Origin: a virus | Taxonomy: Duplodnaviria; Caudoviricetes | Direction: 5' to 3' (one strand) | Virus record (IMG/VR): IMGVR_UViG_3300046804_002082 | Location: 1 to 57,200 of that record | DNA: 57,200 bases | In this document: in pieces, positions 1 through 57,200 of the stretch | Layout: every line of letters begins with the position of its first letter | Position numbering within the stretch: the first letter of the stretch is position 1 | Notes under the pieces: generated by a model | The model's database searches: none | Seen by the model: the letters and a program-made list of their open reading frames with translations, nothing else | Told to the model about the DNA's origin: nothing | Position numbers and translations under genes: made by a program

Positions 1-1
1 T

Positions 2-277
2 AAGCCAAAAGCTGACGAAATTAATGGTTATAATGATGTTATATTAGCTGCAATATGGAAATATATTGGCACTGATGAATACAATAGAAGTGCTGAATAT
101 TTGGAAACATCTTTTTTTAGATTAAATGCAGACAATACATTTGTCCCTTATGATGAAATAACGGATGAGATTGTTATATCTTGGATACTACCAACCATTA
201 ATTTAACTCAAATTGAAAATTATATAGCTAGTAAATTGCCAGCTATTGATATTAAACCAGAAGATAAAAAAGCTTAA
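2..277 (+). CDS. 5'-truncated small protein, probable tail-fibre-associated chaperone
   Basis: Hand-translated open frame KPKADEING...FVPYDEITDEIVISW...KKA* ending TAA at 275-277. It lies directly upstream of a tail fibre gene. Confidence 0.6.
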   Translation, partial: KPKADEINGYNDVILAAIWKYIGTDEYNRSAEYLETSFFRLNADNTFVPYDEITDEIVISWILPTINLTQIENYIASKLPAIDIKPEDKKA

Positions 278-278
278 T

Positions 279-2228
279 ATGGCACAAATACTTGATAATA
301 TAGTTTCAATAATGATGGTTGACAATGCTGGGGCAGTAGTTTCTGTGCCAGTAAATGACCTATTTGCTTCAACTCAAATATTACAATCTGACGCGACAAA
401 ATCCACTTCAAATGTTACTAACGTAACAACAAATGTTACCAATACTACATCTGAGTCGGTAGTAAGCCTTGAAATAGAAGCTGATTCATCTTATCTGCCA
501 ATTGTAAATTCATTAAAAGATAATCTTATCAATTCCATTGCTTATCAGACAAATGGCAAAATTGGTCTTAATACAAAATCTCCAAAGTATATTCTTGATG
601 CAAAAGGAGATAGTATTAATGTCACCGCTTCAAAAGTTGCTGATGGATTTAGAATATCAGGTAATTTAATGCTTTCTATAGACCCAACTTTATTAAGAAT
701 ATATGTTGGAGATTCAAAAGTGAAAGATGTTTCTATTGATACCTTATATTTATCAGGTCTTGCTTTAACGCCAGCAGCAACATACAATAAAATACTTCAA
801 GTTCAGCCAGACGGAAAAGTTATTCCTTATGTAGTGCCAGCTATAAATTCAATTATTTTTAGTGATGGAGACAAGCTAGTTGGAGATGCTACAAAGTTAT
901 CTTGGAATGCATCTACAAGTGTATTAAATGTAACTGGATATGCAAAAGCAAGTACAGGTGTATATACTGCTGCTATTGGAGAATATACTTCTGGCGGAGG
1001 CGTAAATGCAATAAACACTTGGACGTTCTCATCAAATGTAATTATACCGACTGTTCCAACAAATCCTAATCACGCAGCATCAAAAGATTATGTAGATAAT
1101 ACAGCTTTAACAGGATTAAAACTTGGAGCTTCCGTATTAACAGTTTCTGTGTCAAATATTGGATTGAGCGGACTTTCTACTGTTAATGGATATACTCCTT
1201 CATCTGGGGACAGAATACTCGTTATAGGGCAAACAAATGCTACTCAGAATGGTGTATATATTGCAAGTGCATCAGGTTGGTCAAGGGCAACTGATTCTGA
1301 TTCAGATGCAGAATTACGTGGATATCAATATTTAGTTACAGCAGGTTCAAACGCAAATTACAGATATGGCAACACAAATCAATCTGCAATATCAGTAGGC
1401 TCAACAAATATCACTTATCAAACTATCTCAGCAGGTGAAACAGACCCAATATTTACAGCTTCTCCATCATTTGGAATTACAAATACTAACATTACTAGCT
1501 GGACAACTGCTTATAACAGGTCTCCTGTATCTTTGGGCTTTTCGGGAACATCTACTAAAACGCTCACACTAACAAAGCAAGATGGAACGACATTAACAGC
1601 TTCATTTGGATTAACAACTTCTGATACAGCAGAAGGCTCAAATTTATATTATACAGATGCTAGGGCAAGAGGTGCAATTAGTTTGACAACATCAGGGACT
1701 TCTGGAGCGGCAAGTTACAATTCATCAACTGGCGTATTAAATATTCCTCAATATCAAGGAGGAGTTACATCTATTACGGCTGGAACGGGTATATCTGTTA
1801 ATACATCAACTGGTTCGGTAACTATTACAAATACTATTACAAATACCAATCAGCTAACAAATGGTGCAGGGTTTTTAACTTCAGAATCTGATACACTACA
1901 AACAGTAACTAATAGAGGGAATGTTACTACTACATCAATTACCGCTTCTTCATTCTTTGAGCAATCTGATGTTAGATACAAAAATATATTAGGCGAAAAT
2001 CCTGACATAGATGTTTCTGGGGTTGATGTAATTAAATATATGCGTACTACTTATGATAAAGATAAAATTAGATACGGATACTCAGCTCAGCAAGTATTTG
2101 ATATTGTACCCGAATTAGTCAATAACGATGGGATATCATTAAGTGTAAACTACACTGACTTACACACATTAAAGATTGCGCAATTAGAAAGAAGAGTAGC
2201 AGAATTAGAGGCTAAACTAGGTTTATAA
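279..2228 (+). CDS. Tail fibre protein with C-terminal intramolecular chaperone (peptidase S74-like) domain
   Basis: Ser/Thr/Gly-rich. Fibre motifs AASKDYVD, GDRILVIGQTNATQNGVY and EGSNLYYTDARAR. C-terminal SDVRYKNI...YGYSAQQV...PELV followed by a coiled coil. ATG 279 preferred over TTG 246. Confidence 0.85.
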   Translation: MAQILDNIVSIMMVDNAGAVVSVPVNDLFASTQILQSDATKSTSNVTNVTTNVTNTTSESVVSLEIEADSSYLPIVNSLKDNLINSIAYQTNGKIGLNTKSPKYILDAKGDSINVTASKVADGFRISGNLMLSIDPTLLRIYVGDSKVKDVSIDTLYLSGLALTPAATYNKILQVQPDGKVIPYVVPAINSIIFSDGDKLVGDATKLSWNASTSVLNVTGYAKASTGVYTAAIGEYTSGGGVNAINTWTFSSNVIIPTVPTNPNHAASKDYVDNTALTGLKLGASVLTVSVSNIGLSGLSTVNGYTPSSGDRILVIGQTNATQNGVYIASASGWSRATDSDSDAELRGYQYLVTAGSNANYRYGNTNQSAISVGSTNITYQTISAGETDPIFTASPSFGITNTNITSWTTAYNRSPVSLGFSGTSTKTLTLTKQDGTTLTASFGLTTSDTAEGSNLYYTDARARGAISLTTSGTSGAASYNSSTGVLNIPQYQGGVTSITAGTGISVNTSTGSVTITNTITNTNQLTNGAGFLTSESDTLQTVTNRGNVTTTSITASSFFEQSDVRYKNILGENPDIDVSGVDVIKYMRTTYDKDKIRYGYSAQQVFDIVPELVNNDGISLSVNYTDLHTLKIAQLERRVAELEAKLGL

Positions 2229-4066
2229 TGTCCGTTTGGAGTAGCATAGCAAATAACGAAATAGTAACAGATACAGACTTAGCAGAAGCTGTGATTGCTG
2301 GGATATTTGTCGCAAAGACATCTATTCCACAAACAAATAAGGCTTTGACTAAATCAAGAGCAATCTCTTATGTATATCTTAATCAATCCAATTCGACGTA
2401 CGCTCCAAAGGCTAATAACCAATTAGTTGCTAAAAGAGATTTACAAAATCCAACTCCAACATTAGTTGCTCAAGGAACAAACACCTGTGTAGGATGCTCA
2501 GATTATCCAGTTTACAAAGATACTAATACGGATTCTTCAACATATAATCAATATTATGTTAATGGATTTCCTGTCGGAACAACTGCTCCTGCTCCAGCTT
2601 GTAATTATTCTGCTAGTTATGTAATTGAAGTAGGTACTAAATGTATTGGCTGTGTAAACTATTCAGTATTCAAAAATAATAATACTTGTTTTACAGGAGA
2701 CCAATATACAGTTAATGGCGTTACTTATGTTGATAATCCATCAACTGGAGGATGTAACTATAATGCAGACTATTCTATTGAAAATGGTACTTTATGTTCA
2801 GGATGCACAAATTACACCATATATAGAAATGCTAATTCTTGCTTTACAGGAAATCAATACATTGCCAATGGCGTTATTTATCCCGCTAATCCAAATACAG
2901 GAAATTGCAATACTGCTGCATCTTATACTAGTGCTGTAGGTTATTATTGCAATGGATGTACAACATATACTGTTTATCAAAATACAAATTCTTGCTTCTT
3001 AGGAAATCAGTTCTTTTTGAATGGCATTTCTTATTCAACAAATCCTTCAACTAGCGCTTGTAACACATCTGCTGTTTATGATATTCTTGTTGGGAATAGA
3101 TGTGTAAGTTGCACAAATAGAGCAGTTTACAAAAATAGTAATCCTTGTTTTGGTGGTAATCAATATTATACACCATATAATGGGCAAACTTGGGTATCAG
3201 ACCCAACTACAACTGATTGTCAATTTTCAGCAAACTATAATATAGCAATTGGTTCAAGATGTATTGGATGTACAACTTATACTGTTTACCAAAATTCTAA
3301 TATATGTTATTCTGGAGACCAATATATTGTTAATGGTACTACGTATTCTACAAATCCATCAACAGGAGATTGTAGTCCAAATCCAAACTATAATAGTATT
3401 GTGGGCTATATGTGCATTAGTTGCACCACATATACTGTTTATGGTAATACAAACTCTTGCTATTTAGGAAACCAATACTATACATCATATAATGGCGGAA
3501 CTACATATTCCACAAATCCTAGTACAACATCTTGTTTATCAACTCCAAATATTCAGAACACGGGTTTTCAAACTTGTTCAGGATGTACAACGTATTATAT
3601 ATACAGAGACCAAAATCCTTGCTCATCTACATTCAATCATTATTTTGTTAATTTCGTAGATGTTGGATTAAGTGTTCCTCCTACTGGAGCTTGCTCTACA
3701 GGGCAAAATATTGTATATCAAGGATATAATACTTGCGTTAGCTGCATATCATACGGGGTGTATAAGGATATAAATTCTTGCTCATCTACTTATAATAACT
3801 ATTTTGTAAATGGTTCTAATGTTGGAACTGCCGCACCATCATCAGCTAATTGCAATTGTTGTGAAGAAATATCTGCTTCAAATAATACTGGCGTAGAGCA
3901 GTATATTGAATGGCTTCCTTGTACAGCAAGTAGCAATACTAGTTATTGGCTTCAAGATGGAGAAACAATATATTTTTGTAGAAATACAAATGCTTCTTTT
4001 AATGTAAGTGGATTAAGTTATTCGACTGGCGGAGTTTGTTCTTACAATGGATATAGTGTTGTATAG
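2228..4066 (+). CDS. Cys-rich tandem-repeat protein, probable tail fibre/adhesin component
   Basis: Nine ~51-54 aa repeats of pattern CxxC-x2-Y-x-VY-x5-C...NQY..NG...P....C. TAATG overlap with the tail fibre gene. Confidence 0.7.
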   Translation: MSVWSSIANNEIVTDTDLAEAVIAGIFVAKTSIPQTNKALTKSRAISYVYLNQSNSTYAPKANNQLVAKRDLQNPTPTLVAQGTNTCVGCSDYPVYKDTNTDSSTYNQYYVNGFPVGTTAPAPACNYSASYVIEVGTKCIGCVNYSVFKNNNTCFTGDQYTVNGVTYVDNPSTGGCNYNADYSIENGTLCSGCTNYTIYRNANSCFTGNQYIANGVIYPANPNTGNCNTAASYTSAVGYYCNGCTTYTVYQNTNSCFLGNQFFLNGISYSTNPSTSACNTSAVYDILVGNRCVSCTNRAVYKNSNPCFGGNQYYTPYNGQTWVSDPTTTDCQFSANYNIAIGSRCIGCTTYTVYQNSNICYSGDQYIVNGTTYSTNPSTGDCSPNPNYNSIVGYMCISCTTYTVYGNTNSCYLGNQYYTSYNGGTTYSTNPSTTSCLSTPNIQNTGFQTCSGCTTYYIYRDQNPCSSTFNHYFVNFVDVGLSVPPTGACSTGQNIVYQGYNTCVSCISYGVYKDINSCSSTYNNYFVNGSNVGTAAPSSANCNCCEEISASNNTGVEQYIEWLPCTASSNTSYWLQDGETIYFCRNTNASFNVSGLSYSTGGVCSYNGYSVV

Positions 4067-4083
4067 ATATTAATAAAATATTG

Positions 4084-4091
4084 TATATTTG
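4084..4091 (+). promoter_or_regulatory. Bacteroidota sigma-A -7 element
   Basis: Intergenic TATATTTG 20 nt before ATG 4112. Confidence 0.65.
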
Positions 4092-4111
4092 TGAAAACCA
4101 AACAATACTCA

Positions 4112-4375
4112 ATGAACAAATTTCTAACTATTATTAAGGCTTGGGGAACGGCTATGTTCCATACAGAAGAGCAAAAGAAGCTAGCGGAAACAAGAATGAC
4201 TATCTGCGAGGCTTGTCCATCACTACAGGAAGTAGATGTTAAATCAGTTACAGGCTCAATTGTAAATAATTATTTTCAATGCGGAGCGTGCGGATGCCCA
4301 ATTGCTGCAAAAATTTATACATCAGCAGATGCGCCTAGAGAACAAAAATGTCCACAAGGTAAGTGGGAAAATTAA
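4112..4375 (+). CDS. Small Cys-rich metal-binding protein (DUF6171-like)
   Basis: R..ICEACP...CGACGCPIAAK...CPQGKW pattern. The ATG follows a promoter and an AACCAAACAA leader. Confidence 0.7.
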   Translation: MNKFLTIIKAWGTAMFHTEEQKKLAETRMTICEACPSLQEVDVKSVTGSIVNNYFQCGACGCPIAAKIYTSADAPREQKCPQGKWEN

Positions 4376-4398
4376 TATCACCTTAATCAAACAAAAAA

Positions 4399-4827
4399 AT
4401 GGCAAAAATTGAACTTACATTAGCAGAAATCTTAACATTAGAAGCTGAATTAAATGGATTTGTAAACCAACAAACAGGAGAAAAAGTGTTAGATGGTTTA
4501 TTGAAACAAAAACTTACTTTGGGAGCAAAGTATAGATTAACTAAATTATCAGAAGAATTAAAAGCCGAAAAAGCTATTCTTGATGGATTGCGCGATGATT
4601 TAATTAAGGAATATGGAGAAGAGAACGATGGAATGGTTTCTATTAATGCATTTGAAGACGAGGAGCGGACTAAAATTAATCCTAAGTTTATTGAATTTCA
4701 GGATAAATATGGCGAACTTTTGTTAGAGAAAAAGGAAATTAATTATTCTCCATTATCATTAAAAGATGTTGAGGATATTTCTAGTGAAGATAATTACACA
4801 ATATTATTCAAACTAATAGAAGAATAA
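4399..4827 (+). CDS. Helical protein, possible tail assembly chaperone (DUF1617-like)
   Basis: Acidic helical ORF with YRLTKL...RDDLIKEYG motif, next to tail fibre genes. Confidence 0.55.
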   Translation: MAKIELTLAEILTLEAELNGFVNQQTGEKVLDGLLKQKLTLGAKYRLTKLSEELKAEKAILDGLRDDLIKEYGEENDGMVSINAFEDEERTKINPKFIEFQDKYGELLLEKKEINYSPLSLKDVEDISSEDNYTILFKLIEE

Positions 4828-4961
4828 TGACAGACAGCCAGTTAATTTTGCTGGGAGTAGTTATAGGGGCGATAGAGTTAAGCTTTGTCGCCTTTTTAAC
4901 TTATCTTATTTGGCAGAAGCGCAAAGATTTAGATATTACTTATAAGAAGATTTTGCGATAA
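4827..4961 (+). CDS. 44-aa membrane peptide
   Basis: Hand-translated MTDSQLILLGVVIGAIELSFVAFLTYLIWQKRK..., TAATG-coupled to the previous gene. Confidence 0.55.
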   Translation: MTDSQLILLGVVIGAIELSFVAFLTYLIWQKRKDLDITYKKILR

Positions 4962-5000
4962 ATTAATTATCGGTTATCTTTACTAGGTAATATTTAAACA

Positions 5001-5195
5001 ATGAATGAACATCATTATAGCGAAGGTATAGCTAATATCACAATAGCGATTTTAGGTGCAGTTATTTCAATTGCCAATATTCAAGCAGTAGTGAGTATAG
5101 TTGCAGGAACAGTAGCAATTATATCAGGTATTTCAGCTGCGCGATATTACATTCTACAGGGAAATGAAATCATCAAAAAGAGAAAGAAGTCTTAA
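5001..5195 (+). CDS. Small membrane protein, holin/antiholin candidate
   Basis: Long hydrophobic stretch and a basic C-terminus, upstream of the endolysin. Confidence 0.6.
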   Translation: MNEHHYSEGIANITIAILGAVISIANIQAVVSIVAGTVAIISGISAARYYILQGNEIIKKRKKS

Positions 5196-5499
5196 AGATT
5201 TCATCTCATATAACAATCAGTATTCCCATACACGCCTCATATCTCTTGTAGGCTCATTAATTGTCTTTATTATGTTTATCTTGAATCCGTTAAACGACGG
5301 ACTTCAAAATATTGTACTTGGAATATTAGCGGCTTCATTAACAAACGCAACAATAAGTAAATTTTCAAACGAATCTAAACAAACAGAATATGGTGACGAG
5401 TCAACAGGCGCTGAAGAAATATGGTCAGCCGAGTCCGAGCAACCCGAACCTAGTCCTATGGGACGTTCCAGCAGAACTAGAAATCGGAGTAATTCCTAA
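5164..5499 (+). CDS. Two-TM holin candidate
   Basis: SHTRL followed by two hydrophobic helices. Overlaps the endolysin start. Confidence 0.6.
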   Translation: MKSSKRERSLKDFISYNNQYSHTRLISLVGSLIVFIMFILNPLNDGLQNIVLGILAASLTNATISKFSNESKQTEYGDESTGAEEIWSAESEQPEPSPMGRSSRTRNRSNS

Positions 5500-5809
5500 A
5501 AGAATCTATTGTAACAAAGATATGGTTGCACCACTAACGGCTGCATTCAAAGCTCTTATATCTACAGGATGTGTTACAGAACTTAAAACTTGGGATGGGT
5601 GTTTTAATATTAGAAAAAAACGTGGTTTAGCATCTATGAGTCTCCACTCTTGGGCGATTGCTATTGATGTTAACGCCTTTGAAAATGGATTGAATCAAAC
5701 GCCTAAGTTATCTAAACTTTTTGTGTCTTGCTTTACAAATAATGGATTTGACTGGGGTGGTACTTGGACAAGAAAAGACGGTATGCATTTTCAATTATCA
5801 AAGATATGA
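5390..5809 (+). CDS. Endolysin, peptidase M15 family (L-Ala-D-Glu/D-Ala-D-Ala type)
   Basis: R...SLHSWAIAIDVN and WGG.W...DGMHFQ zinc-ligand motifs. Confidence 0.9.
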   Translation: MVTSQQALKKYGQPSPSNPNLVLWDVPAELEIGVIPKRIYCNKDMVAPLTAAFKALISTGCVTELKTWDGCFNIRKKRGLASMSLHSWAIAIDVNAFENGLNQTPKLSKLFVSCFTNNGFDWGGTWTRKDGMHFQLSKI

Positions 5810-6261
5810 GGTATTTAATTGTAATAATCGCCGCATTTTTGCTGCTATTAGTTTCTTGTAAACGACCACAGAGTACGTACTCTTCTAAGGAAACTGTACG
5901 TATAGATACGTTTTTTCGCTATAAAGAAGTTATCAAAACACTTCCACAGAAAGATTCAATTGTTATTTTTAACCCTTGCGATAGTTTAGGTATTATTAAT
6001 CGATTCTACGCTCAAATATCAATCCCAAATGGCAAAGTTGAAATACAAAGTAAAGGAAATAAGATTATGGCAACTGTTAGGAGTAATGGTTTTACGTCGT
6101 CGATGGACTCCGTACAAGTCAGTTCAACTAAGAAAGATTCTACTACGGTGGAAAAAGTCATTGTAAAAAATATTATACCTTCGTGGATAATTATAGTTCT
6201 ATTTATTGAAACTATGATTATTTTGCTTTACCTTTATTTCAAGTTAATATATCCTAAATAA
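5806..6261 (+). CDS. Lipoprotein with C-terminal TM helix, unimolecular spanin candidate
   Basis: MRYLIVIIAAFLLLLVSC lipoprotein signal plus C-terminal TM WIIIVLFIETMIILLYLYF. ATGA overlap with the endolysin. Confidence 0.7.
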   Translation: MRYLIVIIAAFLLLLVSCKRPQSTYSSKETVRIDTFFRYKEVIKTLPQKDSIVIFNPCDSLGIINRFYAQISIPNGKVEIQSKGNKIMATVRSNGFTSSMDSVQVSSTKKDSTTVEKVIVKNIIPSWIIIVLFIETMIILLYLYFKLIYPK

Positions 6262-6398
6262 TGGCAAAAGCAATTGCAACAGCAAATTTTAAACCAAAGG
6301 CTAAAAAAAGCAATAAAGGGGTTCACGCTAAGACAAAGTCATCGTCATCAAAGAACTCCAAAAACTATAAAAAGCCCTACAAGGGACAAGGAAAATAA
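6261..6398 (+). CDS. 45-aa highly basic peptide
   Basis: Hand-translated MAKAIATANFKPKAKKSNKGVHAK...KKPYKGQGK. TAATG-coupled on both sides. Confidence 0.7.
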   Translation: MAKAIATANFKPKAKKSNKGVHAKTKSSSSKNSKNYKKPYKGQGK

Positions 6399-6574
6399 TG
6401 GAAGCAACGAATAACTTGTCATTAGCTTTTATCCAACAGCAAGAATTGGCTATTGAAGATAGATTGCAATTATTACTTGATACGCTTGAAGCTATTAAGG
6501 ATTCATCAGCGCCGACATTTGAACTTCAACTTAAAATTATATCTAAGATTGAAGATTTAATAGACGAACTTTAA
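6398..6574 (+). CDS. 58-aa acidic helical protein
   Basis: Hand-translated MEATNNLSLAF...LIDEL*, followed by a terminator. Confidence 0.6.
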   Translation: MEATNNLSLAFIQQQELAIEDRLQLLLDTLEAIKDSSAPTFELQLKIISKIEDLIDEL

Positions 6575-6599
6575 TTGTTGTTTAGTTTGTTTTGTTTAA

Positions 6600-6635
6600 G
6601 AACCCCTGACCAAAAATAGTCGGGGGTTTCTTTTT
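6600..6635 (+). terminator. Intrinsic terminator
   Basis: ACCCCTGAC/GTCGGGGGT stem followed by TTCTTTTT. Confidence 0.8.
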
Positions 6636-6658
6636 AAATAATTCTTAATTATTTTTTC

Positions 6659-6666
6659 TATCTTTG
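6659..6666 (+). promoter_or_regulatory. Bacteroidota sigma-A -7 element
   Basis: TATCTTTG after a terminator, before the tail operon. Confidence 0.7.
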
Positions 6667-6689
6667 ATACAAAATAAATCATTCATAGG

Positions 6690-7379
6690 ATGGCTATATT
6701 AATAAAAGATGCGCACGATTTTATTCGGATGCAAATCAAAAAGAATAAGATGGGCTTTATCTCTCCAGAGGATATTGACCGCGCTATTAATCGTGGTGTA
6801 TCTGACTGGATGAGTGCCGTTGTATATAAGTATAAAAAAACGGGGAAGTATTCATACGACCATTTATTTGTTAAAAGAAAAGACTATACAGTAACTAGCT
6901 CTAATGCTGGGTTAATGGATATGCCAACAGATTATACTGAGGCACTTACTGTTTACGTTATGAATAATGGTGTTTTAACTGAGGGTACTATTTATTCTTG
7001 GGATGAATTTTTAGAGATTCAAAATAGTAATATTTTAGCGCCAACTTTAGCTTATCCTGCCGCTACAATTTATGTTTCGGAGACGGGAACTGCAAAGATT
7101 CAATTCAAACCTACACCACTTTCTGCTGGGACTAATTATACATTTACACTAGTATATATGAGAAAGCCAGCAGCAGGTGTTTATAAATATTCGGTGTCTC
7201 CTACAACAGGAACTATTAAGTATGAAACATCTGGTTCTGTAGACTTAGATATTGACGACAGATATTTTTCAGATATCTTAACTCGCGCACTAATGTACTT
7301 AGGTATTAGTTTGCACGATGCAGATACGACGTCAACAGAACAAATTAAAGACAATAATCAAAAAGTTGACGAGCGATAA
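6690..7379 (+). CDS. Tail tubular/ring (head-tail connector) protein
   Basis: N-terminal helices, ISPEDIDRAIN and YMRKP motifs typical of podoviral tail ring proteins. Consistent gene position. Confidence 0.65.
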   Translation: MAILIKDAHDFIRMQIKKNKMGFISPEDIDRAINRGVSDWMSAVVYKYKKTGKYSYDHLFVKRKDYTVTSSNAGLMDMPTDYTEALTVYVMNNGVLTEGTIYSWDEFLEIQNSNILAPTLAYPAATIYVSETGTAKIQFKPTPLSAGTNYTFTLVYMRKPAAGVYKYSVSPTTGTIKYETSGSVDLDIDDRYFSDILTRALMYLGISLHDADTTSTEQIKDNNQKVDER

Positions 7380-8023
7380 TGACAACTAAGAATATACTTG
7401 CCGAGCAGATACAAAGATTGTACGCTCGTTTTATTGATAAGGATAACGTATCTGACGTAATTGATTTGCGTGAAGTTAAGTTGTTGCTTGTTCAATCAAT
7501 CAATAAAATATTAAAACTACAAGTAGCTGAATCATTTAAGGCTGGTCAGGTTGACGTGCCTAAGTGTAACTTACTTGAATACACTTGTGCTGTGACATCG
7601 GATTCGGGCAATAATCGCTCATACATCACGTTGCCTGCAATTCCATTAACTCTTCCTTTGGATATGGGTATATGGTCTATTGCCGCTTCCAATGCCGCTT
7701 TAACCCCGTATATTCCAATTCCAGCACAAGACATCATTGTATTTCAAGGAACAAATGTTTCAGCTCTTGAACAGCAGGTAGGATATTACGTTCAAGGCAA
7801 AAAGATTTATTTTACAAAAGATATTACGTTATCAGCAAACGGCTCGATAACATCTGTAATTGTTAATCTACTTGTTTCCGACTTTAACCAAATTGGAGAT
7901 AATGACTTGTTGCCTATTTCCCCAGAAGTAGAAGCGGTTGTTATTGAAGATGTATTAAATGCAATTAGCGGAGGCAAGGTAGCTCAAATTGAATTACAGA
8001 CTAAACAAAGTCAGCAGCAATAA
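7379..8023 (+). CDS. Tail ring/structural protein
   Basis: TAATG-coupled within the tail operon. Size and position match crAss-like ring proteins. Confidence 0.55.
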   Translation: MTTKNILAEQIQRLYARFIDKDNVSDVIDLREVKLLLVQSINKILKLQVAESFKAGQVDVPKCNLLEYTCAVTSDSGNNRSYITLPAIPLTLPLDMGIWSIAASNAALTPYIPIPAQDIIVFQGTNVSALEQQVGYYVQGKKIYFTKDITLSANGSITSVIVNLLVSDFNQIGDNDLLPISPEVEAVVIEDVLNAISGGKVAQIELQTKQSQQQ

Positions 8024-8781
8024 TGAAAACTAAATCATTAAATACCATAGTAAGAGAGGCGTTGTTAGACAATAATCTCCCTTTGCATTATTACTCAAGA
8101 TACTTGCATCACGGTTTACGTATTGTAGACGAATTGTCTATGGACTTTGATATGGGTAATATCAAAATGGTAGAACTTGATGTAACTTCTTATCAGCGCG
8201 CTATCTTGCCGTCTGACTTTGTTGATTTTATTGATGTGTCTGCTAAGCACGGAGAGCGTTTACTTCCTATGGAAAGAGAGCGTACTCTTAACAAGAACTA
8301 CAACTACGATGACGCAGGAAATAAAATTCCTTACGAATCTTCTATTAGCATTAACTATGATGCAGAGATTAACTATAATTTAATTTCTGGTAGCAATAAT
8401 ATGAATACACGTGGAGAACTTGTTGGTCGTTATTATGGACGCAAGCGTTTCCCTAAGTTGACATTTGATATTGACACAAAGAATCAAGAGATTGTATTTA
8501 GTAATGGAATGATTTTGACTAAGGTTACTTTAGTCTATATGACTTCAGCAGTATCTCGCTCTTCGGCAAACGTAGTTACGCCTTACGCAACAGATGTTGT
8601 GGTAAACTACATTAATATGATGGCGGCTAAGGCAGAAGATACAACATTGGGCAAATTCCAATTAGCAAAACAAGAGTTTGAGAACTCACGCAGAAAGTTC
8701 CGTGCTAGAATGAATGCTATGGATTACGCTGAAATTATCGGTGCAATCAGAAATGGTATTTACGGAAGCGTTAAGAACTAA
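8023..8781 (+). CDS. Tail tubular/ring protein
   Basis: LPSDFVDFIDV motif. Lies immediately before the large beta-rich tail protein. Confidence 0.6.
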   Translation: MKTKSLNTIVREALLDNNLPLHYYSRYLHHGLRIVDELSMDFDMGNIKMVELDVTSYQRAILPSDFVDFIDVSAKHGERLLPMERERTLNKNYNYDDAGNKIPYESSISINYDAEINYNLISGSNNMNTRGELVGRYYGRKRFPKLTFDIDTKNQEIVFSNGMILTKVTLVYMTSAVSRSSANVVTPYATDVVVNYINMMAAKAEDTTLGKFQLAKQEFENSRRKFRARMNAMDYAEIIGAIRNGIYGSVKN

Positions 8782-8813
8782 CATTTAACAAGGCTCATTT
8801 TAACAATTAACAA

Positions 8814-11800
8814 ATGGCGAAGGTAACTCTCAGAGCGACAGGAGGTTTGAACTCAGATACAGACCCAAACAATTTACCAGAAGGAGATTATGTTTCTGCA
8901 AATAACATCGTTTTTGATGCAGGTAAAGATGGAGGAGCTGGAGCAATAAAAATGATGGAGTCTATCAAGTCTACTGGTGTAACTTTCACTGAGACAATAA
9001 AGGCAACATTCTTAAATAGCGATGGAGTTATTTATGTTTTAGGTAGAGCTGCATCAAATGGCTCTACAGCTTCTATTTATAAAATACCTGCTACATTAGA
9101 TAGCAAAACATTAATTGTTACTTATACGCACGGAATTACAACAGACTTTGTTCCTGATTTAAAAGTAGTTGGAACATCTATTGTTTGGAATTATGCTGAA
9201 GAGGGAACACCTTTGTCATTCTCATTATCAAGAACATTTGGAAGCACAATCCCTTTAACCGATTTAAAACTTCAAAAGAAAACTCCTAACAACGTATATA
9301 CTATTACCAAAACTATTGGTACAGGAGTTACATTATTAGAAGCAAGCGATTTTCAATTTGCATCAAGATATCAATATGATACAGGAGAGTATTCTGCATT
9401 AGGGGCTTACTCTCAGATGTTTAAAGGAGAAAAAGATACAGCGAATTACACATTTGCTTATTCATTTTCAGGAGTCCCTACATACGTTACAACATTAGAA
9501 ACTTATGTTCGAGTTGGCAATAATGGAACTTGGAGAAGAATTGATTCTAGAACAAAAACAGAAACAACTAACCTTGTTTGGACAGGTCAGATTTACGAAA
9601 GCCTTGATGCAATAACAACAGGAAAGCCATTTGATGCTGTACCTGTAAATGCTAAGCATATCGAAATTGCAAAGAATAGAATTTTCTTAGCAAATATTAA
9701 AGATGACTATGATGTAACCTCTGGTACAAATCTTGATTTTACTTTATCTGAAGCGTCTGGATATTCTTTAGATTCTGGAACTTATAATAGTTATTTAGGA
9801 AACAATAAGTCATCTACTAGTTCTGAAACAGGAACATATTATAAGCCGTTTGCAAATGATTCAACTTATGCAATTGGATTAGCTTATTATGATGAAGCGA
9901 TGAAAACTCGTGGAGTCGAAAAATACATTAAATTTAAAACAGGAAAGTTTGCCTTACCTATTTTACCGACAATTAATGTTGCATTAGGGGCTTCTTGGGC
10001 TAAGCCTAGCTGGGCGAAGTATGCACAATTAGTATATACTAAGAATATATCTAAAGCTTATATATATGAAGGTTATGCTAGCAATATTTTCTTTCAATTA
10101 AATCAAACAGAAACTAATGCTGTCACAAAAGAAGTAACAACATTAAAGGTTGTCAGCCAATCTGTTACAAAAGACCAATTAAAAAACATTGAGTATTTTG
10201 CTGTTGATTTAATGGGAATGTTCAGAGCAGGCTTAATTTATACATATCAAGAAGGAGACAGGATATCAATTAATACGCCAAATGGAATACTTGATTTAGA
10301 TGTTGTAGCCCAAAACGCAAATATTATTTATTGTAATTATACAGCGGGGGAAATGACTAATCTTGAAATTCCATCTCCTGCTGATTTGTATTTTGAAATC
10401 TACACACCTAAACAAGAACAAGAGGAAGACAATTTATTATTTTATGAATACGGCAACCTAATTGATATGGCTGCGGCAGGATGGTCTGCTGGGGCTACTA
10501 TTGGAATATCGGGAGCTGGTACAGTCAATAATAATAAATTGATTGGAGATATGGTGTTTAGCAAGATTGAAATACCTGTTTACTCTACCGCCCCATTCTT
10601 ATATAATACTCAAAAAACAGTGCCAGCTGATATAACAGAAGATGTAATTACTATTGTCAATGGTATTACAACTCAGACAATGACTAGTTCATTGACCAAC
10701 AATGGTACTGCGTCACCTATTAAATATACTCCAATTTTAACAATTCCTTCAGGGACAAATGGAGATGGAGCAAGCTTAACGTCAACTGCTGACGCATTTA
10801 AAGTTTCAGGGTTTTATGATATTGGAAATCAAGACCCAAGTGTAAATAAGATGAAAATTCAATTTAATCTTATTTCAACAAACAATTTAGCTTTATCTAC
10901 TCCATCAATTGGAGACCCTAGTGGAGATATGAGTTGGACATTGAATGCTCAAGTATATCGAACTCCTTATAACAATAAGGACAATAAGTATGAAGCGACA
11001 GAAACATTTGGTTCTAAATTTGAAGTAGATAGTAGAACTTTTTCTTCGGCAACTTCAGGCGCAACTGTTCCAATAACAGCTATAAAAGAAATAAATTTAA
11101 GTTCTGATATTAAAAAAGATATTTCAGCTAATGATAAATTTTCAGTTGAATTAACTTTAGATTTTTCAGCAGGAGGAGGTATTAGCGCGGCATCTGTAAG
11201 TATTGCAAAACAAAGTTCTTCAACTTACGGTATGGTGATTACATTAAATGGAGATAGAACTGCTCCAAAAACAATCACAACATACAATAGCAACTCTGAA
11301 GTTTCTGCAACAAAATCTAAGTTTTTATTAAGAAATATTTCTAATGCAATTGATAATAAGCAATGGAATACTTCGGCAGGTAAACCTTCATTTGAAGTAA
11401 AAGCACTAGTATCTCCACGTAGAACTCAATCAATTAGATATTCAGGTAATTACGTTGCAGGGACTAAAGTTAACAACATCAACTCATTCTTTGCATTAGA
11501 TAGCAATGATGTGCCTATTGAGAATGGTGAGATTACTTCATTGCAACGTGCATCAAGACTACAGGGCAATGGTGCAATGATGATTGTCCTTTGTGAAAAG
11601 GAGTCTGCATATATTATGCTTGGAGAACAAGAATTATCACAAGGTAACAATACTAGCATTCGTTCCTTGACAGCCAATATGATTGGTACTATCAGAAACT
11701 TTGGAAATAATCTAGGTATGCTTACAAAGCAATCCGTGATGAACTATAAAGGATTTATTTGGTGGTGGGATGATTTTAATAAGAAGATTGTTAAATATAC

Positions 11801-12500
11801 TCCTGATGGGCTTCAAATAGTTAGTGATATTTTTACCCGTTCATTATTTAGAAATAAATCTGGGGCAGCTTCATTTTGTTATGATGCCTTTTACAATATG
11901 GCATTTGTAGCAATTGGCTCTGATACACAATCTATGGGATTCTCAGACAATCTTAACAGATGGATTGGGGCATACGATTTCGTTCCAAACTTTGGAGAAT
12001 CTTATGGAGACAGAATGATTCTATTTAAAAATGGAGCGGTGTATCGTTCTCTTGAAAGTGGTTCTAAAAATGATTATAATTCATTTTTAGGTGCTTCTGG
12101 CGTTAATGGTAATATTTCATTTATTTTAAATAGTCGATTCCCAGTAAATCCGTTGAACGTGGCTGTATGGCACAATATGAATGTTATTGATTGGAATAAA
12201 GCGGCTGATATTAACGGAGAGAAAAATTACGTAAAAGACAATCTATTACAGATTGATATTACAAACGAGAATAATCAGGCTACATTAATTAGAGAAGGTA
12301 ATTTTATTGTAGAAGATAATAGATTATATGCGCACATTATGCGCGATACTAATACTCCTAATTTAGATAGCCCATTAATTCAGGGTGACTACATTGTTGG
12401 GTATCTTAACAAATTTGTTGTAACTTTAAAAGACAAAACTCAGAATATGCGAATTAATTCGATTGACGTTGAGGTTGCGTCTGTATCAGGACATTCGTAA
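8814..12500 (+). CDS. Tail stabilisation/nozzle protein (P22 gp10 / crAss muzzle-like)
   Basis: N-terminal GGLNSDTDP..LPEGDY..ANN and NRIFLAN motifs. Beta-rich, 1228 aa. Confidence 0.75.
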   Translation: MAKVTLRATGGLNSDTDPNNLPEGDYVSANNIVFDAGKDGGAGAIKMMESIKSTGVTFTETIKATFLNSDGVIYVLGRAASNGSTASIYKIPATLDSKTLIVTYTHGITTDFVPDLKVVGTSIVWNYAEEGTPLSFSLSRTFGSTIPLTDLKLQKKTPNNVYTITKTIGTGVTLLEASDFQFASRYQYDTGEYSALGAYSQMFKGEKDTANYTFAYSFSGVPTYVTTLETYVRVGNNGTWRRIDSRTKTETTNLVWTGQIYESLDAITTGKPFDAVPVNAKHIEIAKNRIFLANIKDDYDVTSGTNLDFTLSEASGYSLDSGTYNSYLGNNKSSTSSETGTYYKPFANDSTYAIGLAYYDEAMKTRGVEKYIKFKTGKFALPILPTINVALGASWAKPSWAKYAQLVYTKNISKAYIYEGYASNIFFQLNQTETNAVTKEVTTLKVVSQSVTKDQLKNIEYFAVDLMGMFRAGLIYTYQEGDRISINTPNGILDLDVVAQNANIIYCNYTAGEMTNLEIPSPADLYFEIYTPKQEQEEDNLLFYEYGNLIDMAAAGWSAGATIGISGAGTVNNNKLIGDMVFSKIEIPVYSTAPFLYNTQKTVPADITEDVITIVNGITTQTMTSSLTNNGTASPIKYTPILTIPSGTNGDGASLTSTADAFKVSGFYDIGNQDPSVNKMKIQFNLISTNNLALSTPSIGDPSGDMSWTLNAQVYRTPYNNKDNKYEATETFGSKFEVDSRTFSSATSGATVPITAIKEINLSSDIKKDISANDKFSVELTLDFSAGGGISAASVSIAKQSSSTYGMVITLNGDRTAPKTITTYNSNSEVSATKSKFLLRNISNAIDNKQWNTSAGKPSFEVKALVSPRRTQSIRYSGNYVAGTKVNNINSFFALDSNDVPIENGEITSLQRASRLQGNGAMMIVLCEKESAYIMLGEQELSQGNNTSIRSLTANMIGTIRNFGNNLGMLTKQSVMNYKGFIWWWDDFNKKIVKYTPDGLQIVSDIFTRSLFRNKSGAASFCYDAFYNMAFVAIGSDTQSMGFSDNLNRWIGAYDFVPNFGESYGDRMILFKNGAVYRSLESGSKNDYNSFLGASGVNGNISFILNSRFPVNPLNVAVWHNMNVIDWNKAADINGEKNYVKDNLLQIDITNENNQATLIREGNFIVEDNRLYAHIMRDTNTPNLDSPLIQGDYIVGYLNKFVVTLKDKTQNMRINSIDVEVASVSGHS

Positions 12501-12511
12501 ATTAAAATAAA

Positions 12512-13507
12512 ATGGGACTAGAAGCATTAATGGGCGGACTTAACCCTGTGGGAATGGGGCTTAATGTATTAGGCGGAGTAGCCAATATTGTCGGAGCTAT
12601 TGGTCAAAGAAATGAGGCTAAAAGACAGCTTGAGGCGCAAAAAATGTTTGGAAATACTCAGCGTGCAACCTTAAAAGAAGGTTATGCTGATTTAATTTCT
12701 CAAGCTAAAGGATTGCCTACATATCAGGCTGACATCACTAAATACGTACAGGCACAACAAGAAGCTGAAAAACAAAAGTTAATGGCTGGCGGTGGCGGTC
12801 GTGTAGCTGGTCAAGCTATTGCCGAAGAACAAGCTCGTCAAACAACAGCTAATGCATTAGCAGCTGCTCAGAAAGGCGCTCAGTCGGGTTCTGACTTATT
12901 AACAGCGGCTTTAATGGGACAACAGCAAGAAGGCGCTCAGATGCAAGATATCACATCGAAATCAATGCAACTTCGTTCTGACTGGGAAACGCAAGCCAAT
13001 CAAAATTATTTGCAATCATTAGGTCAGACAGCAGCAGCTCAAGCGCAACAGGCTGGACTACAATTTCAATCAGAATCTCAAAGAGCAAATCAGGTATTGG
13101 GATTAGGTCAAGAAAGACTTGGTCAATCAATGAATCTTGAGCAGAATTTATTTCAATCAGAACAAGCTAAAGCTGCGGCAGTAGCTCAAGCTCAAGCAGC
13201 AATTTGGTCTGGAGTTGGCGGATTAGCTTCTGGTATTGGAGGTGGATTAATGCAGATGCAGCAGGGTCAGAATCAAATGGATATGTTGAGTAAAATTTAT
13301 GGAATTGAGAAAGGTACACAAGCTGGTGCTGGATATTCTAATTTTGCTAATGTGGCTATTGGAAGAGGGAATAGTTTAGCTAAAGTGTTAAATCCGACAT
13401 TTGGGCAAGCTACAAATTTAGCTACTATAGCTCCATTTAAGAAAACAATTGTACCACCACAGTTCCCTGTTTATTCTAGCGACCAATTAGAATGGACAAT
13501 TAAATAA
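12512..13507 (+). CDS. Ejection/internal virion protein
   Basis: Gly/Ala/Gln-rich with hydrophobic Gly-rich termini. Follows the tail genes as in other podoviruses. Confidence 0.65.
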   Translation: MGLEALMGGLNPVGMGLNVLGGVANIVGAIGQRNEAKRQLEAQKMFGNTQRATLKEGYADLISQAKGLPTYQADITKYVQAQQEAEKQKLMAGGGGRVAGQAIAEEQARQTTANALAAAQKGAQSGSDLLTAALMGQQQEGAQMQDITSKSMQLRSDWETQANQNYLQSLGQTAAAQAQQAGLQFQSESQRANQVLGLGQERLGQSMNLEQNLFQSEQAKAAAVAQAQAAIWSGVGGLASGIGGGLMQMQQGQNQMDMLSKIYGIEKGTQAGAGYSNFANVAIGRGNSLAKVLNPTFGQATNLATIAPFKKTIVPPQFPVYSSDQLEWTIK

Positions 13508-13529
13508 CACCATTTTTTAAAAAATAATA

Positions 13530-15098
13530 ATGGCAGATTACATTTATAATCCAGCAGAAAGTATTAAGCAAGGATTCCAGCAAACACAAGCTGGTCTAGG
13601 GAATATATTCACTCAGATAATTCAACAGCAACAACGTGACTATACGTTGGCTGAATCTGCGTTCCAAAATATCGAAGCCTTGAAAAAGGATGTTAATATT
13701 TTTGGTCAAAAGAATATTACAGCAAAATCTAACGAATTATTAAAGCAGGCAGGCTCAGCTATCTTAAAAGATGGCAAACTAGACTACTCTAAACTAGGAG
13801 AAATTCGTCAAGGTATCTCCGATATTAAAGACCTTAAAGCAGGTTACGATGTAGGAGCTAAGGAATATGAGCGTATGCTTCAATTGGGTATTGCTAATAA
13901 AGACAATCTTGTAAGCTTTGAGAAGTTCTATAAAGATTTGTCAGCTAAAATGGCTGATGAGAATCTTGTTAAGAATCCTCAAGACTTACAACGTGCGATG
14001 GCAGATACTTATTCAAATAATCTTGATTCATTTAAGATGTATGGTAAGTCTTATTTAGGCGCTAACCCTTATCAAAAAATTGCTCAAGATGTTAAAGACC
14101 CTAAAACAGGTGCTTTAATGCGTGTACAAGCAGAATTGCCTACTGGATGGACAATAGATGCTCAAGGTAATAAAGTTCCTCCTGCGCCAAAGACAATGGT
14201 TGTTAATGGGCAGAATGTTACAATGGATTATGTTGACCAAGAATTAGCTAGACTTCAATCTACTAATCCAGATATGCTTGCATTAATGAAAAAACAAGCA
14301 GGATTTGCTGGGCAGACTATGAGTGATAGAGATTTGGTTAAATCTTTTATTGATAGAATCCCTACTACTACACAGGCTACTCAGGTTAAAAATGCTGATG
14401 AGTTACGTGGTCAAAAAGCACAAGCTGACCTTGCTGAATTCAAAGCAAAAACAGCACCGCAGGAATTTAATATGGATATGAGAATTAAAAAATCTCAAGC
14501 TGATTATTATGATGCAAAGGCTAATGAAAAAGCAACAGGAGCTACTGCTCCAGCAGATTACGCTCAAGGTAATATGTATGATATAGATGTTCCATTATCT
14601 AGCGGAAAAGTAGCTCAATTAACTGCAGCACCTCTTGGTAAGAATATGAAACTAAGTATTGGTAATACACAAGCTGTTGTTACGGATATTGCCAAATCTA
14701 AAAAGTCTGGAGACATTTGGGCAAAAGTATTAGTTGACGAAAAAGGGGTATTAGTATTAGACGATAGCAAAGTTGCTGGGGCTAAGCAAACTTGGAGAAA
14801 AGTTACTAATCCAGAAGTATTTAAAAAGACAATTGATAGAACAATCCATTCTGGAGGTTTTGCTAACAAAGAAAAGCCGTATGCACAAGCTTTGGTAGAT
14901 GGTGTATTTAACGCTAAAACTGAGAATCTTTCTTCTATGAAAGGCACAACTCCACCTGCTGCACCTAAACCTGCTGCTGTGAAATATCAATCTGGTCAAA
15001 TTGAAGGGAATACCATTTATTTAGATTCATCACTTAAAGGAAGAGAAAAAGATATATTAAATAAATATAAAGTAAGTCGTGCTGTATATATTAATTAA
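13530..15098 (+). CDS. Probable ejection/internal virion protein
   Basis: Helical 522-aa ORF between the pilot-like protein and the giant protein. Confidence 0.55.
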   Translation: MADYIYNPAESIKQGFQQTQAGLGNIFTQIIQQQQRDYTLAESAFQNIEALKKDVNIFGQKNITAKSNELLKQAGSAILKDGKLDYSKLGEIRQGISDIKDLKAGYDVGAKEYERMLQLGIANKDNLVSFEKFYKDLSAKMADENLVKNPQDLQRAMADTYSNNLDSFKMYGKSYLGANPYQKIAQDVKDPKTGALMRVQAELPTGWTIDAQGNKVPPAPKTMVVNGQNVTMDYVDQELARLQSTNPDMLALMKKQAGFAGQTMSDRDLVKSFIDRIPTTTQATQVKNADELRGQKAQADLAEFKAKTAPQEFNMDMRIKKSQADYYDAKANEKATGATAPADYAQGNMYDIDVPLSSGKVAQLTAAPLGKNMKLSIGNTQAVVTDIAKSKKSGDIWAKVLVDEKGVLVLDDSKVAGAKQTWRKVTNPEVFKKTIDRTIHSGGFANKEKPYAQALVDGVFNAKTENLSSMKGTTPPAAPKPAAVKYQSGQIEGNTIYLDSSLKGREKDILNKYKVSRAVYIN

Positions 15099-15106
15099 TA
15101 TCTTTG
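15099..15106 (+). promoter_or_regulatory. Bacteroidota sigma-A -7 element
   Basis: TATCTTTG before the giant protein gene. Confidence 0.65.
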
Positions 15107-15138
15107 TCTAAAATACATTTTAAGTAAAACCAAGAATA

Positions 15139-18100
15139 ATGTCGAAGCAACAAACAAGAATCGTAGATTTATCTGAATTTGGAGGTGCGCCATCTAAAAC
15201 TGAAGCTCCTAAAATAGTTGACCTATCTGAGTTTACTCAAAAAAAAAATCTAAACGAAACGCCAAACGCCGATACGGGATTATTTGGAGGGATGTTTTCT
15301 ACGGCTGGAGGTTCTGATAAAAACGAAATATCAAAAAAGTTTTTTAATGCGATGTCCTATGCAAAAGGTCTTTTTTCAAGTGATGATTCACCTGAAGTTA
15401 AGCAACCTCTTACTTATGGGCAACAACCAGAAGGGGGATTTAGAGCAGTATCAACAGCTATAAAAACCTTTGTTCCTCAGACAATAGCAAGCGTATCTGC
15501 AGTTGCTGGTGGAGTTCTTGAAAATATTATTAATGATGCAAAAGATGTTGCTGATTTTTATTCAGGAACTAGCGATTATAGCATAGGTAATTTTTTTACT
15601 AACCTTGAAAAGCAGGCTAAGATTGCAGATGAAACAGTTAAGCAAAAAGGGAATACAGTCTCTACTGCTTTATCATTAGAACATCAAGGTCACGACCATC
15701 TAAAATCAAGCGAAAGTATTGCAGCTCCTTTATATGACTTAGCGGCTGAAGCTCAAAAATCTGCCGATGTTTTATTTGATGTGTCTCAAAAACAATGGGG
15801 CATTAAAGAGGAAAATAGAAATAAAAGCATATTTGATTTAACGGCAGAAGGCGACTATAAAGATGCCTTTAAAATTGCTGGATTAGGTGTAGCTAGAAGT
15901 ATGCCTCAATCTATTGCATTAGCAATGACAGGTGGTTCTGCTGGTGTATTTGCAGGAGCTGGTATCTCGGCTGGTGGTGCAGAATTAGCAAAAGAATATT
16001 CTCAAACTGGAGATATTACAGGAGAGGACGCATTCCGCGCAATTGGATATGGAGTTGGCGAAGGTTTATCAGAAATGCTATTTCAAGGAGATTTAATGGC
16101 AATTAAATCATTGGGTAAAAGTATTTTTAACCTTACCGATGATGCTGTAAAAGCTTCCGTAAAAACTCTCGTAAAGGAAGAAGGTAAGCAAGTTGCAAAA
16201 GAAAAGATAGCAAGAAGTTTTCTGGATGGCGGTATTTCTAAAATGCTCAAAGGAGGTCTTGAAGAAGGTGTTGAAGAAATTGCAGCTACGGTTAGTAATT
16301 TTGCGGTAGATAGAATTCTTGATGGAAACATATCTGGAGCTGACTACAATAAATTAATGAAAGATGCAGTTGATTCATTTGTTATTGGAGCAATGTCAGG
16401 TGGATTAATGTCTGGTTCAGCAGCTTTAGCTACTCACAATCCATTGTCAAAAGAACAGCAACAAAGAGTTGATAAGTTTATGGAGGTTGCCAATAATGAA
16501 GAACTATCACAAGAAGTTCGAGATATGGCAAAATCAAAAGCTGACGAAATCATTAAATATGACGCTGATAGACATTATGCCGAATATACTCAATTAGCTA
16601 ATCTTCCTTTGCAAGATAGAATAAAGGCGGTTGCTATTTCAAATGAAATCAAAACTTTAGAAGAAAATAAAAAAGAAATAAAGGATGTTGAGACTATTTC
16701 TGAAATAGATAAAAAAATTGAAGAAAAGTCACAAGAGGTAAAAGATATCATTGATAATCATACTTTAAATCTAGCTGACGAAGTTATTAATAGTAACGAA
16801 GCTATAGATGGTAAGGTTGCATTCTCAAATGAAACACAATTAAATGTAAACCCAGATACGGGATATGTATTTCATTTTGATTCTCCTAACGAAGTTCCTG
16901 CTGAATTAAAAAAAATAGAACCTATTTCTTCTGGCGTAATAGCTGGCAGAGATAAGTCTGTATTTAGAGTTGCCTACACAGGTCAAGATTTAATTAATGC
17001 TGGCTTAGCAACTCAAGCGTCTGAAATAACTCCTGAGCAAGTGTCGCAAGCTTCTGCTGACGTAGAAACAACTGCAAATACAGTACAAGAGATACTAGAT
17101 AAAGCCCCTGATACATTAGGGAATATCCCTTCAATGTTTCAAGAGCAAGAAGGAAAGACTATTGCACAGCAAATTGCAGAAGAGTATCAGAAAGCAAAGC
17201 AGGATAATTCAAATCCAGAATTGGTATCTCAGGTAGAATCGGCAATTACTAATAGTTTGACAGCTCCTACAATGGCGGCTCAACCCGTTATTGCTCCTAA
17301 GCCTAAGAGAAAACGTAATGTTCAAACTCTAAGAGGTATGAAGCCTACTGAGGGTGTAGAACTAACGGATAATATTGTAAATGACTTTACTGGCGTATTA
17401 GGCAAGATGAGTCGTGGAACTAAACAAGTTCTACAAAACTATGTTAAGGCGTTAAAGTCTGTTAGACCAGAGGCAAAAGTATTCTACTATGAAGATGCTG
17501 TTGCAATGGAGAAAGGATTAAAGAATTCTGGATTCAGCCCATCAAAAGCTAAATCATTAGCATCTAGTTCTGGTGGATTGTTTACTACTGTAAATGACGG
17601 AGGAGAAGTTATTATTCACGTAAACCGTCAAGCTGATTTATCTAAGAAAGGTCAAGATGCTGGACAGCAATCTAATCTTATCTTAGCTCACGAAATTGTT
17701 CACGCCACATTATTAGAACTAGCAAGAACAAATCCATCCGAGTTTAAGAATATGCGCGACTCTTTGTTGACTATGTTAGCAAAAGATGAGGCGGCTAATG
17801 AGGAGGTTAAAGCATTCGTAGAAAGATATTCTAATCAAAGCGAAGAGGTTCAAGCAGAAGAGTTTTTAGCTCAATTAGGAGCATTACTTACTCGTCAAAA
17901 AGCTACACTTCAAAGAAGTACACTTGATAAGATTAAGCTAGCAATTAGACAATTCTTACAAAAGGTTGCTGGTAAGTTTAGAAGCAAAGCTTTAATGGAT
18001 TTGGTTGATAGTGAAGTATTTGCGGAAACAGCTAAGATAGAAGATACTGCACAATTCTTAGAAGGTCTTGGTAAGTCATTGAGAGAAGGTACTGACATTA

Positions 18101-21100
18101 ATATGAAGTACATTAAGAATCTAGTAAAAGGCTCTAAGGAGTATCAAGCTGGATTGCGTTATAGTGTAATTGAAAATGCGCCAAGTATCCCGCAAGGTAT
18201 GGATGCCAATACGTTAATGGATAACGATATGGTCGTTGAACCAGAAAATGTTAAGCAATCTGTCGACGAAGGGAATTGGACTGATAATGCTGAAAACAGA
18301 AAGCGTATGACTAAATATATGTCTACTATTAAAGGTATGACAGAGGACGATATTTGGTTAGCTAAGGCTATTGCATATAACGAGAACAAGGGGGTTAAGC
18401 TTTACACATTAAAGGATAAGGAATCCGTTATTGCTGCGCTTGAGAATCAATTAAACAATATTGTTCAAAGCTTAGATAATGAAATTGTTGGACAATATGA
18501 ATTTGCAAACGAAGGAACTCTTTGGGAGTCTAATGGAGGATATCTTTTTACAGGATGGAAGCCAGAATACATTGCAAATAGAATTATTTTATTTAAAAAC
18601 GACCTTAACACAAATGAGGTGTTGCGTTGGACTGAAATAAGAGATAATGAAAATTATCATAAGCAAGAAGTCGGAGTAATTCGTGAAATGCAAAAGAATG
18701 CTTTGTTGGCAAATATTAAAGAGTTTAATGGTCACAATGACTTTGACCCAGCATTCTCTTATATGTTAATCAACTCTATGATTTACAACAAGTATCAGGT
18801 TGCAAATGAAGAGACTGGTGAGATTAAGGTGTTCAAATACAAACAAAATCAATTGTCATCTACTGATGCAACTTATGCTTCTTTACAATATAGTGTAGCT
18901 AAGGCTCTTTACGATAGCGAAAAATCACGAAATTCTGCTGATGAAATTGGTATTCAATACCAAAAAACTTATATGAATATGGACAAGTTAAATGTCCAAA
19001 ATTCTAAGTTTGCAAAATACATTGATAAGAAAAGTTCTACGGGAGAAGGATATTGGTTAAAGTTTCCAAAAGGAGATAACCCAGAGGTAGCTTATGATTT
19101 ATTTGAAATAGCTAAAACTTCTCACAAGTATCCTGCTAAATGGTGTACTGGTTCATCAGATAGTACAGCTGCAAGCCAACTAAGGGGAGGCGATTTTTAT
19201 ATGTTTGTTGACAGCAAAACAGGTGACGCCAGAATTGCAGTTAAATACAATAATGATAGCATTGGAGAGGTTCGTGGACTAGGTGAGGGGCAAGCTATAT
19301 TGGCTAAAGACTCAGGAATTATTGAAGAAATTTCAGATACATTCAAAGATGGAAAATCTTATGAGTCATATAGTAAGACTCTTAATGATACCAAGAAGAT
19401 TGCAAAAGAGTTTTTCACAAAAGAGGAATTTGAAACTTTTCAAGAAAAAAATACTAGTGGAGATAGTTTATTGGGGAATTCCAATAATTTTATAAAATAT
19501 ATTGGAGATAATTTTTCAGTAGACGATATTGCTAGAATATTAATTGAGGAAGATAGAAGTTATAACCAAAGTGATTATTTTTTACAAAATATACAAGGCG
19601 AAATAAACTCATATTTAAAACTAATTTTAGAGAATAAAGGAGAAAGTCCTTATGCTATTGTACACAATTTTTTCACATCTCCTTCTAATTTAGGAACAAT
19701 AAATGATGTTAAATATGTAATTGATTATTTATCTATTGATGAAGATGTTAATTTTGAAAATTTAATTTATGCGAAAAATATTGGCATCAATGACGGAGAA
19801 CTTACTGCTAACAAACTCAAAACAGTAAATAATCTACAGATTGAAAATGGTGCATTATATTCTAAATCATTAGAGATTGCATCTGATATTGATGCTAGAG
19901 AAGGCGACATAATAGTCCCAAATCTCAAAAAAGTTTCTGATTTAAAAATTGGTTTATTTGGGAATGGAATAAATGATTTTAGTTCATTAGAACAAGCTTC
20001 AAGAATCTCTATTAATATTAACTCAAATAATGTTAAGTTTGACTTTCCTAAGTTGATAAGTGCAAATAGAATTTCTTTCAAAGGGGGTACTGAAATAGCA
20101 TCTAAATCTGAAATAAATCTTCCGTCTATTGATGGTAAAATTAAAACATTAACATTGTCTGGATACAATGGAAGTGATGTCAATGTAAATATTAATAAAA
20201 ATGTTGTTACTGAAATAGAAAATATTATTATTTCTGATAGCATTGAGAATGAATTGTCAATTAATGCACAGAGAGCTGATATTAGAGAAATTAATGTTTA
20301 TGAGGGGCAACTTAATATTAATTTAGAAGATGGCGCAAACATTAAATTAATAGATGGCACAGGAACTGTTGCTATTAATAATGTTACCGAAAATGAAAAT
20401 TTTACTACTGACATTAAGACGGCTAGCTTACATAAATCCGCCAAATTAATATTTGGAGAAAATCAAACTGTTTCAATGGATGAAGTTGAAATGAGAAATG
20501 ATTCCAGTATAGATGGTAAAGTAAACTTTATTAATACATTAAGAATATATAATCCTTCAATTACCACATTGTCAGTAGGGCAAATAGAAAAGCTAAAAGT
20601 TAATGCTGGTATGCTTATGTTAAGGGATAATAAATATATTGACCTTCTTAATATCAATGGGGCTACTGCATCAATTTCATCTGAAAGAATTGGAGTTGCT
20701 GAAGGTTTTTCTTCTCAATTACTTGCCTCTAATTTACAATCTGTGGATGGATTGCTTTTTCAATTAAACGAAACAAGTGAATTATTTTTACCTAATTTGA
20801 TAAAAGTTAACAACAGATTAACATTATCTGGGAAAGCAAATAGCTCAAAAATTAATCTTAGCAAATTAAATGAAGCAACACAGTTAGACATTTATGACGA
20901 TAAATTTGAGTTATTATCATTAAAAAATGCAAAAATAATTACTCTAAAATCTGGCACACTTGAAGCTAGACAGTTGCAAAGTACATCTATAGTTACATTA
21001 GAAGATGGGTCTGATTTATATGCGCCACAACTAAAAAACGGATATAAACTTCAATCTCTTTATGGAGAATTTAATCCCAACGAGAATAATAATCGCATAT

Positions 21101-24100
21101 TCGATGAAAATGGCGGTCAAACTTTCCCAAAACAAGCAGAACCTTCTGATGTAAAATCATCTCTTGGAGATATTGGTCAAGCGGCTAGAGAAGAGCATAA
21201 GCGTCGTACAGAAAAGACTGCTAAACAAAGAGTTGCTGAGATATACAATAATGTATTTGAAAGAAATGAGGAGGCTAGACAAGCATTTAAGAAAGCAGAT
21301 ATGCCTTTCTCTATGTACTCTATGTATCTAAAGGCTGGCGCTAGTCCATTTGCAATGAAGAAGTTTGCTGATGCATACTTTAATATCTATGGCGGGTTAA
21401 ATGAGAAGCAGATACATAACTTGGATAGCGTTATTTTCTTAGAACGTGTAATCGCTATTGATGAGAACTTTGATAATCGTGGCAAGAAAAGACCTGCTCA
21501 CCCAGATATTATAGAAAACAATGGTACAAGAAGGGTAGTTAATCGCGAATCAGCAATCGCTGAATTGGATGCTTACGAAAAAGCTTTTGGCAAAGAATAT
21601 GTTGACGATTTACGCGCAAGAGCAAAAGAATACTTCAATACTTTTTCAGAGATATTGAAATACAAGTATGACAATGGATTAATTAGCAAAGAGACGTATG
21701 AGCTTTACAAAGACTATAATTATTCTCCTCGTAAATTCATAGAGCATATTGTTGATGTAAATGGAGTGCCAGTAAATGCTTATATAAATAGAGGCATCAA
21801 ACTAGGGGCAGAAGAGATTAAGAACATTACTACTGGTAGCACAGACTTGATGTTAATTAATTCTGCTGACCTATTAAAGATGGCAATGATTTCTGCTGAG
21901 AATAGAGTATTCACTAATCGTGCGCTTAAATTTATCTTTGAAGAGGGTGTAACTCGTAACAATAATATTGTTAAGGATGCTAAGGTTGTTAAATTAAAAG
22001 ACGGAACAATTAAGCTAGACAAAGATGGAGTTCCAGTTGTAAAGCAAAAAGCGGATGAAGGATTTGTATATAAAACTTATCGTGATAATAATGGTAAGGC
22101 TTATACATTCCAAATGAGAAGCGACATTGCTAAGCAGTTTGATGATTCTGACATATCTAATAATAAAGAAACATACAAAAAAATATTAGCTTGGGTTTCT
22201 GGTGCGCCTATCTTGAGAAACTTAGCGGTAACATTAAACCCATTCTTTGGATTAGTCAACCCTATTATTGACTTAGGAACTCAAGTTATGTTTAGCAATA
22301 CATACAAGGGAGCTGGAAGGGGTTTATTAGCACAATCATTTGCAGCTACAAAAGAGTTTGTGAGCATTACCAATGCAATGATAGGTATGGATTTATCTGC
22401 TTCAAAAGTTGGTAAAAAATTTGGTCTTTCAGAATCTGCTAAGCAAGGAGAGATTCGTCAACTTATGGAAGAATATGGTGTGTATGGTGGATTTATGACG
22501 ACTCAAAGTGAGGTTGGGCAAGATGCGAATAAACTTGCATCGGCACTAAGTTACTATGGTAACGTGACCGAGATTGCGGCTAAGTTATCTGCATACAAGT
22601 TCTTGAAACAGACGATGTTAAATGATTTTGCTAAAGAGAATATTGACCCAGCTACTGGTGAATCTATCGAGCCTAATGAGAAGCAAATGAGAGATATTAT
22701 GATTTCTGCTGCTTATCACGCAAGAGCAACACTTGATTACAATCGTGGAGGAAAATGGGCTAAAGATATGAGTCAGTATATCCCATTCTTAAATGTAAGC
22801 TTACAGGTTAAAAAAGTCGGAGGTCAGTATATTGTTGATAACAAGGCAGATTTTATAAGAAAAATGGCTGATGGTATTTTTGTGACAGCGGCGATTACTT
22901 TAGCTAACTTATTGATTAGTGACGATGATTATGAAAAGGATAAGAGAATAAAGAGAGACAAGGTAGATAAGACTATTATTATGTTACCTTTCTTATTAGA
23001 AAATGGAGAAAGAGCGTATGTTGCCTTACCTACCCCTAGCTTTGCTAAAGTATTCTTTAATGCTGGACAAGTAATGGCTGAGCAGATTTACTATGATGCA
23101 GTTGGGAAAGTCAATCCAAATGAAGGAAGTTCGGTGTCTAAAATTATTGAGAATAACTTCAGTATGATGGCTCGTGAGATTAAGGGTACATTTATGCCTA
23201 AAACTATTCAGGCTACAATTTCCTACTTAGCCAACTATGATTTCTGGACTCAAGATAGATTGACAAAGGATGAAAGAATGGTTGCATCTCAACAAGGTTA
23301 TGGCAACGAAAATATTATGTCTTCTTTAAAGCTTATTGCTCAGGGATTAGATAAATTAACCGATAAGGAAGGCATTGGATACGGTGGTGGCGCATTTACA
23401 TTCTCTCCTGAGAAATTACAAAAATCAATGGAGGTAATTACTACATCTCCAACATATAATGGTCTTGCTAATACAGCATACTGGATGTTAGACAATTTAT
23501 TCCAAGCTGGGCATAAAGTAATGCTTGGCAAAGATATTGATGAGAAATTGAAATCTAAATTCAATACTCAGACCGTTATGGAAAATATTGCAGATACATT
23601 CGGGAAAGGATTTGGTAGACTTGTAAGATTTACAGACCCATCTAAGTACAACTTGCCAGACTTTGATGCTAATCAAGATTTAAAAGAAGAGATTAATTTA
23701 GTTGATGCGCGCCTTGATACTAAGAAGAGCATTATGTATAAAGACTTAATGAAAATCTACGATGATAGCAAGGAGCAAAAGAATGCTGGCGAGTTTATCA
23801 AGAAAGAAGTTGAGGCATATAGAGATAAGATTAAAGACCCTAGAGAGTATAACTACATAAATAGTCTTGGTCAGCTTTTGATTGACAGAACAAAAGTTCA
23901 ATTAGGAACAAATGTTGACAAGTATTATATGATTTCTACTGAGGCTAAGGACGCGCGCGCAAAAGCTTTTGCTATCTGGAAAAACTTTGGAGATATCAGA
24001 GGCAATGAGGCTTTGCTTAATGACCTTAAAAATATAGGAATTGACCAATCTGTTATTAACCAATATCGTGGAATCTTAATTCAAAATAATATGATTGAGG

Positions 24101-25215
24101 TTGATAAAGATAGAAAACCTATTTATGAAGAATGGTATAAGTCTATGATTAATGCTTTACCTAAAAAATCTCCTACACCTCCATTAAGTGCAGTTGGTAC
24201 ACCATCAAATGGAGTTTCAGTTAGCGCTGTAGCAAACACAATTAATGCATCTGAAAAAGTTTCAAGTGCAGTGGCTAATATCTTTAATGCGTTTGGCGAT
24301 GAAATTACTGGTGTAGGAGATAAGGTTGCAGATAAGATAAATGTTATCCATAAAGCAATTGAGGCTAATCCTATTTATCAGAATGTAAAAGAGGTTGCGG
24401 CTAATCCTGATTTAATCCTAGCGGCTATTCAGAGAGAGATTGACAAGAGAGATGAATCAGGAACTGTATCTAAAAAGATTGTTGTTCCAAAGCAGGTTAC
24501 GCCTGAGTTTTCACTAACAGGTGGTAAGCCAATAGTAGCGTCTGATACGGTTAATTTGGGAAATATGCGAGGCTCAAATTCTGAATACTTAGCAACTTCG
24601 TCTATCACAGACTTGAATAAAGTTAATGTTGGTGAGCGTAATCGTGGGGATTATAAAGAGGGACAAGGGAATATAATTGCAAACTTTTTAGCACCATTCA
24701 CTAAGCCAGAAAACTTGAACAACAATGATATGTATGTTGGAATTAAAGATGGCAAATTGGTAACAGGGAATGGCTCAAAAGTTAAGGATGCCCAATCGGT
24801 GACTAAAACTCCTTTTGCTCAAGTTGTTGAAATTACAGACGAGTTAATTAAAAACCAGTCTTATTTGTTTCCGAAATTAAAGACTTTAAAAGAAGGTCAG
24901 GAAAATAAGCTAAATATTTCAGCAACTAGAGAAGGCAAAGGTGATGCGAACAACAAATTTGCAGGTGGAGCAACTATTATTGAGACGCCCGATGGCTCAC
25001 AAAAATATTTAGTAAGAGGCAGTTTAGACCAAGTTAAATCAGCATTTAATGATTTAAAAAAGAATACTAATAGTCCTTATTTAAATATGTATATATTAGA
25101 TAATGGTTCATTCTCTACGGGATTATTTACGGGAGATAAAAAATCTACCGAAGAAGAATTGAAGGCTTACGAGTCAAAAAATATTAATGGAGGACACGGA
25201 ATTTATTTAAAATAA
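15139..25215 (+). CDS. Giant polyvalent internal virion protein (zincin metallopeptidase motif, WCT-motif domain, LRR/solenoid region, LPD38-like region)
   Basis: 3358 aa. LAHEIVH...EEFLA, KWCTG...GDFY, LxxV repeats, and ARATLDYNRGG...YIPFLNVSLQ. Confidence 0.75.
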   Translation: MSKQQTRIVDLSEFGGAPSKTEAPKIVDLSEFTQKKNLNETPNADTGLFGGMFSTAGGSDKNEISKKFFNAMSYAKGLFSSDDSPEVKQPLTYGQQPEGGFRAVSTAIKTFVPQTIASVSAVAGGVLENIINDAKDVADFYSGTSDYSIGNFFTNLEKQAKIADETVKQKGNTVSTALSLEHQGHDHLKSSESIAAPLYDLAAEAQKSADVLFDVSQKQWGIKEENRNKSIFDLTAEGDYKDAFKIAGLGVARSMPQSIALAMTGGSAGVFAGAGISAGGAELAKEYSQTGDITGEDAFRAIGYGVGEGLSEMLFQGDLMAIKSLGKSIFNLTDDAVKASVKTLVKEEGKQVAKEKIARSFLDGGISKMLKGGLEEGVEEIAATVSNFAVDRILDGNISGADYNKLMKDAVDSFVIGAMSGGLMSGSAALATHNPLSKEQQQRVDKFMEVANNEELSQEVRDMAKSKADEIIKYDADRHYAEYTQLANLPLQDRIKAVAISNEIKTLEENKKEIKDVETISEIDKKIEEKSQEVKDIIDNHTLNLADEVINSNEAIDGKVAFSNETQLNVNPDTGYVFHFDSPNEVPAELKKIEPISSGVIAGRDKSVFRVAYTGQDLINAGLATQASEITPEQVSQASADVETTANTVQEILDKAPDTLGNIPSMFQEQEGKTIAQQIAEEYQKAKQDNSNPELVSQVESAITNSLTAPTMAAQPVIAPKPKRKRNVQTLRGMKPTEGVELTDNIVNDFTGVLGKMSRGTKQVLQNYVKALKSVRPEAKVFYYEDAVAMEKGLKNSGFSPSKAKSLASSSGGLFTTVNDGGEVIIHVNRQADLSKKGQDAGQQSNLILAHEIVHATLLELARTNPSEFKNMRDSLLTMLAKDEAANEEVKAFVERYSNQSEEVQAEEFLAQLGALLTRQKATLQRSTLDKIKLAIRQFLQKVAGKFRSKALMDLVDSEVFAETAKIEDTAQFLEGLGKSLREGTDINMKYIKNLVKGSKEYQAGLRYSVIENAPSIPQGMDANTLMDNDMVVEPENVKQSVDEGNWTDNAENRKRMTKYMSTIKGMTEDDIWLAKAIAYNENKGVKLYTLKDKESVIAALENQLNNIVQSLDNEIVGQYEFANEGTLWESNGGYLFTGWKPEYIANRIILFKNDLNTNEVLRWTEIRDNENYHKQEVGVIREMQKNALLANIKEFNGHNDFDPAFSYMLINSMIYNKYQVANEETGEIKVFKYKQNQLSSTDATYASLQYSVAKALYDSEKSRNSADEIGIQYQKTYMNMDKLNVQNSKFAKYIDKKSSTGEGYWLKFPKGDNPEVAYDLFEIAKTSHKYPAKWCTGSSDSTAASQLRGGDFYMFVDSKTGDARIAVKYNNDSIGEVRGLGEGQAILAKDSGIIEEISDTFKDGKSYESYSKTLNDTKKIAKEFFTKEEFETFQEKNTSGDSLLGNSNNFIKYIGDNFSVDDIARILIEEDRSYNQSDYFLQNIQGEINSYLKLILENKGESPYAIVHNFFTSPSNLGTINDVKYVIDYLSIDEDVNFENLIYAKNIGINDGELTANKLKTVNNLQIENGALYSKSLEIASDIDAREGDIIVPNLKKVSDLKIGLFGNGINDFSSLEQASRISININSNNVKFDFPKLISANRISFKGGTEIASKSEINLPSIDGKIKTLTLSGYNGSDVNVNINKNVVTEIENIIISDSIENELSINAQRADIREINVYEGQLNINLEDGANIKLIDGTGTVAINNVTENENFTTDIKTASLHKSAKLIFGENQTVSMDEVEMRNDSSIDGKVNFINTLRIYNPSITTLSVGQIEKLKVNAGMLMLRDNKYIDLLNINGATASISSERIGVAEGFSSQLLASNLQSVDGLLFQLNETSELFLPNLIKVNNRLTLSGKANSSKINLSKLNEATQLDIYDDKFELLSLKNAKIITLKSGTLEARQLQSTSIVTLEDGSDLYAPQLKNGYKLQSLYGEFNPNENNNRIFDENGGQTFPKQAEPSDVKSSLGDIGQAAREEHKRRTEKTAKQRVAEIYNNVFERNEEARQAFKKADMPFSMYSMYLKAGASPFAMKKFADAYFNIYGGLNEKQIHNLDSVIFLERVIAIDENFDNRGKKRPAHPDIIENNGTRRVVNRESAIAELDAYEKAFGKEYVDDLRARAKEYFNTFSEILKYKYDNGLISKETYELYKDYNYSPRKFIEHIVDVNGVPVNAYINRGIKLGAEEIKNITTGSTDLMLINSADLLKMAMISAENRVFTNRALKFIFEEGVTRNNNIVKDAKVVKLKDGTIKLDKDGVPVVKQKADEGFVYKTYRDNNGKAYTFQMRSDIAKQFDDSDISNNKETYKKILAWVSGAPILRNLAVTLNPFFGLVNPIIDLGTQVMFSNTYKGAGRGLLAQSFAATKEFVSITNAMIGMDLSASKVGKKFGLSESAKQGEIRQLMEEYGVYGGFMTTQSEVGQDANKLASALSYYGNVTEIAAKLSAYKFLKQTMLNDFAKENIDPATGESIEPNEKQMRDIMISAAYHARATLDYNRGGKWAKDMSQYIPFLNVSLQVKKVGGQYIVDNKADFIRKMADGIFVTAAITLANLLISDDDYEKDKRIKRDKVDKTIIMLPFLLENGERAYVALPTPSFAKVFFNAGQVMAEQIYYDAVGKVNPNEGSSVSKIIENNFSMMAREIKGTFMPKTIQATISYLANYDFWTQDRLTKDERMVASQQGYGNENIMSSLKLIAQGLDKLTDKEGIGYGGGAFTFSPEKLQKSMEVITTSPTYNGLANTAYWMLDNLFQAGHKVMLGKDIDEKLKSKFNTQTVMENIADTFGKGFGRLVRFTDPSKYNLPDFDANQDLKEEINLVDARLDTKKSIMYKDLMKIYDDSKEQKNAGEFIKKEVEAYRDKIKDPREYNYINSLGQLLIDRTKVQLGTNVDKYYMISTEAKDARAKAFAIWKNFGDIRGNEALLNDLKNIGIDQSVINQYRGILIQNNMIEVDKDRKPIYEEWYKSMINALPKKSPTPPLSAVGTPSNGVSVSAVANTINASEKVSSAVANIFNAFGDEITGVGDKVADKINVIHKAIEANPIYQNVKEVAANPDLILAAIQREIDKRDESGTVSKKIVVPKQVTPEFSLTGGKPIVASDTVNLGNMRGSNSEYLATSSITDLNKVNVGERNRGDYKEGQGNIIANFLAPFTKPENLNNNDMYVGIKDGKLVTGNGSKVKDAQSVTKTPFAQVVEITDELIKNQSYLFPKLKTLKEGQENKLNISATREGKGDANNKFAGGATIIETPDGSQKYLVRGSLDQVKSAFNDLKKNTNSPYLNMYILDNGSFSTGLFTGDKKSTEEELKAYESKNINGGHGIYLK

Positions 25216-25216
25216 G

Positions 25217-25363
25217 ATGATAAAGAAAACTAAAGGAGGCTACAAGTTAGTCTCCAAAACAACTGGCAAAAATCTTGGTACAGCTAAGAGCTTAGAAGGT
25301 ATCAAGAAAAGAGAAAAACAAGTAAATTATTTTAAGTATCTTGCATCAAAAAAGAAGAAGTAA
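25217..25363 (+). CDS. 48-aa basic peptide
   Basis: Hand-translated MIKKTKGGYKLVSKTTGKNLGT...KKKK*. Fills the intergenic gap exactly. Confidence 0.7.
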   Translation: MIKKTKGGYKLVSKTTGKNLGTAKSLEGIKKREKQVNYFKYLASKKKK

Positions 25364-25364
25364 A

Positions 25365-25829
25365 ATGGCAAACTTATATGAACTACAAAAGGGTGCAGCG
25401 GTTAAGCAAGCTTTTGGCAAACTAATGGATTATTCACAACCTGCTAGCGAAGCTGGCGAAATGGAATCCCCACAAGAAGAGTTATTATGTGAGATGCTAG
25501 AAGCGTCTGCACAAGCTAAAGTATTCCACTGGCAAACAAGTTCTTTCGCAGAACACGAAGCTATGGGTGAATTTTACGATGACTTCAATGACTTGATGGA
25601 TAAGTTCATCGAAGCGTATCAAGGATGTTATGGTCGCATTATGTTAGGTTGCGATATGGAGGTTAAACCATACACTATGGATGCACCTATTGCTTTTTTA
25701 ACTTCTTTCAAAGAGTATATTTCAACGGGAGCTAGAATGATGGTAATTGGCAATACTGCTTTATCTAATATTCTAGATGAAATTAACGGATTAGTAGAGC
25801 AAACTTTATATCGTTTAACTTTCAAATAA
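25365..25829 (+). CDS. Ferritin/Dps-like protein (DUF5856-like)
   Basis: FHWQT....H.A.GEFYD.....D.FIE.YQG four-helix ferritin pattern and C-terminal LYRL. Confidence 0.75.
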   Translation: MANLYELQKGAAVKQAFGKLMDYSQPASEAGEMESPQEELLCEMLEASAQAKVFHWQTSSFAEHEAMGEFYDDFNDLMDKFIEAYQGCYGRIMLGCDMEVKPYTMDAPIAFLTSFKEYISTGARMMVIGNTALSNILDEINGLVEQTLYRLTFK

Positions 25830-25830
25830 T

Positions 25831-25977
25831 ATGAAGAATGGGTTATACGCTAATATTCACGCTAAGCGGAAACGAATTGAAGCTGGTTCTGGAGAAAAAA
25901 TGAGAAAGGTAGGGGCAAAAGGCGCTCCTACCGCTAAGCAGTTTAAACAAGCGGCTAAGACAGCCAAAAAGAAATAA
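25831..25977 (+). CDS. 48-aa basic peptide
   Basis: Hand-translated MKNGLYANIHAKRKRIEAGSGEKMRKVGAKGAPTAKQFKQAAKTAKKK, a type I recall from aquatic podoviruses. Confidence 0.75.
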   Translation: MKNGLYANIHAKRKRIEAGSGEKMRKVGAKGAPTAKQFKQAAKTAKKK

Positions 25978-26291
25978 TGTTCTCAAGAGACGCAATAAAA
26001 GCAAAATTAGAGCGTTATGGTTTATCGGGAGTGAATAAACCTAAACGTGAAACACATAACGGCAAATCTCACGTCGTACTAGCAAAAGAAGGCGACAAGG
26101 TTAAACTAATTCGTTTTGGTCAAGCAGGTGTTAAAACTAATCAAACCGTTGGTCAACGTGAGGCATTCAAATCTCGCCACGCAAAGAACATTGCAAAGGG
26201 TAAGATGTCAGCAGCTTATTGGGCAAACAAAGTAAAATGGAGTCCAAGTAAGACGGCATCGTCATCTAAAAAGTGGGTTAAAGGCTCATAG
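25977..26291 (+). CDS. Basic phage protein of unknown function
   Basis: KSHVVLAK..KLIRFGQ...FKSRH...SAAYWA motif. TAATG-coupled. Confidence 0.75.
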   Translation: MFSRDAIKAKLERYGLSGVNKPKRETHNGKSHVVLAKEGDKVKLIRFGQAGVKTNQTVGQREAFKSRHAKNIAKGKMSAAYWANKVKWSPSKTASSSKKWVKGS

Positions 26292-26296
26292 TTGAT

Positions 26297-26761
26297 TTGG
26301 CTTATTCTCAAGTAAGATATTGTCAGGTTTGTGGTAAAGAAATGACCTATGCCACAAAGTACGAGTTCAATAGAGCGGCTAAAAAGAAAAGTAATTGTAG
26401 AACTTGTGCTTACAAAGATGCTGTTGGCAAAAAGAAGTATCAGGATATACCAAAAGGGTGGTTTGATGCAAAGCGGAGGCGTGCATTAGAGAGAGATAAA
26501 GAATGGGATATCACAATAGAATATCTTTGGAAAGTTTATTTAAGACAGGGAAAGGTTTGCGCATTATCAGGTCTACCATTGGACTTTGACGCAGATAGCG
26601 ATAATGGAACTGTGTCGATTGACAGGATTAAAAATGACAAGGGGTACGTTAAGCGTAATATCCAATTAATCCACAAAGATTTAAACTTTATGAAATACGT
26701 CTACGACCAGAAATACTTCATAAAAATGTGTAAATTAGTAGCTGAAAAGCATAAAAGTTGA
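26297..26761 (+). CDS. Zn-ribbon plus HNH/His-Me-finger-like endonuclease
   Basis: CxxC...CxxC N-terminus, then CALSG...SIDRIKNDKGYVKRNIQLI..DLN.MK. Start uncertain (TTG). Confidence 0.7.
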   Translation: MAYSQVRYCQVCGKEMTYATKYEFNRAAKKKSNCRTCAYKDAVGKKKYQDIPKGWFDAKRRRALERDKEWDITIEYLWKVYLRQGKVCALSGLPLDFDADSDNGTVSIDRIKNDKGYVKRNIQLIHKDLNFMKYVYDQKYFIKMCKLVAEKHKS

Positions 26762-26766
26762 TAGTG

Positions 26767-27036
26767 ATGAAAAAGACAGCAAGATATTACGCAGCAAATC
26801 CAGAGGCTAAGGCTAAGAAAGACGCATACAATAAAGAGTTTAACAAGAAGCCTGAGCAACGTGCTAAGCGTGCGGAACTTGTCAAGGTTAATCGTGAGAG
26901 AGGAACTTATGGTAATGGCGACGGCAAAGATGCTTCTCATACAAAGAAAGGTATCGTAATGAAAAAAGCCTCCGTTAATAGAGGCTCTAAATCAGATTCG
27001 GCAGGAGATAAGCGTGCAAGGGGTGGCAAAAAATAG
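26767..27036 (+). CDS. Small basic protein with degenerate HNH-like segment
   Basis: GDGKDASHTKKG...ASVNRG. Lys/Arg-rich. Confidence 0.6.
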   Translation: MKKTARYYAANPEAKAKKDAYNKEFNKKPEQRAKRAELVKVNRERGTYGNGDGKDASHTKKGIVMKKASVNRGSKSDSAGDKRARGGKK

Positions 27037-27564
27037 CTACCCTTTTAAATCCTCTTCATACAATACTTTCTTATTAAGTTCTGCTTTTCTTGGCGGACGA
27101 TATAAATCAATAACATCTACTGCTTTTGTAATATAAGCCTGAAATACGGAGCTTTGCACCATAATAACAAGGGCAATAGTTTCATTCTCAGATGGCGAAT
27201 TTACTAGCGAATCGTTAGGTTGAAATACCCAAGAGTTTCCATAAGTAGGTGAATCAATACAAGATTTCACGTGAAGCGGAACTGATTCGTTTACATATAA
27301 ATCAGCGTCATAAGATTTCTGCTTTGCCTCGTAAATCATAATGTCTGGCGCAGTGCATTTTCTATCTATGCTTAATAGGTAATTATACACGGCAAACTCA
27401 GCCATCTTACCAAAGTATATATCAGACTTTACCTTCTCTTCATTTGTTTGATTTCGGCTTGCATACATATCCTTGTTGGTGTAAAATACCTCATTAGAAA
27501 ATAATGCACAAAGTTTTTCTTGATACAAACTAGGTGCGACGAGGTTTATTTTTTTCAATTGCAT
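27037..27564 (-). CDS. Putative PD-(D/E)xK-family nuclease
   Basis: GKMAEFAV...YDADL...HVKS motif order. Confidence 0.55.
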   Translation of the reverse strand: MQLKKINLVAPSLYQEKLCALFSNEVFYTNKDMYASRNQTNEEKVKSDIYFGKMAEFAVYNYLLSIDRKCTAPDIMIYEAKQKSYDADLYVNESVPLHVKSCIDSPTYGNSWVFQPNDSLVNSPSENETIALVIMVQSSVFQAYITKAVDVIDLYRPPRKAELNKKVLYEEDLKG

Positions 27565-27925
27565 ACGAAATGATTTCTAATTTTAGGATGTAATGTTTCT
27601 TACCCATTGTTTCGTCGGGTTCGATTGTGACTCCCTTACAATACTTTTTGGTATCGTCTACTATGTAGTGATTCTTTTTCATCGTGTCCTCCGCAATTTT
27701 CATCATAGGGATAGTATTTGTCGGGTCTAGGCGACTATTATATCGTAGATGAAGTTTATACTTATCTATCTGTTTTAATCGCTTAGGTAGCAACTTTAAG
27801 AATAGGGTAGACCAGAACTCTTTCTCCTTGTTCCTAAAATGCCAATGACGTGAAGCGTACCATTTGTTCAATGATATATCCACGTCTTTCCATTCTAGAA
27901 TAATTTCTCCTAGTGGTTCACTCAT
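27530..27925 (-). CDS. RusA-like Holliday junction resolvase
   Basis: SLNKWY...LDPTN...K..ED......IVDD motif. Start probably MSEPL. Confidence 0.7.
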   Translation of the reverse strand: MSEPLGEIILEWKDVDISLNKWYASRHWHFRNKEKEFWSTLFLKLLPKRLKQIDKYKLHLRYNSRLDPTNTIPMMKIAEDTMKKNHYIVDDTKKYCKGVTIEPDETMGKKHYILKLEIISYAIEKNKPRRT

Positions 27926-28103
27926 AAGTTTTAAGTCTTTGCCATTCATCACGAACATCTAGCCAATACGCTTTATCGTCAAATCTTTCGAACTTAAATT
28001 TTGCACAAATCTGATTCAAAAAGTAATCGACGATAAAGGTATCTTGGCTAAACTGCATCAAGAATGCGGCTTGCTCTTGAGGTGTAAATTTATTGGGTTT
28101 CAT
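27918..28103 (-). CDS. Hypothetical protein
   Basis: ORF track entry, coupled to its neighbours. YWLDVRDE motif. Confidence 0.6.
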   Translation of the reverse strand: MKPNKFTPQEQAAFLMQFSQDTFIVDYFLNQICAKFKFERFDDKAYWLDVRDEWQRLKTYE

Positions 28104-28333
28104 TAGCTGAGAAGGATATCCTCGTCATCAACACTAACAATTACCGTAAGAGTTGCACGATGCCCTGATACATTTAAGGAATCAACCATCTTTTTAATTA
28201 ATCCTAGACCGACGTTTTGTCTATCGTTTTCTAGATTAGATACTTGTTGGATGGAATTGAATCCAGCTACTTTGGCAAATTTAGATTGAGATAAGCCTAA
28301 CTTGCTTCTCAATTCTTTTACTATGTTTCTCAT
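28103..28333 (-). CDS. XRE-family helix-turn-helix regulator
   Basis: VKELRSKLGLSQSKFAKVAG....VSNLEN. Confidence 0.85.
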   Translation of the reverse strand: MRNIVKELRSKLGLSQSKFAKVAGFNSIQQVSNLENDRQNVGLGLIKKMVDSLNVSGHRATLTVIVSVDDEDILLS

Positions 28334-28334
28334 A

Positions 28335-28451
28335 TTATCTATAATATTGTTCGAACTTCTTTTTTGACTCTTCTTTTTGTTTCTGATAGTAGGCTTTTAA
28401 CTCTCTGTCGATTGTTGCAACCCATTCATTAAAGTTTGGTTTCGGTTTCAT
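28335..28451 (-). CDS. 38-aa hypothetical peptide
   Basis: Hand-translated MKPKPNFNEWVATIDRELKAYY..., fills the gap between genes. Confidence 0.5.
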   Translation of the reverse strand: MKPKPNFNEWVATIDRELKAYYQKQKEESKKKFEQYYR

Positions 28452-28452
28452 A

Positions 28453-28923
28453 TTATTCTACTGAGCTTCTGATTGTTTCTGAACTTGATTTAGATGGAGG
28501 GTAATGCGTTACAGCCTCTCCTGTCTCTTCGTCAACTGATGTCATTGGCGACTTCAATGATTTAAGGAATGTCTCAATGTCTTTCAGCCTTGCAGCTTCT
28601 TCGTCTGCGCGTTTCTTTTGTTCTACCCAAATCTTTGATTCTGAATAGTCATACTTAACGCCCGATGCAACGACTTTGATATCAGTTCCTAATGCGCGAC
28701 TCTCACGCTTATCGCAAAACTCTAACTCTTTGATAACGTAAGGCTTTAAACCTTCTTTCATTGAATTAACTAGCACTCCGTATTTCTCGCAGATTGCCCA
28801 ATCTCTAAGCACATCTCCTCCGTTGAAAGCTATATCCTCGATATACTTGTCAACCATTCCTGTTATACCTTCTTTGGTAGAAAGTACAACAGGATTTTCT
28901 TTTATTAAGGTTAACTCTTGCAT
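28453..28923 (-). CDS. Hypothetical protein in recombination module
   Basis: ORF with GVKYDYS and VDEETGE motifs. Start MQELTL directly after the upstream stop. Confidence 0.65.
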   Translation of the reverse strand: MQELTLIKENPVVLSTKEGITGMVDKYIEDIAFNGGDVLRDWAICEKYGVLVNSMKEGLKPYVIKELEFCDKRESRALGTDIKVVASGVKYDYSESKIWVEQKKRADEEAARLKDIETFLKSLKSPMTSVDEETGEAVTHYPPSKSSSETIRSSVE

Positions 28924-28924
28924 A

Positions 28925-29620
28925 TTAGAAAGGTAGGTCACTTGTATCAGGTGCTTCTTCAAACTTAGGTTGTGCAACCTCTTCTGCGTGAACTAATTCA
29001 GGCGCATCAACTTTATTGTCACGACTTTTCATATAGGAAACTAATTCAGCGTAAGCAGTTTCCGCCTTTGCATTTACATCATCAGCAATAGCTTTGCCTA
29101 GTGTAAACACAGGTTGCGTGTACTTTGTAGCGCCTTTCTTCTTGTCTTCTACTGACAGAATCTCTACGCTATTAGATATAAACTGCTTGCGATTCTTTTC
29201 AACAAAGTCATACCAAGCTGAGAACGATGAGCCTGATAGTTTCAAGCAAACTAACTCTCCGTTTAATAATGCGTAAACAGACATTGCAAACTTAGCACCT
29301 GCGGTAGCCAATGTAGGCTTAATGTCTCCATAGATACCCTTAGCAATTAATAATCCCTTAGAGGTCTTAACCGTAAGTTCTTGTGTCTTTAAGTTAATAG
29401 TAGCTAACTCATTAGAATAGATACCTGATTTAGTTGGCTCGTGGTATCCACTAATTGTAGCCATTTCTTTTAATACAACAAAGTTCATAGGCATCTTGAT
29501 GTACTCATCCTTAGATGTTTCCTTGTTGTAATGTTTGAACGTGCGTTCTGCTGAATCCCATTGTAAATATTTAGCAACTGGCGACTTAGCACTTGATGAA
29601 AATTCGTCTGCTCTTGACAT
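28925..29620 (-). CDS. Putative ssDNA-binding protein
   Basis: Beta-rich core with acidic tail ending DLPF, as in SSB-type proteins. Strong AACCAAACCAAAC leader. Confidence 0.6.
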   Translation of the reverse strand: MSRADEFSSSAKSPVAKYLQWDSAERTFKHYNKETSKDEYIKMPMNFVVLKEMATISGYHEPTKSGIYSNELATINLKTQELTVKTSKGLLIAKGIYGDIKPTLATAGAKFAMSVYALLNGELVCLKLSGSSFSAWYDFVEKNRKQFISNSVEILSVEDKKKGATKYTQPVFTLGKAIADDVNAKAETAYAELVSYMKSRDNKVDAPELVHAEEVAQPKFEEAPDTSDLPF

Positions 29621-29646
29621 AATTTTTGTTTGGTTTGGTTTTAAAA

Positions 29647-29823
29647 TTAATAATGATACTCTGTTGGTTTTTCAAATTGCGATAAGAAGGCAATCTTCAT
29701 TATCATTTTGTTTAACTTATGTTTAGCGCGGGGCTTTAACTGTCCTCTACTATTTAAGTTGTTTGGGTCTTTTGCGAATGCCTCTGCCTTGCATAGCACG
29801 TCCGCCATTTTTTGTTTTCTCAT
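29647..29823 (-). CDS. Small basic hypothetical protein
   Basis: MRKQK start lies just downstream of the TATCTTTG promoter at 29845-29852. Confidence 0.5.
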   Translation of the reverse strand: MRKQKMADVLCKAEAFAKDPNNLNSRGQLKPRAKHKLNKMIMKIAFLSQFEKPTEYHY

Positions 29824-29844
29824 TGTTTTATTTGATTTCGTTAG

Positions 29845-29852
29845 CAAAGATA
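29845..29852 (-). promoter_or_regulatory. Bacteroidota sigma-A -7 element
   Basis: TATCTTTG on the - strand, downstream of a terminator. Confidence 0.65.
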
Positions 29853-29941
29853 AATGGAATAATTTATATATCAAAGACTTTAATAGGAAAAGATTTAACT
29901 TTTTTTAGTGAAAACCGTGAAAAAAGCGTGAACAAAACGTG

Positions 29942-29976
29942 AAAAAGAAAGGTAGCCCGCAAAACAAGCTACCTTT
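29942..29976 (-). terminator. Intrinsic terminator
   Basis: AAAGGTAGC/GCTACCTTT stem with a T-tract on the - strand, after gene 30010-30396. Confidence 0.75.
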
Positions 29977-30009
29977 ACTATGGAAATCACTAAAACAAAT
30001 CAACCTTTG

Positions 30010-30396
30010 TTATCTATGCCAATTGTATTTTTTTCTTACAATAGGCTCTTCATCTGTATAAGTTTCGTTTGGTTTCGGCTTCATCCAACTTGGTTTCGGC
30101 GCAATATGATATACAATTTTCGTGCCATTTTCGTCAACCTTGTTTTCGGCATTTAATCTGTGAGCTGCAAGTTCTAACTCCAACTCCATAATATCTTTTT
30201 TGAGCCTAGTCAGATAAACTAGTCCGTCCATCAACTCTTCACGTAAGTGCTGACACCAATCGGCAACGGACAAATCTGTCCTATCCATATCAGTACCATA
30301 CTTATCGTATCCTTTCTGCGCACGTTCTCCAAACTCTTTAATGATTTCAAACACTACGCTATCTGTAAATGTCGTTGTCTCTCTATTCGATTCCAT
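30010..30396 (-). CDS. All-alpha NTP pyrophosphohydrolase-like (MazG superfamily) protein
   Basis: R...G..KYG...DR.DL...W..HL.EELMD...Y motif. Confidence 0.6.
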   Translation of the reverse strand: MESNRETTTFTDSVVFEIIKEFGERAQKGYDKYGTDMDRTDLSVADWCQHLREELMDGLVYLTRLKKDIMELELELAAHRLNAENKVDENGTKIVYHIAPKPSWMKPKPNETYTDEEPIVRKKYNWHR

Positions 30397-30745
30397 ATTC
30401 TTTTAATATATCTGATATTTTTGTTGCACATTCTTCTCTCTTATTTTCTTCTAGTAGTTGCATCTTTAAGGCTGTTTCAAATAGATTGTCAGCTTGAATA
30501 GATGCGTTAACGAATTGGTCAACCAATAGGCTTGTATCTAGGTTTGTGTTACTAGCCAATAGCACATCAATCTGTTTTTCAATTGTAGTTGCTAATTGAT
30601 TGGTTAGGCTTTTTATATTATTATGATACAATCCGTTTGCCCTCACCTTGTCGTCAATAAAATCTCTAAGTGATTGGCAATACGCATAATAACGTAACAT
30701 ATCTCTTACTTCTGCGTCAGTTAATGCTCTTTTAATTCTTTTCAT
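30383..30745 (-). CDS. Hypothetical protein
   Basis: ORF track entry overlapping its neighbours in a compact operon. Confidence 0.6.
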   Translation of the reverse strand: MKRIKRALTDAEVRDMLRYYAYCQSLRDFIDDKVRANGLYHNNIKSLTNQLATTIEKQIDVLLASNTNLDTSLLVDQFVNASIQADNLFETALKMQLLEENKREECATKISDILKEYGIE

Positions 30746-31187
30746 CTTGATTGTTTAGGTATGATTTAATTGTTCTAGAATCCATTTTACCGCCATTCTC
30801 TTTAAAGAAGGCTATTATTGTAGGGTGACTTATTGAAACCATTTCGCACTCTTGGCAAAACTCTTTTCTTGCAAGCCTAACCCAGTCGCTTCGCCCCGAA
30901 AGAAAGAATGTTTTCTCTAACTTTCTATCGTACTTCTTTGCTGACGAAAATATTGCAGGTTTTAATATGCCATACATATACTTGAAATCCTTTTCTTGTT
31001 CTAGTTTCTTGTAATAGTATGCCATCCTACATTCTCGTTTAACCAAATGGATGAAACCATTTTTCGGTCTAACTTTTATTTTCTTATCGCACTTCTCACA
31101 TTTAAAACTTTTCCAAATGATTGCCTCCATCTCTTCTTCTCCGTACGGGAATCCGCAATAAGGACAATCAAGTTTATCTCCTTTCAT
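30732..31187 (-). CDS. Zn-ribbon protein
   Basis: CPYC...CEKC N-terminus. Confidence 0.6.
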   Translation of the reverse strand: MKGDKLDCPYCGFPYGEEEMEAIIWKSFKCEKCDKKIKVRPKNGFIHLVKRECRMAYYYKKLEQEKDFKYMYGILKPAIFSSAKKYDRKLEKTFFLSGRSDWVRLARKEFCQECEMVSISHPTIIAFFKENGGKMDSRTIKSYLNNQDEKN

Positions 31188-31447
31188 TAGAAAAAATCAG
31201 TATAAATTAATATAGGAGCATTCTCTACGTAAGGTATTGAGCGGGCGGTATTGTATTCGTAATTATCAATAGCCTCCTCTTCGGTCATACCTTGCTTAAT
31301 AAAGCATTCAACAATATCTCCAATAGAATATACAAGTCTAGGATTATCTGTGTCAGCATAAACGCCAATGATTGCATCATCTAAATCGTCTAGTTTAACA
31401 AAGTTATTGTCGGGAAATTGTTCGAGTATCTGTTCTAGTTTTGTCAT
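31187..31447 (-). CDS. Conserved phage hypothetical protein
   Basis: D.LDDAIIGV...LVYS...EEAI...EYN...P motif. Confidence 0.7.
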   Translation of the reverse strand: MTKLEQILEQFPDNNFVKLDDLDDAIIGVYADTDNPRLVYSIGDIVECFIKQGMTEEEAIDNYEYNTARSIPYVENAPILIYTDFF

Positions 31448-31595
31448 AGTCTATAAAATAAATGCATCGTTCTTCTCCGTCAGAAGGAGTGAACTCAACA
31501 TACACTTGTGAAAATTCGCTTGGGATTACAAGGAAACGATGACACCGATTAGATGACGGGCAATCCTTGTTTTGGCACATTGCGATATCGGGCAT
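31404..31595 (-). CDS. Small Cys-rich protein
   Basis: MPDIAMC...CP....C.RF...C.YF. AACCAAACAA leader. Confidence 0.65.
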   Translation of the reverse strand: MPDIAMCQNKDCPSSNRCHRFLVIPSEFSQVYVEFTPSDGEERCIYFIDYDKTRTDTRTISRQ

Positions 31596-31630
31596 TGTTG
31601 TTTGGTTTAGTTAAAAAATGTTGTAAAAAT

Positions 31631-31709
31631 ACATCATTATAATACCCTTTAAGGTATAATGTTTAGAAATCCCGTCGTATTTGTACCTATAAGGGTATAA
31701 ATATGATGT
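31631..31709. repeat. Long imperfect inverted repeat containing two TACC-N6-GGTA palindromes
   Basis: ACATCAT..ATACCCTTTAAGGTA pairs with TACCTATAAGGGTAT..ATGATGT in a non-coding gap. Confidence 0.75.
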
Positions 31710-31768
31710 CTTTCCATCAGTCAACGCAGTACATCTCAAAGGATTTCGGGCGATTTATTACACTTGAA

Positions 31769-31776
31769 CAAATATA
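31769..31776 (-). promoter_or_regulatory. Bacteroidota sigma-A -7 element
   Basis: Intergenic TATATTTG on the - strand. Confidence 0.6.
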
Positions 31777-31778
31777 CG

Positions 31779-32045
31779 CTAAACTAATTTCTCAAGCAAA
31801 CCTTTATCTTTAATCTTTTCAATAAATTGTTTAAAATCTCTGATATGGTAATAAGCGCTTCGCTTAATGATAATAGAATCTTCTTTAAGTCTAGCAAGAT
31901 TTGTTTGCAGGAATTGAATATCGTTATCGATAATCTCTCCCTGCTTATAATTAAACTGCAAAGGTTCGGTAGCTTCTGACAAATACTTTTCAGTCCAAGC
32001 TATTGCTGCATCATAATACTTCTGATTTTGCTTTTTCAAACCCAT
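31779..32045 (-). CDS. Hypothetical protein
   Basis: ORF track entry in a compact operon. Confidence 0.6.
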   Translation of the reverse strand: MGLKKQNQKYYDAAIAWTEKYLSEATEPLQFNYKQGEIIDNDIQFLQTNLARLKEDSIIIKRSAYYHIRDFKQFIEKIKDKGLLEKLV

Positions 32046-32253
32046 CCTTCAACTTATTAAACTGCGTGACATTAATCTTTACCCAATTCTTCCTCAACAG
32101 ATACGCTTCGATGCGGTCTTCTGCTGAACCTAGTAACCAACGACGCTTGCCGTTTACCGTGTAATAGTCTTGATTCAATTCGTTGTAATCAATTTCTACA
32201 ATCTCTGTTGACTCTGGATTGCGGTAGTATTTAAGTGAGATTTTCTTTTTCAT
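32011..32253 (-). CDS. Hypothetical protein
   Basis: ORF track entry overlapping its neighbours. Confidence 0.6.
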   Translation of the reverse strand: MKKKISLKYYRNPESTEIVEIDYNELNQDYYTVNGKRRWLLGSAEDRIEAYLLRKNWVKINVTQFNKLKDGFEKAKSEVL

Positions 32254-32525
32254 AACTCTGTTGCTAAGGGGTTTCTATTAAATTTTCTAATTTCTCTTGC
32301 TCTTTGATTTTTTCTTCTCTCGATTTCAGTAGCATCGTATATCTTAAACCAATTGTTGGTTAGCAATCTTAAAGATAACTTGCTCTTGCAATCACAGATA
32401 AATGCCATTTGAAACATAATACCTCGTTCGTCAAATTCCTCAATCAGATTGGTATCTGAATAGTCTTTGTTGCACACGGGGCAATTCAAATGGTTGCGTG
32501 TTATTAAAGGTTTTCTATTTGCCAT
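32250..32525 (-). CDS. Zn-ribbon protein
   Basis: CPVC...CDC. Confidence 0.55.
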   Translation of the reverse strand: MANRKPLITRNHLNCPVCNKDYSDTNLIEEFDERGIMFQMAFICDCKSKLSLRLLTNNWFKIYDATEIERRKNQRAREIRKFNRNPLATEL

Positions 32526-32757
32526 AAGTTTCGTTATAATATTCTTCAGGACTTAAAACTTTTCCAACTACCATAGCTACTATAGAATGCTGAAATGCTT
32601 TTTCTATCTGCTCTTTCTCTATTTCCTTAGCCTTGTCATACCATTCATTTAGAAATTCATCAGCTTGCTTTCTGCTTATTTCATCTCGAACAAGAAGCCA
32701 TTGAATCATTATAAATTTATCCTTTAAAAAATCTACTGCCGTTAGTTTATTTTCCAT
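32515..32757 (-). CDS. Conserved phage hypothetical protein
   Basis: TAVDFL...AKEIEKEQI..AF...EEYYNETY motif. Confidence 0.7.
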   Translation of the reverse strand: MENKLTAVDFLKDKFIMIQWLLVRDEISRKQADEFLNEWYDKAKEIEKEQIEKAFQHSIVAMVVGKVLSPEEYYNETYGK

Positions 32758-32917
32758 TATATTTTAAGTTTGGTAAATACTGCGGATTAAATACCCCTGT
32801 ATGTGGTTGATGGTTAATTGAATAAGACTTCGTAAGCTTCTCTACACTTACTGGCTTTGGCGGTTCTGCTATCTCGCAGGATGTACATAATATTGTACAT
32901 AAGATTAGTTTTTTCAT
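32747..32917 (-). CDS. 56-aa putative lipoprotein
   Basis: Hand-translated MKKLILCTILCTSCEIAEPPKP..., with a signal-like N-terminus ending in SC. Confidence 0.5.
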   Translation of the reverse strand: MKKLILCTILCTSCEIAEPPKPVSVEKLTKSYSINHQPHTGVFNPQYLPNLKYNGK

Positions 32918-33171
32918 AAGCCTTTTAAGTATTTATCTATTGCATCCACCGCTTTATTATAATCACTTGGTCTAGATATCTTGATATCAAAGTGTCGTCT
33001 TTCTGAAAACCAACCTTCGGGCATTGAATAGAACTGAACCAATAGGTAATGATGTGAGCCTGCGCTTCTTAACAGCAGGATGTTATCATTGTGTAATCTT
33101 AAATAAGGCATCTCAATCTTTTTTAGATACGTCCTTATTTTGGAAATCATTGCGGGTTTAATCTTGTCCAT
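32914..33171 (-). CDS. Hypothetical protein (possibly degenerate VRR-NUC-like)
   Basis: ORF track entry. C-terminal AVDAIDKYL resemblance is weak. Confidence 0.5.
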   Translation of the reverse strand: MDKIKPAMISKIRTYLKKIEMPYLRLHNDNILLLRSAGSHHYLLVQFYSMPEGWFSERRHFDIKISRPSDYNKAVDAIDKYLKGL

Positions 33172-33436
33172 AGTCGTATGATAATAAAAAGGTTTTTATT
33201 AATTGAGGTAATGTCTGAATCTGATTCGTCTCTTTATGAGTATAAATCAAATCGTCTTCGGTATTATAAGACTGACGATAATTCCTTGTCGTATAAATTG
33301 TAAACGCAGAAATCAAATCAGTTACTCTTGCTCTGACGACCCTATTAAGTTCGCCACCTTTGTTAAGACCACGATTGTACGCATCACGTAACGTAATCTC
33401 TGTCTCTTGAATTAAGTCTTCTATCTCGTCTGTCAT
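33158..33436 (-). CDS. Hypothetical protein
   Basis: ORF track entry, coupled to the exonuclease gene. Confidence 0.55.
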   Translation of the reverse strand: MTDEIEDLIQETEITLRDAYNRGLNKGGELNRVVRARVTDLISAFTIYTTRNYRQSYNTEDDLIYTHKETNQIQTLPQLIKTFLLSYDYGQD

Positions 33437-34200
33437 TTTTGTTTGGCTTGATGTTCAAATAATAGTTTTATAATATGCTGATAGTCAGCGCACTGAATTA
33501 GATTATACTTTTCTTGCTCTTCGTGGATATGGATTAGCCATAGCTTTCCAATCTTGATGTTAGTATTCTTCTCTATGATATACTTATACAAGTTTAGCTG
33601 AATCGAATAAGCCTCGAACTCGCATTCGTGTAGAAAGTTAATTGGTGCTTTCATTCGTTTACGATACTTGCTATTCATTGCAATTTCCTTGTTGGTCTTG
33701 TAATCCCATATCTCGTAAGACTTGGTCTTGTTATTCCAAAACAAGCAATCCACCATACCACCAACTCCTAGTTCGGCATCTCCCACAACCAACTCCATAG
33801 CAACGGGATATAGATTAATACTAGCATCTGCATAGAACTCTAAAAACATTCGCTTGCACTCGTTATACCGCTCAATAATCGTAGGATACTGCTCTTCGTA
33901 TTTAAGTTCATCTACGGGGAAAACTTTGTTCAACCAATAGTTCTCTGCGAACGCGTGTAATAGCGTCCCCTTTGTCCTAGATATACCTCCTTTGAAATCC
34001 CATTCAGCTAGAACTTCTTCTACTGATATGCCACGTTTCTTGGCGGTCTTTTCAGCCATCCCTTTTGAGTCAAACTTCTCTTTAAACATTCCAACGAATG
34101 TTGTTCCCGAAATCAACTCTTGCTCGCCTATATAATAAACGTGCGGTTCGTCGTAGTATTTTACGTTCTTAAACTTGGATAATTCTTGATGTATATTCAT
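33433..34200 (-). CDS. PD-(D/E)xK exonuclease (Cas4/RecB-like)
   Basis: H.YY...S.T, GTLLH, E...GMVD...IWDYKT, QLNLY motifs. Confidence 0.85.
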   Translation of the reverse strand: MNIHQELSKFKNVKYYDEPHVYYIGEQELISGTTFVGMFKEKFDSKGMAEKTAKKRGISVEEVLAEWDFKGGISRTKGTLLHAFAENYWLNKVFPVDELKYEEQYPTIIERYNECKRMFLEFYADASINLYPVAMELVVGDAELGVGGMVDCLFWNNKTKSYEIWDYKTNKEIAMNSKYRKRMKAPINFLHECEFEAYSIQLNLYKYIIEKNTNIKIGKLWLIHIHEEQEKYNLIQCADYQHIIKLLFEHQAKQK

Positions 34201-34201
34201 A

Positions 34202-35626
34202 TTAGAAAGGCGCATCGTCCCTATCGTCAAACTGATGTGGAATGCTATTTATTTGTGAGTCTATGTAAATTATTTCGGGCTGTGTAAATCTGAATAATTC
34301 TTCCTTCGTATCGGCTACTCGGTTAGTTAATACATCGCAATGACGAACAATAGAACCCGTCATACCATTACGATTCTTTAAAATTACAAACTCCAATGTA
34401 GTATCTATTTCAGTAGGCTCTGGCGTTCCATTTGCTCGCGCCTCCGTCAATGCATAATAGTGTGGACGATACAATCCAATAACGATTGATGCATCTTGCT
34501 CAATATTACCCGACGAACGAATGTCAGATAGTTGTGGGCGCTTATCGTTTCTAGATTCCACCGTTCTACTTAACTGCGACAAGCAAAGGATAGGAATGTT
34601 TAGCTTTCGGGTCAATCTTTGAATCTTTGTTGACACACTAGATACCTGTGCGAAATCGCTTTGGTCTTTGATTTGGCTATCACGAATTAACTGCAAGTAG
34701 TCAATGATTACAATGTCAATCTTATGCTTGCGACACTGCGAAATTATAATGCTTGACAAGTAATTGATATCACGATTATCTGAATCATAAAAGAAAATCG
34801 GTAAGCGCTTCAAGTTGATAGCATCCGAATCTTTAATCTTGTCAATGTCTTCTTGCGATAAACGATATGCACCTAAATCTGCGTAAGTAAACTCTGATGC
34901 TTCTGACGATATGAAACGATTCATTAAGGATTCTTTCGGCATCTCTAATGATAATAGCAATACATTCTTGCCCGACATACCCGCTTTCTTGGCAAAGTCT
35001 AAACCGACAATAGTCTTTCCCGCTGATGGTCTAGCGGCTATAACAATCATCCCTGCTTGCCAACCTCCAACTGAATAGTTAAGCTGACGACTTCCCGTGT
35101 CAACGCCCGAAAACTTTGCCTTCCCCGCATTCTCTTCTAGCAATGTGATTGTGTCGTCAAATACATCTGCAATAGACACCACCTCGCTATTAACATCCAC
35201 ACCTCTATTAAGTGCGTCATTCTCTGCATCAATCGTAGCGCGAATAGTATTAACATCCTCTCCTTTTAATAACATAGAATGAATATTAGCAGACATCTCT
35301 GCTAGTGCGCGCTTTGCATACAATTCCTTTAACTCAATACATACTTCCGACAAGTCAATAATACGCTTGGGTCTCAACGAAAGAATTTCAGCCTCATTGA
35401 CCCCTTTTAATTTCTTTGACTTAACAAGTCGGAATATGTCTGTGCGACTAAATGTATTCTGCGTGTCAGATAATTCAACGCAAGCTGAATAAACTGCCTT
35501 GTTTATCGGGCTAGTAAATACATCTGCGCTCAACATTTTCTTTGCATCTTGGGTATAATGCGAATTTTCAATTAAGAAGCTTGTAAGGTCGGCTTCTAGC
35601 ATCGGGTCAATAAGTTCTAATTTCAT
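34202..35626 (-). CDS. dnaB: Replicative DnaB-family helicase
   Basis: AARPSAGKT (Walker A), SLEM, IIDYLQL, LSQLSR, RPQLSDIRSSGNIEQDA, KNRNG. Confidence 0.95.
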   Translation of the reverse strand: MKLELIDPMLEADLTSFLIENSHYTQDAKKMLSADVFTSPINKAVYSACVELSDTQNTFSRTDIFRLVKSKKLKGVNEAEILSLRPKRIIDLSEVCIELKELYAKRALAEMSANIHSMLLKGEDVNTIRATIDAENDALNRGVDVNSEVVSIADVFDDTITLLEENAGKAKFSGVDTGSRQLNYSVGGWQAGMIVIAARPSAGKTIVGLDFAKKAGMSGKNVLLLSLEMPKESLMNRFISSEASEFTYADLGAYRLSQEDIDKIKDSDAINLKRLPIFFYDSDNRDINYLSSIIISQCRKHKIDIVIIDYLQLIRDSQIKDQSDFAQVSSVSTKIQRLTRKLNIPILCLSQLSRTVESRNDKRPQLSDIRSSGNIEQDASIVIGLYRPHYYALTEARANGTPEPTEIDTTLEFVILKNRNGMTGSIVRHCDVLTNRVADTKEELFRFTQPEIIYIDSQINSIPHQFDDRDDAPF

Positions 35627-35632
35627 ATCGTT

Positions 35633-36328
35633 TTAGTAATTATCAGGTATTTGAATCGTAGTACGTGGCGCTTGTGGGTCGCTAGGTAAATGTGTAGGCG
35701 CTGAATATTTAGGAGCGAATAAACCTGCCCAATTATTAGCAATGGATGTGTCAATGATTTGTTCTAGTTGTGCATCTGAATAGCTAGACCAAGTCTTAAT
35801 CAAAGTCTCACGACCCATTGGTTTATATGTTTGGTTCTTTTCTTTCTTATACTTAAACCATTTTTCAAAAATCAAATCACGTGGACTTAACTCCTTTTCT
35901 TCTTTTACTTTAATTTCCTTTACTTTACTTTCTTTTTCTTTACTTTGTTCAACGGTCGTTGGACTCTCGCTTAGCTGTCGTTTAGCTGCTGACTTTAATC
36001 CAGCCTCTCTGCGTTGTTCTTTCATTCTAAAATATGGTTCTAGATAAACTAACATCTTAGGAGAAAAGAACTTCTCTTCTGCATCAAACTCAAACAATTC
36101 GTAGCCACAAATAGTAGCTTTAACCTTTGCCTCTGACACACCAAACTCTTCTGCAAGTAGGTCAATATCTTCAAGCGGATACATTAAATCTTGTTGCTCC
36201 CTTAATGTTTCTAGGAGCATAAAATAAATACCATACCCCTCTACTCCCAATTCCTTTCTTAGCCTACGAATCTTTCGGTCGTGGCGTGCATTACAAAAAT
36301 GCGGAAAATAATAAGCGTCCTTTTTCAT
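35633..36328 (-). CDS. Phage replication initiator (DUF4373/Lin1244-like N-terminal domain)
   Basis: YFPH..NAR.D.KI..LR...G.EGYGIYF.LLE.L, a Lys/Glu linker and C-terminal SIANNWAGLF. Directly upstream of dnaB. Confidence 0.8.
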   Translation of the reverse strand: MKKDAYYFPHFCNARHDRKIRRLRKELGVEGYGIYFMLLETLREQQDLMYPLEDIDLLAEEFGVSEAKVKATICGYELFEFDAEEKFFSPKMLVYLEPYFRMKEQRREAGLKSAAKRQLSESPTTVEQSKEKESKVKEIKVKEEKELSPRDLIFEKWFKYKKEKNQTYKPMGRETLIKTWSSYSDAQLEQIIDTSIANNWAGLFAPKYSAPTHLPSDPQAPRTTIQIPDNY

Positions 36329-36519
36329 ACTCTTGCTATCTCTTTGTCTAGTGATGAAATAATATCTGATAATCTGTCAACCTCATTCAAAATGATATCG
36401 AATGCGGGAATGTCGGGATTGTAATGTTTAAGCACTCTTTCGTAATCTGAAAGTTCTATTTCAGTGTGTACTTTTTTAACCCGCAAAATTGCTAGATAAG
36501 CTTTGTCTTCTAATGTCAT
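36325..36519 (-). CDS. Hypothetical protein
   Basis: ORF with an AACCAAACAA leader after a promoter. Confidence 0.6.
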   Translation of the reverse strand: MTLEDKAYLAILRVKKVHTEIELSDYERVLKHYNPDIPAFDIILNEVDRLSDIISSLDKEIARV

Positions 36520-36577
36520 TTGATTGTTTGGTTAAGCCCAAGCCCCTCACTAAATGTTGCTAGTGAAAGACTTGGGA

Positions 36578-36585
36578 CAAATATA
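36578..36585 (-). promoter_or_regulatory. Bacteroidota sigma-A -7 element (replication operon)
   Basis: Intergenic TATATTTG on the - strand. Confidence 0.65.
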
Positions 36586-36596
36586 AGCAAATAAAT

Positions 36597-36899
36597 TTAT
36601 TTCGCAATAACGATACTATTTATATTCTGCGTTGGGATAGCTACCACTACGTGTCGTGTGTTATTCTCATAGCAAAACTCGCGTGGTCTACTTAAATCCT
36701 CGAACAATAAAGACTTCGCATCGGTAGTGCATCCAATGTATTTACCTAGCATAATCTCGTTATGCATAAATAATTTATATTCAACCATATACTTCACGTT
36801 TCGGTCATACTGACCTACGTTTGCCCATTTGTTGTCGGGAGCATATACATCTACTTGCTCTCCAAAACGTGTCAAATAAGTTTCCATTACTCTTCTCAT
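36597..36899 (-). CDS. Hypothetical protein
   Basis: ORF track entry. Confidence 0.55.
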   Translation of the reverse strand: MRRVMETYLTRFGEQVDVYAPDNKWANVGQYDRNVKYMVEYKLFMHNEIMLGKYIGCTTDAKSLLFEDLSRPREFCYENNTRHVVVAIPTQNINSIVIAK

Positions 36900-37147
36900 A
36901 ATTCTTTTTCTTTTAAGTTAAAATTGTTTTTAAATCTTACGTTTTTAATACCAAGTCTGTCGTAGAAAATAGTATCTATCTCTTCGGAAAATATTTCATC
37001 TTCTGACACTTGGTTGGTTTGTACTCGTTGTAAAAAATTGTACTTATCGTACACTGGTTTTTCGACTTTCTTTGGATTAAATATTATCCAAGTTGCTAGA
37101 CCGCTTGCGCTTGTTAAGCTTATCAAAATGATTCTTTTTAATTTCAT
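36896..37147 (-). CDS. Hypothetical protein with N-terminal signal/TM segment
   Basis: MKLKRIILISLTSASGLATWIIF. Confidence 0.5.
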   Translation of the reverse strand: MKLKRIILISLTSASGLATWIIFNPKKVEKPVYDKYNFLQRVQTNQVSEDEIFSEEIDTIFYDRLGIKNVRFKNNFNLKEKEL

Positions 37148-37325
37148 CCGCAATGTCGTTTTCTAGATTCGCCATCCCTATATAATGAGATGTTAAAATA
37201 AATATTAGAACAAGGATTATGACTGCTAGGAAACAATCCATTTGTGCCTCAAAAGATTTGGTCGTATATATCTTCACCATAAATAATAGCGTAGATAATC
37301 CCGATGTGTATTGTACTAGCTTCAT
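37077..37325 (-). CDS. Membrane protein
   Basis: Hydrophobic FLAVIILVLIFILT segment. Confidence 0.5.
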   Translation of the reverse strand: MKLVQYTSGLSTLLFMVKIYTTKSFEAQMDCFLAVIILVLIFILTSHYIGMANLENDIADEIKKNHFDKLNKRKRSSNLDNI

Positions 37326-37570
37326 AATAGTTCTATTGTTTTTTTGATTTGATTAATGATTTTTTCGCAAAGCACCTCGTCATTAGGCTCTGTACAATCT
37401 ATTGTTAAGTCTGTTAATTGACTACGCAAATGATTTAGATTAATGATTGGCGTGTAGTATTTCTCTTGGTAGCATTGCCGACCTGCTCTATCGAACATTA
37501 CGATTCGTGTCCATAATTTGCCCGACGACACACCTAGTGTATCCCCGCTTGAAAAGTTATATAATAACAT
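37322..37570 (-). CDS. Hypothetical protein
   Basis: ORF with an AACCAACCAA leader. Confidence 0.55.
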   Translation of the reverse strand: MLLYNFSSGDTLGVSSGKLWTRIVMFDRAGRQCYQEKYYTPIINLNHLRSQLTDLTIDCTEPNDEVLCEKIINQIKKTIELL

Positions 37571-37580
37571 ATTGGTTGGT

Positions 37581-37679
37581 TTAATAAACGATTAAAAGAA
37601 AATATGCAATTGCAACTGCAATAACCATAAGGAGGGCTTCTAGACCCTCCCCGTATGTAGGTTTATTTTTAGAACTCAT
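37581..37679 (-). CDS. 32-aa membrane peptide
   Basis: Hand-translated MSSKNKPTYGEGLEALLMVIAVAIAYFLLIVY. Confidence 0.45.
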   Translation of the reverse strand: MSSKNKPTYGEGLEALLMVIAVAIAYFLLIVY

Positions 37680-37932
37680 TTTTATGCGTCAATTTAAAGG
37701 TTGTTGGATAAGGAGATTGTATAGTATAATCATTGTCGTCGTACACTCCTACGAATAATTCGTCTTCGTATGTAAGATGCAACACAAACCGCTTGCCTCC
37801 CATTTCAAATGACTGCCAAGCATCTCTTTCAAAATCCCAATCTAATACAATATCACAATCCACTTTGTTTACCCTTGCCCATACTAATATCTTCTGCGAA
37901 AAAGGATTGATTACTACATTAAATTTAGTCAT
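37669..37932 (-). CDS. Early hypothetical protein
   Basis: ORF track entry. Confidence 0.6.
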   Translation of the reverse strand: MTKFNVVINPFSQKILVWARVNKVDCDIVLDWDFERDAWQSFEMGGKRFVLHLTYEDELFVGVYDDNDYTIQSPYPTTFKLTHKNEF

Positions 37933-38314
37933 CTGATAATTTGATTTTAAGGGCTGATAATACGTCGTCTAATGATTCACTAGGCTCGTCTGATTCTGAT
38001 TCATCCTCATCGCTTAAAAGCGCCATAAGCAATAGTTTAGACACAAGTTCTTCCATAGATTTTGGATTACGCTCTCGTCTAGCCGAAGCATCAACTCCGT
38101 CACGTTGACTATCTCGTATCTCTCTCCAATAATCTGCACCTTCGGGCGTCTTGGCGAAAAGAAAACTGCTGGATACAAACGTATCAAAGTCGTCAAATTC
38201 CTCTTTCAAGAACTCTTTAAAGTCGTCATTCTCTAATCTGCAATTAACAAAGTTGCTGATGAATTGTGATTGCTCAACCTCGTTAAGCATATCAAAATAT
38301 ATTTGTCCCGTCAT
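37925..38314 (-). CDS. Early acidic protein with F.F..TPEG..YW motif
   Basis: ORF track entry. Motif shared with 41299-41841. Confidence 0.65.
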   Translation of the reverse strand: MTGQIYFDMLNEVEQSQFISNFVNCRLENDDFKEFLKEEFDDFDTFVSSSFLFAKTPEGADYWREIRDSQRDGVDASARRERNPKSMEELVSKLLLMALLSDEDESESDEPSESLDDVLSALKIKLSDD

Positions 38315-38315
38315 A

Positions 38316-38543
38316 TTATTTATTAGTTCTTAATTGTTCGATTTGGTTTAAAAGTTTTTGTGAGTCAGCATTAGCCTTCTCTAATAGATTTTTATAAGCC
38401 TCGCTTAAACAATACAATTCAGATATCAACTCGTCTCTCAATTCCCACTCCTCCATTTCTGCATAGCATTCCATTTGCTCGTAGTCGATTGGGGATAAAG
38501 TACAATCCTTGATTGCATTTAAAATTTTTACTCGTGTACTCAT
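38316..38543 (-). CDS. Early hypothetical protein
   Basis: ATG 7 nt after a class B hairpin. Confidence 0.7.
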   Translation of the reverse strand: MSTRVKILNAIKDCTLSPIDYEQMECYAEMEEWELRDELISELYCLSEAYKNLLEKANADSQKLLNQIEQLRTNK

Positions 38544-38583
38544 TGTTTGAACGATTGCCTATACATCGTGAGGTTCTAGGTTA

Positions 38584-38829
38584 TTAAATAGAATGTGATG
38601 CAAAAGCTAAGTGAGCCATATCTTCGTAGTCATATTTCTTGGGATAATGAATCCGTTGCAAGTTATATGGGGTAGCGTCAAGACCATACTCGCAAGTGTA
38701 ACCGACTGCTCTTAATTCGTCAATCAATTCATTGCACCGCTCGTAAGAATATACATCGTCGGCATACCGCTCAATGATTTCAGTCACGTTTGCGGGCAAT
38801 AGTTCGGGGTATTCAAATAAGTCTTTCAT
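38584..38829 (-). CDS. Early hypothetical protein
   Basis: MKDLFEYPELLP...GYTCEYGLDA.PYNL motif. Confidence 0.7.
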   Translation of the reverse strand: MKDLFEYPELLPANVTEIIERYADDVYSYERCNELIDELRAVGYTCEYGLDATPYNLQRIHYPKKYDYEDMAHLAFASHSI

Positions 38830-38978
38830 TGTAATTGCATTAAAAGGATTTCGATATTATTAATAAGGTTTTCTTCTTCGGAAAAATCTTCCGCTACATA
38901 CTTTCTATCTTCTAAAAGAGTTCTCAACTCTTCTAGGTTCTCGCGAATTACATCGACGATTGCATCTTGTTTAGGCAT
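38826..38978 (-). CDS. 50-aa early protein
   Basis: Hand-translated MPKQDAIVDVIRENLEEL...MQLQ*, overlap-coupled on both sides. Confidence 0.55.
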   Translation of the reverse strand: MPKQDAIVDVIRENLEELRTLLEDRKYVAEDFSEEENLINNIEILLMQLQ

Positions 38979-39495
38979 CTTGTTGTTCTTTAATTAGTGC
39001 TTTTAGGAATGAGGAAACACTGCACGTAAAATGAGTCGATTCAATTAATGATTCGATTGAATCGTACGTAAATGAAGAATGCAGACCCATCTCATATTTA
39101 ATATTATGTTTGCATTCATAATTATATTCACCTACTCTCTTATTTGAATAATCTATAAATCCGTGCATCTTAATCATCTCTTCGCCTCTTATTCTATAAG
39201 ACAATGAATGACCATAATATCGTCCCGTCTCTTGCCACACGGGTTCTAATTCAAAACCTAACTCGTCGAAATAATCAGATAGCTTTTGCAAGTTACTTTC
39301 TATTTCTAGGCGTAACATTTTTACCCTAGCTTTTGCAACTTTATTCTGCTCATCACAAAAAGATTTGTCGGATTGCAACTCTTCTAGAATAGGTACTAGT
39401 GGGTTGCTTGATGATACCTTCGTAGTATTCATCTGCTTAAACTCTTCGATTAAAGAGTCAACAATTTTAGATTGGTTTGGGGTTAAATTTTTCAT
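38971..39495 (-). CDS. Early hypothetical protein
   Basis: ATG 12 nt after a class B hairpin. Confidence 0.7.
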   Translation of the reverse strand: MKNLTPNQSKIVDSLIEEFKQMNTTKVSSSNPLVPILEELQSDKSFCDEQNKVAKARVKMLRLEIESNLQKLSDYFDELGFELEPVWQETGRYYGHSLSYRIRGEEMIKMHGFIDYSNKRVGEYNYECKHNIKYEMGLHSSFTYDSIESLIESTHFTCSVSSFLKALIKEQQDA

Positions 39496-39538
39496 TTGGT
39501 TTGGTTAACGATTGCCTATACATCGTGAGGTTATTGGG

Positions 39539-39754
39539 TTAAACTTCTTCGCTATTTGTTAGAAACATAATTGATGTAAGCGTGGTATTATCATCTTCAT
39601 CGTATAGGTCTTCTTCTACCTCATACACAATCTCTTCATCTGAATCCCTATCGTATCTATAATAGATATGCACATTGCTTAAATCAAATTCCTTTTGAGT
39701 TTCCAGTAGGAATTCTAATAACTTTTTTGCAGTCAAAGGTTTTTTGTTTTTCAT
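39539..39754 (-). CDS. Early acidic protein
   Basis: Start reassigned to MKNKK, 7 nt after the hairpin. Confidence 0.7.
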   Translation of the reverse strand: MKNKKPLTAKKLLEFLLETQKEFDLSNVHIYYRYDRDSDEEIVYEVEEDLYDEDDNTTLTSIMFLTNSEEV

Positions 39755-39794
39755 AATACTGACGATTGACCTATACATCGTGAGGTTAAAGTGA

Positions 39795-39992
39795 TTAAAT
39801 AGTAAATTGCATAAAGTAGTTTATCATACAATCGTAAAGGCTCTCATATCCGTCATTAGAAGGCGACGCCAAGAAATCCTCATACAATGTAATTATCTCG
39901 CCGAAAGCTAAATCATATTCTAGTTCGACATCAATACGCTCATAGGCATAAGCCAACTGCGTGAACAAAAAGAAATCATAATCGTATTTCAT
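39795..39992 (-). CDS. Early acidic protein
   Basis: Start reassigned to MKYDY, 7 nt after the hairpin. Confidence 0.7.
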   Translation of the reverse strand: MKYDYDFFLFTQLAYAYERIDVELEYDLAFGEIITLYEDFLASPSNDGYESLYDCMINYFMQFTI

Positions 39993-40031
39993 AATACTGA
40001 CGATTGTCCTATACATCGTGAGGTTAAAGGT

Positions 40032-40181
40032 TTAATTAGTTAAATCGTAATAGCTGTCAGCATAAAAATTAGCTACGTTTATTAGCTTATCTACTAACTG
40101 CGGAACATCTAGTTCTTCTACTTTAATTGCATCGTCATCGTCTAAAAGATTTTTCAATGCTTCAATAAGTTGCTCTCTCAT
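40032..40181 (-). CDS. Early small protein
   Basis: Start reassigned to MREQL, 10 nt after the hairpin. Confidence 0.65.
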   Translation of the reverse strand: MREQLIEALKNLLDDDDAIKVEELDVPQLVDKLINVANFYADSYYDLTN

Positions 40182-40229
40182 TGTTTTATTAGCGATTGTC
40201 CTATACATCGTGAGGTTTTTAGTGATACC

Positions 40230-40237
40230 CAAATATA
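40230..40237 (-). promoter_or_regulatory. Bacteroidota sigma-A -7 element
   Basis: TATATTTG on the - strand at the boundary between class A and class B repeats. Confidence 0.65.
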
Positions 40238-40249
40238 GGGCGGTAAAAA

Positions 40250-40537
40250 TTATTCTGCTGAAATAGTAGACGAATCCGCTGATTGTGTAGACGAAATATC
40301 TTGGCTTGCTGAATTGTTGCTAGTGATATTATTTCGTCGTGCATAAGCCTTTGCCCAACCTAGTTGCGCTATTGTTAATTGCTCGTTAAACGTAGCGTAC
40401 TTTGCCATTTTGATAATCTTATTGTGTTCGGTATCGGCTTGGTACACATAGTTCTTTTGAGCGCATTCATAGACCGCTTTCATTAGGGCTTCGTTCTCTT
40501 TATAAATACGTGTTGATTCTTTATTAAATGTAGGCAT
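40250..40537 (-). CDS. Early hypothetical protein
   Basis: ATG 8 nt after a class A hairpin. Confidence 0.7.
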   Translation of the reverse strand: MPTFNKESTRIYKENEALMKAVYECAQKNYVYQADTEHNKIIKMAKYATFNEQLTIAQLGWAKAYARRNNITSNNSASQDISSTQSADSSTISAE

Positions 40538-40577
40538 ATTGTTAGGCGGTTTCCTTTACACCGCAAGGTTAAGGTTA

Positions 40578-40781
40578 TTAGTCGTTGTTAATCTGATTTT
40601 GTAATTTTTCTATCCAATGATTGGGTAGTTCTACGCAACTGATTACTATCTCATTTGCATAGCAATCAGCAATAGCCTCATCTTTACTGCCAAATATAAT
40701 AATGTCTCCCATTCCGTCTTGCAATGGATTGTCGTTTGCTTTATCATAAACAACAAAGTCGTATTCAGATAATTTTTTCAT
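40578..40781 (-). CDS. Early hypothetical protein
   Basis: ATG 8 nt after the hairpin. Confidence 0.7.
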   Translation of the reverse strand: MKKLSEYDFVVYDKANDNPLQDGMGDIIIFGSKDEAIADCYANEIVISCVELPNHWIEKLQNQINND

Positions 40782-40821
40782 AATCTTATGCGGTTGCCTC
40801 TACACCGCAAGGTTAAAATGA

Positions 40822-41247
40822 TTAGTAATTGTAAAGGTCTTCCCACCCGTCTACTGCTTTCGGTACGCTAGGCATCTCTCTTCTGTCCTCGTCGTAGTTG
40901 ATTATTAACTGCACTACCTCTTGGGTATTTGTTAGTCCCAATTTGTAATACTTATGAAATTCGTCAGCATCCATATTAGCAAAGTCAGAATGAGCGAATG
41001 AATGCAAATGATAGTAGTTCCACGTGCCGTCACAATCTCCGTCACAACCCGTATGCAAGAAGCCGTAAGTTGTTGACCCGTCTCTTATTATCTTGACAAA
41101 GTAATGAATACCTTCGCCACCCGTAATAATCGTATCAGTGAACTGAATGAGTTCCCCCCTTAATGATACGGGAACAAACAAATCTCTTTGATAATCGTGA
41201 ATATTCCAATTAACAAATTCTCCTAATCTCATTGCAAGATTTTTCAT
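40822..41247 (-). CDS. Early hypothetical protein
   Basis: Start reassigned to MKNLA, 10 nt after the hairpin. Confidence 0.7.
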   Translation of the reverse strand: MKNLAMRLGEFVNWNIHDYQRDLFVPVSLRGELIQFTDTIITGGEGIHYFVKIIRDGSTTYGFLHTGCDGDCDGTWNYYHLHSFAHSDFANMDADEFHKYYKLGLTNTQEVVQLIINYDEDRREMPSVPKAVDGWEDLYNY

Positions 41248-41298
41248 AATAGTAATAGCGGTTGACCTATCCACCGCAAGGCTAAAATGATTAGTGTT

Positions 41299-41841
41299 TT
41301 ATTTTCTACTAGCAATTGTTCGCCAATATGAGTGACCTTTCTTTGTGTTCTCCCAACTAAACGCTCCCGCAACAAACGGGTAAAGACTATCCTCTTTATT
41401 GCGCTCAATATAGTCGTTTGTATAGCCAACCCTATCCGCATTTAATTCGTCAACGAACTCAACCCACTCGTCATAGCTTAACAATTCTAGCACATCCTTT
41501 TGCAAGCAAGCTACCTCAATAGGGTATTTGGCACGCTCTATTTGTACTATATCGTTGTCTAATGAGCCGACCTCATTTAAGAAAGTTGCCTCTATTTTGA
41601 AGCCCTCAAACGTACCCTTAATATCAAGGTATTTGTCAGTCTCGCAACCGCCGTCACGACTTGTAAGGGTTAACGTATCGCTCATTAATAGCTTAGTAAA
41701 CATATCAATTCCGTTACCCTTTTTTAGGTAGAAAAACAAGTCAAGTTCTCCGCTAGACTTGACACTCAAATTGATTACGCTAGCCTCGTTTGGCTTCATC
41801 AATTCCACAAACTTTGTAAGGTTTTTTGTTGCTTGCAACAT
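41299..41841 (-). CDS. Early protein with C-terminal AF.W..T..G..YW motif
   Basis: Start reassigned to MLQAT, 11 nt after the hairpin. Confidence 0.7.
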   Translation of the reverse strand: MLQATKNLTKFVELMKPNEASVINLSVKSSGELDLFFYLKKGNGIDMFTKLLMSDTLTLTSRDGGCETDKYLDIKGTFEGFKIEATFLNEVGSLDNDIVQIERAKYPIEVACLQKDVLELLSYDEWVEFVDELNADRVGYTNDYIERNKEDSLYPFVAGAFSWENTKKGHSYWRTIASRK

Positions 41842-41883
41842 AAGATTAATATGCGGTTGACCTATACACCGCAAGGTTCTAGA

Positions 41884-42177
41884 TTAAAAATGAAAATCAA
41901 AATCAACTTCTTTGCCCTCTACTATATCTTCCTCTTTCCATACGTTTACCTTAAAGTCAACGCCCTTGTCCACTAGCCAAATCATAAGGCTTTTCTCTTC
42001 CATAGTCAACCTTTCTATTGACATAGTTTGTTCGGTAGAAAAATCCCTATTATTTGTGTACTCATAAAATCCAGTGTAGATTGTTTCACATTTCTCTTGA
42101 ATCCAATCTGCTTTAATCTTAAAGGTTTTCTCTCGGTACTCTCCTTTAAAAACGTAAGTGTATGATGTAATAATCAT
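41884..42177 (-). CDS. Early hypothetical protein
   Basis: Start reassigned to MIITS, 10 nt after a class C hairpin. Confidence 0.7.
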   Translation of the reverse strand: MIITSYTYVFKGEYREKTFKIKADWIQEKCETIYTGFYEYTNNRDFSTEQTMSIERLTMEEKSLMIWLVDKGVDFKVNVWKEEDIVEGKEVDFDFHF

Positions 42178-42187
42178 AAGGGTAAAA

Positions 42188-42212
42188 TTCGGTTTAGCGA
42201 CCACCGAAAAGC
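42188..42212 (-). repeat. Class C start-associated hairpin, copy 1
   Basis: + strand TTCGGT-TTAGCGACC-ACCGAA-AAGC, nearly identical to 45038-45063. Confidence 0.85.
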
Positions 42213-42236
42213 GTAGGTTTATATAATAATTAAACT

Positions 42237-42491
42237 TTAATCTGCTAGCGCCCAAAGTTCATAGACGTCGTCGTAGGTTAATCCGTACATCTCCGCAAGG
42301 CGTTCAAACAATCGCTCTCGCACTAAGCTATCCGTGACCTCTATATAGTCATAGACCTCTTTCTTTAAGCATAGCGTCCCGTAAAGACCTAGAAACGTAG
42401 CCGTCTCATTTAACTCCGCACCTAACTCGTCGGTCGGGAATGTCTTTGTGTAATACTCTTTGATATTATCCGTCATCAAAAATGTTAACAT
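42237..42491 (-). CDS. Early hypothetical protein
   Basis: PTDELG...DS.VRER.F..L motif. ATG 10 nt after the hairpin. Confidence 0.75.
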   Translation of the reverse strand: MLTFLMTDNIKEYYTKTFPTDELGAELNETATFLGLYGTLCLKKEVYDYIEVTDSLVRERLFERLAEMYGLTYDDVYELWALAD

Positions 42492-42533
42492 AGTTTTAGT
42501 GGCGGTTGCCTATACACCGCAAGGTTAAAGTGA

Positions 42534-42746
42534 TTAATATAATGTTATACTTTTAAGGTCTTTCTCGTTGATTATCGTGGTCACGATTGTGCATTTATGA
42601 CCATAAATCTTTTTGCGCTCTACCATAGCCTTTATAAAGTCTAGGTTTGCCGAATAGGTAGGCTTCCACCCTTCGATTCCGTTCCACGTATCATCACGTA
42701 GGTCTAGTTGAAAACCACGTTGGTTTACGATATGATATACTTTCAT
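42534..42746 (-). CDS. Early hypothetical protein
   Basis: ATG 10 nt after the hairpin. Confidence 0.7.
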   Translation of the reverse strand: MKVYHIVNQRGFQLDLRDDTWNGIEGWKPTYSANLDFIKAMVERKKIYGHKCTIVTTIINEKDLKSITLY

Positions 42747-42787
42747 AATACTAGTGGCGGTTGCCTATACACCGCAAGGTTAAAAGG

Positions 42788-43051
42788 TTAATTTAAAATT
42801 AATTTTACGTGATATGTATCTACGTCGCCGTATTCATCTAGGACATATTTCTGCCCCTTTACTAATAGCTTTTCGTCTATCGGTTTATTTTGCATTGATT
42901 CTAGCATATCATTTTGTGTTATACTAAACTCACGAAAATTCAATAAATTAGAATAAGCCATAGCTATAAAGTCCCCTCGCTCATTAAGATACCAATCCAA
43001 GAATTTTTCGCGGTCAATGAGCAATGTGTCTGTTAATTCATAAGTTCTCAT
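42788..43051 (-). CDS. Early hypothetical protein
   Basis: Start reassigned to MRTYE, 7 nt after the hairpin. Confidence 0.7.
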   Translation of the reverse strand: MRTYELTDTLLIDREKFLDWYLNERGDFIAMAYSNLLNFREFSITQNDMLESMQNKPIDEKLLVKGQKYVLDEYGDVDTYHVKLILN

Positions 43052-43106
43052 AATAATAGCGGTTGACCTACACACCGCAAGGTTTTAAGATTGTTGCTAG
43101 TGAAAA

Positions 43107-44069
43107 TTATTTGGCGGTCTCTAATATTAAAGCTACCGCCTCTTGTGACTTTTTGCTTGACTGCATAATCAAGTTCTTGTCGTCGTTGATTGCCTTAATC
43201 CACCCGTTAATATAGGCTTGACTATTTTTAAAGTCGTCAACCTTGCAATCAATTCCCGTGATAGCTTCTAGATAAAGCGCACCCAACTCCGCTACTAATT
43301 CCTCCTTTGAGTAATTCTCGCTACCGAAATTTGCCGTCGTGTCTAGTCGGTTAAGGCGTGACTTGTGTCCCGTGCTATGGATAGCCTCGTGAAAGAATAC
43401 CTTGTAATAATCCCCGCTTGACTGCCACTGCTTGTCCGTCTTTTCGGGCATTTGAATATAGTCCCCGCTAGGGCTATAAAACGCTTGTCCTTGCTTGCTA
43501 TGTTTAAGCGTGACTACACTAGACCACCCTTTTAATATAGCCTCCGCGCTAGCTACCGCCTCCAATTCGGTTGCCTCTTCTTCTACTAGATTGGGCGTGT
43601 CGTGAGGTAGGTTCGTTTGACTGATTGACCATACTTTCCACTGCTTCAAGTAGAAAGATTTGCGGGCTATTTTCTTGTCCGCTTCGGGTACTTTTGCTAG
43701 GGTAGGATAGTAGGTAGTTTTCCCGTCCTTGTCCACTGCATAGCTGATTTGCCACATAAAGATATCCGTCCCCTTTTCCCCCTTATTAATTAAGCCCTCA
43801 CATTTTTGGATATGGGCAAACGTGTACCACTTGTTGACCCAATTGTTTTCTAAGGCTATTGCCGAAAGAATAAATTGATTCCAACCTTTGTACGGGCGTC
43901 CATAAGCGGACAACGCTTGAAAGCTACCCGTCACGCCGTCCTTGAAAGGCTTAAACCACTGCAATCCCTTGTCTTTGAGACCCGCTATAACCTTGTCGTT
44001 AATTGAGTCAATGATTTGCGCTTGTGTTAATTTTGGTGCGCTTGCAAATGTTTTTTTAGCTACTGCCAT
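43107..44069 (-). CDS. ardC: ArdC-family antirestriction protein (ssDNA-binding domain plus zincin-like metallopeptidase domain)
   Basis: W.KPF, RPYKGWN, WYTF, KGEKG, AFYSP..D.I.MP, HEAIHSTGH..RLNR, YSKEELVAELGA, AYI.GW. Start MAVAK 11 nt after the hairpin. Confidence 0.92.
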   Translation of the reverse strand: MAVAKKTFASAPKLTQAQIIDSINDKVIAGLKDKGLQWFKPFKDGVTGSFQALSAYGRPYKGWNQFILSAIALENNWVNKWYTFAHIQKCEGLINKGEKGTDIFMWQISYAVDKDGKTTYYPTLAKVPEADKKIARKSFYLKQWKVWSISQTNLPHDTPNLVEEEATELEAVASAEAILKGWSSVVTLKHSKQGQAFYSPSGDYIQMPEKTDKQWQSSGDYYKVFFHEAIHSTGHKSRLNRLDTTANFGSENYSKEELVAELGALYLEAITGIDCKVDDFKNSQAYINGWIKAINDDKNLIMQSSKKSQEAVALILETAK

Positions 44070-44111
44070 AAGATTAATAAGCGGTTGACCTACCACCGCA
44101 AGGCTTAAAGA

Positions 44112-44405
44112 TTATTTGATTGTTTTTAATTCTACCGCGTTGGGCAACGTAGAAAGATATTCAACGTAGCCAACCTCATTTTCCGTAACGAAAGCCCAAT
44201 CGTCATTAATAAATGTTTCTAAGGCGCGACCCATAAAAAATGAAGGCTCGAAATCGTCAAGCGTGTAGGGTGATTTCGCTTCACCCGTCATAGATATATA
44301 ATAATTATTAAGCGCGTCAAGCATTTGCTCCTTGTTGTCAAAGCTAAAATGTAAAGGATGTCCGTCCCCTTTCATTCCTAAAATGTTAAAAATTGCGTAG
44401 TACAT
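44112..44405 (-). CDS. Early hypothetical protein
   Basis: ATG 7 nt after the hairpin. Confidence 0.7.
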   Translation of the reverse strand: MYYAIFNILGMKGDGHPLHFSFDNKEQMLDALNNYYISMTGEAKSPYTLDDFEPSFFMGRALETFINDDWAFVTENEVGYVEYLSTLPNAVELKTIK

Positions 44406-44443
44406 AACAAAGGCGGTTGACCAATTACCGCAAGGCTTTAAGA

Positions 44444-44521
44444 TTAAGATAATAAACTAGCAACGATAAGGGCTAGGGCAACCCGTGCCACTAGACCCAA
44501 CTGAAATTTTAAGTCCTCCAT
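44444..44521 (-). CDS. 25-aa hydrophobic peptide
   Basis: Hand-translated MEDLKFQLGLVARVALALIVASLLS*, fills the gap before the next hairpin. Confidence 0.5.
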   Translation of the reverse strand: MEDLKFQLGLVARVALALIVASLLS

Positions 44522-44522
44522 A

Positions 44523-44702
44523 TTACTTACCCTCCTCCACTGAAATACAACCACCTGCCGAAAAGATAGACCCAAACACTAAGAAAGCGAAGCGACCGCC
44601 TACGGGCGCATCTGCTACCCAAGCCAAGTCCCACGCCACAAAGGCGATAAGAAAGTAAAACACTACAAAAATCAAAGCGATAACTTTTACATAGATATTC
44701 AT
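44523..44702 (-). CDS. Early two-TM membrane protein
   Basis: Start MNIYV 8 nt after the hairpin. Two hydrophobic helices. Confidence 0.65.
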   Translation of the reverse strand: MNIYVKVIALIFVVFYFLIAFVAWDLAWVADAPVGGRFAFLVFGSIFSAGGCISVEEGK

Positions 44703-44741
44703 AATAATTCGCGGTTGACCTATCCACCGCAAGGCTAATGA

Positions 44742-45029
44742 TTATAATAATTCAGTTAATTTGTGCATATCAATTTCGCATTGAACGAATTCGTAAAGCG
44801 ACTGATAAGCTAGTTCGGTTATATTTGTGCAACCCCCGAAATCCGTTACTCCTAATGCCATAACAATAGCGAAGCAATCAGAATAATAGATACAAGCCGT
44901 GTCAATTTCTTGACTGATATAGTCTTGAATTTCGTCGTAATCAGTCATAAGATTAGTCTTTGACCCAATCAAGTCAATAATTTCTTTTTCTAGTGTTTCC
45001 ACAAAAAGAAAGGGATTAAATTTTTCCAT
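44742..45029 (-). CDS. First early gene, acidic protein
   Basis: Start MEKFN 8 nt after a class C hairpin. EID..CIYY.D...LAY..L motif. Confidence 0.7.
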   Translation of the reverse strand: MEKFNPFLFVETLEKEIIDLIGSKTNLMTDYDEIQDYISQEIDTACIYYSDCFAIVMALGVTDFGGCTNITELAYQSLYEFVQCEIDMHKLTELL

Positions 45030-45037
45030 AGGAAAAG

Positions 45038-45063
45038 TTCGGTTAAAGCGACAACCGAAAAGC
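45038..45063 (-). repeat. Class C start-associated hairpin, copy 2
   Basis: + strand TTCGGTT-AAAGCGAC-AACCGAA-AAGC. Confidence 0.85.
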
Positions 45064-45077
45064 AAAGTTGAAAAAAT

Positions 45078-45093
45078 TGTTTCACGTGGAACA
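45078..45093. promoter_or_regulatory. parS: parS (ParB/Spo0J-binding) site
   Basis: TGTTTCACGTGGAACA, a 15/16 match to the bacterial chromosomal parS palindrome TGTTTCACGTGAAACA. Confidence 0.85.
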
Positions 45094-45103
45094 TACCACG
45101 TTG

Positions 45104-45171
45104 CGACTAGATAGGGAAACGAACCCTACACTCACGGGACTAAGCCTAAGTGAGGCGACCAACGTCTAGCC
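45104..45171 (-). ncRNA. tRNA-like RNA lacking a canonical D-arm
   Basis: GGCTAGA/TCTAGTC 7-bp acceptor-like stem, TAGGG-TTCGTTT-CCCTA T-arm and CTCAC/GTGAG middle arm. Confidence 0.6.
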
Positions 45172-45546
45172 GTTAAGCGTAAACTATCACTAGCGGTAGC
45201 GGTTCAAAAGGGCTAAACCCAATTTATGTACATCCGTTTCATTGCACCCGTTGACCCTACGGGGGTGGGAATTTGATAACTCTGTTTTTTCAGAAAAGCC
45301 GATAAGTCAAAGAACTATTTAAGCATACTTTCGTCCGTTCGGTCGGGGCTATTGACAAACCGCGTTTAGCGCGGTACAAGTACTTATGTTTAACGTCTAG
45401 CCCTCCCCTAGTGAGCCTATCCTTTGCACCACTATTGCAGTGGCTTCGCATCTCCCCCTAATGAGCCAATTCGGGCGTTCGGGGTATATAGCACGCGCCT
45501 CGTTCGGCGGGCTTGTCTCGTGAGCCGTTGCTCCCGTTTGACATTA

Positions 45547-45554
45547 CAAACCTA
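45547..45554 (-). promoter_or_regulatory. Probable major early promoter (-7 element)
   Basis: TAGGTTTG on the - strand, with TTGACA about 17 nt upstream, at the edge of the GC-rich leader. Confidence 0.6.
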
Positions 45555-45677
45555 CACAATTTTATATACCCTTGTCAAGTTTTCTTTGAAAAATGCAATG
45601 AATTAGTTCAAATTAGTTGAAAGTTCTTTAAATAATACAATTAGCATAGTAATAACCCTTTCGCCCTATACTGAATT

Positions 45678-45765
45678 CGCGCTACACGCACGATACGCGA
45701 CACGCACGCTACGCGCAACACGCGACACGTACACGCATCACACGCGCGACGCACACGCGCTACAC
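45678..45765. repeat. ACGC/ACAC-rich low-complexity degenerate repeat tract
   Basis: cgcgctacacgcacgatacgcgacacgcacgctacgcgcaacacgcgacacg..., mostly alternating purine-pyrimidine, in the divergent intergenic region. Confidence 0.8.
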
Positions 45766-46061
45766 TATGAGCAATTTTAGACCCCCGATTTTGCGTCTAA
45801 TGAACTTTCTTTACTAGGGCGGATAGATTGGACATTTTAGGGGGTAAAGTCGCTTAAATCAAAGATATGACCCCTTAAATCGAATGCTTTGTTTTGTACA
45901 ATTTTTGTCTAGGAAAAATCCTATATGAATTGTAGGGTCGTTGGGGGGTTGATTTTTGGGGGTTATTGTTGGGCGGGTAGACCCTCTTGCCGACCTATAC
46001 GCCTAGCAATTTATTTTTCTATCCTGACTTGTGGGGGTTGTTGTTTCTTGACGGGGTCAAT

Positions 46062-46150
46062 CAGGATAACTCAGGACAGAATTGTTAGGAGGGTATTGTA
46101 TAGGGGTTATTCGTCGGTAATATATTGCCGAACAGGATAACTCAGGACAG
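46062..46150 (+). repeat. 18-bp direct repeat pair
   Basis: CAGGATAACTCAGGACAG at 46062-46079 and 46133-46150. Confidence 0.85.
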
Positions 46151-46301
46151 GGAATTTTGGAATTTTGATTATGAAAAGAGACCCCACCCCGTTCGGAATT
46201 TGCGGTTTGTCATTGGTTTGGCGACCCGTCCCGTTTTATATATAACCTTCTGAAAACACCTACGCGCTACATAAAAAATTGCAACATTGGCGACTAATCA
46301 T

Positions 46302-46309
46302 TACCTTTG
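46302..46309 (+). promoter_or_regulatory. Bacteroidota sigma-A -7 element
   Basis: TACCTTTG before the GroES-like gene. Confidence 0.65.
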
Positions 46310-46335
46310 GACACATAAACCAAACGATATATAAA

Positions 46336-46977
46336 ATGTTACAATACAACATCAGGCAAGCACCTGCAAATACGGTCATTGTAGAGGTTGGTAAAACGCT
46401 AGAAGATACAGTTACTTTTGGCAGTATGACGCTACACATAGACCCTGAATTTAACCCTACACATCACGCAAGAATCTTTGGACGAGTAGTCGCTGTACCA
46501 GACGGTAGAACGTGGGACGAAGAGAACAATACAATTAACGACGAGGTTGAGGTAGGCGACCTTATATACTTCCATTACTTAGTAACTAGCAATGAAGCAA
46601 ACTGTATCTACGGCAACTATTATAAAGTACCTTATTATTGGATTTTTTGTAGCGTTAGGAACGGTAATATATTACCTGTTGGAGGCTGGACTTTATGCGA
46701 GCCGACGGTTGAGCAGGAATATAATACAGTTGAAGTTGAAGGTAAGAAAATGGAAGCGACTTTTAGTGCATCAGGATTAGTGACATCTGTGTTTAAAACA
46801 CCATCTGTTGACGTAGCAAAGTTATCATATATTGGTAAGCCAGTAGGTGACAATTATGAGTGCGAAGCAAAGGTAGGTGCAACAGTAGTTTTAGCTAAAA
46901 ACTCCAACTTTCTTAACAAAATTGAAGGTAAAGACTACTATACTGTTAAGCAACAATACATCTTAGGAGTTAAATAA
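46336..46977 (+). CDS. Tandem GroES-like co-chaperonin
   Basis: Two GroES-like halves: G.VVAVP...VEVGD.IYF and P.GG..L.EP...SASGLV...VG..V...IEGKDYYTVK...IL. Confidence 0.7.
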   Translation: MLQYNIRQAPANTVIVEVGKTLEDTVTFGSMTLHIDPEFNPTHHARIFGRVVAVPDGRTWDEENNTINDEVEVGDLIYFHYLVTSNEANCIYGNYYKVPYYWIFCSVRNGNILPVGGWTLCEPTVEQEYNTVEVEGKKMEATFSASGLVTSVFKTPSVDVAKLSYIGKPVGDNYECEAKVGATVVLAKNSNFLNKIEGKDYYTVKQQYILGVK

Positions 46978-46998
46978 AGCACTTTTTGTACGAAAATC

Positions 46999-47074
46999 CA
47001 ACGACCGTTCAACGACCGTTCAACGACCGTTCAACAAAGTAAAGAAAAGAAAAGTAAAGTAAAGTAAATAAAAG
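46999..47074 (+). repeat. 3 x 11-bp tandem repeat plus A-rich tract, candidate replication origin
   Basis: CAACGACCGTT x3, then CAACAAAGTAAAGAAAAGAAAAGTAAAGTAAAG. Homologous to 35909-35963 inside the initiator gene. Confidence 0.8.
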
Positions 47075-47124
47075 GCACTAACGCGCCAGCTGATTGATAT
47101 GTTTTTTGTTAACCCTAAAAGACC

Positions 47125-47132
47125 TACTTTTG
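47125..47132 (+). promoter_or_regulatory. Bacteroidota sigma-A -7 element
   Basis: TACTTTTG with an upstream TTTG, before the terminase genes. Confidence 0.6.
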
Positions 47133-47187
47133 CGAAAGCAATGTTGCTCAAGTTCCGCCGCCGCGCCGCCGCCAAACAATAAAAATT

Positions 47188-47748
47188 ATGGCATCATTTA
47201 CCGATGAAGAGTTCAGCAAGATATTAATCCCAGTTGGACAAAAGAATTTAGAGAAAGACCCTGTTGTAAATCAAATCTTTGGAAAGATTAGCAAGGATGA
47301 AATTCCGCTAATCGAGTACGTTGCATTGCTTTATGATATGAAGTCCCCTATGAGATTGAAGATTCCTGACATTGTTGAAAGAAAAGAGGAGTGTGCAGAG
47401 ATGGCTGGGTTAAAAGGAGACAACACTCATATCTTTGATTTAAGCGACGATAAATTGCTTGGGTATATCAATGTATATCTCAAGCACCAATCGTCGAAAA
47501 TATGGGCTATTCTCGCAGCCAACGAAGAAGTTCTATGGCAATACCAGCAAGAACTTTTAACTCCTATTGTAAATTTCAAGAATGACAAAGATAAATTGCA
47601 AGCACTTGAGATTAAATCAAAGTTGATGGGCGAGTGTGATGCAATTATTAAACGAATTGAGGCTTACGAAGAAAAGTTGTTTGGCGACAATCAAACTAAG
47701 AAAGATAAGATTCTTAACTATACTCCTGAATCAATAGCTAATGTCTAA
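47188..47748 (+). CDS. Probable terminase small subunit
   Basis: Helical 186-aa ORF directly upstream of the large terminase. Called on position only. Confidence 0.55.
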   Translation: MASFTDEEFSKILIPVGQKNLEKDPVVNQIFGKISKDEIPLIEYVALLYDMKSPMRLKIPDIVERKEECAEMAGLKGDNTHIFDLSDDKLLGYINVYLKHQSSKIWAILAANEEVLWQYQQELLTPIVNFKNDKDKLQALEIKSKLMGECDAIIKRIEAYEEKLFGDNQTKKDKILNYTPESIANV

Positions 47749-47834
47749 CAACTACTTTACCTCCACTATATGTTACGTGGTATTGAAAATACACTATATG
47801 CTTCGTCGGTCAGTTTGCTTTAAACGCACTTTTT

Positions 47835-49835
47835 ATGTATAGAACTCACAAGAATTGTACGACTAAAGAAATTAACGGGATAGTCGTTAACATTCCGCCA
47901 GCAGGAATGGTTTACAATGTAATTACAAACGAGTGGGAGAAACGCGATATTGTCAAGCGTTCAGCCCGCAAAGAAAACCAATATTGGGAAAGACCTTTAC
48001 CGCCAACAGATTATGACATTAAACGAAAAAAAGAAATTGCTGCGCAAAAAACCAATTCGGAATACTACAACCCAGAACTACAAGCCTACCGCAATCAAGA
48101 GTGGGATAGGCGACTTAACGGTTACTGGTTTTACAATAATGGTGTGCCTACTTACGTTACTGGCTTACACTATTTTTACTTGGTACACTGGAAGATTGAT
48201 GTAGGCTATCCTCACTTCCGTATGACGGATGTTGACTTTTTTTACTTTTTGGAATACGTAGTTCAAGACCCACGCGCTTTGGGAATGATTGAAGTGACTA
48301 AGCGTCGTCAGGGTAAGACTATGCGTGCAGGTGCATTTTTATTCGAACTGACGTCCAGAAGTAAAAATAAGAACGCTGGTATCCAATCAAAGACTTTTGA
48401 GGATGCTAAGGACAACGTATTTGCAAAGGGAATTGTAATGCCGTTTAAGTACCTACCCGATTTCTTTGTTCCAATTTACGATACTGAAAAGGGTATGACC
48501 CCCAAAGGGGAGCTTCGTTTTTTTAAGACAAACAAACGCGGTAAGGATGAGGAGCTGTTCGACAAAAAGATTGAACTAGAATCTGGTATTACGTTTAAAT
48601 CGGCGGACAAGTTTGCGTATGACGGTACTAAGCTGCACAGATATCTAGGAGACGAGGCTGGTAAAACAAAGGGTGTTGACGTTTATGATAGACATCAAGT
48701 CGTTCAGTTCTGTCTGTTTGAAGAAGAAAAGATTGTCGGAAAGGCACTTTACACAACTACTGTCGAGGAAATGGAAGATGGTGGACAAGCTTTCCAAAAG
48801 TTATGGAACGCATCTGATATTAAAGATAGAGATGCTAATGGAAGAACAAAGTCAGGTCTGTACCAGTATTTTATGCCCGCGTATAAGACTTTATTTTACG
48901 ACAAGTATGGCTTTCCAGATGAAGTTAAAGGCAAAGAATATTTTATGAACGCTCGTGCTGGACTTGAGAGCGACCCACGTGCGTTAGCTTCATATATCCG
49001 TAAGAACCCTTTTACAATTGAGGAGGCGTTCTTTTCAGAAGCAGAATCTTGTTTGTTTGATGCAATGAAATTAAATCGACAAATAGAATCTATTTCGTGG
49101 ATGGATGAAAAAGATTTGTATATTCGCGGCGAATTTATGTGGGAGAATAGTGTGCGAGACAGCAAGGTTTTATTTAAAAAAACGTCCAACGGTAAGTTCT
49201 TGGTTCACAAGAAAGTAAATCCAATGGACACTAGTTACTACAATCAGGTCAAGGAATACGGTACAAAGAAAGCTCCTATTGAGGCAATGAAGTACGTAAT
49301 TGGTTGTGACCCATTTGACCACAACAGTACAGTCTCTAATCAGCGTTCTGATGGAGCAGCTTATGTCTATAAGACTTTTGACGCCGTAAACGAATTAAGC
49401 GAAACCTTTTTAGTCGAATATATTAATCGTCCCGACAAAGCGGAAATCTTTTACGAGGATATGATTAAGTTGTGCCACTTCTTTGGATGTACAATATTAC
49501 CAGAGGATAACAAGGTTGGTTTGATTAAATACTTCGAACACAGGGGCTACGAGCGGTTCTTGTTTAAAAATGGACATAAGTACGGTGTGTCTGCTACAGT
49601 TAAAACACACCAGCAAATAGCTGAATTAATCGAAACTTACGTTGAAGAAAATATTGCAAAATTAAATTTTAAAAATCTTTTGTTAGATTGGTTGAAGTTT
49701 GATATAAATAAAACCACTAAATTTGATGCGACAATGGCAAGTGGCTACACGTTAATGTTAGCCAACAGTTCGCGATTCGCTCAAAAACAAGAAGTAAAAA
49801 AGAAGTTATACGACGTAAAGGAGATATTCCTGTAA
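47835..49835 (+). CDS. terL: Terminase large subunit
   Basis: TKRRQGKT Walker A, LGDEAGK Walker B, IGCDP nuclease motif, KFDATMA. Confidence 0.92.
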   Translation: MYRTHKNCTTKEINGIVVNIPPAGMVYNVITNEWEKRDIVKRSARKENQYWERPLPPTDYDIKRKKEIAAQKTNSEYYNPELQAYRNQEWDRRLNGYWFYNNGVPTYVTGLHYFYLVHWKIDVGYPHFRMTDVDFFYFLEYVVQDPRALGMIEVTKRRQGKTMRAGAFLFELTSRSKNKNAGIQSKTFEDAKDNVFAKGIVMPFKYLPDFFVPIYDTEKGMTPKGELRFFKTNKRGKDEELFDKKIELESGITFKSADKFAYDGTKLHRYLGDEAGKTKGVDVYDRHQVVQFCLFEEEKIVGKALYTTTVEEMEDGGQAFQKLWNASDIKDRDANGRTKSGLYQYFMPAYKTLFYDKYGFPDEVKGKEYFMNARAGLESDPRALASYIRKNPFTIEEAFFSEAESCLFDAMKLNRQIESISWMDEKDLYIRGEFMWENSVRDSKVLFKKTSNGKFLVHKKVNPMDTSYYNQVKEYGTKKAPIEAMKYVIGCDPFDHNSTVSNQRSDGAAYVYKTFDAVNELSETFLVEYINRPDKAEIFYEDMIKLCHFFGCTILPEDNKVGLIKYFEHRGYERFLFKNGHKYGVSATVKTHQQIAELIETYVEENIAKLNFKNLLLDWLKFDINKTTKFDATMASGYTLMLANSSRFAQKQEVKKKLYDVKEIFL

Positions 49836-49839
49836 GATT

Positions 49840-52137
49840 ATGGCAGAAAACGCAAACACGATTAACAATTTCCCTTCGCACACAATTGATGCGAGCCAGA
49901 AGGATGAAAAATGGATTGCCCAGTATTTGAAAGCAGCTTGGACTGACTTCTCTGCGTACTATCCGAATCAGATGTACAACGGACGTGATAAGTACCACGA
50001 GATTAAGTTGTATATGTATGGCAAGCAATCAGTTAGCCGCTACAAGAAATTGTTACAGCCGCGTGAAGTTGCCAACGAAGACCAGTCTTGGATTAACATT
50101 AACTGGGACATCTTGCCTATCATTCCTAAGTTTCGTCGTATTGCTTTATCAACTTTATTCAAAACCGATTACGATATTTCTGTTGACGCTATTGACCCAG
50201 TAGCTCAAGACGATAAAGATAAGTTTTATGCAGATAATGCCGCTAAATTAATCTTAAAGCAGGAGTTTGAGAAACAGGGATTAGACCCAGAATTAGTTCC
50301 AACACCAGAGGTTAAAGCAGATTCGTTAGAAGAGCTTGATATGTATATGAACTATTCATACAAGCACCGAATGGCGATTGAGTTAGAGATGGCGTTGCAA
50401 CTTATAATGAATCTAAATAAGTTTGAAAATGAGCGTTTAAAAGTCATTGAGGACTTACACGATTGGGGAATTGGAGGTTATAAAGAATATTTTGATGCAC
50501 ACAATAACATTAAAGTTCGCCGCGTAAATCCAATGAATATGGTAATGTCTTATACGACAGACCCTAACTTCAAGGATATCCAATACGTTGGAGAGGTTAT
50601 TGAAATGACTATCTCTGACTTAAAGCAAATGGCTGGCGATAAGTTTACCGAAGAGCAATATGAGATTATTGCTGAAAAGTATTCTAACAAATACAACAAT
50701 ACATCGACACTACGTGACCTTAATAGTAATTACAACGGTATTTACGACGGATTTAGAATCAAGGTATTAGACTTAGAGTTCTACTCTTACAACAGTATGA
50801 TTCTTGAAGAGCGAGTTAACTCAAAGGGGAATGTAGTCGTAGGTCGTGCAGGAAAGATTAAAAACTCCCGTAAGGATAAGAAATACTCAAAGACAGATTA
50901 CAAAGTAGTTTACAAGGGTAAGTGGGTTATTGGTTCTGAGTTTTTCTTTGATTGCGGTTTGGCTACAAATATGAAGCGTGCAAAGTCTTCTTTAACAGAT
51001 ACTTCGTTAAGCTATCATATTTCAGCACCTAATATGTACCAGATGTCAACTTACTCTTTGGGAGACCAAATGAAGAGTATTGCTGACCAGATTCAGTTGG
51101 CTTGGTACAAATTACAGAATGTTATGTTACGTGCTAAGCCACGTGGTATAATGATTGAAATTGGCTCGTTAGAAGGAGTACCTCTTGGAAAAGCAGGTCG
51201 TGCGTTGAAGCCATCAGAAATTTTAGATTTATATAATCAAACAGGTACTCTTGTTTATCGTAGATTAGATGATGAAGGACAAGCAAGCAATTATAAACCT
51301 ATTGAGGAGCTTGAAAATGGTATTGGTAATGAAGCTGTTCAGTATTTCAATATCATTAAACAAAATATTGATTTACTTAGGGACATTTTAGGATTTAATG
51401 AGATTACAGATGGTTCTACACCAGACCCTCGTACATTAAACGGTGTTGCTAAGTACGCAAGTGAATCAACTAATAACTCCCTTGATTTTATTAAGAGAGC
51501 TGAGAGAGATTTGCTTGAAAGATTATGCTATGACCTAACATTGCGTATTCAAGATACTGCGCTTAATGGTTCATTATCAGGGTATGTTAGAGCGCTAGGA
51601 AGCGAAACAGTTCAATTCTTTAAGTTAGACCCTAATGTGTCTGCATACGAATGTGGGCTTATGGTTCGTCAAAAGCCAAACGAATTTGAAAGAGAGAAGC
51701 TTGCTCGTCGTATTGAACAAGCAATCCAATCTAACCAGATTACTTTGGCGGATGCAATGACAGTAGAAAACCTTGAGAATCTTAAATACGCTGAGGTTTT
51801 ACTTGCTATGCGCATTAAAAAGAATCAAGACGAGGCTCAGAAGCGTGCAATGCAGCAGCAAGAAATGAATGGTCAGATTCAAATGCAATCTGCTCAAGCT
51901 GCGGAACAGGCTAAGCAACAAACTATTCAGATTGAAGCTCAGGCAAAACTTATGGTAATCCAGAAAGAAAAAGAACTTGAGTTACAGGTTGAATTAGCTA
52001 AGATGCAGCAGTTAGCTCAGATTGAGGCGATGAAGGTTGAGGGCAAGATTAATATGAGTAAAATTGAAGCAAATAGCCGAGAATACATCGCTCAAATTAA
52101 AAAGGGCGAAAAAGATTTGCCAAAAACTGAAAAGTAA
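49840..52137 (+). CDS. Portal protein
   Basis: 765 aa after terL. LPIIPKF and G.NE..DG..P motifs with a Gln-rich coiled-coil barrel. Confidence 0.88.
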   Translation: MAENANTINNFPSHTIDASQKDEKWIAQYLKAAWTDFSAYYPNQMYNGRDKYHEIKLYMYGKQSVSRYKKLLQPREVANEDQSWININWDILPIIPKFRRIALSTLFKTDYDISVDAIDPVAQDDKDKFYADNAAKLILKQEFEKQGLDPELVPTPEVKADSLEELDMYMNYSYKHRMAIELEMALQLIMNLNKFENERLKVIEDLHDWGIGGYKEYFDAHNNIKVRRVNPMNMVMSYTTDPNFKDIQYVGEVIEMTISDLKQMAGDKFTEEQYEIIAEKYSNKYNNTSTLRDLNSNYNGIYDGFRIKVLDLEFYSYNSMILEERVNSKGNVVVGRAGKIKNSRKDKKYSKTDYKVVYKGKWVIGSEFFFDCGLATNMKRAKSSLTDTSLSYHISAPNMYQMSTYSLGDQMKSIADQIQLAWYKLQNVMLRAKPRGIMIEIGSLEGVPLGKAGRALKPSEILDLYNQTGTLVYRRLDDEGQASNYKPIEELENGIGNEAVQYFNIIKQNIDLLRDILGFNEITDGSTPDPRTLNGVAKYASESTNNSLDFIKRAERDLLERLCYDLTLRIQDTALNGSLSGYVRALGSETVQFFKLDPNVSAYECGLMVRQKPNEFEREKLARRIEQAIQSNQITLADAMTVENLENLKYAEVLLAMRIKKNQDEAQKRAMQQQEMNGQIQMQSAQAAEQAKQQTIQIEAQAKLMVIQKEKELELQVELAKMQQLAQIEAMKVEGKINMSKIEANSREYIAQIKKGEKDLPKTEK

Positions 52138-52141
52138 TTAA

Positions 52142-52149
52142 TACATTTG
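52142..52149 (+). promoter_or_regulatory. Bacteroidota sigma-A -7 element
   Basis: TACATTTG with an upstream TTTG, before the scaffold and capsid genes. Confidence 0.7.
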
Positions 52150-52169
52150 TACCGATAACCAAACAATAA

Positions 52170-53243
52170 ATGGAAGAGAACGTAATAAACCTAGACGAAT
52201 TATTGCCTAGTGAAACACAACAAGAGTCAACAGTGCGGGACATTACCCCAGCTTCAGAACAAGCTCCTAGCGAAGATGTTAGCGGTGAAACTGAAGGAAC
52301 TGATGATTCTATTGAAGATGAGTTTCCAAAAGAGGAAACTCAATTAGATGAGGGTATTACAGAAGGTTCGGCAGAACAGGTAGAAGAAAAAGTTGATAGC
52401 ATCCCAGAGGTGGAAGCTGAAGCTGAGACTCCTACTGAAACTCCTGCTGAGCCATCTGAATATAAATTCAAGGACGATTTCATCAAGAAAGCGGTAGAGT
52501 ACTACGAGACGTATGGTACTTTGCAACCGTATCTGGAAGCGACTTCGGTTGATTATGACGCTGTCTCAGACTTAGATTTAGTTAAATCTCAGTTTGAAAA
52601 AGACAATGCAGATTTAAGCGAAAGAGCAAGAACCAGATTGTTTGAAAAAGAACTTGAGAAATATAATCTTGATTCGTATGATGAAGATGACGTTGAGGTA
52701 GGTAAAGCCTTGTTAATGCGAGATGCCAACAAGTTACGTACTAAACTAAAGGAGGAGCAGCAAAAGTTCATCCAAAACATCCAGCCTGCGGGACAAGAAC
52801 AAGTACAACAAGTATCTCCAGAGGAAATTGAAGCGCAACAAGCGGAAACGCGTAAAGCAATTCAATCTGGAGTAAGTAGTGTAATTAAAGACAACTTAAT
52901 TAAGTTGGAAGCTAATGGCGAAGGCATTAATTATCAAGTAGCCGATGCTAACAAAGTCGTTGATTACGCTATTGATTCAAGTAAATTTCTATCAACTTTC
53001 GCCAAAGACGGAAGTGTAGATTGGAACAAGTGGACACAAGTAGTTGCATTCGCAGAGAATCCAACTCAGTTTATAAGTGAACTAATTAAACACGGAAAAT
53101 CTTTGGGTCGTAAGGCGATGGAGGCAGAATTAAAAAATGTCACTCCACCTACGAACTCAAAAGAGGTTATTGAAAACAGCGACTTTACTAGTCCATTTGA
53201 TAACCCTGTTGACTTTTTAAAGGGAATGACTGTAAGAAAGTAA
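52170..53243 (+). CDS. Capsid scaffolding-like protein
   Basis: Very acidic, disordered N-terminus. Lies between portal and capsid genes. Confidence 0.7.
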   Translation: MEENVINLDELLPSETQQESTVRDITPASEQAPSEDVSGETEGTDDSIEDEFPKEETQLDEGITEGSAEQVEEKVDSIPEVEAEAETPTETPAEPSEYKFKDDFIKKAVEYYETYGTLQPYLEATSVDYDAVSDLDLVKSQFEKDNADLSERARTRLFEKELEKYNLDSYDEDDVEVGKALLMRDANKLRTKLKEEQQKFIQNIQPAGQEQVQQVSPEEIEAQQAETRKAIQSGVSSVIKDNLIKLEANGEGINYQVADANKVVDYAIDSSKFLSTFAKDGSVDWNKWTQVVAFAENPTQFISELIKHGKSLGRKAMEAELKNVTPPTNSKEVIENSDFTSPFDNPVDFLKGMTVRK

Positions 53244-53270
53244 GTTATTCACATTTAAATTTTTATTACA

Positions 53271-54602
53271 ATGGCTATTGGAGCAGGTAATATCGACCGT
53301 ACCTTTTTGTCTACGGTATCGTTTACAAACACGTTAGAGCAACGTGAAATTTTAAAGGACGTTCTTGACATCTATGATGAAGAGGCGTCAATGTTGGACA
53401 TCTTAGATTGGACAGGTAAAGCTAAGGCTACTGCTCAAACTGAGTATTTTACAGTACAAAACAACTTCTTGTATGCAACTGCTACAGTTAAGACCCCAGG
53501 GACTTCTGCGGGTTCTGCTGGTGCTTCTGTTGACATCACTTGCGTTGGAGCTACTTCTGTTAAGCCAGTAGTTGGTGAGTTAATCTTGTTTGCTAACGGT
53601 GTTGTAGGTTATGTATCTGCTGTTTCTGCTGCTACTGACTTTGTTATCACTGTTAAGCCAGTTAACTCTGCTGATGCTATCCCTGCTGCTACAACAGGTT
53701 CTAAGTTGTCATTTATGTCTAACGCATACGCGGAAGGAACTGGTTCTAACCAAATGCGTAAGTCTGATTTGATTAAGCGTTCTAACAAGTTGCAAATCTT
53801 CAAGACTAAGACTTCTATCACTGATATCGCTTACGGTTCTAAAATCGAAGTTGAATTCAAAGGTAAGCCTTACTACTTCTTGAAGCAGCAGCACGATGCA
53901 TATTTGAAGCACCGTATGGACATCTTGTATTCAATCTTGTTCGGACGTGAGTCAGCAGGTTTGACAGATGCTTCAGGTAACGCTATCAATACAACTCGCG
54001 GTTTGCGTGACACTATCGTTAATGCTGGTGGTATTTCATCTTCAGTTGCAACTGGTGGCACTTTGTTATTGTCTGATATCGCTGCATTGTCTCGTTTGAT
54101 GGATGCTAACCGTTGCCCAGCAGAATATCAATTGTGGGCTGGTGCTGACTTTGATAACGCTTTTGATACTCAAATCACTGGTGCTACTCAATTCATCAAC
54201 GGAGCTGTAAACTACGCTTCTTACGGTGGTAAGAAAGAGGTTGCTATCGCATTAGGCGTTCAATCTTTAGCTGCTTACGGACGTACTTTCCACAAGAAGC
54301 GTCTTAACGCATTATCTCACCCACAAGTAACTTCAGTAGGTGGTACAACTACTTTCACAAAAGAGGCGTACTTAGTTCCTGCTGGAAAGATTAAGGTTGA
54401 GCAAGGCGGTGGTCAAGTAGACCGTATGATGGTTCGTTACTTAGAGATGCCAGAAGGCTTGAACTCTCGTTTCCGCGAGAAGATGCTTGGTGGTTTAGCT
54501 CCAGTTCCAACTAGCGATACTGATACTTTAGATATCGTTTACACTTCAATCGAAGGTTTGGAAACTGTAGGTAACGAGCATTTCGTTAAATACTCTATCT
54601 AA
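53271..54602 (+). CDS. Major capsid protein
   Basis: 443 aa with strongly biased codon usage. AYAEGT, N..QIFK and TTRGL motifs. Followed by a terminator. Confidence 0.88.
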   Translation: MAIGAGNIDRTFLSTVSFTNTLEQREILKDVLDIYDEEASMLDILDWTGKAKATAQTEYFTVQNNFLYATATVKTPGTSAGSAGASVDITCVGATSVKPVVGELILFANGVVGYVSAVSAATDFVITVKPVNSADAIPAATTGSKLSFMSNAYAEGTGSNQMRKSDLIKRSNKLQIFKTKTSITDIAYGSKIEVEFKGKPYYFLKQQHDAYLKHRMDILYSILFGRESAGLTDASGNAINTTRGLRDTIVNAGGISSSVATGGTLLLSDIAALSRLMDANRCPAEYQLWAGADFDNAFDTQITGATQFINGAVNYASYGGKKEVAIALGVQSLAAYGRTFHKKRLNALSHPQVTSVGGTTTFTKEAYLVPAGKIKVEQGGGQVDRMMVRYLEMPEGLNSRFREKMLGGLAPVPTSDTDTLDIVYTSIEGLETVGNEHFVKYSI

Positions 54603-54622
54603 TAGGTTTGAGATTAAAAATT

Positions 54623-54650
54623 GGGGAGGAGAAATTCTCCCCTTTTTTTT
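54623..54650 (+). terminator. Intrinsic terminator
   Basis: GGGGAGGA-GAAA-TTCTCCCC followed by T8. Confidence 0.9.
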
Positions 54651-54667
54651 GTTTAAAAAATAATATA

Positions 54668-54675
54668 TACATTTG
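54668..54675 (+). promoter_or_regulatory. Bacteroidota sigma-A -7 element
   Basis: TACATTTG after the capsid terminator. Confidence 0.7.
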
Positions 54676-54697
54676 CGTAACCAAACAATAAAAAGAA

Positions 54698-55513
54698 ATG
54701 AAAGCATCTGAATACAATCAGTTGTCTCCAGAAATGGAGAGAAAGTTAGCCTTGAATGAAAGAGCTACTTATCGAGTTAATAATGTGCGTCCTGACCCAG
54801 ATAACTATGGGAAATTCTTGATGCCATCTGCATTGCAAATCCCTTCAACAGACGTTATTTACGACAAAGGCAAGAAAGACTTTGTTACAATTGCTGCTAT
54901 TGAGCGTGTTGACAATGACGGTAATCCAGTATTTTTGAACATTGTTTTTACAGCAGCTAATTTTGGATATTTATTCCTTGATGGCAAAAATCCTGTTCAT
55001 CAGAAAATTTACCAATTCTTAGAGTTATGCAATTACAATGAAAGCAATCCTAATAAAAACGGGGAGGCTGAAATTCATTTTCATCGCGTAGATACTAAGA
55101 AAGAGGCAATCCAAGAACGCTCTATGCGTAAGTTAATTGTTCGTGCAATGAACCTTGCTTTAGAGATGGACGACAAAAAAGCAAAAGAAGTTGCAATGGC
55201 ACTTGGTATTGATGCAGAATCAATCGACGAAATTCGCAATGAATTAGAAGACTACGCAGGCGAGAATCCTAGCGAGTTTTTAGAAGTTGCAGAACGCGCT
55301 ACCATTGAAGTTGAATCTTTGTTGAAAGAAGCAATTAAAAAGGGTATTATTGTAAACAATTCTAATGCACAAACATTTGAGTGGGCGGAAACTCATAAAG
55401 AGATTTACAAGTACAAGAAATCTCCTAATAAGAACTACGTCAAAGAACTAGCCGATTACCTAGAAGAAAACAATCCAGATGAGCTAAATGCCATCAAGAC
55501 CCGCTTGGGGTAA
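54698..55513 (+). CDS. Conserved protein following the capsid gene
   Basis: 271 aa with its own promoter and terminator. Position resembles the conserved post-capsid gene of crAss-like phages. Confidence 0.7.
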   Translation: MKASEYNQLSPEMERKLALNERATYRVNNVRPDPDNYGKFLMPSALQIPSTDVIYDKGKKDFVTIAAIERVDNDGNPVFLNIVFTAANFGYLFLDGKNPVHQKIYQFLELCNYNESNPNKNGEAEIHFHRVDTKKEAIQERSMRKLIVRAMNLALEMDDKKAKEVAMALGIDAESIDEIRNELEDYAGENPSEFLEVAERATIEVESLLKEAIKKGIIVNNSNAQTFEWAETHKEIYKYKKSPNKNYVKELADYLEENNPDELNAIKTRLG

Positions 55514-55551
55514 ATCCGACAACAGGATAGATTGTTTGGTTTCGGTTGATT

Positions 55552-55587
55552 AGAAGGGGTCGCATTTTGTGACCTCTTTCTTTTTTT
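55552..55587 (+). terminator. Intrinsic terminator
   Basis: AGAAGGGGTCGC/GTGACCTCTTTC stem followed by a T-tract. Confidence 0.85.
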
Positions 55588-55601
55588 CTGATAAATTATT
55601 G

Positions 55602-55609
55602 TATCTTTG
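55602..55609 (+). promoter_or_regulatory. Bacteroidota sigma-A -7 element
   Basis: TATCTTTG after a terminator, before the tail fibre gene. Confidence 0.7.
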
Positions 55610-55632
55610 AACAAACATAGCATAGCTTAGAA

Positions 55633-57200
55633 ATGTCGGCAAATTTTAGTGTTCAATTTAGAATCAACGAAAAGACTCAGACACGAGTTATTCGTTTAAC
55701 AGATACATCTTCAGGATTTACATTAGCAAAAGGTAACTTTTCAGTAACCTTTCCTGATGGCTCTACTCGAATCAAAACTGAGTGGACTAGCCCTGATATT
55801 ACATCTCCTGCTGCATATATTGATATTTTAGCGGTAACGGATAATAATAACAATGTAATTACGGGTTCATATAAAATTGACTTTATTGCCTTAGATGCGG
55901 CTACAACATCTTATTCAGCATCAAAAGAATTTGATTTTAATTGGGTTAAGCCGACAAACTTAATTACGGATTTATCAGATGTAATTACTCCACAAGTTCA
56001 ATTTAAAGATAATGCTTCCTATTCACCAATAGGTAGTTTTACAGGGACTGTATCAAGAGTATTTTCTGTACCATTCCCAACAACATCTGAAGCTTCTGCT
56101 CAACCTGCAACATCAACGACTGGAAATACATTAACTCCTGTATATTCTGGAAATTATTATGAAGGTGTTTATAATATATCAAATGATGTTTCTTGCAATT
56201 ATACTCATACTACTAATAGTTGGCTGACAATTAATTATGTAGAGCTGTTCACTAAATCTATTGCAATTAAAAAGTGTCCAAATCAATTGGGACTCATTGC
56301 AAAAATGAACACATATAGAGCTGTAATTGAAGCTTATAAAGAAAAGAACGATACGCAATTTAACATACTTAGCGAGCAATATGATTTAGCGATTGCTTTG
56401 TATTCTCATATTATTGCTAGATATGAAACTTCTACGCAAGATGGCTCAGAAGGGCAACTTAGGGAGTTGCTTTCTATTTTAGAGCCATATACTGGTTCTT
56501 ATACGTATCAATCTACAAAGATGTTGCCATTTGAGTTAGCGGTAACAACTAGCAACTCATTTACAATTTCTGATGGCACAAATACGGATTCGGTACAGCT
56601 TGGTGGCACATTAACATTTTCAGGAAACAGTAATGCTTTAAAGCCATCTATAACTGATAATCAAATCAATTTTACTCCTGTATTTGGTACAGATGCAAAT
56701 ACTTTTGCACAAGGTAATGATTCAAGATTCCATAATGCAGTAACCATTGCTACCGCTAACGGTCTTTCTTTGGCTTCTCAGGCACTTTCTCTTGCCACTG
56801 CGACATCTAGTTCATCTGGAGCTATGAGCGCAGCTGATAAGGCAAAATTGGATGGTATTGCTGCTGGTGCAAATGTTGGTACGGTAACTAGTATTGGGAT
56901 TTCAGTTCCTTCTGCATTTACAGTAAGTAATTCTCCTATTACTAGTAGTGGTGTAATTAATATTTCTGCTACGGGTAATCCATTGCAATATATTACAGGT
57001 GCTGGCGCGTTAGCAACATTAAATACTGGTGCAGTTCCTGAGAACGGTAATCTTTATTTTACAAATACAAGAGCAAGAGCTGCTATTTCAGTATCTGGTA
57101 GTTTATCATATAATTCTACGACAGGAGTTATTTCATATACAACTCCTAGTGAAACAGACCCAATATTTACAGCTTCTCCGTCTTATGGTATTACTAACAC
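55633..57200 (+). CDS. Tail fibre/structural protein, 3'-truncated by the window end
   Basis: Hand-translated open frame MSANFSVQF... containing GAMSAADKAKLDGIA, GTVTSI, NLYFTNTRARAAIS and ETDPIFTASP fibre motifs. Confidence 0.8.
   Translation, partial: MSANFSVQFRINEKTQTRVIRLTDTSSGFTLAKGNFSVTFPDGSTRIKTEWTSPDITSPAAYIDILAVTDNNNNVITGSYKIDFIALDAATTSYSASKEFDFNWVKPTNLITDLSDVITPQVQFKDNASYSPIGSFTGTVSRVFSVPFPTTSEASAQPATSTTGNTLTPVYSGNYYEGVYNISNDVSCNYTHTTNSWLTINYVELFTKSIAIKKCPNQLGLIAKMNTYRAVIEAYKEKNDTQFNILSEQYDLAIALYSHIIARYETSTQDGSEGQLRELLSILEPYTGSYTYQSTKMLPFELAVTTSNSFTISDGTNTDSVQLGGTLTFSGNSNALKPSITDNQINFTPVFGTDANTFAQGNDSRFHNAVTIATANGLSLASQALSLATATSSSSGAMSAADKAKLDGIAAGANVGTVTSIGISVPSAFTVSNSPITSSGVINISATGNPLQYITGAGALATLNTGAVPENGNLYFTNTRARAAISVSGSLSYNSTTGVISYTTPSETDPIFTASPSYGITN

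Follow-up and report, generated by a model that had tools for sequence, protein, structure and literature searches.

A covarying hairpin ahead of start codons in a phage early-gene array recurs in unrelated Bacteroidota viruses

Introduction

Bacteroidota ribosomes keep their anti-Shine-Dalgarno tail hidden, and we know of no use of Shine-Dalgarno pairing for initiation in this phylum. T7 RNase III sites are long imperfect duplexes, not known to have a conserved loop or a set distance from a start codon. The element described here is likewise structured and placed between the cistrons of what would be a long early transcript of the host polymerase, but its 5-bp stem is too short for RNase III.

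Cluster K mycobacteriophages carry the SAS, a 13-bp unstructured sequence with a Shine-Dalgarno core whose function is unknown and for which a role in translation has been proposed, and the ESAS, whose inverted repeats are, according to their authors, unsupported as RNA pairing (PMC3203893). SAS/ESAS and our element are alike in having many copies, in one orientation, a few nucleotides before the starts of non-structural genes of unrelated families, with a strong bias to ATG, and in that translation is the role proposed for them. Unlike the SAS, the element is a covarying hairpin without a Shine-Dalgarno core, in a host phylum without such pairing, and it is common to unrelated virus families, whereas the SAS is confined to one phage cluster. 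The published SAS consensus is absent here (PMC3203893); the consensus of the element differs and its spacers are A/U-rich.

T4-type PeSL elements are about 100 bp long and combine a strong host sigma-70 promoter with a stable G/C terminating stem (PMC2839356, PMC4122927). Both they and our element are intergenic stem-loop repeats that precede small orphan early genes; the region around them is hyperplastic, and differences between relatives are bounded by the motif. Unlike the PeSL, our element has 16 of its 17 spacers free of a host promoter motif, has no terminator tail and only a weak stem, and is conserved in its loop and flank. Of the PeSL traits that we tested, the internal sigma promoter and the terminating stem were absent, and the motif-bounded variable orphan region was present.

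Phage N4 has three hairpin promoters, which its own polymerase reads as single-stranded DNA (PMC13434306). The likeness to N4 consists of small hairpins before early genes in a podovirus that also codes for a virion protein exceeding 3000 residues. Our system differs from N4 in its 17 copies, in that no polymerase was found, in pairing on the sense strand, and in that microviruses lacking a polymerase share the element.

Results

Seventeen elements in an early-gene array

The window, by which we mean the whole stretch of 57,200 nt analysed, carries 17 copies of an element of about 25-32 nt on the minus strand between 38551 and 45064, with an ATG 7-12 nt past each. Minus-strand reading and pattern searches thus agree with the original prediction of 17 start-linked elements in three classes, with ten copies of class A, five of class B and two of class C. 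The pattern CCTY-RCGRT-loop-AYCGY recovered the 15 class A and B copies, all on the minus strand (38551-44734); in the whole 57.2-kb virus record it had no forward match, 15 reverse matches (array only) and none in controls, and the strict A/B pattern found nothing in 100 shuffles. One other RCGRT..AYCGY hairpin, at 54406-54425, is without flank and loop. The class C copies (45039-45058 and 42189-42207) have a TCGGT..ACCGA stem and a different loop. From class A to class B, stem pairs 1 and 4 change from G-C to A-U; the class B copy at 40192-40211 has A.C as its outer pair. The features, in array order, are:

45547..45578, minus strand: candidate host-type early promoter (TTG, 21 nt, TAGGTTTG), inferred; some 500 nt ahead of the first array gene
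45104..45172, minus strand: tRNA-like fold (8-bp acceptor-like stem and T-arm-like hairpin) in the untranslated leader upstream of element 1
45039..45064, minus strand: element 1, class C (UCGGU/ACCGA stem, loop UGUCGCUUUA); ATG 45029; E 0.0044; dG -8.9, z -3.4
44711..44736, minus strand: element 2, class A; ATG 44702
44413..44437, minus strand: element 3, class A, loop AAUUGGUCA; ATG 44405
44081..44105, minus strand: element 4, class A; ATG 44069, of an ArdC-like anti-restriction gene (phrog_7245)
43059..43084, minus strand: element 5, class A; ATG 43051
42757..42781, minus strand: element 6, class A; ATG 42746
42502..42526, minus strand: element 7, class A; ATG 42491
42189..42213, minus strand: element 8, class C; ATG 42177; E 0.0002
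41853..41878, minus strand: element 9, class A; ATG 41841
41258..41283, minus strand: element 10, class A; ATG 41247
40790..40814, minus strand: element 11, class A; ATG 40781
40546..40570, minus strand: element 12, class A; ATG 40537
40230..40237, minus strand: promoter-like motif TATATTTG, just upstream of element 13
40192..40217, minus strand: element 13, class B (the first), outer pair A.C; ATG 40181
40000..40025, minus strand: element 14, class B; ATG 39992
39762..39787, minus strand: element 15, class B; ATG 39754
39508..39532, minus strand: element 16, class B; ATG 39495
38551..38575, minus strand: element 17, class B; ATG 38543

From element 1 to element 17, the spacers between stem and ATG measure 9, 8, 7, 11, 7, 10, 10, 11, 11, 10, 8, 8, 10, 7, 7, 12 and 7 nt. 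Three array genes have no element (38978, 38829 and 44521), and each starts in overlap with the previous stop or 1-2 nt after it, as had been claimed for coupled genes.

Anatomy, covariation and strand of the hairpin

In the element, a conserved AACCUY flank on the 5' side leads into a covarying 5-bp stem that closes a conserved loop, GUAUAGG(U)CA; between stem and AUG come about 8-10 nt of A/U-rich spacer. Stem cells are paired in 98.2% of cases in the clade set, compared with 87.2% in shuffles, and 47 cells carry double changes (9.8 in shuffles; 0 of 500 shuffles reach 47). In a broad set of 130 distinct copies, the corresponding values are 95.8% against 82.7% for pairing and 110 against 30.0 for double-change cells, with extra pair types at 13 compared with 9.3 (none of 500 shuffles); slid controls pair only at 15.8-52.7%. 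Selection on the stem, which had been proposed from the compensatory changes between classes, is supported by this strong covariation in both sets, as far as sequence comparison can tell. The broad set was largely gathered by a pattern with fixed flank and loop, and the conservation of these two parts in it is therefore partly by construction. In a free-loop scan, the ACCTT flank accompanied the AGG loop in 24 of 24 copies and none of the 16 others, so the element behaves as a discrete unit. Sterically, the CCU of the flank and the AGG of the loop could form a pseudoknot, but neither triplet varies and the scan turned up no intermediate forms, which leaves this idea without covariation support.

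Within the broad set, G.U cells in the mRNA sense number 25 against four A.C cells (24 and 4 source loci; binomial p = 1e-4), which places the helix in the sense strand, the transcript being the simplest candidate. Kinship inflates this count, since 19 of the 25 wobbles belong to one stem class. Inverted 5-bp arms read by a dimer would co-vary as well, the paired changes then being symmetric half-sites, and the element could in principle be a double-stranded DNA operator for a dimeric protein or a pure recombination site, at which the homology blocks of relatives terminate (see below). We consider this very improbable: G.U is tolerated on one strand only, the arm spacing (loop length) varies from 7 to 11 nt, the different arm pairs, at least nine, are too many for the specificity of a single protein, and orientation and ATG spacing are strict.

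Stem stability is unremarkable: energies range from -4.6 (class B) to -8.9 kcal/mol, and five of the six copies folded have z values between -0.3 and -1.6. Rfam 15 gave no match at gathering score over the whole window, and the sole matches in 38000-46400 (E 1.3-6.3) were to unrelated eukaryotic or viral families, so the motif remains, as first judged, an unrecognised one. A literature search, whose scope did not include supplementary files and the motif lists that they might contain, found no published description of it.

Position relative to start codons and stops

Across the clade, an ATG lies 5-13 nt past the stem in 80 of 82 copies, in keeping with the predicted tie to start codons, and all 82 matches are on the strand opposite TerL. 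In 12 arrays, 83 genes have a gap of 30 nt or more, and 66 of these carry the element. Since 127 downstream ORFs spread over 81 clusters, of which 53 are singletons, the element is a general signal and not the passenger of one gene. No ATG occurs within 20 nt of four of the 24 clear copies of the free-loop scan. A GTG or ATG at the stem-loop junction of class A and B copies, sometimes in frame, was rejected as the real start, given the variable lengths of loop and spacer and the stops in many of the spacers. Middle and late genes of this phage begin with no element before them, and no copy was found in L012-L016, clade members at 75-77% TerL identity; the element is thus not needed for initiation in the host.

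The distance to the upstream stop is looser than that to the ATG, at 7-92 nt (median 15) in 77 of 82 copies, the remaining five having no upstream ORF within 120 nt. These distances bear on the main rival to translation initiation, a signal for RNA processing or stability. A host ribonuclease or RNA-binding protein would read flank and loop and cut the transcript, or the hairpin would protect 5' ends, and every cistron would end as its own mRNA with a short leader. The RNA-level evidence serves this reading as well as it serves translation, and the element is intercistronic, often 11-14 nt past the previous stop (35 of 77 copies). In a more distant relative, L035 (TerL 47%), tRNA-like minihelices at the equivalent places resemble substrates of tRNA-processing enzymes, and in a capybara microvirus a TAnnTTTG motif lies so near that the transcript would start at the flank. 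However, the ATG distance is far tighter than the stop distance, stabilisation would need fewer than one copy per uncoupled gene, and the stems, class B especially (-4.6 kcal/mol), are weak for a protective 5' hairpin. On balance we find a processing or stability role unlikely, though still to be reckoned with.

Promoters, terminators and regulation

The TAGGTTTG site is called a promoter on the strength of what we take to be the Bacteroidota promoter consensus. At the tRNA-like fold downstream of it (45104..45172), ARAGORN made no tRNA call. TAnnTTTG occurs in or beside only one of the 17 spacers; no element contains it, as had been stated, and the single instance sits just upstream of element 13. 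The motif is found no more than 80 nt upstream of 5 of 82 real copies and of 4 of 105 chance matches. Nor is there any enrichment of sigma-70-type hexamer pairs (34, with 30.7 expected), and these promoter counts, close to expectation, sustain the view that the element is no host promoter. Nine terminator-like sites were counted where 7.5 would be expected, elements 1 and 4 being the sole elements flagged. This phage's late genes have TAnnTTTG motifs, and their leaders are rich in A and lack a Shine-Dalgarno sequence. An antisense promoter (TTGACC and a -10-like hexamer on the complement of five copies) was rejected, as overall counts match shuffles; a second ground is that the host is presumably not a sigma-70-consensus organism.

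The promoter-like motif TATATTTG at 40230..40237 is kept with its context in L010 and L011, and such a motif stands before the first class B copy in three of the six loci examined. This would suit a phage-encoded regulator, a translational repressor or endoribonuclease, that silences early genes much as RegA/RegB do in T4, with A and B as markers of two temporal groups. The element is also limited to the early module, the class order C, A, B is identical in the window and L009-L011, and hairpins bound by proteins typically combine a conserved loop with a free stem, as here. Set against this, loop and flank are identical in A and B, so that only the stem could distinguish two readers, single copies occur in microviruses that have only five or six genes, and the 10 array proteins scanned of roughly 20 (Pfam and PHROG) gave nothing above curated cut-offs and no RNA-binding or nuclease family. 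A regulator of this kind seems to us quite unlikely.

Distribution beyond this phage

Our main new result is that the element is not private to this phage but common to unrelated Bacteroidota viruses. The original prediction of a cis-acting system for host-takeover genes stands for the cis-acting element but was too narrow in tying it to the takeover genes of this phage, Microviridae being among the carriers. The element occurs in gut Microviridae, crAss-like phages, a 327-kb phage contig, a provirus and Bacteroidales MAG contigs, with orientation and ATG spacing unchanged, and almost never in the host chromosomes searched. Viral contigs gave 122 pattern matches, 45 of them with 5/5 paired arms. 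There are nine copies in the 327-kb contig and three in the provirus; the copy of the 6-kb capybara microvirus stands between the stop of the capsid gene and the next ATG, and that of a Bacteroides crAss-like phage lies 8 nt before a gene. In the 327-kb contig the elements lie 26-31 nt downstream of TAnnTTTG motifs, which indicates that they are transcribed as 5'UTR. CRISPR-repeat mimicry was rejected, no genome stretch having more than one match.

This distribution is hard to reconcile with a DNA hairpin promoter for an RNA polymerase carried in the virion, as in phage N4, since microviruses have the element too and another phage places it downstream of ordinary host promoters. The window does encode a 3358-residue virion protein (giant ORF 15139-25215, among structural genes) that could be the enzyme, and N4 early genes use single-stranded DNA hairpin promoters and a polymerase of about 3500 residues (PMC13434306). 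Yet the giant protein has no polymerase match in Pfam, PHROG or PDB-sequence searches and no polymerase motif by simple patterns, although homology too remote for these searches is not excluded. In addition, the wobble pairs are on the sense and not the template strand (25 against 4), and a transcript initiating past the hairpin would have almost no leader. We therefore regard an N4-like promoter as hardly credible.

Residues 2180-3000 of the giant protein resemble LPD38 domains of polyvalent proteins, which we mention as a lead only.

Discussion

Anatomy, covariation, strand, spacing and distribution of the element are established; its reading as RNA and its host reader are inferred. It is probably an undescribed signal read by the gene-expression machinery of the host, because a 6-kb microvirus cannot supply a reader of its own, and the reader should be a conserved host component, because unrelated viruses keep flank and loop at an equal distance from the AUG. 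The reading that we favour, held tentatively and a little short of probable, is a translation-initiation signal recognised by the small ribosomal subunit or its loading factor, a function inferred in the absence of experimental or RNA data.

In the mechanism that we propose, the host polymerase would most likely make one or two long early transcripts from ordinary Bacteroidota promoters at about 45.55 and 40.23 kb, and every early gene not translationally coupled to its neighbour would have its own copy. Each copy would act in cis as an RNA hairpin in the pre-gene spacer, comprising an unpaired AACCUY, five stem base pairs whose sequence is free, and a conserved loop, and may occupy the position of the Shine-Dalgarno duplex of other bacteria and thereby fix the start codon. 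No convincing conserved complementarity to 16S rRNA was found for the element. The class A flank and 5' arm form an exact 11-nt complement of a stretch of the Flagellimonas 16S gene, which is lost in the other stem classes and which we attribute to coincidence. A more specific version, plausible but more doubtful to us, is a portable ribosome-loading hairpin common to Bacteroidota viruses as small as 6-kb ssDNA microviruses and as large as crAss-like and jumbo phages, and unused by host genes; this viral substitute for the Shine-Dalgarno sequence would have its flank and AGG loop held by the 30S subunit or a ribosomal protein. If the ribosome-loading reading is true, phage messages could take ribosomes at any internal cistron.

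The element offers a small, testable handle on start-codon choice without Shine-Dalgarno sequences in Bacteroidota and on phage competition for ribosomes. It could serve as a marker that assigns uncultured viral contigs to Bacteroidota hosts and marks gene starts in them, and it is a possible expression part for Bacteroides and Flavobacterium engineering.

No named phage matched the whole region by blastn. By its terminase (33% identity), the closest relative with a name is Elemovirus, whose early region is without such hairpins and which has no annotated polymerase. Most array genes are without a homologue in relatives at 89-93% TerL identity, and shared homology blocks stop within a few nucleotides of elements (e.g. 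39528-39787 and 40193-40546). Comparison with relatives thus bears out the mosaic gene content that had been anticipated, and the sequences support shuffling of early-gene cassettes at the elements, the repeated copies perhaps acting, as a side effect, as homology patches for the swaps. With its 17 copies, the array in the window is the densest example in this analysis and illustrates how such a signal may double as a joint for early-gene swapping.

A hairpin array at early gene starts

The window (57.2 kb, 36% G+C) is an entire IMG/VR virus record, ~90% complete, and encodes a terminase, portal, virion proteins, a DnaB-type helicase, an exonuclease and a replication initiator. The nearest named relatives of its terminase are those of Flavobacterium (Elemovirus) and Cellulophaga phages, at ~33% identity. 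The late genes have TAnnTTTG motifs and A-rich leaders upstream, without a Shine-Dalgarno sequence, which we take to be the Bacteroidota pattern and hence an indication of the likely host phylum. The minus-strand early module runs leftward from a ~1.1-kb untranslated region (45.1-46.3 kb), and its first 6.7 kb hold ~20 small genes, nearly all orphans, and an ArdC-like anti-restriction gene. Given this layout and gene content, an early, host-takeover role for the array genes is a reasonable inference.

The original prediction placed 17 copies of a hairpin element in this region, divided into classes A (10 copies), B (5) and C (2). Minus-strand reading and pattern searches recovered all 17 (38551-45064, minus strand) at the described positions and in the described classes, and a pattern search of the whole record found no copy outside the array. 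Every window copy ends 7-12 nt upstream of an ATG, as had been claimed, and the three array genes without a copy overlap, or directly follow, the preceding stop, which bears out the statement that overlap-coupled genes lack the element. The array's only Shine-Dalgarno-like run that we saw is GGAGGAGGG, upstream of a 25-codon hydrophobic ORF at 44444-44521 (-) that starts 2 nt past the preceding stop.

The element includes no host-type promoter motif, in agreement with the prediction that it contains no TAnnTTTG promoter. An early promoter may plausibly lie at 45547-45578 (-), where the motif TTG-21 nt-TAGGTTTG is found. A conserved TATATTTG motif immediately precedes the first class B copy of the window, and likewise that of two terminase-related viral contigs, L010 and L011 (3 of 6 loci examined). 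Read antisense (+), five sites (41262-41291, 41857-41885, 43063-43091, 44417-44444 and 44715-44742) carry a sigma-70-like hexamer pair beginning TTGACC, which is the complement of the element and the preceding stop region; in a Bacteroidota host such a pair is probably of no consequence. Where the early and packaging modules diverge, the untranslated region between them contains G/C-rich imperfect tandem repeats of periods 11-22 and a run of ~18 nt present twice (45678-45765 and 45940-45978; 46070-46160); it may be an origin or packaging site.

Protein profile, sequence and motif searches found no RNA polymerase in the window. A 3358-residue ORF of the virion module (15139-25215, +) is without a match in Pfam, PHROG or the PDB sequences and carries an HExxH motif at residue 851; by language-model features, a lead only, residues 2180-3000 resemble phage polyvalent-protein LPD38 domains. 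Its Elemovirus counterpart (3694 residues) is annotated as structural.

Comparative evidence for the hairpin

Stability alone makes no convincing case for the hairpin, with folding energies of -4.6 to -8.9 kcal/mol and z of -0.3 to -1.6 in five of the six copies folded; the evidence for the predicted structure is comparative. A terminase search of viral contigs returned 80 loci, the closest 34 of which were used (L009-L042, TerL identity 47-93%). A covariance model built from the window's 17 copies and run on these relatives and the window, keeping matches at E up to 1, gave 82 matches, none of which shares its strand with the terminase gene. New stem pairs in this clade include UCGGU/ACCGA, GUGGU/ACCAC, UUGGU/ACCAA, CCUGU/ACAGG and CCGAU/AUCGG. 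Stem cells were paired in 98.2% of cases versus 87.2% in shuffles, and double-change cells numbered 47 versus 9.8, a value matched by 0/500 shuffles. In a broad set of 145 matches (130 distinct), pairing was 95.8% versus 82.7% and double-change cells 110 versus 30.0, and sliding the partner by 1-3 columns lowered pairing to 15.8-52.7%. These alignments were shaped by the model, and copies that are related cannot count as independent; with that caveat, stem covariation far above shuffles in both sets upholds the proposal of a structure under selection with compensatory pair changes.

Loop length varies from 7 to 11 nt, which is evidence against a rigid DNA operator of two half-sites. Among the 130 distinct copies, G.U cells in the mRNA sense number 25 versus 4 A.C cells, the latter being wobbles of the other strand (24 versus 4 by source locus, binomial p = 1e-4). 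One stem class, AUGGU/ACCGU, keeps its U.G across many gene contexts and holds 19 of the 25 G.U cells, so that independent events are fewer than 25. Even so, the asymmetry fits a helix that forms in the sense strand, most simply in the transcript.

Distribution in Bacteroidota viruses

Our main new result is that the element is widespread and common to unrelated Bacteroidota viruses. A viral-contig scan for the flank, five free bases and the loop found at least 114 stretches. Among the matches listed (at least 122), 45 pair at 5/5 arm positions and 28 at four. Chance would give ~1 by our own arithmetic. An ATG lies at 5-13 nt in 39 of the 45 fully paired matches listed. When one stem was fixed and the loop core left free, 40 unique sites were found, 24 of them with an AGG loop, and the ACCTT flank accompanied 24/24 AGG-loop sites and 0/16 others. 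The element is thus a discrete unit of flank and loop. The ORFs downstream are very diverse (127 ORFs in 81 clusters).

Two capybara microviruses contain 28-29 nt of a 33-nt element copy at 100% identity. Further matches are to a porcine microvirus, to cr50_1 and to the crAss-like Kolpuevirus 'frurule', which can be cultured on its host Bacteroides cellulosilyticus; those to two pig-faeces Microviridae are only weak (E = 4). In the capybara microvirus the element occupies the gap that separates the end of the capsid gene (stop at 2253) from the following ATG (2302), and in the crAss-like phage it ends 8 nt before a gene. There is one copy in each of these two, with three in a provirus and nine in a 327-kb viral contig, where three copies are 26-31 nt downstream of TAnnTTTG motifs and would thus be inside the 5' leaders of ordinary host-made transcripts.

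The same pattern gave 120 matches in bacterial genome contigs, mostly chance, with 10 fully paired and 6 with four pairs. The titled paired matches fall almost entirely on MAG contigs of Bacteroidales, Prevotella or Bacteroidaceae; two paired matches are on contigs labelled Lachnospiraceae and Acutalibacteraceae. On host chromosomes, the element was found in 0/121 genomes of a Flagellimonas genome's family and in 3/121 of a Bacteroides MAG's family (E up to 0.001, strict filters).

Position, reader and possible function

The ATG lies 5-13 nt past the stem in 80/82 clade copies (modes 8 and 10), and one of the two outliers, in L011, has a GTG 9 nt past the stem. The distance from the preceding stop to the stem is looser (7-92 nt, median 15; 35/77 at 11-14 nt), and for 5/82 copies no ORF lies in the 120 nt upstream. 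The spacer between stem and ATG is A/U-rich, and every uncoupled cistron has its own copy. The hairpin ends at the place where other bacteria would have the end of a Shine-Dalgarno duplex. These features lead us to favour, tentatively and somewhat short of even confidence, a translation-initiation signal, a function that is inferred without experiment. A microvirus of 6 kb could not accommodate a reader of its own, from which we infer that the conserved flank and loop must be read by a component of the host. The element is not necessary for initiation, since the phage's middle and late genes start without it and clade members such as L012-L016, which have no copy, manage without it.

The serious rival, which we rate as clearly less likely, is an RNA processing or stability signal. 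It draws support, in spirit, from the distant relative L035 (TerL 47%), where tRNA-like minihelices recur before several early genes, ~20 nt upstream of the ATG (1070-4420, minus strand of the locus). They all consist of a 7-bp acceptor-like stem and a T-arm with a UUCGAUU loop, and the stems covary between copies; ARAGORN called none of them. One fold resembling these minihelices occurs in the window's early leader, at 45104-45172 (-).

Separately, the class A flank and 5' arm (11 nt) are perfectly complementary to part of the Flagellimonas 16S rRNA gene (e.g. window 41862-41878 (-); L326 ~nt 1050-1065). The match is lost in the other stem classes and is probably chance.

Known systems and possible cassette exchange

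The original prediction did not recognise the motif as a known one, and an Rfam 15 scan of the whole window gave no match at gathering score, with only chance-level matches (E 1.3 to 6.3) in the array region. Neither a paper nor an Rfam family was found for the motif, supplements being outside the literature search. Among described systems, the start-associated sequence found in Cluster K mycobacteriophages (PMC3203893) comes nearest; it is alike in placement and unexplained function but unlike in sequence, structure and breadth. By this analogy we rate the element as a kind of phage start-associated repeat. If it is more than that, to which we give a fair chance, it would be an element that viruses carry for loading ribosomes and that is particular to a single bacterial phylum, the function being inferred.

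Cassette exchange at the hairpin element, as inferred here, would resemble the shuffling mediated by the PeSL of T4-type phages (PMC2839356, PMC4122927), but PeSL are defined by a promoter and terminator, both of which the hairpin element lacks. Relatives at 89-93% terminase identity have few array genes in common with the window, and some shared ones are reordered. Blocks of nucleotide homology end within a few bases of elements:

Homology blocks between the window and two relatives (window coordinates)
39528-39787, homology block with L009, bounded by two elements
40193-40546, homology block with L010, bounded by two elements

Both observations agree with the earlier suggestion that the element may provide homology for cassette gain and loss. 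Stems are uniform per genome segment, and the class order C, A, B is common to the window and L009-L011; these regularities would fit copying and exchange through the elements, as judged from genome comparison. In L012, which is without the hairpins, clusters of a 22-23 nt direct repeat beginning TGATACTATAGTAGCA are found at 99-175 and 9214-9300, 9 kb apart and on either side of its early region.

What the first reader, a model, noticed from the sequence alone, without database searches (positions are those of the whole stretch)
38551..44736. Class A/B elements can form a minimal H-type pseudoknot on the mRNA strand
Seen: the invariant CCU 5' of the stem is complementary to an AGG in the loop (14 of 15 copies; UGG at 44413), often extended by an A-U or G-U pair. 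This gives S1 CCU/AGG, L1 of 1 nt, S2 of 5 bp and L3 of 2-3 nt. Known: a 1-nt L1 can cross a 5-bp stem, whereas the opposite strand would need an implausible 1-nt L3. Inference: the element acts as RNA, for example as a nuclease block or a ligand for ribosomal protein S1 or a phage protein. S1 shows no covariation, so this is tentative.
Basis: inference. Interest (0 to 1): 0.7.

Follow-up and report, generated by a model that had tools for sequence, protein, structure and literature searches.

The report
Conserved hairpin before phage early genes
Fifteen copies of a small, strictly oriented hairpin signal sit just ahead of the start codons of this phage's early genes; the same signal occurs in many other viruses of Bacteroidota, but the proposed extra pseudoknot pairing is possible and not supported by the comparative data.

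Summary
The window, a whole 57.2-kb phage contig, carries exactly 15 copies of one element (38543-44748), all on the mRNA-sense (-) strand in short gaps between small early ORFs. All 15 have CCU one base 5' of a 5-bp stem, and 14 have AGG in the loop.

In 51 copies from related phages the 5-bp stem covaries freely, while the CCU/AGG pairs never change on both sides. Seeds that leave those bases free still find ACCU and AGG together. The bases are therefore conserved by identity, which fits recognition by a partner as well as a 3-bp helix.

The element is a widespread family absent from Rfam 15. It occurs in relatives, in unrelated phage contigs, in gut Bacteroidales mobile elements and in a gut microvirus. 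It always points with the genes, and G.U pairs occur only on the sense strand. In Shine-Dalgarno-less genomes the ATG lies 7-13 nt behind the stem.

It most likely acts in RNA as a portable unit at cistron boundaries, insulating or stabilising the downstream translation start, and as a recombination linker for gene cassettes. No RNA polymerase gene or matching promoter was found. The function is untested.

The parts
44703..44748 (-). element copy, class B (GCGGU/ACCGC stem), GCCU flank, loop GGAUAGGUCA; ATG 8 nt after the stem
   Evidence: 54.0 bits
44405..44450 (-). element copy, class B; the one copy with UGG in place of AGG (+ strand 44421-44423)
   Evidence: 42.0 bits
44073..44119 (-). element copy, class B, before the ArdC-like gene (43107-44072)
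   Evidence: 47.4 bits
43051..43098 (-). element copy, class B
   Evidence: 51.6 bits
42749..42795 (-). element copy, class B, short loop GUAUAGGCA
   Evidence: 52.7 bits
42494..42538 (-). element copy, class B, short loop; best-scoring copy
   Evidence: 60.1 bits
41845..41891 (-). element copy, class B
   Evidence: 55.8 bits
41250..41295 (-). element copy, class B, GCCU flank
   Evidence: 57.5 bits
40782..40826 (-). element copy, class B, loop GUAGAGGCA
   Evidence: 52.5 bits
40538..40582 (-). element copy, class B, loop GUAAAGGAA
   Evidence: 46.9 bits
40184..40229 (-). element copy, class A (ACGAU/AUCGC, A.C at the stem base); a TAnnTTTG box lies just upstream at 40230-40237
   Evidence: 50.3 bits
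39992..40040 (-). element copy, class A (ACGAU/AUCGU)
   Evidence: 55.4 bits
39754..39798 (-). element copy, class A
   Evidence: 57.6 bits
39500..39545 (-). element copy, class A, followed by a UAACCAAACCAA leader
   Evidence: 46.7 bits
38543..38587 (-). element copy, class A; last copy of the array
   Evidence: 50.8 bits
42187..42209 (-). 'class C' hairpin (UUCGGU ... ACCGAA, loop GGUCGCUAA) in the same position before an ATG; no AGG in the loop
   Evidence: (8.4 bits only)
45036..45062 (-). 'class C' hairpin before the first ORF of the block; no CCU flank and no AGG
45547..45582 (-). Bacteroidota-type promoter-like site (CTTG, 21 nt, TAGGTTTG) reading into the early block
   Evidence: the consensus TTTG/TAnnTTTG is recalled, not from a call

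Best explanation
The 15 repeats are copies of a portable, non-coding unit that works on the sense strand, most probably in the early polycistronic mRNA.

**Anatomy.** An A/U-rich, G-poor run follows the upstream stop codon. Then come AACCU, one base, a 5-bp hairpin whose stem sequence is free to vary, and a 9-10-nt loop that begins with G, holds AGG and ends with A. A 7-13-nt A/U-rich spacer leads to the next start codon.

**Proposed action.**
- The unit marks each cistron boundary. It folds locally, which keeps the short leader of the next gene single-stranded for a ribosome that uses no Shine-Dalgarno pairing.
- It probably also protects the mRNA end or flank from nucleases.
- Its invariant single-stranded bases (ACCU, G, AGG, A) are read by a conserved partner, or form the small CCU:AGG tertiary pairing.
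- Because the same roughly 30-45-nt sequence flanks many unrelated small genes, it also serves as a homology patch at which gene cassettes are exchanged between phages.

**Shown:** the family, its orientation, hairpin covariation, folding on the sense strand, the spacing to the ATG, its spread across viruses, and cassette boundaries lying at elements.

**Inferred:** that the molecule is RNA rather than sense-strand single-stranded DNA, the effect on translation or stability, and the partner.
For: **Family and orientation.**
- The window holds 15 of 15 copies on the gene strand.
- 51 copies occur in 14 of the 48 related loci searched, all in the same orientation.
- In 32 further loci both flanking ORFs are co-oriented with the element.

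**Hairpin.**
- 3 of 5 pairs change on both sides.
- More stem versions occur in gut copies: GCAAC/GUUGC, GCAAU/AUUGC and GCUAU/AUAGC.
- RNAalifold run de novo on 65 extended copies finds this hairpin and nothing else.

**Sense strand.** Internal stem pairs include 18 G.U/U.G against 0 A.C.

**Link to the start codon.**
- The stem-to-ATG distance is 7-13 nt in 65 of 66 copies, whereas the stop-to-ACCU distance ranges from 2 to 37 nt.
- The same 7-10-nt spacing is seen in most gut Bacteroidales copies and is 7 nt in a microvirus.
- Two 'class C' hairpins sit at the same distance from an ATG.
- Other genes of the window carry A/C-rich AACCAAACAA leaders instead, as do the element-less relatives L005, L006, L014 and L028.

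**Host transcription.**
- 0 of 40 ORFs have a Shine-Dalgarno-like motif.
- Bacteroidota-type promoter-like sites exist, one of them upstream of the block.
- The nearest cultured phages infect Flavobacteriia.

**A generic signal.** 132 distinct downstream proteins fall into 84 clusters.

**Cassette exchange.**
- 19 of 40 homology-block ends lie within 20 nt of an element, against 15.7% expected.
- One cassette bounded by two elements is shared at 87% identity with L223, which otherwise shares only one 68%-identical stretch with the region compared.
Against: - No RNA data exist for this phage, so neither the transcript nor any effect on it has been seen.
- Individual hairpins are weak. Class A copies fold at -2.3 to -4.6 kcal/mol, and the z-scores of -0.3 to -2.1 are not significant.
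- In loci that do use Shine-Dalgarno-like motifs (40-80% of ORFs) the element lies 15-48 nt from the ATG. A role tied strictly to SD-less initiation therefore cannot be general.
- True copies in bacterial genomes were seen in mobile-element-like contexts in the 9 loci examined. A general translation enhancer might be expected before host genes too.
- A sense-strand hairpin with G.T pairs would also fit a single-stranded-DNA function, and a microvirus packages exactly this strand.
- Gene boundaries and element positions coincide, so the breakpoint enrichment does not prove that the elements cause the exchange.
Confidence: 0.45

Rival explanations
1. One reading: the element folds as a minimal H-type pseudoknot. 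S1 is CCU:AGG, sometimes ACCU:AGGU; L1 is 1 nt; S2 is 5 bp; 2-5 nt lie between S2 and AGG; L3 is 2-4 nt. The knot is the functional form, acting for example as a nuclease block or a ligand.
For: - The complementarity is present in 14 of 15 window copies and in 49 of 51 relatives, plus one U.G.
- CCU lies at a fixed 1-nt distance from the stem in 138 of 145 copies, while the stretch between the stem and AGG varies in length and sequence, as a linker would.
- ACCU and AGG occur together or not at all under seeds that leave them free: 24 against 5, and 22 plus 3 against 68.
- Of the six A-position variants seen, four are G, which keeps a U.G pair.
- Class A hairpins are weak on their own, so extra stabilisation would be useful.
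Against: - No change on both sides appears in any S1 pair, although the model would still have detected such variants, and S2 covaries in the same sequences.
- Uncompensated breaks occur: UGG in window 44405-44450 and in L001:5004, and CCC in L269:563.
- The proposed fourth pair forms in only 7 of 15 window copies, and in 20 of the 26 relatives that have a base there.
- The A of ACCU is conserved even where it cannot pair.
- By my own rough sum with recalled nearest-neighbour and Dirks-Pierce values (inference, no call), a 3-bp S1 gains about 5 kcal/mol against a knot penalty near 10. The knot is therefore not predicted to beat the plain hairpin.
- The two class C hairpins do without it.
Confidence: 0.25
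2. A DNA-level, strand-specific hairpin. It would be a REP/PATE-like miniature element, or a site for a single-strand-DNA enzyme (HUH nuclease, primase, recombinase), spread by mobility or recombination. Its orientation would follow replication rather than transcription.
For: - Near-identical copies lie in unrelated viruses and mobile elements.
- G.T pairs occur on one strand only.
- A conserved tetranucleotide sits at the foot of a palindrome, as recalled for REP elements.
- A single-stranded-DNA microvirus carries the element on its packaged strand.
- Earlier notes of this scan describe other Bacteroidota hairpin repeats that sit at start codons (these are leads only).
Against: - None of the 75 ORFs scanned against PHROGs hit a transposase or HUH-nuclease family. 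None of the 40 scanned against Pfam did either.
- Every copy lies in the sense orientation, and the window holds no inverted pairs.
- The tight 7-13-nt spacing to start codons is expected for an expression signal.
- The 15 copies are confined to a 6.2-kb early block, which does not fit a priming signal.
- The seed gave no clustered arrays in 92 genome loci.
Confidence: 0.15
3. An intrinsic terminator or attenuator that meters transcription along the early operon and after highly expressed genes.
For: - The elements are intergenic and follow stop codons.
- Several single copies are followed by U-rich runs, and some lie after capsid genes.
- The stem-loops of T4-type PeSL cassettes act as terminators (PMC2839356, passages read).
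Against: - The stem is only 5 bp with a 9-10-nt loop.
- In the 66 window and relative copies the bases after the stem are mixed A/U rather than a U-tract, and in most Shine-Dalgarno-using loci they are not U-rich either.
- A terminator does not explain the invariant ACCU and AGG.
Confidence: 0.08
4. A promoter for a phage-borne RNA polymerase, of the N4-type hairpin kind or the T7-type ...TATA GG kind.
For: - The element sits before nearly every early gene.
- Its conserved sequence ends in UAUAGG.
- A 3358-aa virion-block ORF recalls the N4 virion polymerase.
Against: - The giant ORF has no RNA polymerase signature. PHROGs, Pfam, NCBIfam and PDB searches gave no such hit, and it has no DxDxD or T/DxxGR motif and no R...K......YG motif.
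- The C-terminal module of the giant ORF belongs to a family in which 8 of 25 members carry the polyvalent-protein domain LPD38.
- A 6-kb microvirus, which encodes no polymerase, has the element.
- The wobble pairs favour the non-template strand.
- Host-type promoter-like sites exist.
Confidence: 0.04

Closest known systems
PeSL cassettes (promoter-early stem-loops) of T4-type phages (Arbiol et al. 2010, PMC2839356; abstract and passages read)
   Same: Both are short conserved intergenic cassettes with a stem-loop, drawn with G-T pairs. Both are placed between the stop codon of one small orphan ORF and the start of the next, are concentrated in a hyperplastic early region, and lie at the borders of shuffled gene cassettes.
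   Different: PeSLs are about 100 bp and contain a strong sigma-70 promoter and a Shine-Dalgarno site. This element has a core of about 27 nt and no recognisable host promoter. It has an invariant flank and loop motif, and it is shared by unrelated viruses, including a single-stranded-DNA microvirus.
Minimal H-type pseudoknots (small riboswitch and recoding pseudoknots; general knowledge, recalled)
   Same: On paper the topology is the same: a 5' strand pairs with a hairpin loop, with short L1 and L3 loops.
   Different: One stem is only 3 bp and shows no covariation, and 2-5 unpaired bases would separate the two stems. No Rfam family matches. There is no slippery site and no ligand-related gene context.
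REP/BIME elements and their RAYT transposases
   Same: Both are short intergenic palindromes with a conserved tetranucleotide at the foot, present in many copies, with strand-specific G.T pairs.
   Different: No RAYT or other transposase was found. All copies lie in one orientation relative to the genes, and the distance to start codons is fixed. The elements sit on viruses and mobile elements rather than being dispersed in a chromosome.
N4 virion-RNA-polymerase hairpin promoters (recalled)
   Same: Both are small DNA hairpins with 5-7-bp stems ahead of early genes of a podovirus-like phage that encodes a giant virion protein.
   Different: N4 hairpins have 3-nt loops and act on the template strand. 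Here the loop is 9-10 nt, the wobble pairs favour the non-template strand, and no polymerase domain was found.

Membership tests
H-type RNA pseudoknot | Two stems with crossing topology are possible from the sequence | tested here: met
   CCU lies 1 nt 5' of the stem and AGG lies in the loop in 14 of 15 window copies and in 49 of 51 relatives.
H-type RNA pseudoknot | Both stems supported by compensatory change | tested here: not met
   S2 has 3 of 5 pairs with changes on both sides. S1 has 0 of 3, or 0 of 4 with the extension. Seeds free at S1 gave no alternative pair.
H-type RNA pseudoknot | Loop lengths allow the fold and the fold is stable | tested here: inconclusive
   L1 is 1 nt and L3 is 2-4 nt. 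Only plain-hairpin energies could be computed. The knot energy is my rough estimate from recalled parameters.
H-type RNA pseudoknot | The pairing is seen by probing or mutation | not testable with these tools
   This needs SHAPE/DMS, NMR or swap mutants.
PeSL-like regulatory cassette | Conserved cassette flanking small orphan ORFs in a plastic region | tested here: met
   The 15 copies lie between small ORFs, most without any family hit. The region is mosaic even against relatives with 89-93% terminase identity.
PeSL-like regulatory cassette | Contains a host promoter | tested here: not met
   No TTTG...TAnnTTTG site lies inside any element. Only one intergenic TAnnTTTG box occurs in the array, at 40237.
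PeSL-like regulatory cassette | Exchange points lie at the cassettes | tested here: inconclusive
   19 of 40 homology-block ends lie within 20 nt of an element, against 15.7% expected. Elements and gene borders coincide, however.
Intrinsic terminator | G+C-rich stem followed directly by a U-tract | tested here: not met
   The stem is 5 bp and the loop 9-10 nt. Positions after the stem are mixed A/T.
N4-type hairpin promoter | A cognate virion RNA polymerase is encoded | tested here: not met
   The giant ORF has no polymerase hit or motif. Its relatives carry LPD38.
REP/RAYT element | An associated Y1 transposase, with copies in both orientations | tested here: not met
   No transposase-like hit appeared among the 75 ORFs scanned. 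All copies lie in one orientation.
Any Rfam 15 family | Match to a curated covariance model | tested here: not met
   There were 0 matches at E up to 1 over 37000-47000, both strands.

The most novel reading that the evidence does not exclude
The unit would be a self-contained, portable ribosome-landing device for hosts whose ribosomes ignore Shine-Dalgarno sequences. Its ACCU is the start of the anti-SD sequence and its loop AGG(U) is the end of an SD. Their pairing, stacked on the 5-bp hairpin, would present a ready-made SD:anti-SD-like helix. It would sit 7-13 nt upstream of the AUG, the place where that helix normally sits on the 30S platform. Mobile elements of Bacteroidota, from microviruses to 60-kb phages, would trade this device together with their gene cassettes.
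Probability: 0.08. Interest if true: 0.85.

Novelty: new variant of a known kind. Interest (0 to 1): 0.55.

Why it matters
If the unit does act on translation or mRNA survival, it would be a compact, transferable expression signal for Bacteroidota. How ribosomes in this phylum choose start codons without Shine-Dalgarno pairing is still only partly understood, and genetic tools there are limited.

The element is also a practical marker:
- It flags early, fast-evolving gene cassettes, which include anti-restriction genes.
- It links freshwater phages with gut microviruses and other mobile elements.
- Its borders show where cassettes are exchanged.

The comparative data that could have supported the pseudoknot are now in hand, and they do not support it.

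Tried and rejected
- **RNA evidence.** The look-up of sequencing runs listed no RNA holder for 38400-45700.
- **Rfam.** No match.
- **Close DNA relatives.** blastn of the region against the phage collection found none.
- **First collection scan.** The loose pattern matched mostly by chance: only 1 of 80 loci held true elements.
- **16-mer seed in genomes.** About 18 of the 79 loci searched hold true elements; the rest are chance matches.
- **Giant ORF as a virion RNA polymerase.** Rejected.
- **CRISPR-repeat mimic.** The seed gave no arrays in 92 genome loci.
- **dif/Xer-like site.** The microvirus att sites described in PMC3091885 (passages read) flank the provirus. They do not lie between the capsid gene and the next gene, and the arms of this element are only 5 bp.
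- **Mimic of the 16S rRNA 3' end.** Class B resembles a recalled E. coli sequence, but class A and the other stem variants do not, so the likeness is incidental.
- **Leader of one gene family.** Rejected: the downstream proteins fall into 84 clusters.
- **Outer helices or a larger fold.** RNAalifold on extended copies finds only the hairpin.
- **The 480-nt G+C-rich leader at 45066-45545.** It is not unusually structured (z = -0.74).
- **crAss-like phage phi14:2.** Its early transcripts had no common upstream motif according to the preprint (passages read), so it offers no parallel.
- **Literature.** Searches found no description of the element. They covered phage/Bacteroidetes stem-loop terms, Microviridae intergenic hairpin terms, Cellulophaga transcriptome terms, and the element's own 11-12-letter words (4 unrelated papers).
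- **Earlier notes of this scan.** Nothing was held for this genome or this sequence.

Full report
**What the window is.** The window is the whole contig held for this genome, 57.2 kb. It is a tailed phage.
- A + strand structural block runs from 1 to 27036. It includes a 3358-aa ORF at 15139-25215.
- A - strand block runs from 27037 to about 45100. It holds a DnaB-like helicase, a replication initiator, an exonuclease and an ArdC-like anti-restriction protein.
- A + strand block from 46279 holds the terminase and portal genes.
- None of 40 ORFs of 100 aa or more has a Shine-Dalgarno-like motif.
- Promoter-like sites of the Bacteroidota type occur before several blocks (TTTG ... TAnnTTTG; this consensus is recalled). 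One, at 45547-45582, reads into the - strand block.
- The nearest cultured phages, at about 33% terminase identity, infect Flavobacterium, Cellulophaga, Tenacibaculum and Maribacter.

The host is therefore most likely a member of Bacteroidota, and the 38.5-45-kb stretch is the promoter-proximal, early part of a leftward operon.

**The observation.** A degenerate pattern gave 13 matches against 0.61 expected. A covariance model of the 15 copies found exactly those 15 in the window, at 42-60 bits, all on the - strand between 38543 and 44748. The next match scored 13.5 bits.

Each copy lies in a short gap between two - strand ORFs. On the sense strand it reads as follows:
- an A/U-rich stretch;
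- AACCU (GCCU in four copies);
- one base;
- a 5-bp stem, either GCGGU/ACCGC (class B, ten copies) or ACGAU/AUCGU (class A, five copies);
- a loop of 9-10 nt of the form G-NNN-AGG-N(1-2)-A.

CCU is present in 15 of 15 copies and AGG in 14 of 15. The exception is UGG in the copy at 44405-44450.

**The hairpin is real and folds on the sense strand.** Using the terminase as a handle, I fetched 80 related loci. The model found 51 further copies in 14 of the 48 loci searched. All lie in the orientation of the window's array.
- On these 51 copies, 3 of the 5 stem pairs show changes on both sides, 28 cells in all. 97% of cells pair, and no shuffle reaches the observed covariation.
- Further stem versions appear in other sources: UCGGU/ACCGA, GUGGU/ACCAC, GCAAC/GUUGC, GCAAU/AUUGC and GCUAU/AUAGC.
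- Over 145 distinct copies the three internal pairs include 18 G.U or U.G and no A.C or C.A. The complementary strand would thus carry mismatches.
- RNAalifold on 65 copies with longer flanks predicts this hairpin and no outer helix.
- The hairpin is the minimum-energy fold in all 15 window copies, but it is weak. Class B folds at -6.8 to -10.2 kcal/mol and class A at -2.3 to -4.6 kcal/mol. The z-scores lie between -0.3 and -2.1.

**The proposed second stem.** The same 51 copies give C-G 51/51, C-G 51/51, and U-A 49 with one U.G and one break. No change on both sides occurs. The optional fourth pair forms in 20 of the 26 copies that have a base there.

The model and one of my seeds contain CCU and AGG, so I also scanned with a seed that leaves both free.
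- In the viral collection, 29 matches split into 24 with both ACCU and AGG and 5 with neither. I checked one of the five; it lies inside a 639-aa ORF on the other strand, so it is a chance match.
I did not check the 68 one by one.

No copy carries a different complementary pair. One-sided changes exist:
- UGG in the window and in L001;
- GGG in L001 and in three metagenome copies, which still allows U.G;
- CCC in L269.

Two hairpins in the same array, at 42187-42209 and 45036-45062, stand at the same distance from a start codon and lack the CCU/AGG pair.

The bases are thus conserved as bases, while the neighbouring stem is conserved as a structure. That pattern is what a recognition motif gives. 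It is also what a very short tertiary helix with extra constraints would give, so the knot is not excluded.

My rough energy sum uses recalled parameters and comes from no call. It puts a 3-bp S1 at about -5 kcal/mol against a knot penalty near +10. The knot is therefore not expected to win over the plain hairpin without help. I put the pseudoknot at about one in four.

**The family is far wider than the window.**
- A 16-letter seed found 60 stretches in the viral collection, and nearly all are complete elements by the model. Many are single copies in contigs of 5 to 96 kb that are unrelated to this phage.
- In one-genome-per-species bacterial contigs the seed hit 92 stretches. Of the 79 loci searched, about 18 hold true elements. 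Fifteen of those are Bacteroidota, mostly gut or rumen Bacteroidales. The other three are labelled Flexilinea, Saccharibacteria and Acutalibacteraceae.
- The nine genome loci I annotated look like mobile elements. They hold BT4734-like helicase-primases, NADAR, Rad52-like and PcfJ-like proteins, and a Microviridae capsid gene.
- A capybara gut microvirus (MK496690) has a 51.7-bit copy between its major capsid gene (ends at 2253) and the next gene (starts at 2302).
- Some single copies lie in loci where 40-80% of ORFs have Shine-Dalgarno-like motifs. There the element is 15-48 nt from the ATG, upstream of that motif.
- The proteins encoded downstream are unrelated to each other: 132 distinct proteins fall into 84 clusters, 57 of them singletons.
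- In 32 loci checked, both neighbouring ORFs point the same way as the element.

Rfam 15 has no match, and four literature searches found no description.

**Position.** These counts come from the 66 copies of the window and its relatives.
- The ATG follows the stem by 7-13 nt in 65 of 66 copies, with a mode of 8.
- The distance from the upstream stop codon to ACCU is 6-9 nt in 35 of 66 copies but ranges from 2 to 37 nt.
- Spare intergenic sequence therefore lies upstream of the element, not between it and the start codon.
- The flank is almost free of G.

Most gut copies show a 7-10-nt spacing, and the microvirus copy shows 7 nt.

Other genes of the window carry A/C-rich leaders of the type AACCAAACAA. 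Relatives that lack the element, of which I read L005, L006, L014 and L028, carry repeated leaders such as AAACAATCAAAACAA. The hairpin unit thus looks like one of several interchangeable leader modules.

**Cassettes.** Even phages with 89-93% identical terminases share only patches of the early region, and in a different order. Of 40 ends of homology blocks of 100 bp or more inside 38500-44800, 19 lie within 20 nt of an element. The uniform expectation is 15.7% (binomial p = 2e-6).

One block runs from the element at 42749-42795 to the one at 43051-43098. It recurs at 87% identity in L223, which shares only one other, 68%-identical stretch with the region compared.

This resembles the PeSL cassettes of T4-type phages, for which recombination between cassettes was shown experimentally (PMC2839356; abstract and passages read). 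The caveat is that the elements sit at gene borders, where mosaic joints are expected anyway.

**What it is not.**
- *Not a promoter for a phage polymerase.* The giant ORF has no polymerase hit in PHROGs, Pfam, NCBIfam or PDB sequences, and no catalytic motif. Its C-terminal 950 aa belong to a large family of giant proteins: 788 representatives at E up to 0.001. Of 25 members scanned, 8 carry the polyvalent-protein domain LPD38. A structure prediction was not accepted by the tool and was not needed. A microvirus encodes no polymerase at all.
- *Not a host promoter.* No TTTG/TAnnTTTG arrangement lies inside any element.
- *Not a classical terminator.* The stem is short, the loop is large and no U-tract follows.
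- *Not tied to one gene family*.
- *Not a CRISPR repeat.* The seed found no arrays.

**Best reading.** The element is a sense-strand, most probably RNA, punctuation unit placed at cistron boundaries of mobile-element operons. It folds locally and leaves a short unstructured leader for the next start codon. It may shield the message from nucleases. Its sequence identity across cassettes makes it a linker for modular exchange. I give this reading 0.45.

The main open alternatives are the pseudoknot as the active form (0.25, compatible with the above), a single-stranded-DNA or mobile-element role (0.15), an attenuator (0.08) and a polymerase promoter (0.04).

Earlier notes of this scan describe other Bacteroidota hairpin repeats that end at start codons and may bring their own leader. 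I took them as leads only and did not test them.

No RNA run holds this phage, so nothing here shows expression or function. The experiments under the next steps would settle it.

Noticed in passing
window 15139-25215 (+): A 3358-aa ORF in the virion block has no PHROG, Pfam or NCBIfam family hit above threshold (one weak sub-threshold Pfam WXG100 match) and no PDB hit. Its last ~950 aa have 788 relatives (E up to 0.001), mostly at the C-terminal end of 2000-3600-aa proteins. 8 of 25 scanned members carry the polyvalent-protein domain LPD38, and one carries an ADP-ribosyltransferase of polyvalent proteins. It is probably an injected polyvalent protein.
   Followed up: partly
window 45066-46280 (between the divergent blocks): A 1.2-kb non-coding, G+C-richer region. 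It contains a run of GCGTGT-like words near 45690-45780, two exact 18-nt direct repeats (46062-46079 and 46133-46150) and G-rich 28-nt repeats (45940-46111). It may be an origin or packaging region. The 480-nt leader at 45066-45545 is not unusually structured (z = -0.74).
   Followed up: partly
window, upstream of many ORFs outside the array (e.g. 28925-29620, 31404-31595, 36325-36519, 52170-53243, 54698-55513): A recurrent A/C-rich leader, (U)AACCAAACAA, lies 3-12 nt before the ATG. The same word, TAACCAAAC, precedes six ORFs in the distant relative L031 by about 10 nt. It is likely the ordinary translation-start context of these phages.
   Followed up: no
L014, L036, L006 (relatives without the element): These relatives repeat a different leader, AAACAATCAAAACAA, before early genes. 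This suggests that leader modules are swapped between clades.
   Followed up: no
L027 about 5530-5580 and 7470-7535; L006 about 9230-9290 and 110-170: Dense direct-repeat arrays (TTCACTATCAAA, five in a row at each of two places; ATAGTATCA words) that look like iterons or operator arrays.
   Followed up: no
L029, L030, L035 (terminase about 47% identical): CCCCGAAC words directly precede sequences that have a tRNA T-arm look (GGTTCGATTCC). These relatives may carry a tRNA gene cluster upstream of the terminase.
   Followed up: no
window 43107-44096 (-): An ArdC-like anti-restriction protein (ArdC N-terminal domain plus the metallopeptidase of polyvalent proteins) sits inside the element array. 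Another element follows an ArdC-like gene in L229.
   Followed up: partly
window 40230-40237 (-): This is the only intergenic TAnnTTTG box inside the array, about 10 nt upstream of the element at 40184-40229. The arrangement is conserved in L002 and L003. It may be an internal promoter that would put the hairpin at the 5' end of a primary transcript.
   Followed up: no

Follow-up and report, generated by a model that had tools for sequence, protein, structure and literature searches.

A structured early leader RNA with a candidate tRNA-like minihelix in a podophage from an uncultured freshwater group

The window analyzed here is the whole 57,200-nt stretch of DNA in IMG/VR record IMGVR_UViG_3300046804_002082, a linear sequence of 57.2 kb that is about 90% complete. 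Structural genes occupy the plus strand (1-27036 and 46279-57200) and include those for a GroES-like protein, the large terminase, the portal, an SU10-type capsid protein and a protein of 3358 aa. The minus strand between 27037 and 45029 carries about 48 small early or replication genes, including those for DnaB, an O-like initiator, a PD-(D/E)XK nuclease and an ArdC-like anti-restriction protein. The terminase is 33% identical to its counterparts in podophages of Flavobacterium and Cellulophaga, which points to a host among the Bacteroidota, and the record represents a podophage from an uncultured freshwater group that most likely infects a member of this phylum. The two gene blocks diverge from a 1.25-kb gap, and the leader described here lies within this gap on the minus strand, directed towards the early genes (Table 1).

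Other parts of the gap are also conserved or compositionally unusual. A block at 45783-45888 is 78-89% identical across all relatives and contains its own TAnnTTTG box (45860-45867, minus strand) flanked by two direct 8-nt repeats; none of its 20 predicted pairs covaried among 11 sequences (-1.9 kcal/mol), and it looks like a DNA-level promoter/operator block. Between this control block and the leader promoter lies a low-complexity tract of alternating purines and pyrimidines (45666-45765, GC 0.60), and similar GC-rich bins are present in three related loci (L004, L008 and L011). A second conserved block (46152-46278, 73-78% identity in relatives) directly precedes the GroES-like gene and adjoins G-rich direct repeats at 45940-46111, and this area is presumably the rightward promoter region.

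The initial annotation had described the interval 45064-45545 as a GC-rich leader without a credible open reading frame, lying behind a probable promoter, and each of these observations held up. The GC content of the interval is 48.8% compared to 36.3% for the window, and the promoter position coincides exactly with a minus-strand TAnnTTTG box. Together with the TTG upstream of it, this box fits the Bacteroidota sigma-A consensus (-7/-33), namely TAnnTTTG at -7 and TTG about 19-21 nt further upstream, and the transcription start is predicted at approximately 45539-45541. A TAnnTTTG box was found at the corresponding place in 10 of 16 related sense-oriented intergenic regions, and many genes of the window carry one 20-30 nt ahead of their start. 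However, a lone match is weak evidence because the motif occurs 91 times in the window versus 66.7 +/- 8.8 times in mononucleotide shuffles. The longest sense ORF in 45101-45547 encodes 53 aa (table 11) and the longest ORFs of six homologous leaders only 21-34 aa, and reading through TGA, TAG or TAA opened no consistent frame in the seven homologous leaders.

Table 1. Predicted features of the leader and its immediate surroundings, listed in the direction of transcription.
Feature	Coordinates	Strand	Evidence
-33-like TTG, 21 nt upstream of the -7 box	45576..45578	-	read from sequence
-7 box, TAnnTTTG type	45547..45554	-	invariant in 6/6 aligned leaders
5' domain of leader RNA	45337..45541	-	fold z -0.97; 45337-45534 in RNA-library contigs
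5-bp hairpin and conserved single-stranded block to 45416	45429..45443	-	kept in 7/7 leaders; 2/5 pairs compensated
Y-shaped module with 6-9-bp closing stem	45346..45403	-	z -1.87; common only to window and L030
(Nearly) invariant block	45307..45329	-	all 7 leaders; second half can form a small hairpin
Hairpin with conserved 7-9-nt loop, possible pseudoknot with C-run just upstream	45245..45269	-	8-sequence alignment
tRNA-like minihelix at leader 3' end	45104..45171	-	model score 23.6 bits, E 0.004
6-bp trailer hairpin right behind minihelix	45084..45101	-	z -1.96
Hairpin immediately ahead of first early gene, loose member of hairpin array	45038..45059	-	z -4.31; 0/200 shuffles as good
First early gene, 95 aa from ATG at 45029	44742..45029	-	without family match

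The three hairpins and two internal repeats that had been listed for the interval were all found, the hairpins at 45245-45269, 45359-45375 and 45429-45443, an exact 11-nt repeat at 45161 and 45392, and a 10-nt repeat in three copies (45408, 45458 and 45517). An exact 11-mer pair is expected by chance about 0.3 times in 1.5 kb by simple arithmetic. The fold of the whole leader was ordinary on either strand (z = -1.19, with 10 of 100 shuffles as good) and sub-domain values ranged from +0.4 to -2.0, so that thermodynamic stability was rejected as evidence for structure; the one exception was the hairpin ahead of the first early gene (z about -4.3). Thus, the description of the leader as structured stands by comparison with relatives but not on folding energy. 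By themselves the hairpins and repeats do not exceed chance, and the case for a structured RNA at this locus is carried by the relatives and by the tRNA-like element predicted at 45104-45171.

Relatives were found through the neighboring ArdC-like and GroES-like proteins. Most share just two other intergenic blocks with the window, and their leaders are mosaic; six leaders can be aligned with that of the window along the whole length (those of L030, L016, L017 and L034, plus those of the metagenome contigs L050 and L096), giving a family of seven RNAs of 372-447 nt. All seven have the same start region, keep hairpin 45429-45443 and the block that follows it, and contain the 45307-45329 block and the minihelix; in five of the seven a trailer hairpin stands directly behind the minihelix. 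Alignment therefore shows a family with a conserved predicted frame and a mosaic middle of swappable modules. The window leader aligns well with L030 only (72% over 339 nt) and has a private insertion of 78 alignment columns (about 75 nt) with an internal duplication, which is the second repeat of the initial annotation. For the five leaders that are not of the window type, RNAalifold predicted 97 pairs, 21 of them compensated, and 93.4% of cells paired compared to at most 43% when the structure was slid along the alignment, figures that overstate the case because the consensus was derived from the same sequences as were counted and two of these are nearly identical.

The first bases of the 45307-45329 block pair with 45426-45428 in the consensus fold, and the block shows no variation and so provides no covariation evidence. 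The Y-shaped module includes hairpin 45359-45375 as well as the 11-nt repeat's upstream copy (45392-45402), which forms the 5' strand of the module; the stem of the inner hairpin is changed on both sides in L030, and a variant in an RNA library disrupts two pairs of the module. The other repeat copy, at 45161-45171, comprises the 5' acceptor strand of the minihelix and the first bases of its linker, and the repeat may be a relic of a tandem minihelix like that seen in L044. Long-range acceptor pairing through the 45392-45402 copy was rejected, the pairing not being conserved in L030. In the motif at 45245-45269, an identical loop is carried on four different stems among eight sequences (fold z +0.39). 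A single compensated pair between this loop and the C-run upstream, seen in L004 and L008 only, makes a pseudoknot possible. The counterpart of this hairpin in five relatives ends 2-3 nt ahead of the minihelix. The trailer hairpin is kept behind the minihelix in the window, L016, L017, L050 and L096, and L016 and L017 also have one behind their second minihelix. A T-run at 45071-45076 is terminator-like, but it begins 8 nt past the trailer stem.

The minihelix was not among the features of the initial annotation and was exposed by aligning the leader with its relatives, in which an invariant T-arm lies near the 3' end. Its acceptor stem joins 45165-45171 with 45105-45111 in 7 bp, one of them G-U, and its T-arm (45112-45128) has a 5-bp T-stem and a 7-nt loop, giving the shape of an acceptor stem stacked on a T-stem. 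The linker contains a D-loop-like GG, an extra 5-bp arm with a 14-nt loop (45131-45154) is common only to the window and L030, and the discriminator at 45104 is followed by CAA. The fold centroid corresponds exactly to acceptor plus T-arm. One departure was found in the T-loop, where the window has U at 45119 in place of the A58 expected, the sole case among 20 aligned copies.

Compensatory changes support the minihelix as an RNA structure. Among 14 copies from relatives, 89.1% of cells pair and 9 of the 12 pairs show compensatory changes, whereas slid controls pair at no more than 51.5%; on four of five measures, 0 of 500 shuffles reached the observed values. Comparison of the window with L030 gave 33 of 34 cells paired and four pairs changed on both sides, although 38 of 500 shuffles equaled this result, which involves two sequences only. 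Covariation among homologues, on which the initial annotation had staked its proposal, is present, and these data show selection on the minihelix as a predicted RNA of the minus strand. Taken with the RNA-library contigs over the 5' half of the leader, the covarying homologues also support the earlier proposal of a long non-coding RNA that starts at the named promoter and heads the leftward, early operon.

A covariance model built from the 14 copies was used to search 329,649 nt, comprising the window and 31 loci. All 24 matches (E <= 1) were on the early-sense strand, where each either ends a leader or stands between two early genes. The match in the window was weak because its extra arm is foreign to the model. 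Copies of the first kind end the leader right before the first early gene and were found in 16 contigs of the model search, four of which score E values between 0.04 and 0.8, as well as in L050 and L096. A second kind (type B) lies between early genes of relatives and is absent from the window. GG was present in the linker of every one of the 20 aligned copies. An anticodon arm is not conserved, and most copies, at 45-50 nt, have only a linker in its place. Type A copies have C after the discriminator, and CCA is encoded there in 6 of the 18 leader-end copies, the remainder having CTA or CAA. No minihelix was matched in 11 of 25 GroES-linked loci, and in the two such loci with measured gaps (L019 and L033) these are shorter and rich in AT.

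In relatives, a second minihelix or a hammerhead occupies the slots that separate early genes, and the simplest reading that covers both is that RNA is cut at these slots. The hammerhead candidate, found in L050 and L096 (156-207, minus strand), matched Hammerhead_1 with 28 bits compared to a gathering score of 34 (E 0.0017), and its core is intact. Its place is exactly between the stop of early gene 1 and the start of early gene 2; no hammerhead was found in the window. L044 has two minihelices in tandem at the end of its leader and a third after a 51-aa ORF (655-702, 786-832 and 1029-1074). The suggestion of the initial annotation that the leader is a precursor of several small RNAs is plausible, given that the 3' minihelix is a signal of the RNase P/Z type and that L044 has two in tandem.

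Outside this group of relatives the leader was not detected in the collections searched. Searching with blastn gave no match among cultured phages for the intergenic region of the window and the leaders of two relatives, the leader was absent from 50,697 GenBank phage records, and a cultured Flavobacterium phage, searched over its first 32 kb, gave no matches to the minihelix model. A motif scan of metagenomes returned 106 stretches, of which inspection by eye retained only about nine as relatives (L050, L096, L051, L068, L143, L082, L147, L141 and possibly L137), the rest being unrelated families that share the 15 specified bases. The comparison with Rfam that the initial annotation had proposed matched no family in the window at gathering scores, and nothing credible at permissive thresholds (E <= 10 in 44800-46400 and E <= 5 in the loci of seven relatives). 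No matches were obtained to put-like, 6S, RNase P RNA, GOLLD, ROOL, OLE or Bacteroidota motifs, and ARAGORN found no tRNA or tmRNA gene in the window and 25 loci. An ordinary tRNA was rejected on the basis of ARAGORN and Rfam (RF00005), neither of which gave a match; the window element is without a D-stem and has a 14-nt loop on its extra arm.

Public sequencing runs hint weakly at an abundant RNA that corresponds to the leader's 5' half and begins only a few bases from the predicted start, although DNA carry-over in the libraries is possible. Contigs of these runs, as opposed to reads, were compared with 44000-46400 (2.4 kb). Two metatranscriptome runs from different studies gave one contig each, X19 a contig of 197 nt (45337-45534, 11 differences) and X20 a contig of 180 nt (45346-45517, 5 differences and 8 loose letters); the contig of X18 is the same as that of X19 and is not independent. 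The contigs are 94-97% identical to the window and include the insertion region, and they stop near 45340, not at the minihelix. They are short, shallow (depth 3-4) and without strand or ends, such that the uncovered parts of 44000-46400 are uninformative, and a DNA run crosses both ends of the part covered by RNA.

We propose, with slightly better than even confidence, that the leader is a promoter-proximal structured non-coding RNA of about 440 nt on the minus strand and that RNase P/Z separates it from the early mRNA by cutting at its tRNA mimic. A transcript running leftward from 45541 would head the early operon and would offer the acceptor stem, T-arm stack and elbow of its minihelix to host RNase P and RNase Z or to exonucleases. 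RNase P would cut 5' of the minihelix, between 45172 and 45171, and RNase Z or an exonuclease would create an end after 45104. Three products are expected, namely a leader RNA that is structured and stable, a small RNA resembling tRNA and an early mRNA with a defined 5' end. Cutting 5' of 45171 and after 45104 is proposed because the minihelix retains parts that are read by RNase P/Z and because slots in relatives hold a minihelix or a hammerhead. We infer that RNase P, RNase Z and the CCA-adding enzyme would read the parts that have been kept, namely the acceptor stem, the T-arm stack, the elbow formed by GG and T-loop, and the C after the discriminator. A 7-bp acceptor stem is a major determinant for RNase P according to one report (PMC4201824).

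Several other readings of the locus were weighed against processing at the minihelix. There is a small chance that the minihelix, or else the leader in its entirety, is made first in infection and mimics tRNA in trans, serving as a decoy or sponge for host enzymes or defense nucleases that recognize the acceptor/T-arm half or the elbow. Synthesis from the first early promoter, a position that suits the decoy idea of the initial annotation, would favor such a role, as would the elbow features retained in every aligned copy, the CCA encoded in some and the presence of an ArdC-like anti-restriction protein among the neighboring early genes. However, the lack of a conserved anticodon arm, in place of which most copies have only a linker, the punctuation-like placement of type B copies between genes, and the fact that no defense-related partner was identified argue against it. 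A cis-acting role, in which the leader works as a processive antiterminator or attenuator on RNA polymerase or on read-through into the early genes and past the hairpin array, appears improbable. The leader does lie directly behind the early promoter, and a terminator-like hairpin and T-run follow the minihelix (45071-45101), so that read-through could be regulated, but the central part of the leader varies as a mosaic from relative to relative, unlike a polymerase-binding RNA, and no Rfam family was matched. The array of short hairpins likewise gives no support to the antitermination or decoy function that had been linked to it: its members lack T-runs, no Rfam antiterminator was matched, and duplex energies between the leader and 13 array hairpins showed no excess complementarity (z -1.4 to +1.0, from 40 mononucleotide shuffles with the array as sole target). 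This array, which is probably the one meant in the initial annotation, comprises about 12 copies on the minus strand of the window between 38544 and 45059, 10-15 nt ahead of early-gene starts (e.g. 38544-38583, 39496-39538, 40538-40577, 40782-40821, 42492-42533, 42747-42787, 44081-44105, 44413-44446 and 44711-44736). Each has a 5-bp stem that covaries between copies and a conserved 9-nt loop with no T-run behind it, and it could be a protein-binding or processing signal.

The remaining readings concern the state or the nature of the element itself. That the window holds a decaying or weakened member of a functional family, disabled by its T-loop change and its insertion of about 75 nt, has only a slim chance of being correct. 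The U at position 58, the low model score and an insertion with internal duplication seen nowhere else would agree with decay, but the acceptor stem is a perfect 7 bp, four pairs are compensated relative to L030, and the RNA-library contigs span the insertion region. A large, repeat-bearing intergenic region between divergent operons might also be a replication origin, a packaging site or an attachment site holding the 3' part of a host tRNA gene, pieces of T-arm and acceptor being frequent in the attachment sites of phages. Such a DNA-level role is very unlikely because of the covariation, which involves both acceptor strands, and because G-U pairs occur on one strand only. In addition, no integrase was found among the 74 ORFs scanned, every model match lies on the sense strand, and the sequence-conserved control block that does not covary is located elsewhere, at 45783-45888. 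A very divergent tmRNA, or an RNA that is otherwise aminoacylated, seems the least credible possibility despite a length of about 400 nt, pseudoknot-like hairpins, a 3' tRNA-like domain and Rfam tmRNA models that touch the T-arm, where they match just 17 nt. A tmRNA was rejected on topology, the 5' acceptor strand lying 10-45 nt before the T-arm and not at the RNA's 5' end, and on position 3:70, which is G-U in none of the 14 copies (C-G in 11, A-U in two and U-A in one) and is C-G in the window. No conserved tag frame is present, as illustrated by L034, which has a stop two codons ahead of the shared stop, ARAGORN was negative for the window and the 25 loci, and no SmpB gene was found among the 74 ORFs.

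Processing of the leader at its tRNA-like end, the reading preferred here, could have consequences beyond this phage. Phage early leaders usually go unannotated, and this one is a conserved RNA gene of an uncultured freshwater phage group that is absent from Rfam; its tRNA-like end points to a specific mechanism of processing that can be put to the test. Considered with the second minihelices and the hammerhead in corresponding slots of relatives, it suggests that the early polycistronic RNA is cut at defined marks, by host tRNA enzymes or by self-cleaving RNA. If general, this arrangement would change the annotation of phage early operons and add natural minimal substrates of RNase P/Z. A more far-reaching and doubtful proposal is that the family is a new class of large structured phage RNA whose business end is a natural mimic of the top half of tRNA, released early to engage the host tRNA machinery as a decoy or regulator, and that tRNA-like minihelices, hammerheads and hairpins can replace one another as punctuation marks of early operons across many unrelated phages. 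Candidates for the machinery engaged may include RNase P, the CCA-adding enzyme, EF-Tu-independent readers of the elbow and tRNA-directed defense nucleases. In a literature search of partial coverage, neither a leader of this kind nor tRNA-like minihelices from the early operons of phages were found to be described.

The minihelix resembles laboratory constructs in the stacking of its 7-bp acceptor stem upon a 5-bp T-stem that closes a 7-nt T-loop, and in the C or CCA that often follows the discriminator; in contrast to these it is natural, has a GG linker able to close the elbow and is embedded in a leader. The C4 antisense RNA of P1/P7 and the CI RNA of P4 are phage regulatory RNAs excised from the leader of their own target operon, one end being produced by RNase P. 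The leader differs from them in having no Rfam match and, for the 13 array hairpins compared, no complementarity above shuffles, in being six times longer and in the phylum of the host. The GOLLD and ROOL RNAs are large structured RNAs of phages and prophages, of unknown function and often located beside tRNAs; the leader matches neither in Rfam, is shorter and has a mosaic middle. Among the references cited by PMC4919922, the C4 precursor is named as an RNase P substrate.

YrlA RNA shares T-arm and D-loop mimicry with the leader. According to PMC4201824, however, YrlA lies beside a Ro60/TROVE gene and has an acceptor-like stem closed by a loop, one member being cut by RNase P and receiving CCA, whereas in the leader the topology is tRNA-like, the acceptor end is open and no TROVE (Ro60) protein was found among 74 ORFs, leading us to reject a Y RNA. 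A parallel in arrangement is offered by the eukaryotic tRNA-like structures of MALAT1 and MEN-beta (mascRNA and menRNA) and the t-elements of plant mitochondria, where a tRNA-like structure sits within a longer transcript and tRNA enzymes make the end of an upstream RNA and the start of a downstream one; for the leader, cleavage would follow the same logic. Two reports describe cuts by RNase P and RNase Z at the MALAT1 structure (PMC4919922) and RNase P and RNase Z cut sites at t-elements (PMC1920247). Several relatives of the leader have a hairpin or pseudoknot 2-3 nt before the minihelix, so that cutting there would leave a structured 3' end. The Rfam mascRNA model scored 21.9 bits (gathering 42.5) on the minihelix of one relative and gave nothing on the window. 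Unlike the phage RNAs, the MALAT1, MEN-beta and t-element structures are eukaryotic nuclear or organellar, and most phage copies are without an equivalent of the anticodon arm. In sum, the leader is neither a tmRNA nor a Y RNA, a C4-like antisense role towards the hairpin array finds no support, and the leader probably belongs with tRNA-like processing elements and structured phage leaders.

What the first reader, a model, noticed from the sequence alone, without database searches (positions are those of the whole stretch)
45101..45171. tRNA mimic without a D-stem or standard anticodon loop
Seen (- strand): GGCTAGA-CGTTGGTCGC-CTCAC-TTAGGCTTAGTCCC-GTGAG-TG-TAGGG-TTCGTTT-CCCTA-TCTAGTC-G-CAA. The acceptor and T-arm geometry is tRNA-like. 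The D region is a 10-nt strand containing UGG, the middle arm has a 14-nt loop, the T-loop lacks A58 and no CCA is encoded. Known: tmRNA and some Y RNAs use such partial mimics. Inference: an RNase P/Z processing signal that frees the early mRNA, or a decoy for tRNA-targeting defences.
Basis: partly seen in the sequence, partly recalled or inferred. Interest (0 to 1): 0.7.

Follow-up and report, generated by a model that had tools for sequence, protein, structure and literature searches.

The report
Phage tRNA top-half mimic, mRNA punctuation
A stripped-down tRNA look-alike sits in the leader of this freshwater phage's early operon, in the place where related phages carry self-cutting hammerhead RNAs, so it most likely tells the host's tRNA-trimming enzymes where to cut the phage message.

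Summary
ARAGORN and Rfam find no tRNA, tmRNA or other family. It is not chance. A covariance model built from 8 relatives, without the window, finds it as the only significant hit (29.7 bits, E 2.5e-5). Nineteen syntenic same-strand copies covary: 94.6% of cells paired against 73.3% shuffled, and 10 of 12 pairs change on both sides. Most copies have no middle arm, so the family is acceptor plus T-arm, a tRNA top half. In relatives' early operons, 6 of 6 second-type copies and 7 of 7 hammerhead motifs start at or within a few bases of the upstream stop codon and precede the same 5'-UTR hairpin. A related form occurs in 62 further IMG/VR stretches and is strongly intercistronic. Best reading: a host RNase Z/P cleavage signal, like plant mitochondrial t-elements. 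No cut is shown. My paper searches found no phage report. Earlier notes of this scan reached the same reading on other genomes. The decoy, decayed-tRNA and att-remnant readings are poorly supported.

The parts
45547..45578 (-). Inferred early promoter of Bacteroidota type: TTG (45578-45576), 21 nt, TAGGTTTG (45554-45547). Predicted start near 45541.
   Evidence: Read. A TAnnTTTG box at the matching place, followed by similar letters, is seen in 7 of the 13 leaders aligned. The promoter consensus is recalled, not tested. Contigs from RNA libraries reach up to 45534, a weak hint.
45172..45541 (-). Long non-coding leader upstream of the element. Parts are conserved in some relatives.
   Evidence: 72% identity over 339 nt with L017, and conserved blocks in L004. 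Whole contigs of 197 and 180 nt in runs filed as RNA cover 45337-45534 and 45346-45517. No Rfam match.
45165..45171 (-). Acceptor stem, 5' strand (GGCTAGA). C45172 could pair with G45104 as an eighth pair.
   Evidence: Every one of the 7 acceptor pairs shows changes on both sides among 19 copies.
45155..45164 (-). 10-nt strand in place of a D-arm, with TGG at 45161-45159 (a possible stand-in for D-loop G18-G19).
   Evidence: A TGG or GG in the linker recurs in the relatives' copies. The docking role is inferred.
45131..45154 (-). Middle arm: 5-bp stem (CTCAC/GTGAG) and a 14-nt loop that can add 2 inner pairs (GG/CC).
   Evidence: Shared only with L017, where one stem pair and one inner pair are changed on both sides and stay paired. 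Seventeen of 19 copies lack it. A pattern scan of IMG/VR found it only in L017's contig.
45112..45128 (-). T-arm: TAGGG / TTCGTTT / CCCTA. Position 58 is U, not A.
   Evidence: Three of 5 T-stem pairs change on both sides among 19 copies. A58 is present in 16 of 19 copies.
45105..45111 (-). Acceptor stem, 3' strand (TCTAGTC).
45101..45104 (-). Discriminator-like G and CAA tail. Proposed RNase Z-type cut after 45104.
   Evidence: Tail N-C-[C/T/A]-A in all 13 first-slot copies: CCA 3, CTA 8, CAA 2. The cut itself is inferred.
45077..45101 (-). Conserved hairpin ACGTGG-TATGTT-CCACGT followed by GAAACAA. Role unknown.
   Evidence: The 16-mer occurs once in the window. It follows both tRNA-like elements in L003 and in L004. 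It is absent from the other relatives.
45038..45059 (-). 5'-UTR hairpin TTCGGT-(10 nt)-ACCGAA, 8 nt before the start codon. A divergent copy of a hairpin placed before many cistrons in relatives.
   Evidence: One search lists it as terminator-like. The same stem, with loop GTAGGTA or close variants, follows 7 of 7 hammerhead motifs, 6 of 6 second-type elements and 5 of 13 first-slot elements. The window and L004 have divergent loops.
44742..45029 (-). First early ORF (95 aa, ATG 45029-45027), no Shine-Dalgarno motif, no known family.
   Evidence: No relative found in IMG/VR.

Best explanation
The element is a transcribed tRNA 'top-half' mimic, a phage counterpart of the t-elements of plant mitochondria. 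It lies in the roughly 510-nt leader of the early operon of a virulent-looking phage of about 57 kb that probably infects Flavobacteriia. It keeps the parts of a tRNA that processing enzymes read: the stacked acceptor and T-stems, a T-loop, a GG-bearing strand that may dock on it, and a discriminator-like base. It has lost what decoding needs. Proposed mechanism, all inferred: host RNase Z cuts after G45104 and/or RNase P cuts before G45171. This detaches the long structured leader and leaves the first early mRNA with a short defined 5' end that begins just ahead of its 5' hairpins. In relatives the same module, or a hammerhead ribozyme in its place, separates successive early cistrons. Shown here: the fold is conserved and covaries, it is strand-specific, and it shares its slot with hammerheads. 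Not shown: transcription of this copy, any cut, and which enzyme acts.
For: (1) Family membership. R1, built without the window, finds it at E 2.5e-5 as the only significant hit. Across the window and 80 loci (921,738 bases) there are 19 hits at E<=1, all on the - strand at the syntenic place. In 5 whole relatives' genomes, the 7 hits at E<0.01 all lie in that region. (2) Structure under selection. 94.6% of cells are paired, against 73.3% in shuffles and 39-49% with partners slid. Ten of 12 pairs change on both sides. Eight G.U cells fit RNA of this strand. (3) Slot equivalence. In relatives, 6 of 6 second-type elements have the upstream ORF's TAA overlapping acceptor base 1. Seven of 7 hammerhead motifs start within -13 to +3 of an upstream stop. 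All 13 are followed by the same 5'-UTR hairpin and an ATG 42-77 nt on. Two hammerheads pass Rfam's gathering score, two reach 31.4-31.5 bits, and three rest on the motif alone. (4) Breadth. A pattern for the second type hits 62 IMG/VR stretches. Of 50 distinct elements with at least 6 of 7 acceptor pairs, 40 follow an ORF end and 47 precede an ORF start, against 4 and 13 on the opposite strand. There are 26 different acceptor strands. L125 has 7 elements in 2.6 kb and L128 has 6. (5) Precedent. Acceptor/T-stem/T-loop model hairpins are cleaved by E. coli RNase P RNA (PMC11143913, passages). Plant mitochondrial t-elements direct RNase Z and/or P cuts that form mRNA ends (PMC1920247, abstract and passages). 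Hammerheads that flank phage genes were proposed to cut long transcripts into mRNAs (PMC3088659, passages).
Against: No RNA end is mapped. The only RNA-library data are contigs that cover 45337-45534, not the element. This copy is atypical: U58, a CAA tail and an extra arm shared with one relative only. The fold is not the predicted MFE, and z is only -1.0. RNase P cutting at base 1 of the second-type copies would destroy the overlapping stop codon, so at least there RNase P is an awkward candidate. The covariation alignment was fitted to the model, and 8 of its 19 rows are the seed. Thirteen of the 27 loci with TerL identity of 72% or more gave no R1 hit, though some lack the upstream flank. 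The window's own operon has no second element and no hammerhead. One cultured relative, Flavobacterium phage elemoE, has none in the 50 kb scanned. The host, its RNase Z and its CCA encoding are not known.
Confidence: 0.6

Rival explanations
1. A structural cap or coupling element that works without being cut. The folded top-half would protect an mRNA end from exonucleases, or recruit a tRNA-binding factor (TruB/TrmA as chaperones, EF-Tu, the CCA-adding enzyme, the ribosome) to aid translation of the next cistron in a host that does not use Shine-Dalgarno pairing.
For: The elements sit 19-77 nt before start codons. Only 2 of 40 window ORFs have an SD-like motif, against a 9.7% background. The near-invariant GGTTCGATTCC suggests recognition by T-loop-reading proteins. 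Stop codons embedded in the acceptor stem would couple folding to upstream translation.
Against: It does not explain why self-cleaving hammerheads fill the same slot. Second-type elements also occur in high-GC phages with clear SD motifs before the next gene. An end-protecting role still needs an end to be made.
Confidence: 0.15
2. A decoy or sponge for host defences or enzymes that act on tRNA acceptor ends or T-arms.
For: It lies in an early operon that also carries an ArdC-like anti-restriction gene. It keeps the acceptor end and a CCA-like tail. Phage tRNAs that counter tRNA-cleaving defences are known (recalled, not checked here).
Against: Seventeen of 19 copies lack any anticodon-like arm, the usual target. 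Precise placement at stop codons and before 5'-UTR hairpins, and interchange with hammerheads, are not expected of a decoy. The acceptor sequences are very diverse, with 26 variants, rather than copying one host tRNA.
Confidence: 0.08
3. A DNA-level feature: a recombination joint at cassette borders, or a leftover of a tRNA gene or attP site, with no RNA role.
For: The early region is a mosaic of cassettes. For example, the gene after the first element in L002 follows the second element in L010. A DNA contig of another sample replaces ORF1 between 44738 and 45036.
Against: Compensatory changes keep both stems in 19 copies. G.U pairs make the fold strand-specific. Orientation relative to genes is 40/50 and 47/50 against 4/50 and 13/50. 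No integrase family was found among the 29 window ORFs scanned. The reduced form is itself conserved, so it is not decay in progress.
Confidence: 0.05

Closest known systems
t-elements of plant mitochondria (Forner et al. 2007, PMC1920247; abstract and passages read)
   Same: They are non-canonical tRNA-like folds with a conserved T-arm motif (GGTTCRANYCC), placed next to mRNA ends. They were proposed, and for cox1, ccmC and nad6 shown by end mapping, to direct RNase Z and/or RNase P cuts.
   Different: Those are organellar and are cut by organellar enzymes. Here the element is in a phage, cuts are unproven, this copy breaks the motif at A58, and in relatives the element alternates with hammerhead ribozymes.
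Hammerhead ribozymes flanking phage and prophage genes (Perreault et al. 2011, PMC3088659; passages read)
   Same: They take the same intercistronic placement and were proposed to cut long phage transcripts into gene-length mRNAs. Relatives of this phage carry them in the slot this family also fills.
   Different: Hammerheads cut themselves. The tRNA-like element has no ribozyme core (Rfam) and would depend on host enzymes.
Minimal RNase P model substrates: acceptor stem, T-stem and T-loop (review PMC11143913; passages read)
   Same: They have the same retained parts, and such hairpins are cleaved at the canonical site by E. coli RNase P RNA.
   Different: Those are synthetic substrates with a 3' CCA. 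This copy has CAA and an extra arm, and has not been tested.
tmRNA tRNA-like domain and bacterial Y RNA (YrlA) tRNA-like module (Chen et al. 2014, PMC4201824; search listing and start of abstract only)
   Same: They are partial tRNA mimics that keep a T-arm and an acceptor-like stem.
   Different: tmRNA joins distant 5' and 3' ends around a tag ORF and pseudoknots. ARAGORN finds no tmRNA and Rfam finds neither family. The Y RNA architecture is recalled, not tested.
mascRNA of MALAT1, and tRNA-like units of murine gammaherpesvirus 68 (recalled; no paper read)
   Same: They are tRNA-like folds inside longer transcripts that RNase P or RNase Z use to make ends.
   Different: They are eukaryotic and keep a fuller cloverleaf.

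Membership tests
Canonical tRNA gene | Recognised by tRNA detectors (ARAGORN, Rfam RF00005) | tested here: not met
   Zero genes in the window and in 32 relatives' loci. No RF00005 match at E<=10 on 44900-45500.
Canonical tRNA gene | D-stem and a 7-nt anticodon loop on a 5-bp stem | tested here: not met
   There is a 10-nt single strand instead of a D-arm, and the middle stem has a 14-nt loop. Seventeen of 19 family copies have no middle arm.
Canonical tRNA gene | 7-bp acceptor stem stacked on a 5-bp T-stem with a 7-nt T-loop | tested here: met
   Covariation in 10 of 12 pairs.
Canonical tRNA gene | T-loop T54-A58 pair (A at 58) | tested here: not met
   The window has TTCGTTT. Sixteen of 19 family copies keep A58.
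t-element-type processing signal (tRNA-like fold used by RNase P/Z) | tRNA-like fold with acceptor stem and T-arm, non-canonical elsewhere | tested here: met
t-element-type processing signal (tRNA-like fold used by RNase P/Z) | T-arm motif GGTTCRANYCC, as used by Forner et al. to find t-elements | tested here: not met
   The window has GGTTCGTTTCC, with T at the A position. Sixteen of 19 relatives' copies fit the motif.
t-element-type processing signal (tRNA-like fold used by RNase P/Z) | Sits on the coding strand at the border of an mRNA | tested here: met
   It lies 74 nt before the first early ATG, on the same strand. Family-wide orientation is 40/50 and 47/50 against 4/50 and 13/50.
t-element-type processing signal (tRNA-like fold used by RNase P/Z) | RNA ends coincide with the element's borders, and RNase P/Z cleave it | not testable with these tools
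   Only contigs from RNA libraries were available, and they do not cover the element.
tmRNA | tRNA-like domain formed by distant 5' and 3' ends around a tag reading frame | tested here: not met
   ARAGORN finds no tmRNA. Rfam finds none. The two acceptor strands lie only 53 nt apart.
Hammerhead ribozyme | CUGANGA ... GAAA core with three stems | tested here: not met
   No Rfam hit in the window at E<=1 over 26000-46000. The motif script found none in the window. The hairpin+GAAAC at 45077-45101 lacks the 5' core (read).

The most novel reading that the evidence does not exclude
Many unrelated phages write their early operons in a modular grammar: stop codon, cleavage module, 5' hairpin, start codon. 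The cleavage module is either a self-cutting hammerhead or a tRNA top-half mimic that borrows the host's tRNA-end-processing enzymes. Because the upstream stop codon is built into the acceptor stem (or into hammerhead stem I), the module can fold only once ribosomes have cleared it, so cutting would be gated by translation. The cut-off upstream mRNA would keep the mimic as a tRNA-like 3' end that could be CCA-tagged and protected. The window's three-armed copy with U58 would be a first-slot variant caught between a full tRNA and the 42-45-nt minimal form.
Probability: 0.3. Interest if true: 0.8.

Novelty: new variant of a known kind. Interest (0 to 1): 0.62.

Why it matters
If the reading holds, these phages hand mRNA punctuation to the host's tRNA-processing enzymes, the logic known from mitochondria. 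They swap that module freely with hammerhead ribozymes. This would give the puzzling phage hammerheads a functional equivalent and a testable shared role. It would explain a class of conserved intergenic sequences that tRNA finders and Rfam miss, with at least 62 further IMG/VR stretches found by one narrow pattern. It would also offer a compact part of about 45 nt for splitting polycistronic RNAs in bacteria. For annotation, it warns that isolated GGTTCGATTCC motifs in phage genomes need not be decayed tRNAs or att sites.

Tried and rejected
Exact-match search for the element's first 22 nt in IMG/VR: 0 stretches.

Relatives of ORF1: none.

blastn of 44700-46000 against cultured phage records: no match.

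MAFFT could not put the variable-length copies in structural register (A1, A2, A3). I used A4, made of 8 copies with 6-nt 5' flanks, and let the model align the rest.

Search for more three-armed copies: 5 stretches, of which 4 are unrelated chance matches and 1 is L017's own contig.

R1 on the cultured Flavobacterium phage elemoE (bases 10000-59979): best E 0.6, no member.

Rfam at permissive thresholds on the leader and the whole early operon: nothing meaningful.

RNA evidence: runs filed as RNA hold only contigs of 180-197 nt over 45337-45534. The element has no cover there, which proves nothing.

The 11-nt repeat of the acceptor 5' strand at 45392-45402 was considered as an alternative pairing partner. 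It was dropped because L017 keeps the upstream copy but has a different acceptor.

It has stem II-like and GAAAC-like parts but no CUGANGA and no stem III, so this stays undecided.

Open frames of 51-58 codons that end in the TAG of the acceptor in L012, L016 and L024 were not followed up. L012 and L016 leaders are nearly identical, so they give no independent test.

Full report
**What is there**

The window is one IMG/VR virus record of 57,200 bases, estimated 90% complete. The element lies on the - strand in an 860-base gap between two diverging gene blocks.
- To its left is a - strand block of small early-type genes. It holds an ArdC-like anti-restriction protein, a replication initiator, a DnaB-type helicase and an exonuclease.
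- To its right is a + strand block. It holds a GroES-like protein, the large terminase (TerL), the portal and an SU10-type capsid protein.

- The acceptor stem has 7 pairs, one of them G.U.
- A 10-nt strand with UGG follows.
- The middle stem has 5 pairs and a 14-nt loop.
- Then come two bases and a 5-pair T-stem.
- The T-loop is TTCGTTT, with U where tRNAs have A58.
- The tail is G then CAA.

ARAGORN finds no tRNA or tmRNA in the window. Rfam 15 finds nothing at gathering scores. It finds no tRNA-clan match even at E<=10 around the site.

Energy alone does not mark the fold. The z-score is -1.0.

**It is a member of a conserved family**

The terminase has 339 relatives in IMG/VR, and 80 loci were kept. 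blastn showed that L017 shares 72% identity over 339 nt that include the element. In L003 and L004, canonical T-arm sequences lie at the same place. ARAGORN calls no tRNA in any of 32 such loci.

A descriptor script found elements on the - strand, 2.5-3 kb upstream of the terminase, in 13 relatives' loci. The descriptor asked for a T-loop-like motif, a 5-bp T-stem, a 7-bp acceptor and any linker.

I built covariance model R1 from 8 of these, leaving the window out.
- R1 finds window 45101-45177(-) at 29.7 bits, E 2.5e-5. This is the only hit below E=1 in the whole window with filters off.
- Over the window and 80 loci it finds 19 hits at E<=1. All are on the - strand at the syntenic place.
- In five relatives' whole genomes, the 7 hits at E<0.01 all lie there. 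Two weak ones (E 0.27 and 0.97) lie elsewhere.

On the 19-row alignment the covariation is strong.
- 94.6% of cells are standard pairs, against 73.3% in shuffles (0 of 500 reach it) and 39-49% with partners slid.
- All 7 acceptor pairs and 3 of 5 T-stem pairs change on both sides.
- Caveat: the alignment is fitted to the model, and 8 rows are its seed.
- Eight G.U cells argue for RNA of this strand.

**What the family looks like**

Only the window and L017 have a middle arm. Between them, one stem pair and one inner pair differ on both sides and stay paired. The other 17 copies go from the acceptor through a 10-26-nt linker straight to the T-arm. The linker usually holds TGG or GG. So the conserved unit is the tRNA top half.

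First-slot copies (13) start with G. They end in N-C-[C/T/A]-A: CCA in 3, CTA in 8, CAA in 2. The window's CAA is one of the two.

A58 is kept in 16 of 19 copies. The window (U) and two copies with the T-loop CTCGCAA lack it.

A second type (6 copies) has the form AAYCTAG, CTTGGAGC..., T-arm, CTAGRTT.

**Context gives the function**

Rfam found type I hammerhead ribozymes on the same strand of the same operon in relatives.
- L024 and L016 pass the gathering score.
- L012 and L025 reach 31.5 and 31.4 bits, against a gathering score of 34.
- A motif script found 10 matches. Seven are complete hammerhead-like motifs in the early operons of 6 relatives. Three are unrelated + strand matches.

The slot table shows three things.
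- In all 6 second-type elements, the TAA of the upstream ORF overlaps acceptor base 1.
- All 7 hammerhead motifs start within -13 to +3 of an upstream stop, which in 5 of them lies in stem I or abuts it.
- All 13 are followed, 12-16 nt after the discriminator-like base or the hammerhead cut site, by the same hairpin and an ATG. The hairpin has stem TTCGGT/ACCGAA with compensated variants and loop GTAGGTA or close to it. The ATG lies 42-77 nt on.

First-slot elements sit in the leader. Either they lie 19-23 nt before the first ATG (5 copies), or the hairpin lies in between. The window belongs to the second group. Its version of the hairpin is 45059-45038, and one search had listed it as terminator-like.

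So tRNA-like elements and self-cleaving ribozymes are interchangeable in one slot. The simplest common denominator is site-specific RNA cleavage.

**Breadth**

A narrow pattern for the second type matches 62 IMG/VR stretches, with 67 matches in all. Of these, 57 have at least 6 of 7 acceptor pairs. They include high-GC phages with clear Shine-Dalgarno motifs.

Among 50 distinct elements:
- 40 follow an open frame of at least 50 codons that ends within -12 to +6. In 25 of these the stop codon overlaps acceptor base 1 or 2.
- 47 precede an ORF start within 110 nt.
- The same tests on the opposite strand give 4 and 13.
- There are 26 different acceptor strands.

L125 carries one first-type and six second-type elements in 2.6 kb. 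L128 carries six.

Rfam has no family for them. ARAGORN calls none of them in 15 loci tested. Its 5 tRNA calls there lie elsewhere.

**Host and transcription**

The nearest cultured phages by terminase infect Flavobacterium, Cellulophaga, Tenacibaculum and Maribacter, at 33% identity.

Only 2 of 40 window ORFs have an SD-like motif, against a 9.7% background.

The - strand has TTG-N21-TAGGTTTG at 45578-45547. A TAnnTTTG box stands at the matching place in 7 of 13 aligned leaders. That this is the Bacteroidota promoter consensus is recalled. The element would then lie about 370 nt into a leader of about 510 nt.

Two metatranscriptome runs from two studies hold whole contigs of 197 and 180 nt over 45337-45534 and 45346-45517. 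A DNA contig runs on past both ends. This is a weak hint of an abundant leader RNA that starts near the predicted start. It says nothing about the element itself.

**Mechanism and its limits**

The retained parts are those that RNase P, RNase Z and the CCA-adding enzyme read. For RNase P model substrates this rests on PMC11143913. For the other two enzymes it is recalled.

Hammerheads cut at their 3' side and leave the stop codon intact. RNase P cutting at base 1 of second-type elements would destroy their stop codon. For these two reasons I favour a 3'-side, RNase Z-type cut as the shared event. RNase P is possible in the first slot, where no ORF precedes.

None of this is shown. The window's copy, with U58, CAA and an extra arm, may be a weaker or specialised member.

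**Comparison and novelty**

The closest described system is the t-element of plant mitochondria (PMC1920247). Hammerhead punctuation of phage operons was proposed in 2011 (PMC3088659).

Eight literature searches found no description of tRNA top-half mimics as phage mRNA punctuation. A 2023 catalogue of viral structured RNAs mentions tRNA-like candidates (PMC10690425). Its supplementary tables could not be read.

Earlier notes of this same scan report the same kind of element, with the same reading, in other phage genomes. I saw them after reaching this reading. They are not independent evidence.

Noticed in passing
L016 2435-2483 and 2775-2818; L024 3197-3245; L012 2557-2605; L025 3233-3282; L002 2608-2651; L017 3048-3091 (all - strand): Type I hammerhead ribozymes sit between early cistrons of relatives. 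Each starts within -13 to +3 of the upstream stop codon, and in 5 of the 7 the stop lies in stem I or abuts it. Two pass Rfam's gathering score, two fall just below it, and three rest on the motif alone. The window itself has none.
   Followed up: yes
window 45337-45534 (-), within the leader 45172-45541: Part of the conserved leader is the only part of 44400-45900 found in runs filed as RNA (whole contigs of 197 and 180 nt, two studies). It has hairpins with compensatory changes against L017 (for example CCGCG...CGCGG versus CCTAG...CTAGG) and no Rfam match. It may be a discrete small RNA made from the early promoter.
   Followed up: partly
window 45038-45059 (-) and before many early cistrons in L002-L035: A family of 5'-UTR hairpins (stem TTCGGT/ACCGAA with compensated variants, loop mostly GTAGGTA) lies 8-14 nt before start codons in a phage group that lacks Shine-Dalgarno motifs. 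It could be a 5'-end protector or a protein or ribosome binding site.
   Followed up: partly
window 45077-45101 (-); L003 2298-2313 and 3278-3293; L004 2276-2291 and 3256-3271: A conserved hairpin ACGTGG-(T)ATGTT-CCACGT plus GAAACAA is inserted between the tRNA-like element and the 5'-UTR hairpin, only in the window's closest relatives. Its purpose is unknown. It faintly resembles hammerhead stem II plus GAAAC.
   Followed up: partly
window 45667-45765: An array of CACGC/CGCG-rich imperfect repeats (5 copies of about 25 nt) lies between the diverging early and late blocks. A similar GC-rich tract is at L010 about 3830-3900. It could be an origin or a regulator-binding array.
   Followed up: no
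window 45161-45171 and 45392-45402: The acceptor 5' strand plus 4 bases (11 nt) is repeated exactly 231 nt upstream, inside the conserved leader. L017 keeps the upstream copy but has a different acceptor, so an alternative pairing is not conserved.
   Followed up: partly
L125 424-3049 (-); L128 4847-7560 (+): These operons have a tRNA-like element before nearly every small gene: seven in 2.6 kb in L125 (one first-type, then six second-type) and six in 2.7 kb in L128. They are good candidates for experiments.
   Followed up: partly
window 44738-45036: In a DNA run from another sample, a contig joins 44738 to 45036 with other letters in between. ORF1 is therefore swapped as a cassette exactly between its start region and the next gene.
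   Followed up: no
window 15139-25215 (+): A 3,358-aa ORF has no PHROG match. The cultured relative elemoE has a 3,695-aa 'structural protein' at the matching place.
   Followed up: no
window 46279-46977 (+): A 232-aa protein matches two GroES-type PHROG families, one at residues 31-108 and one at 161-231. Pfam Cpn10 matches the C-terminal part (158-231) only. It lies just upstream of the terminase, as in Flavobacterium phage elemoE.
   Followed up: no
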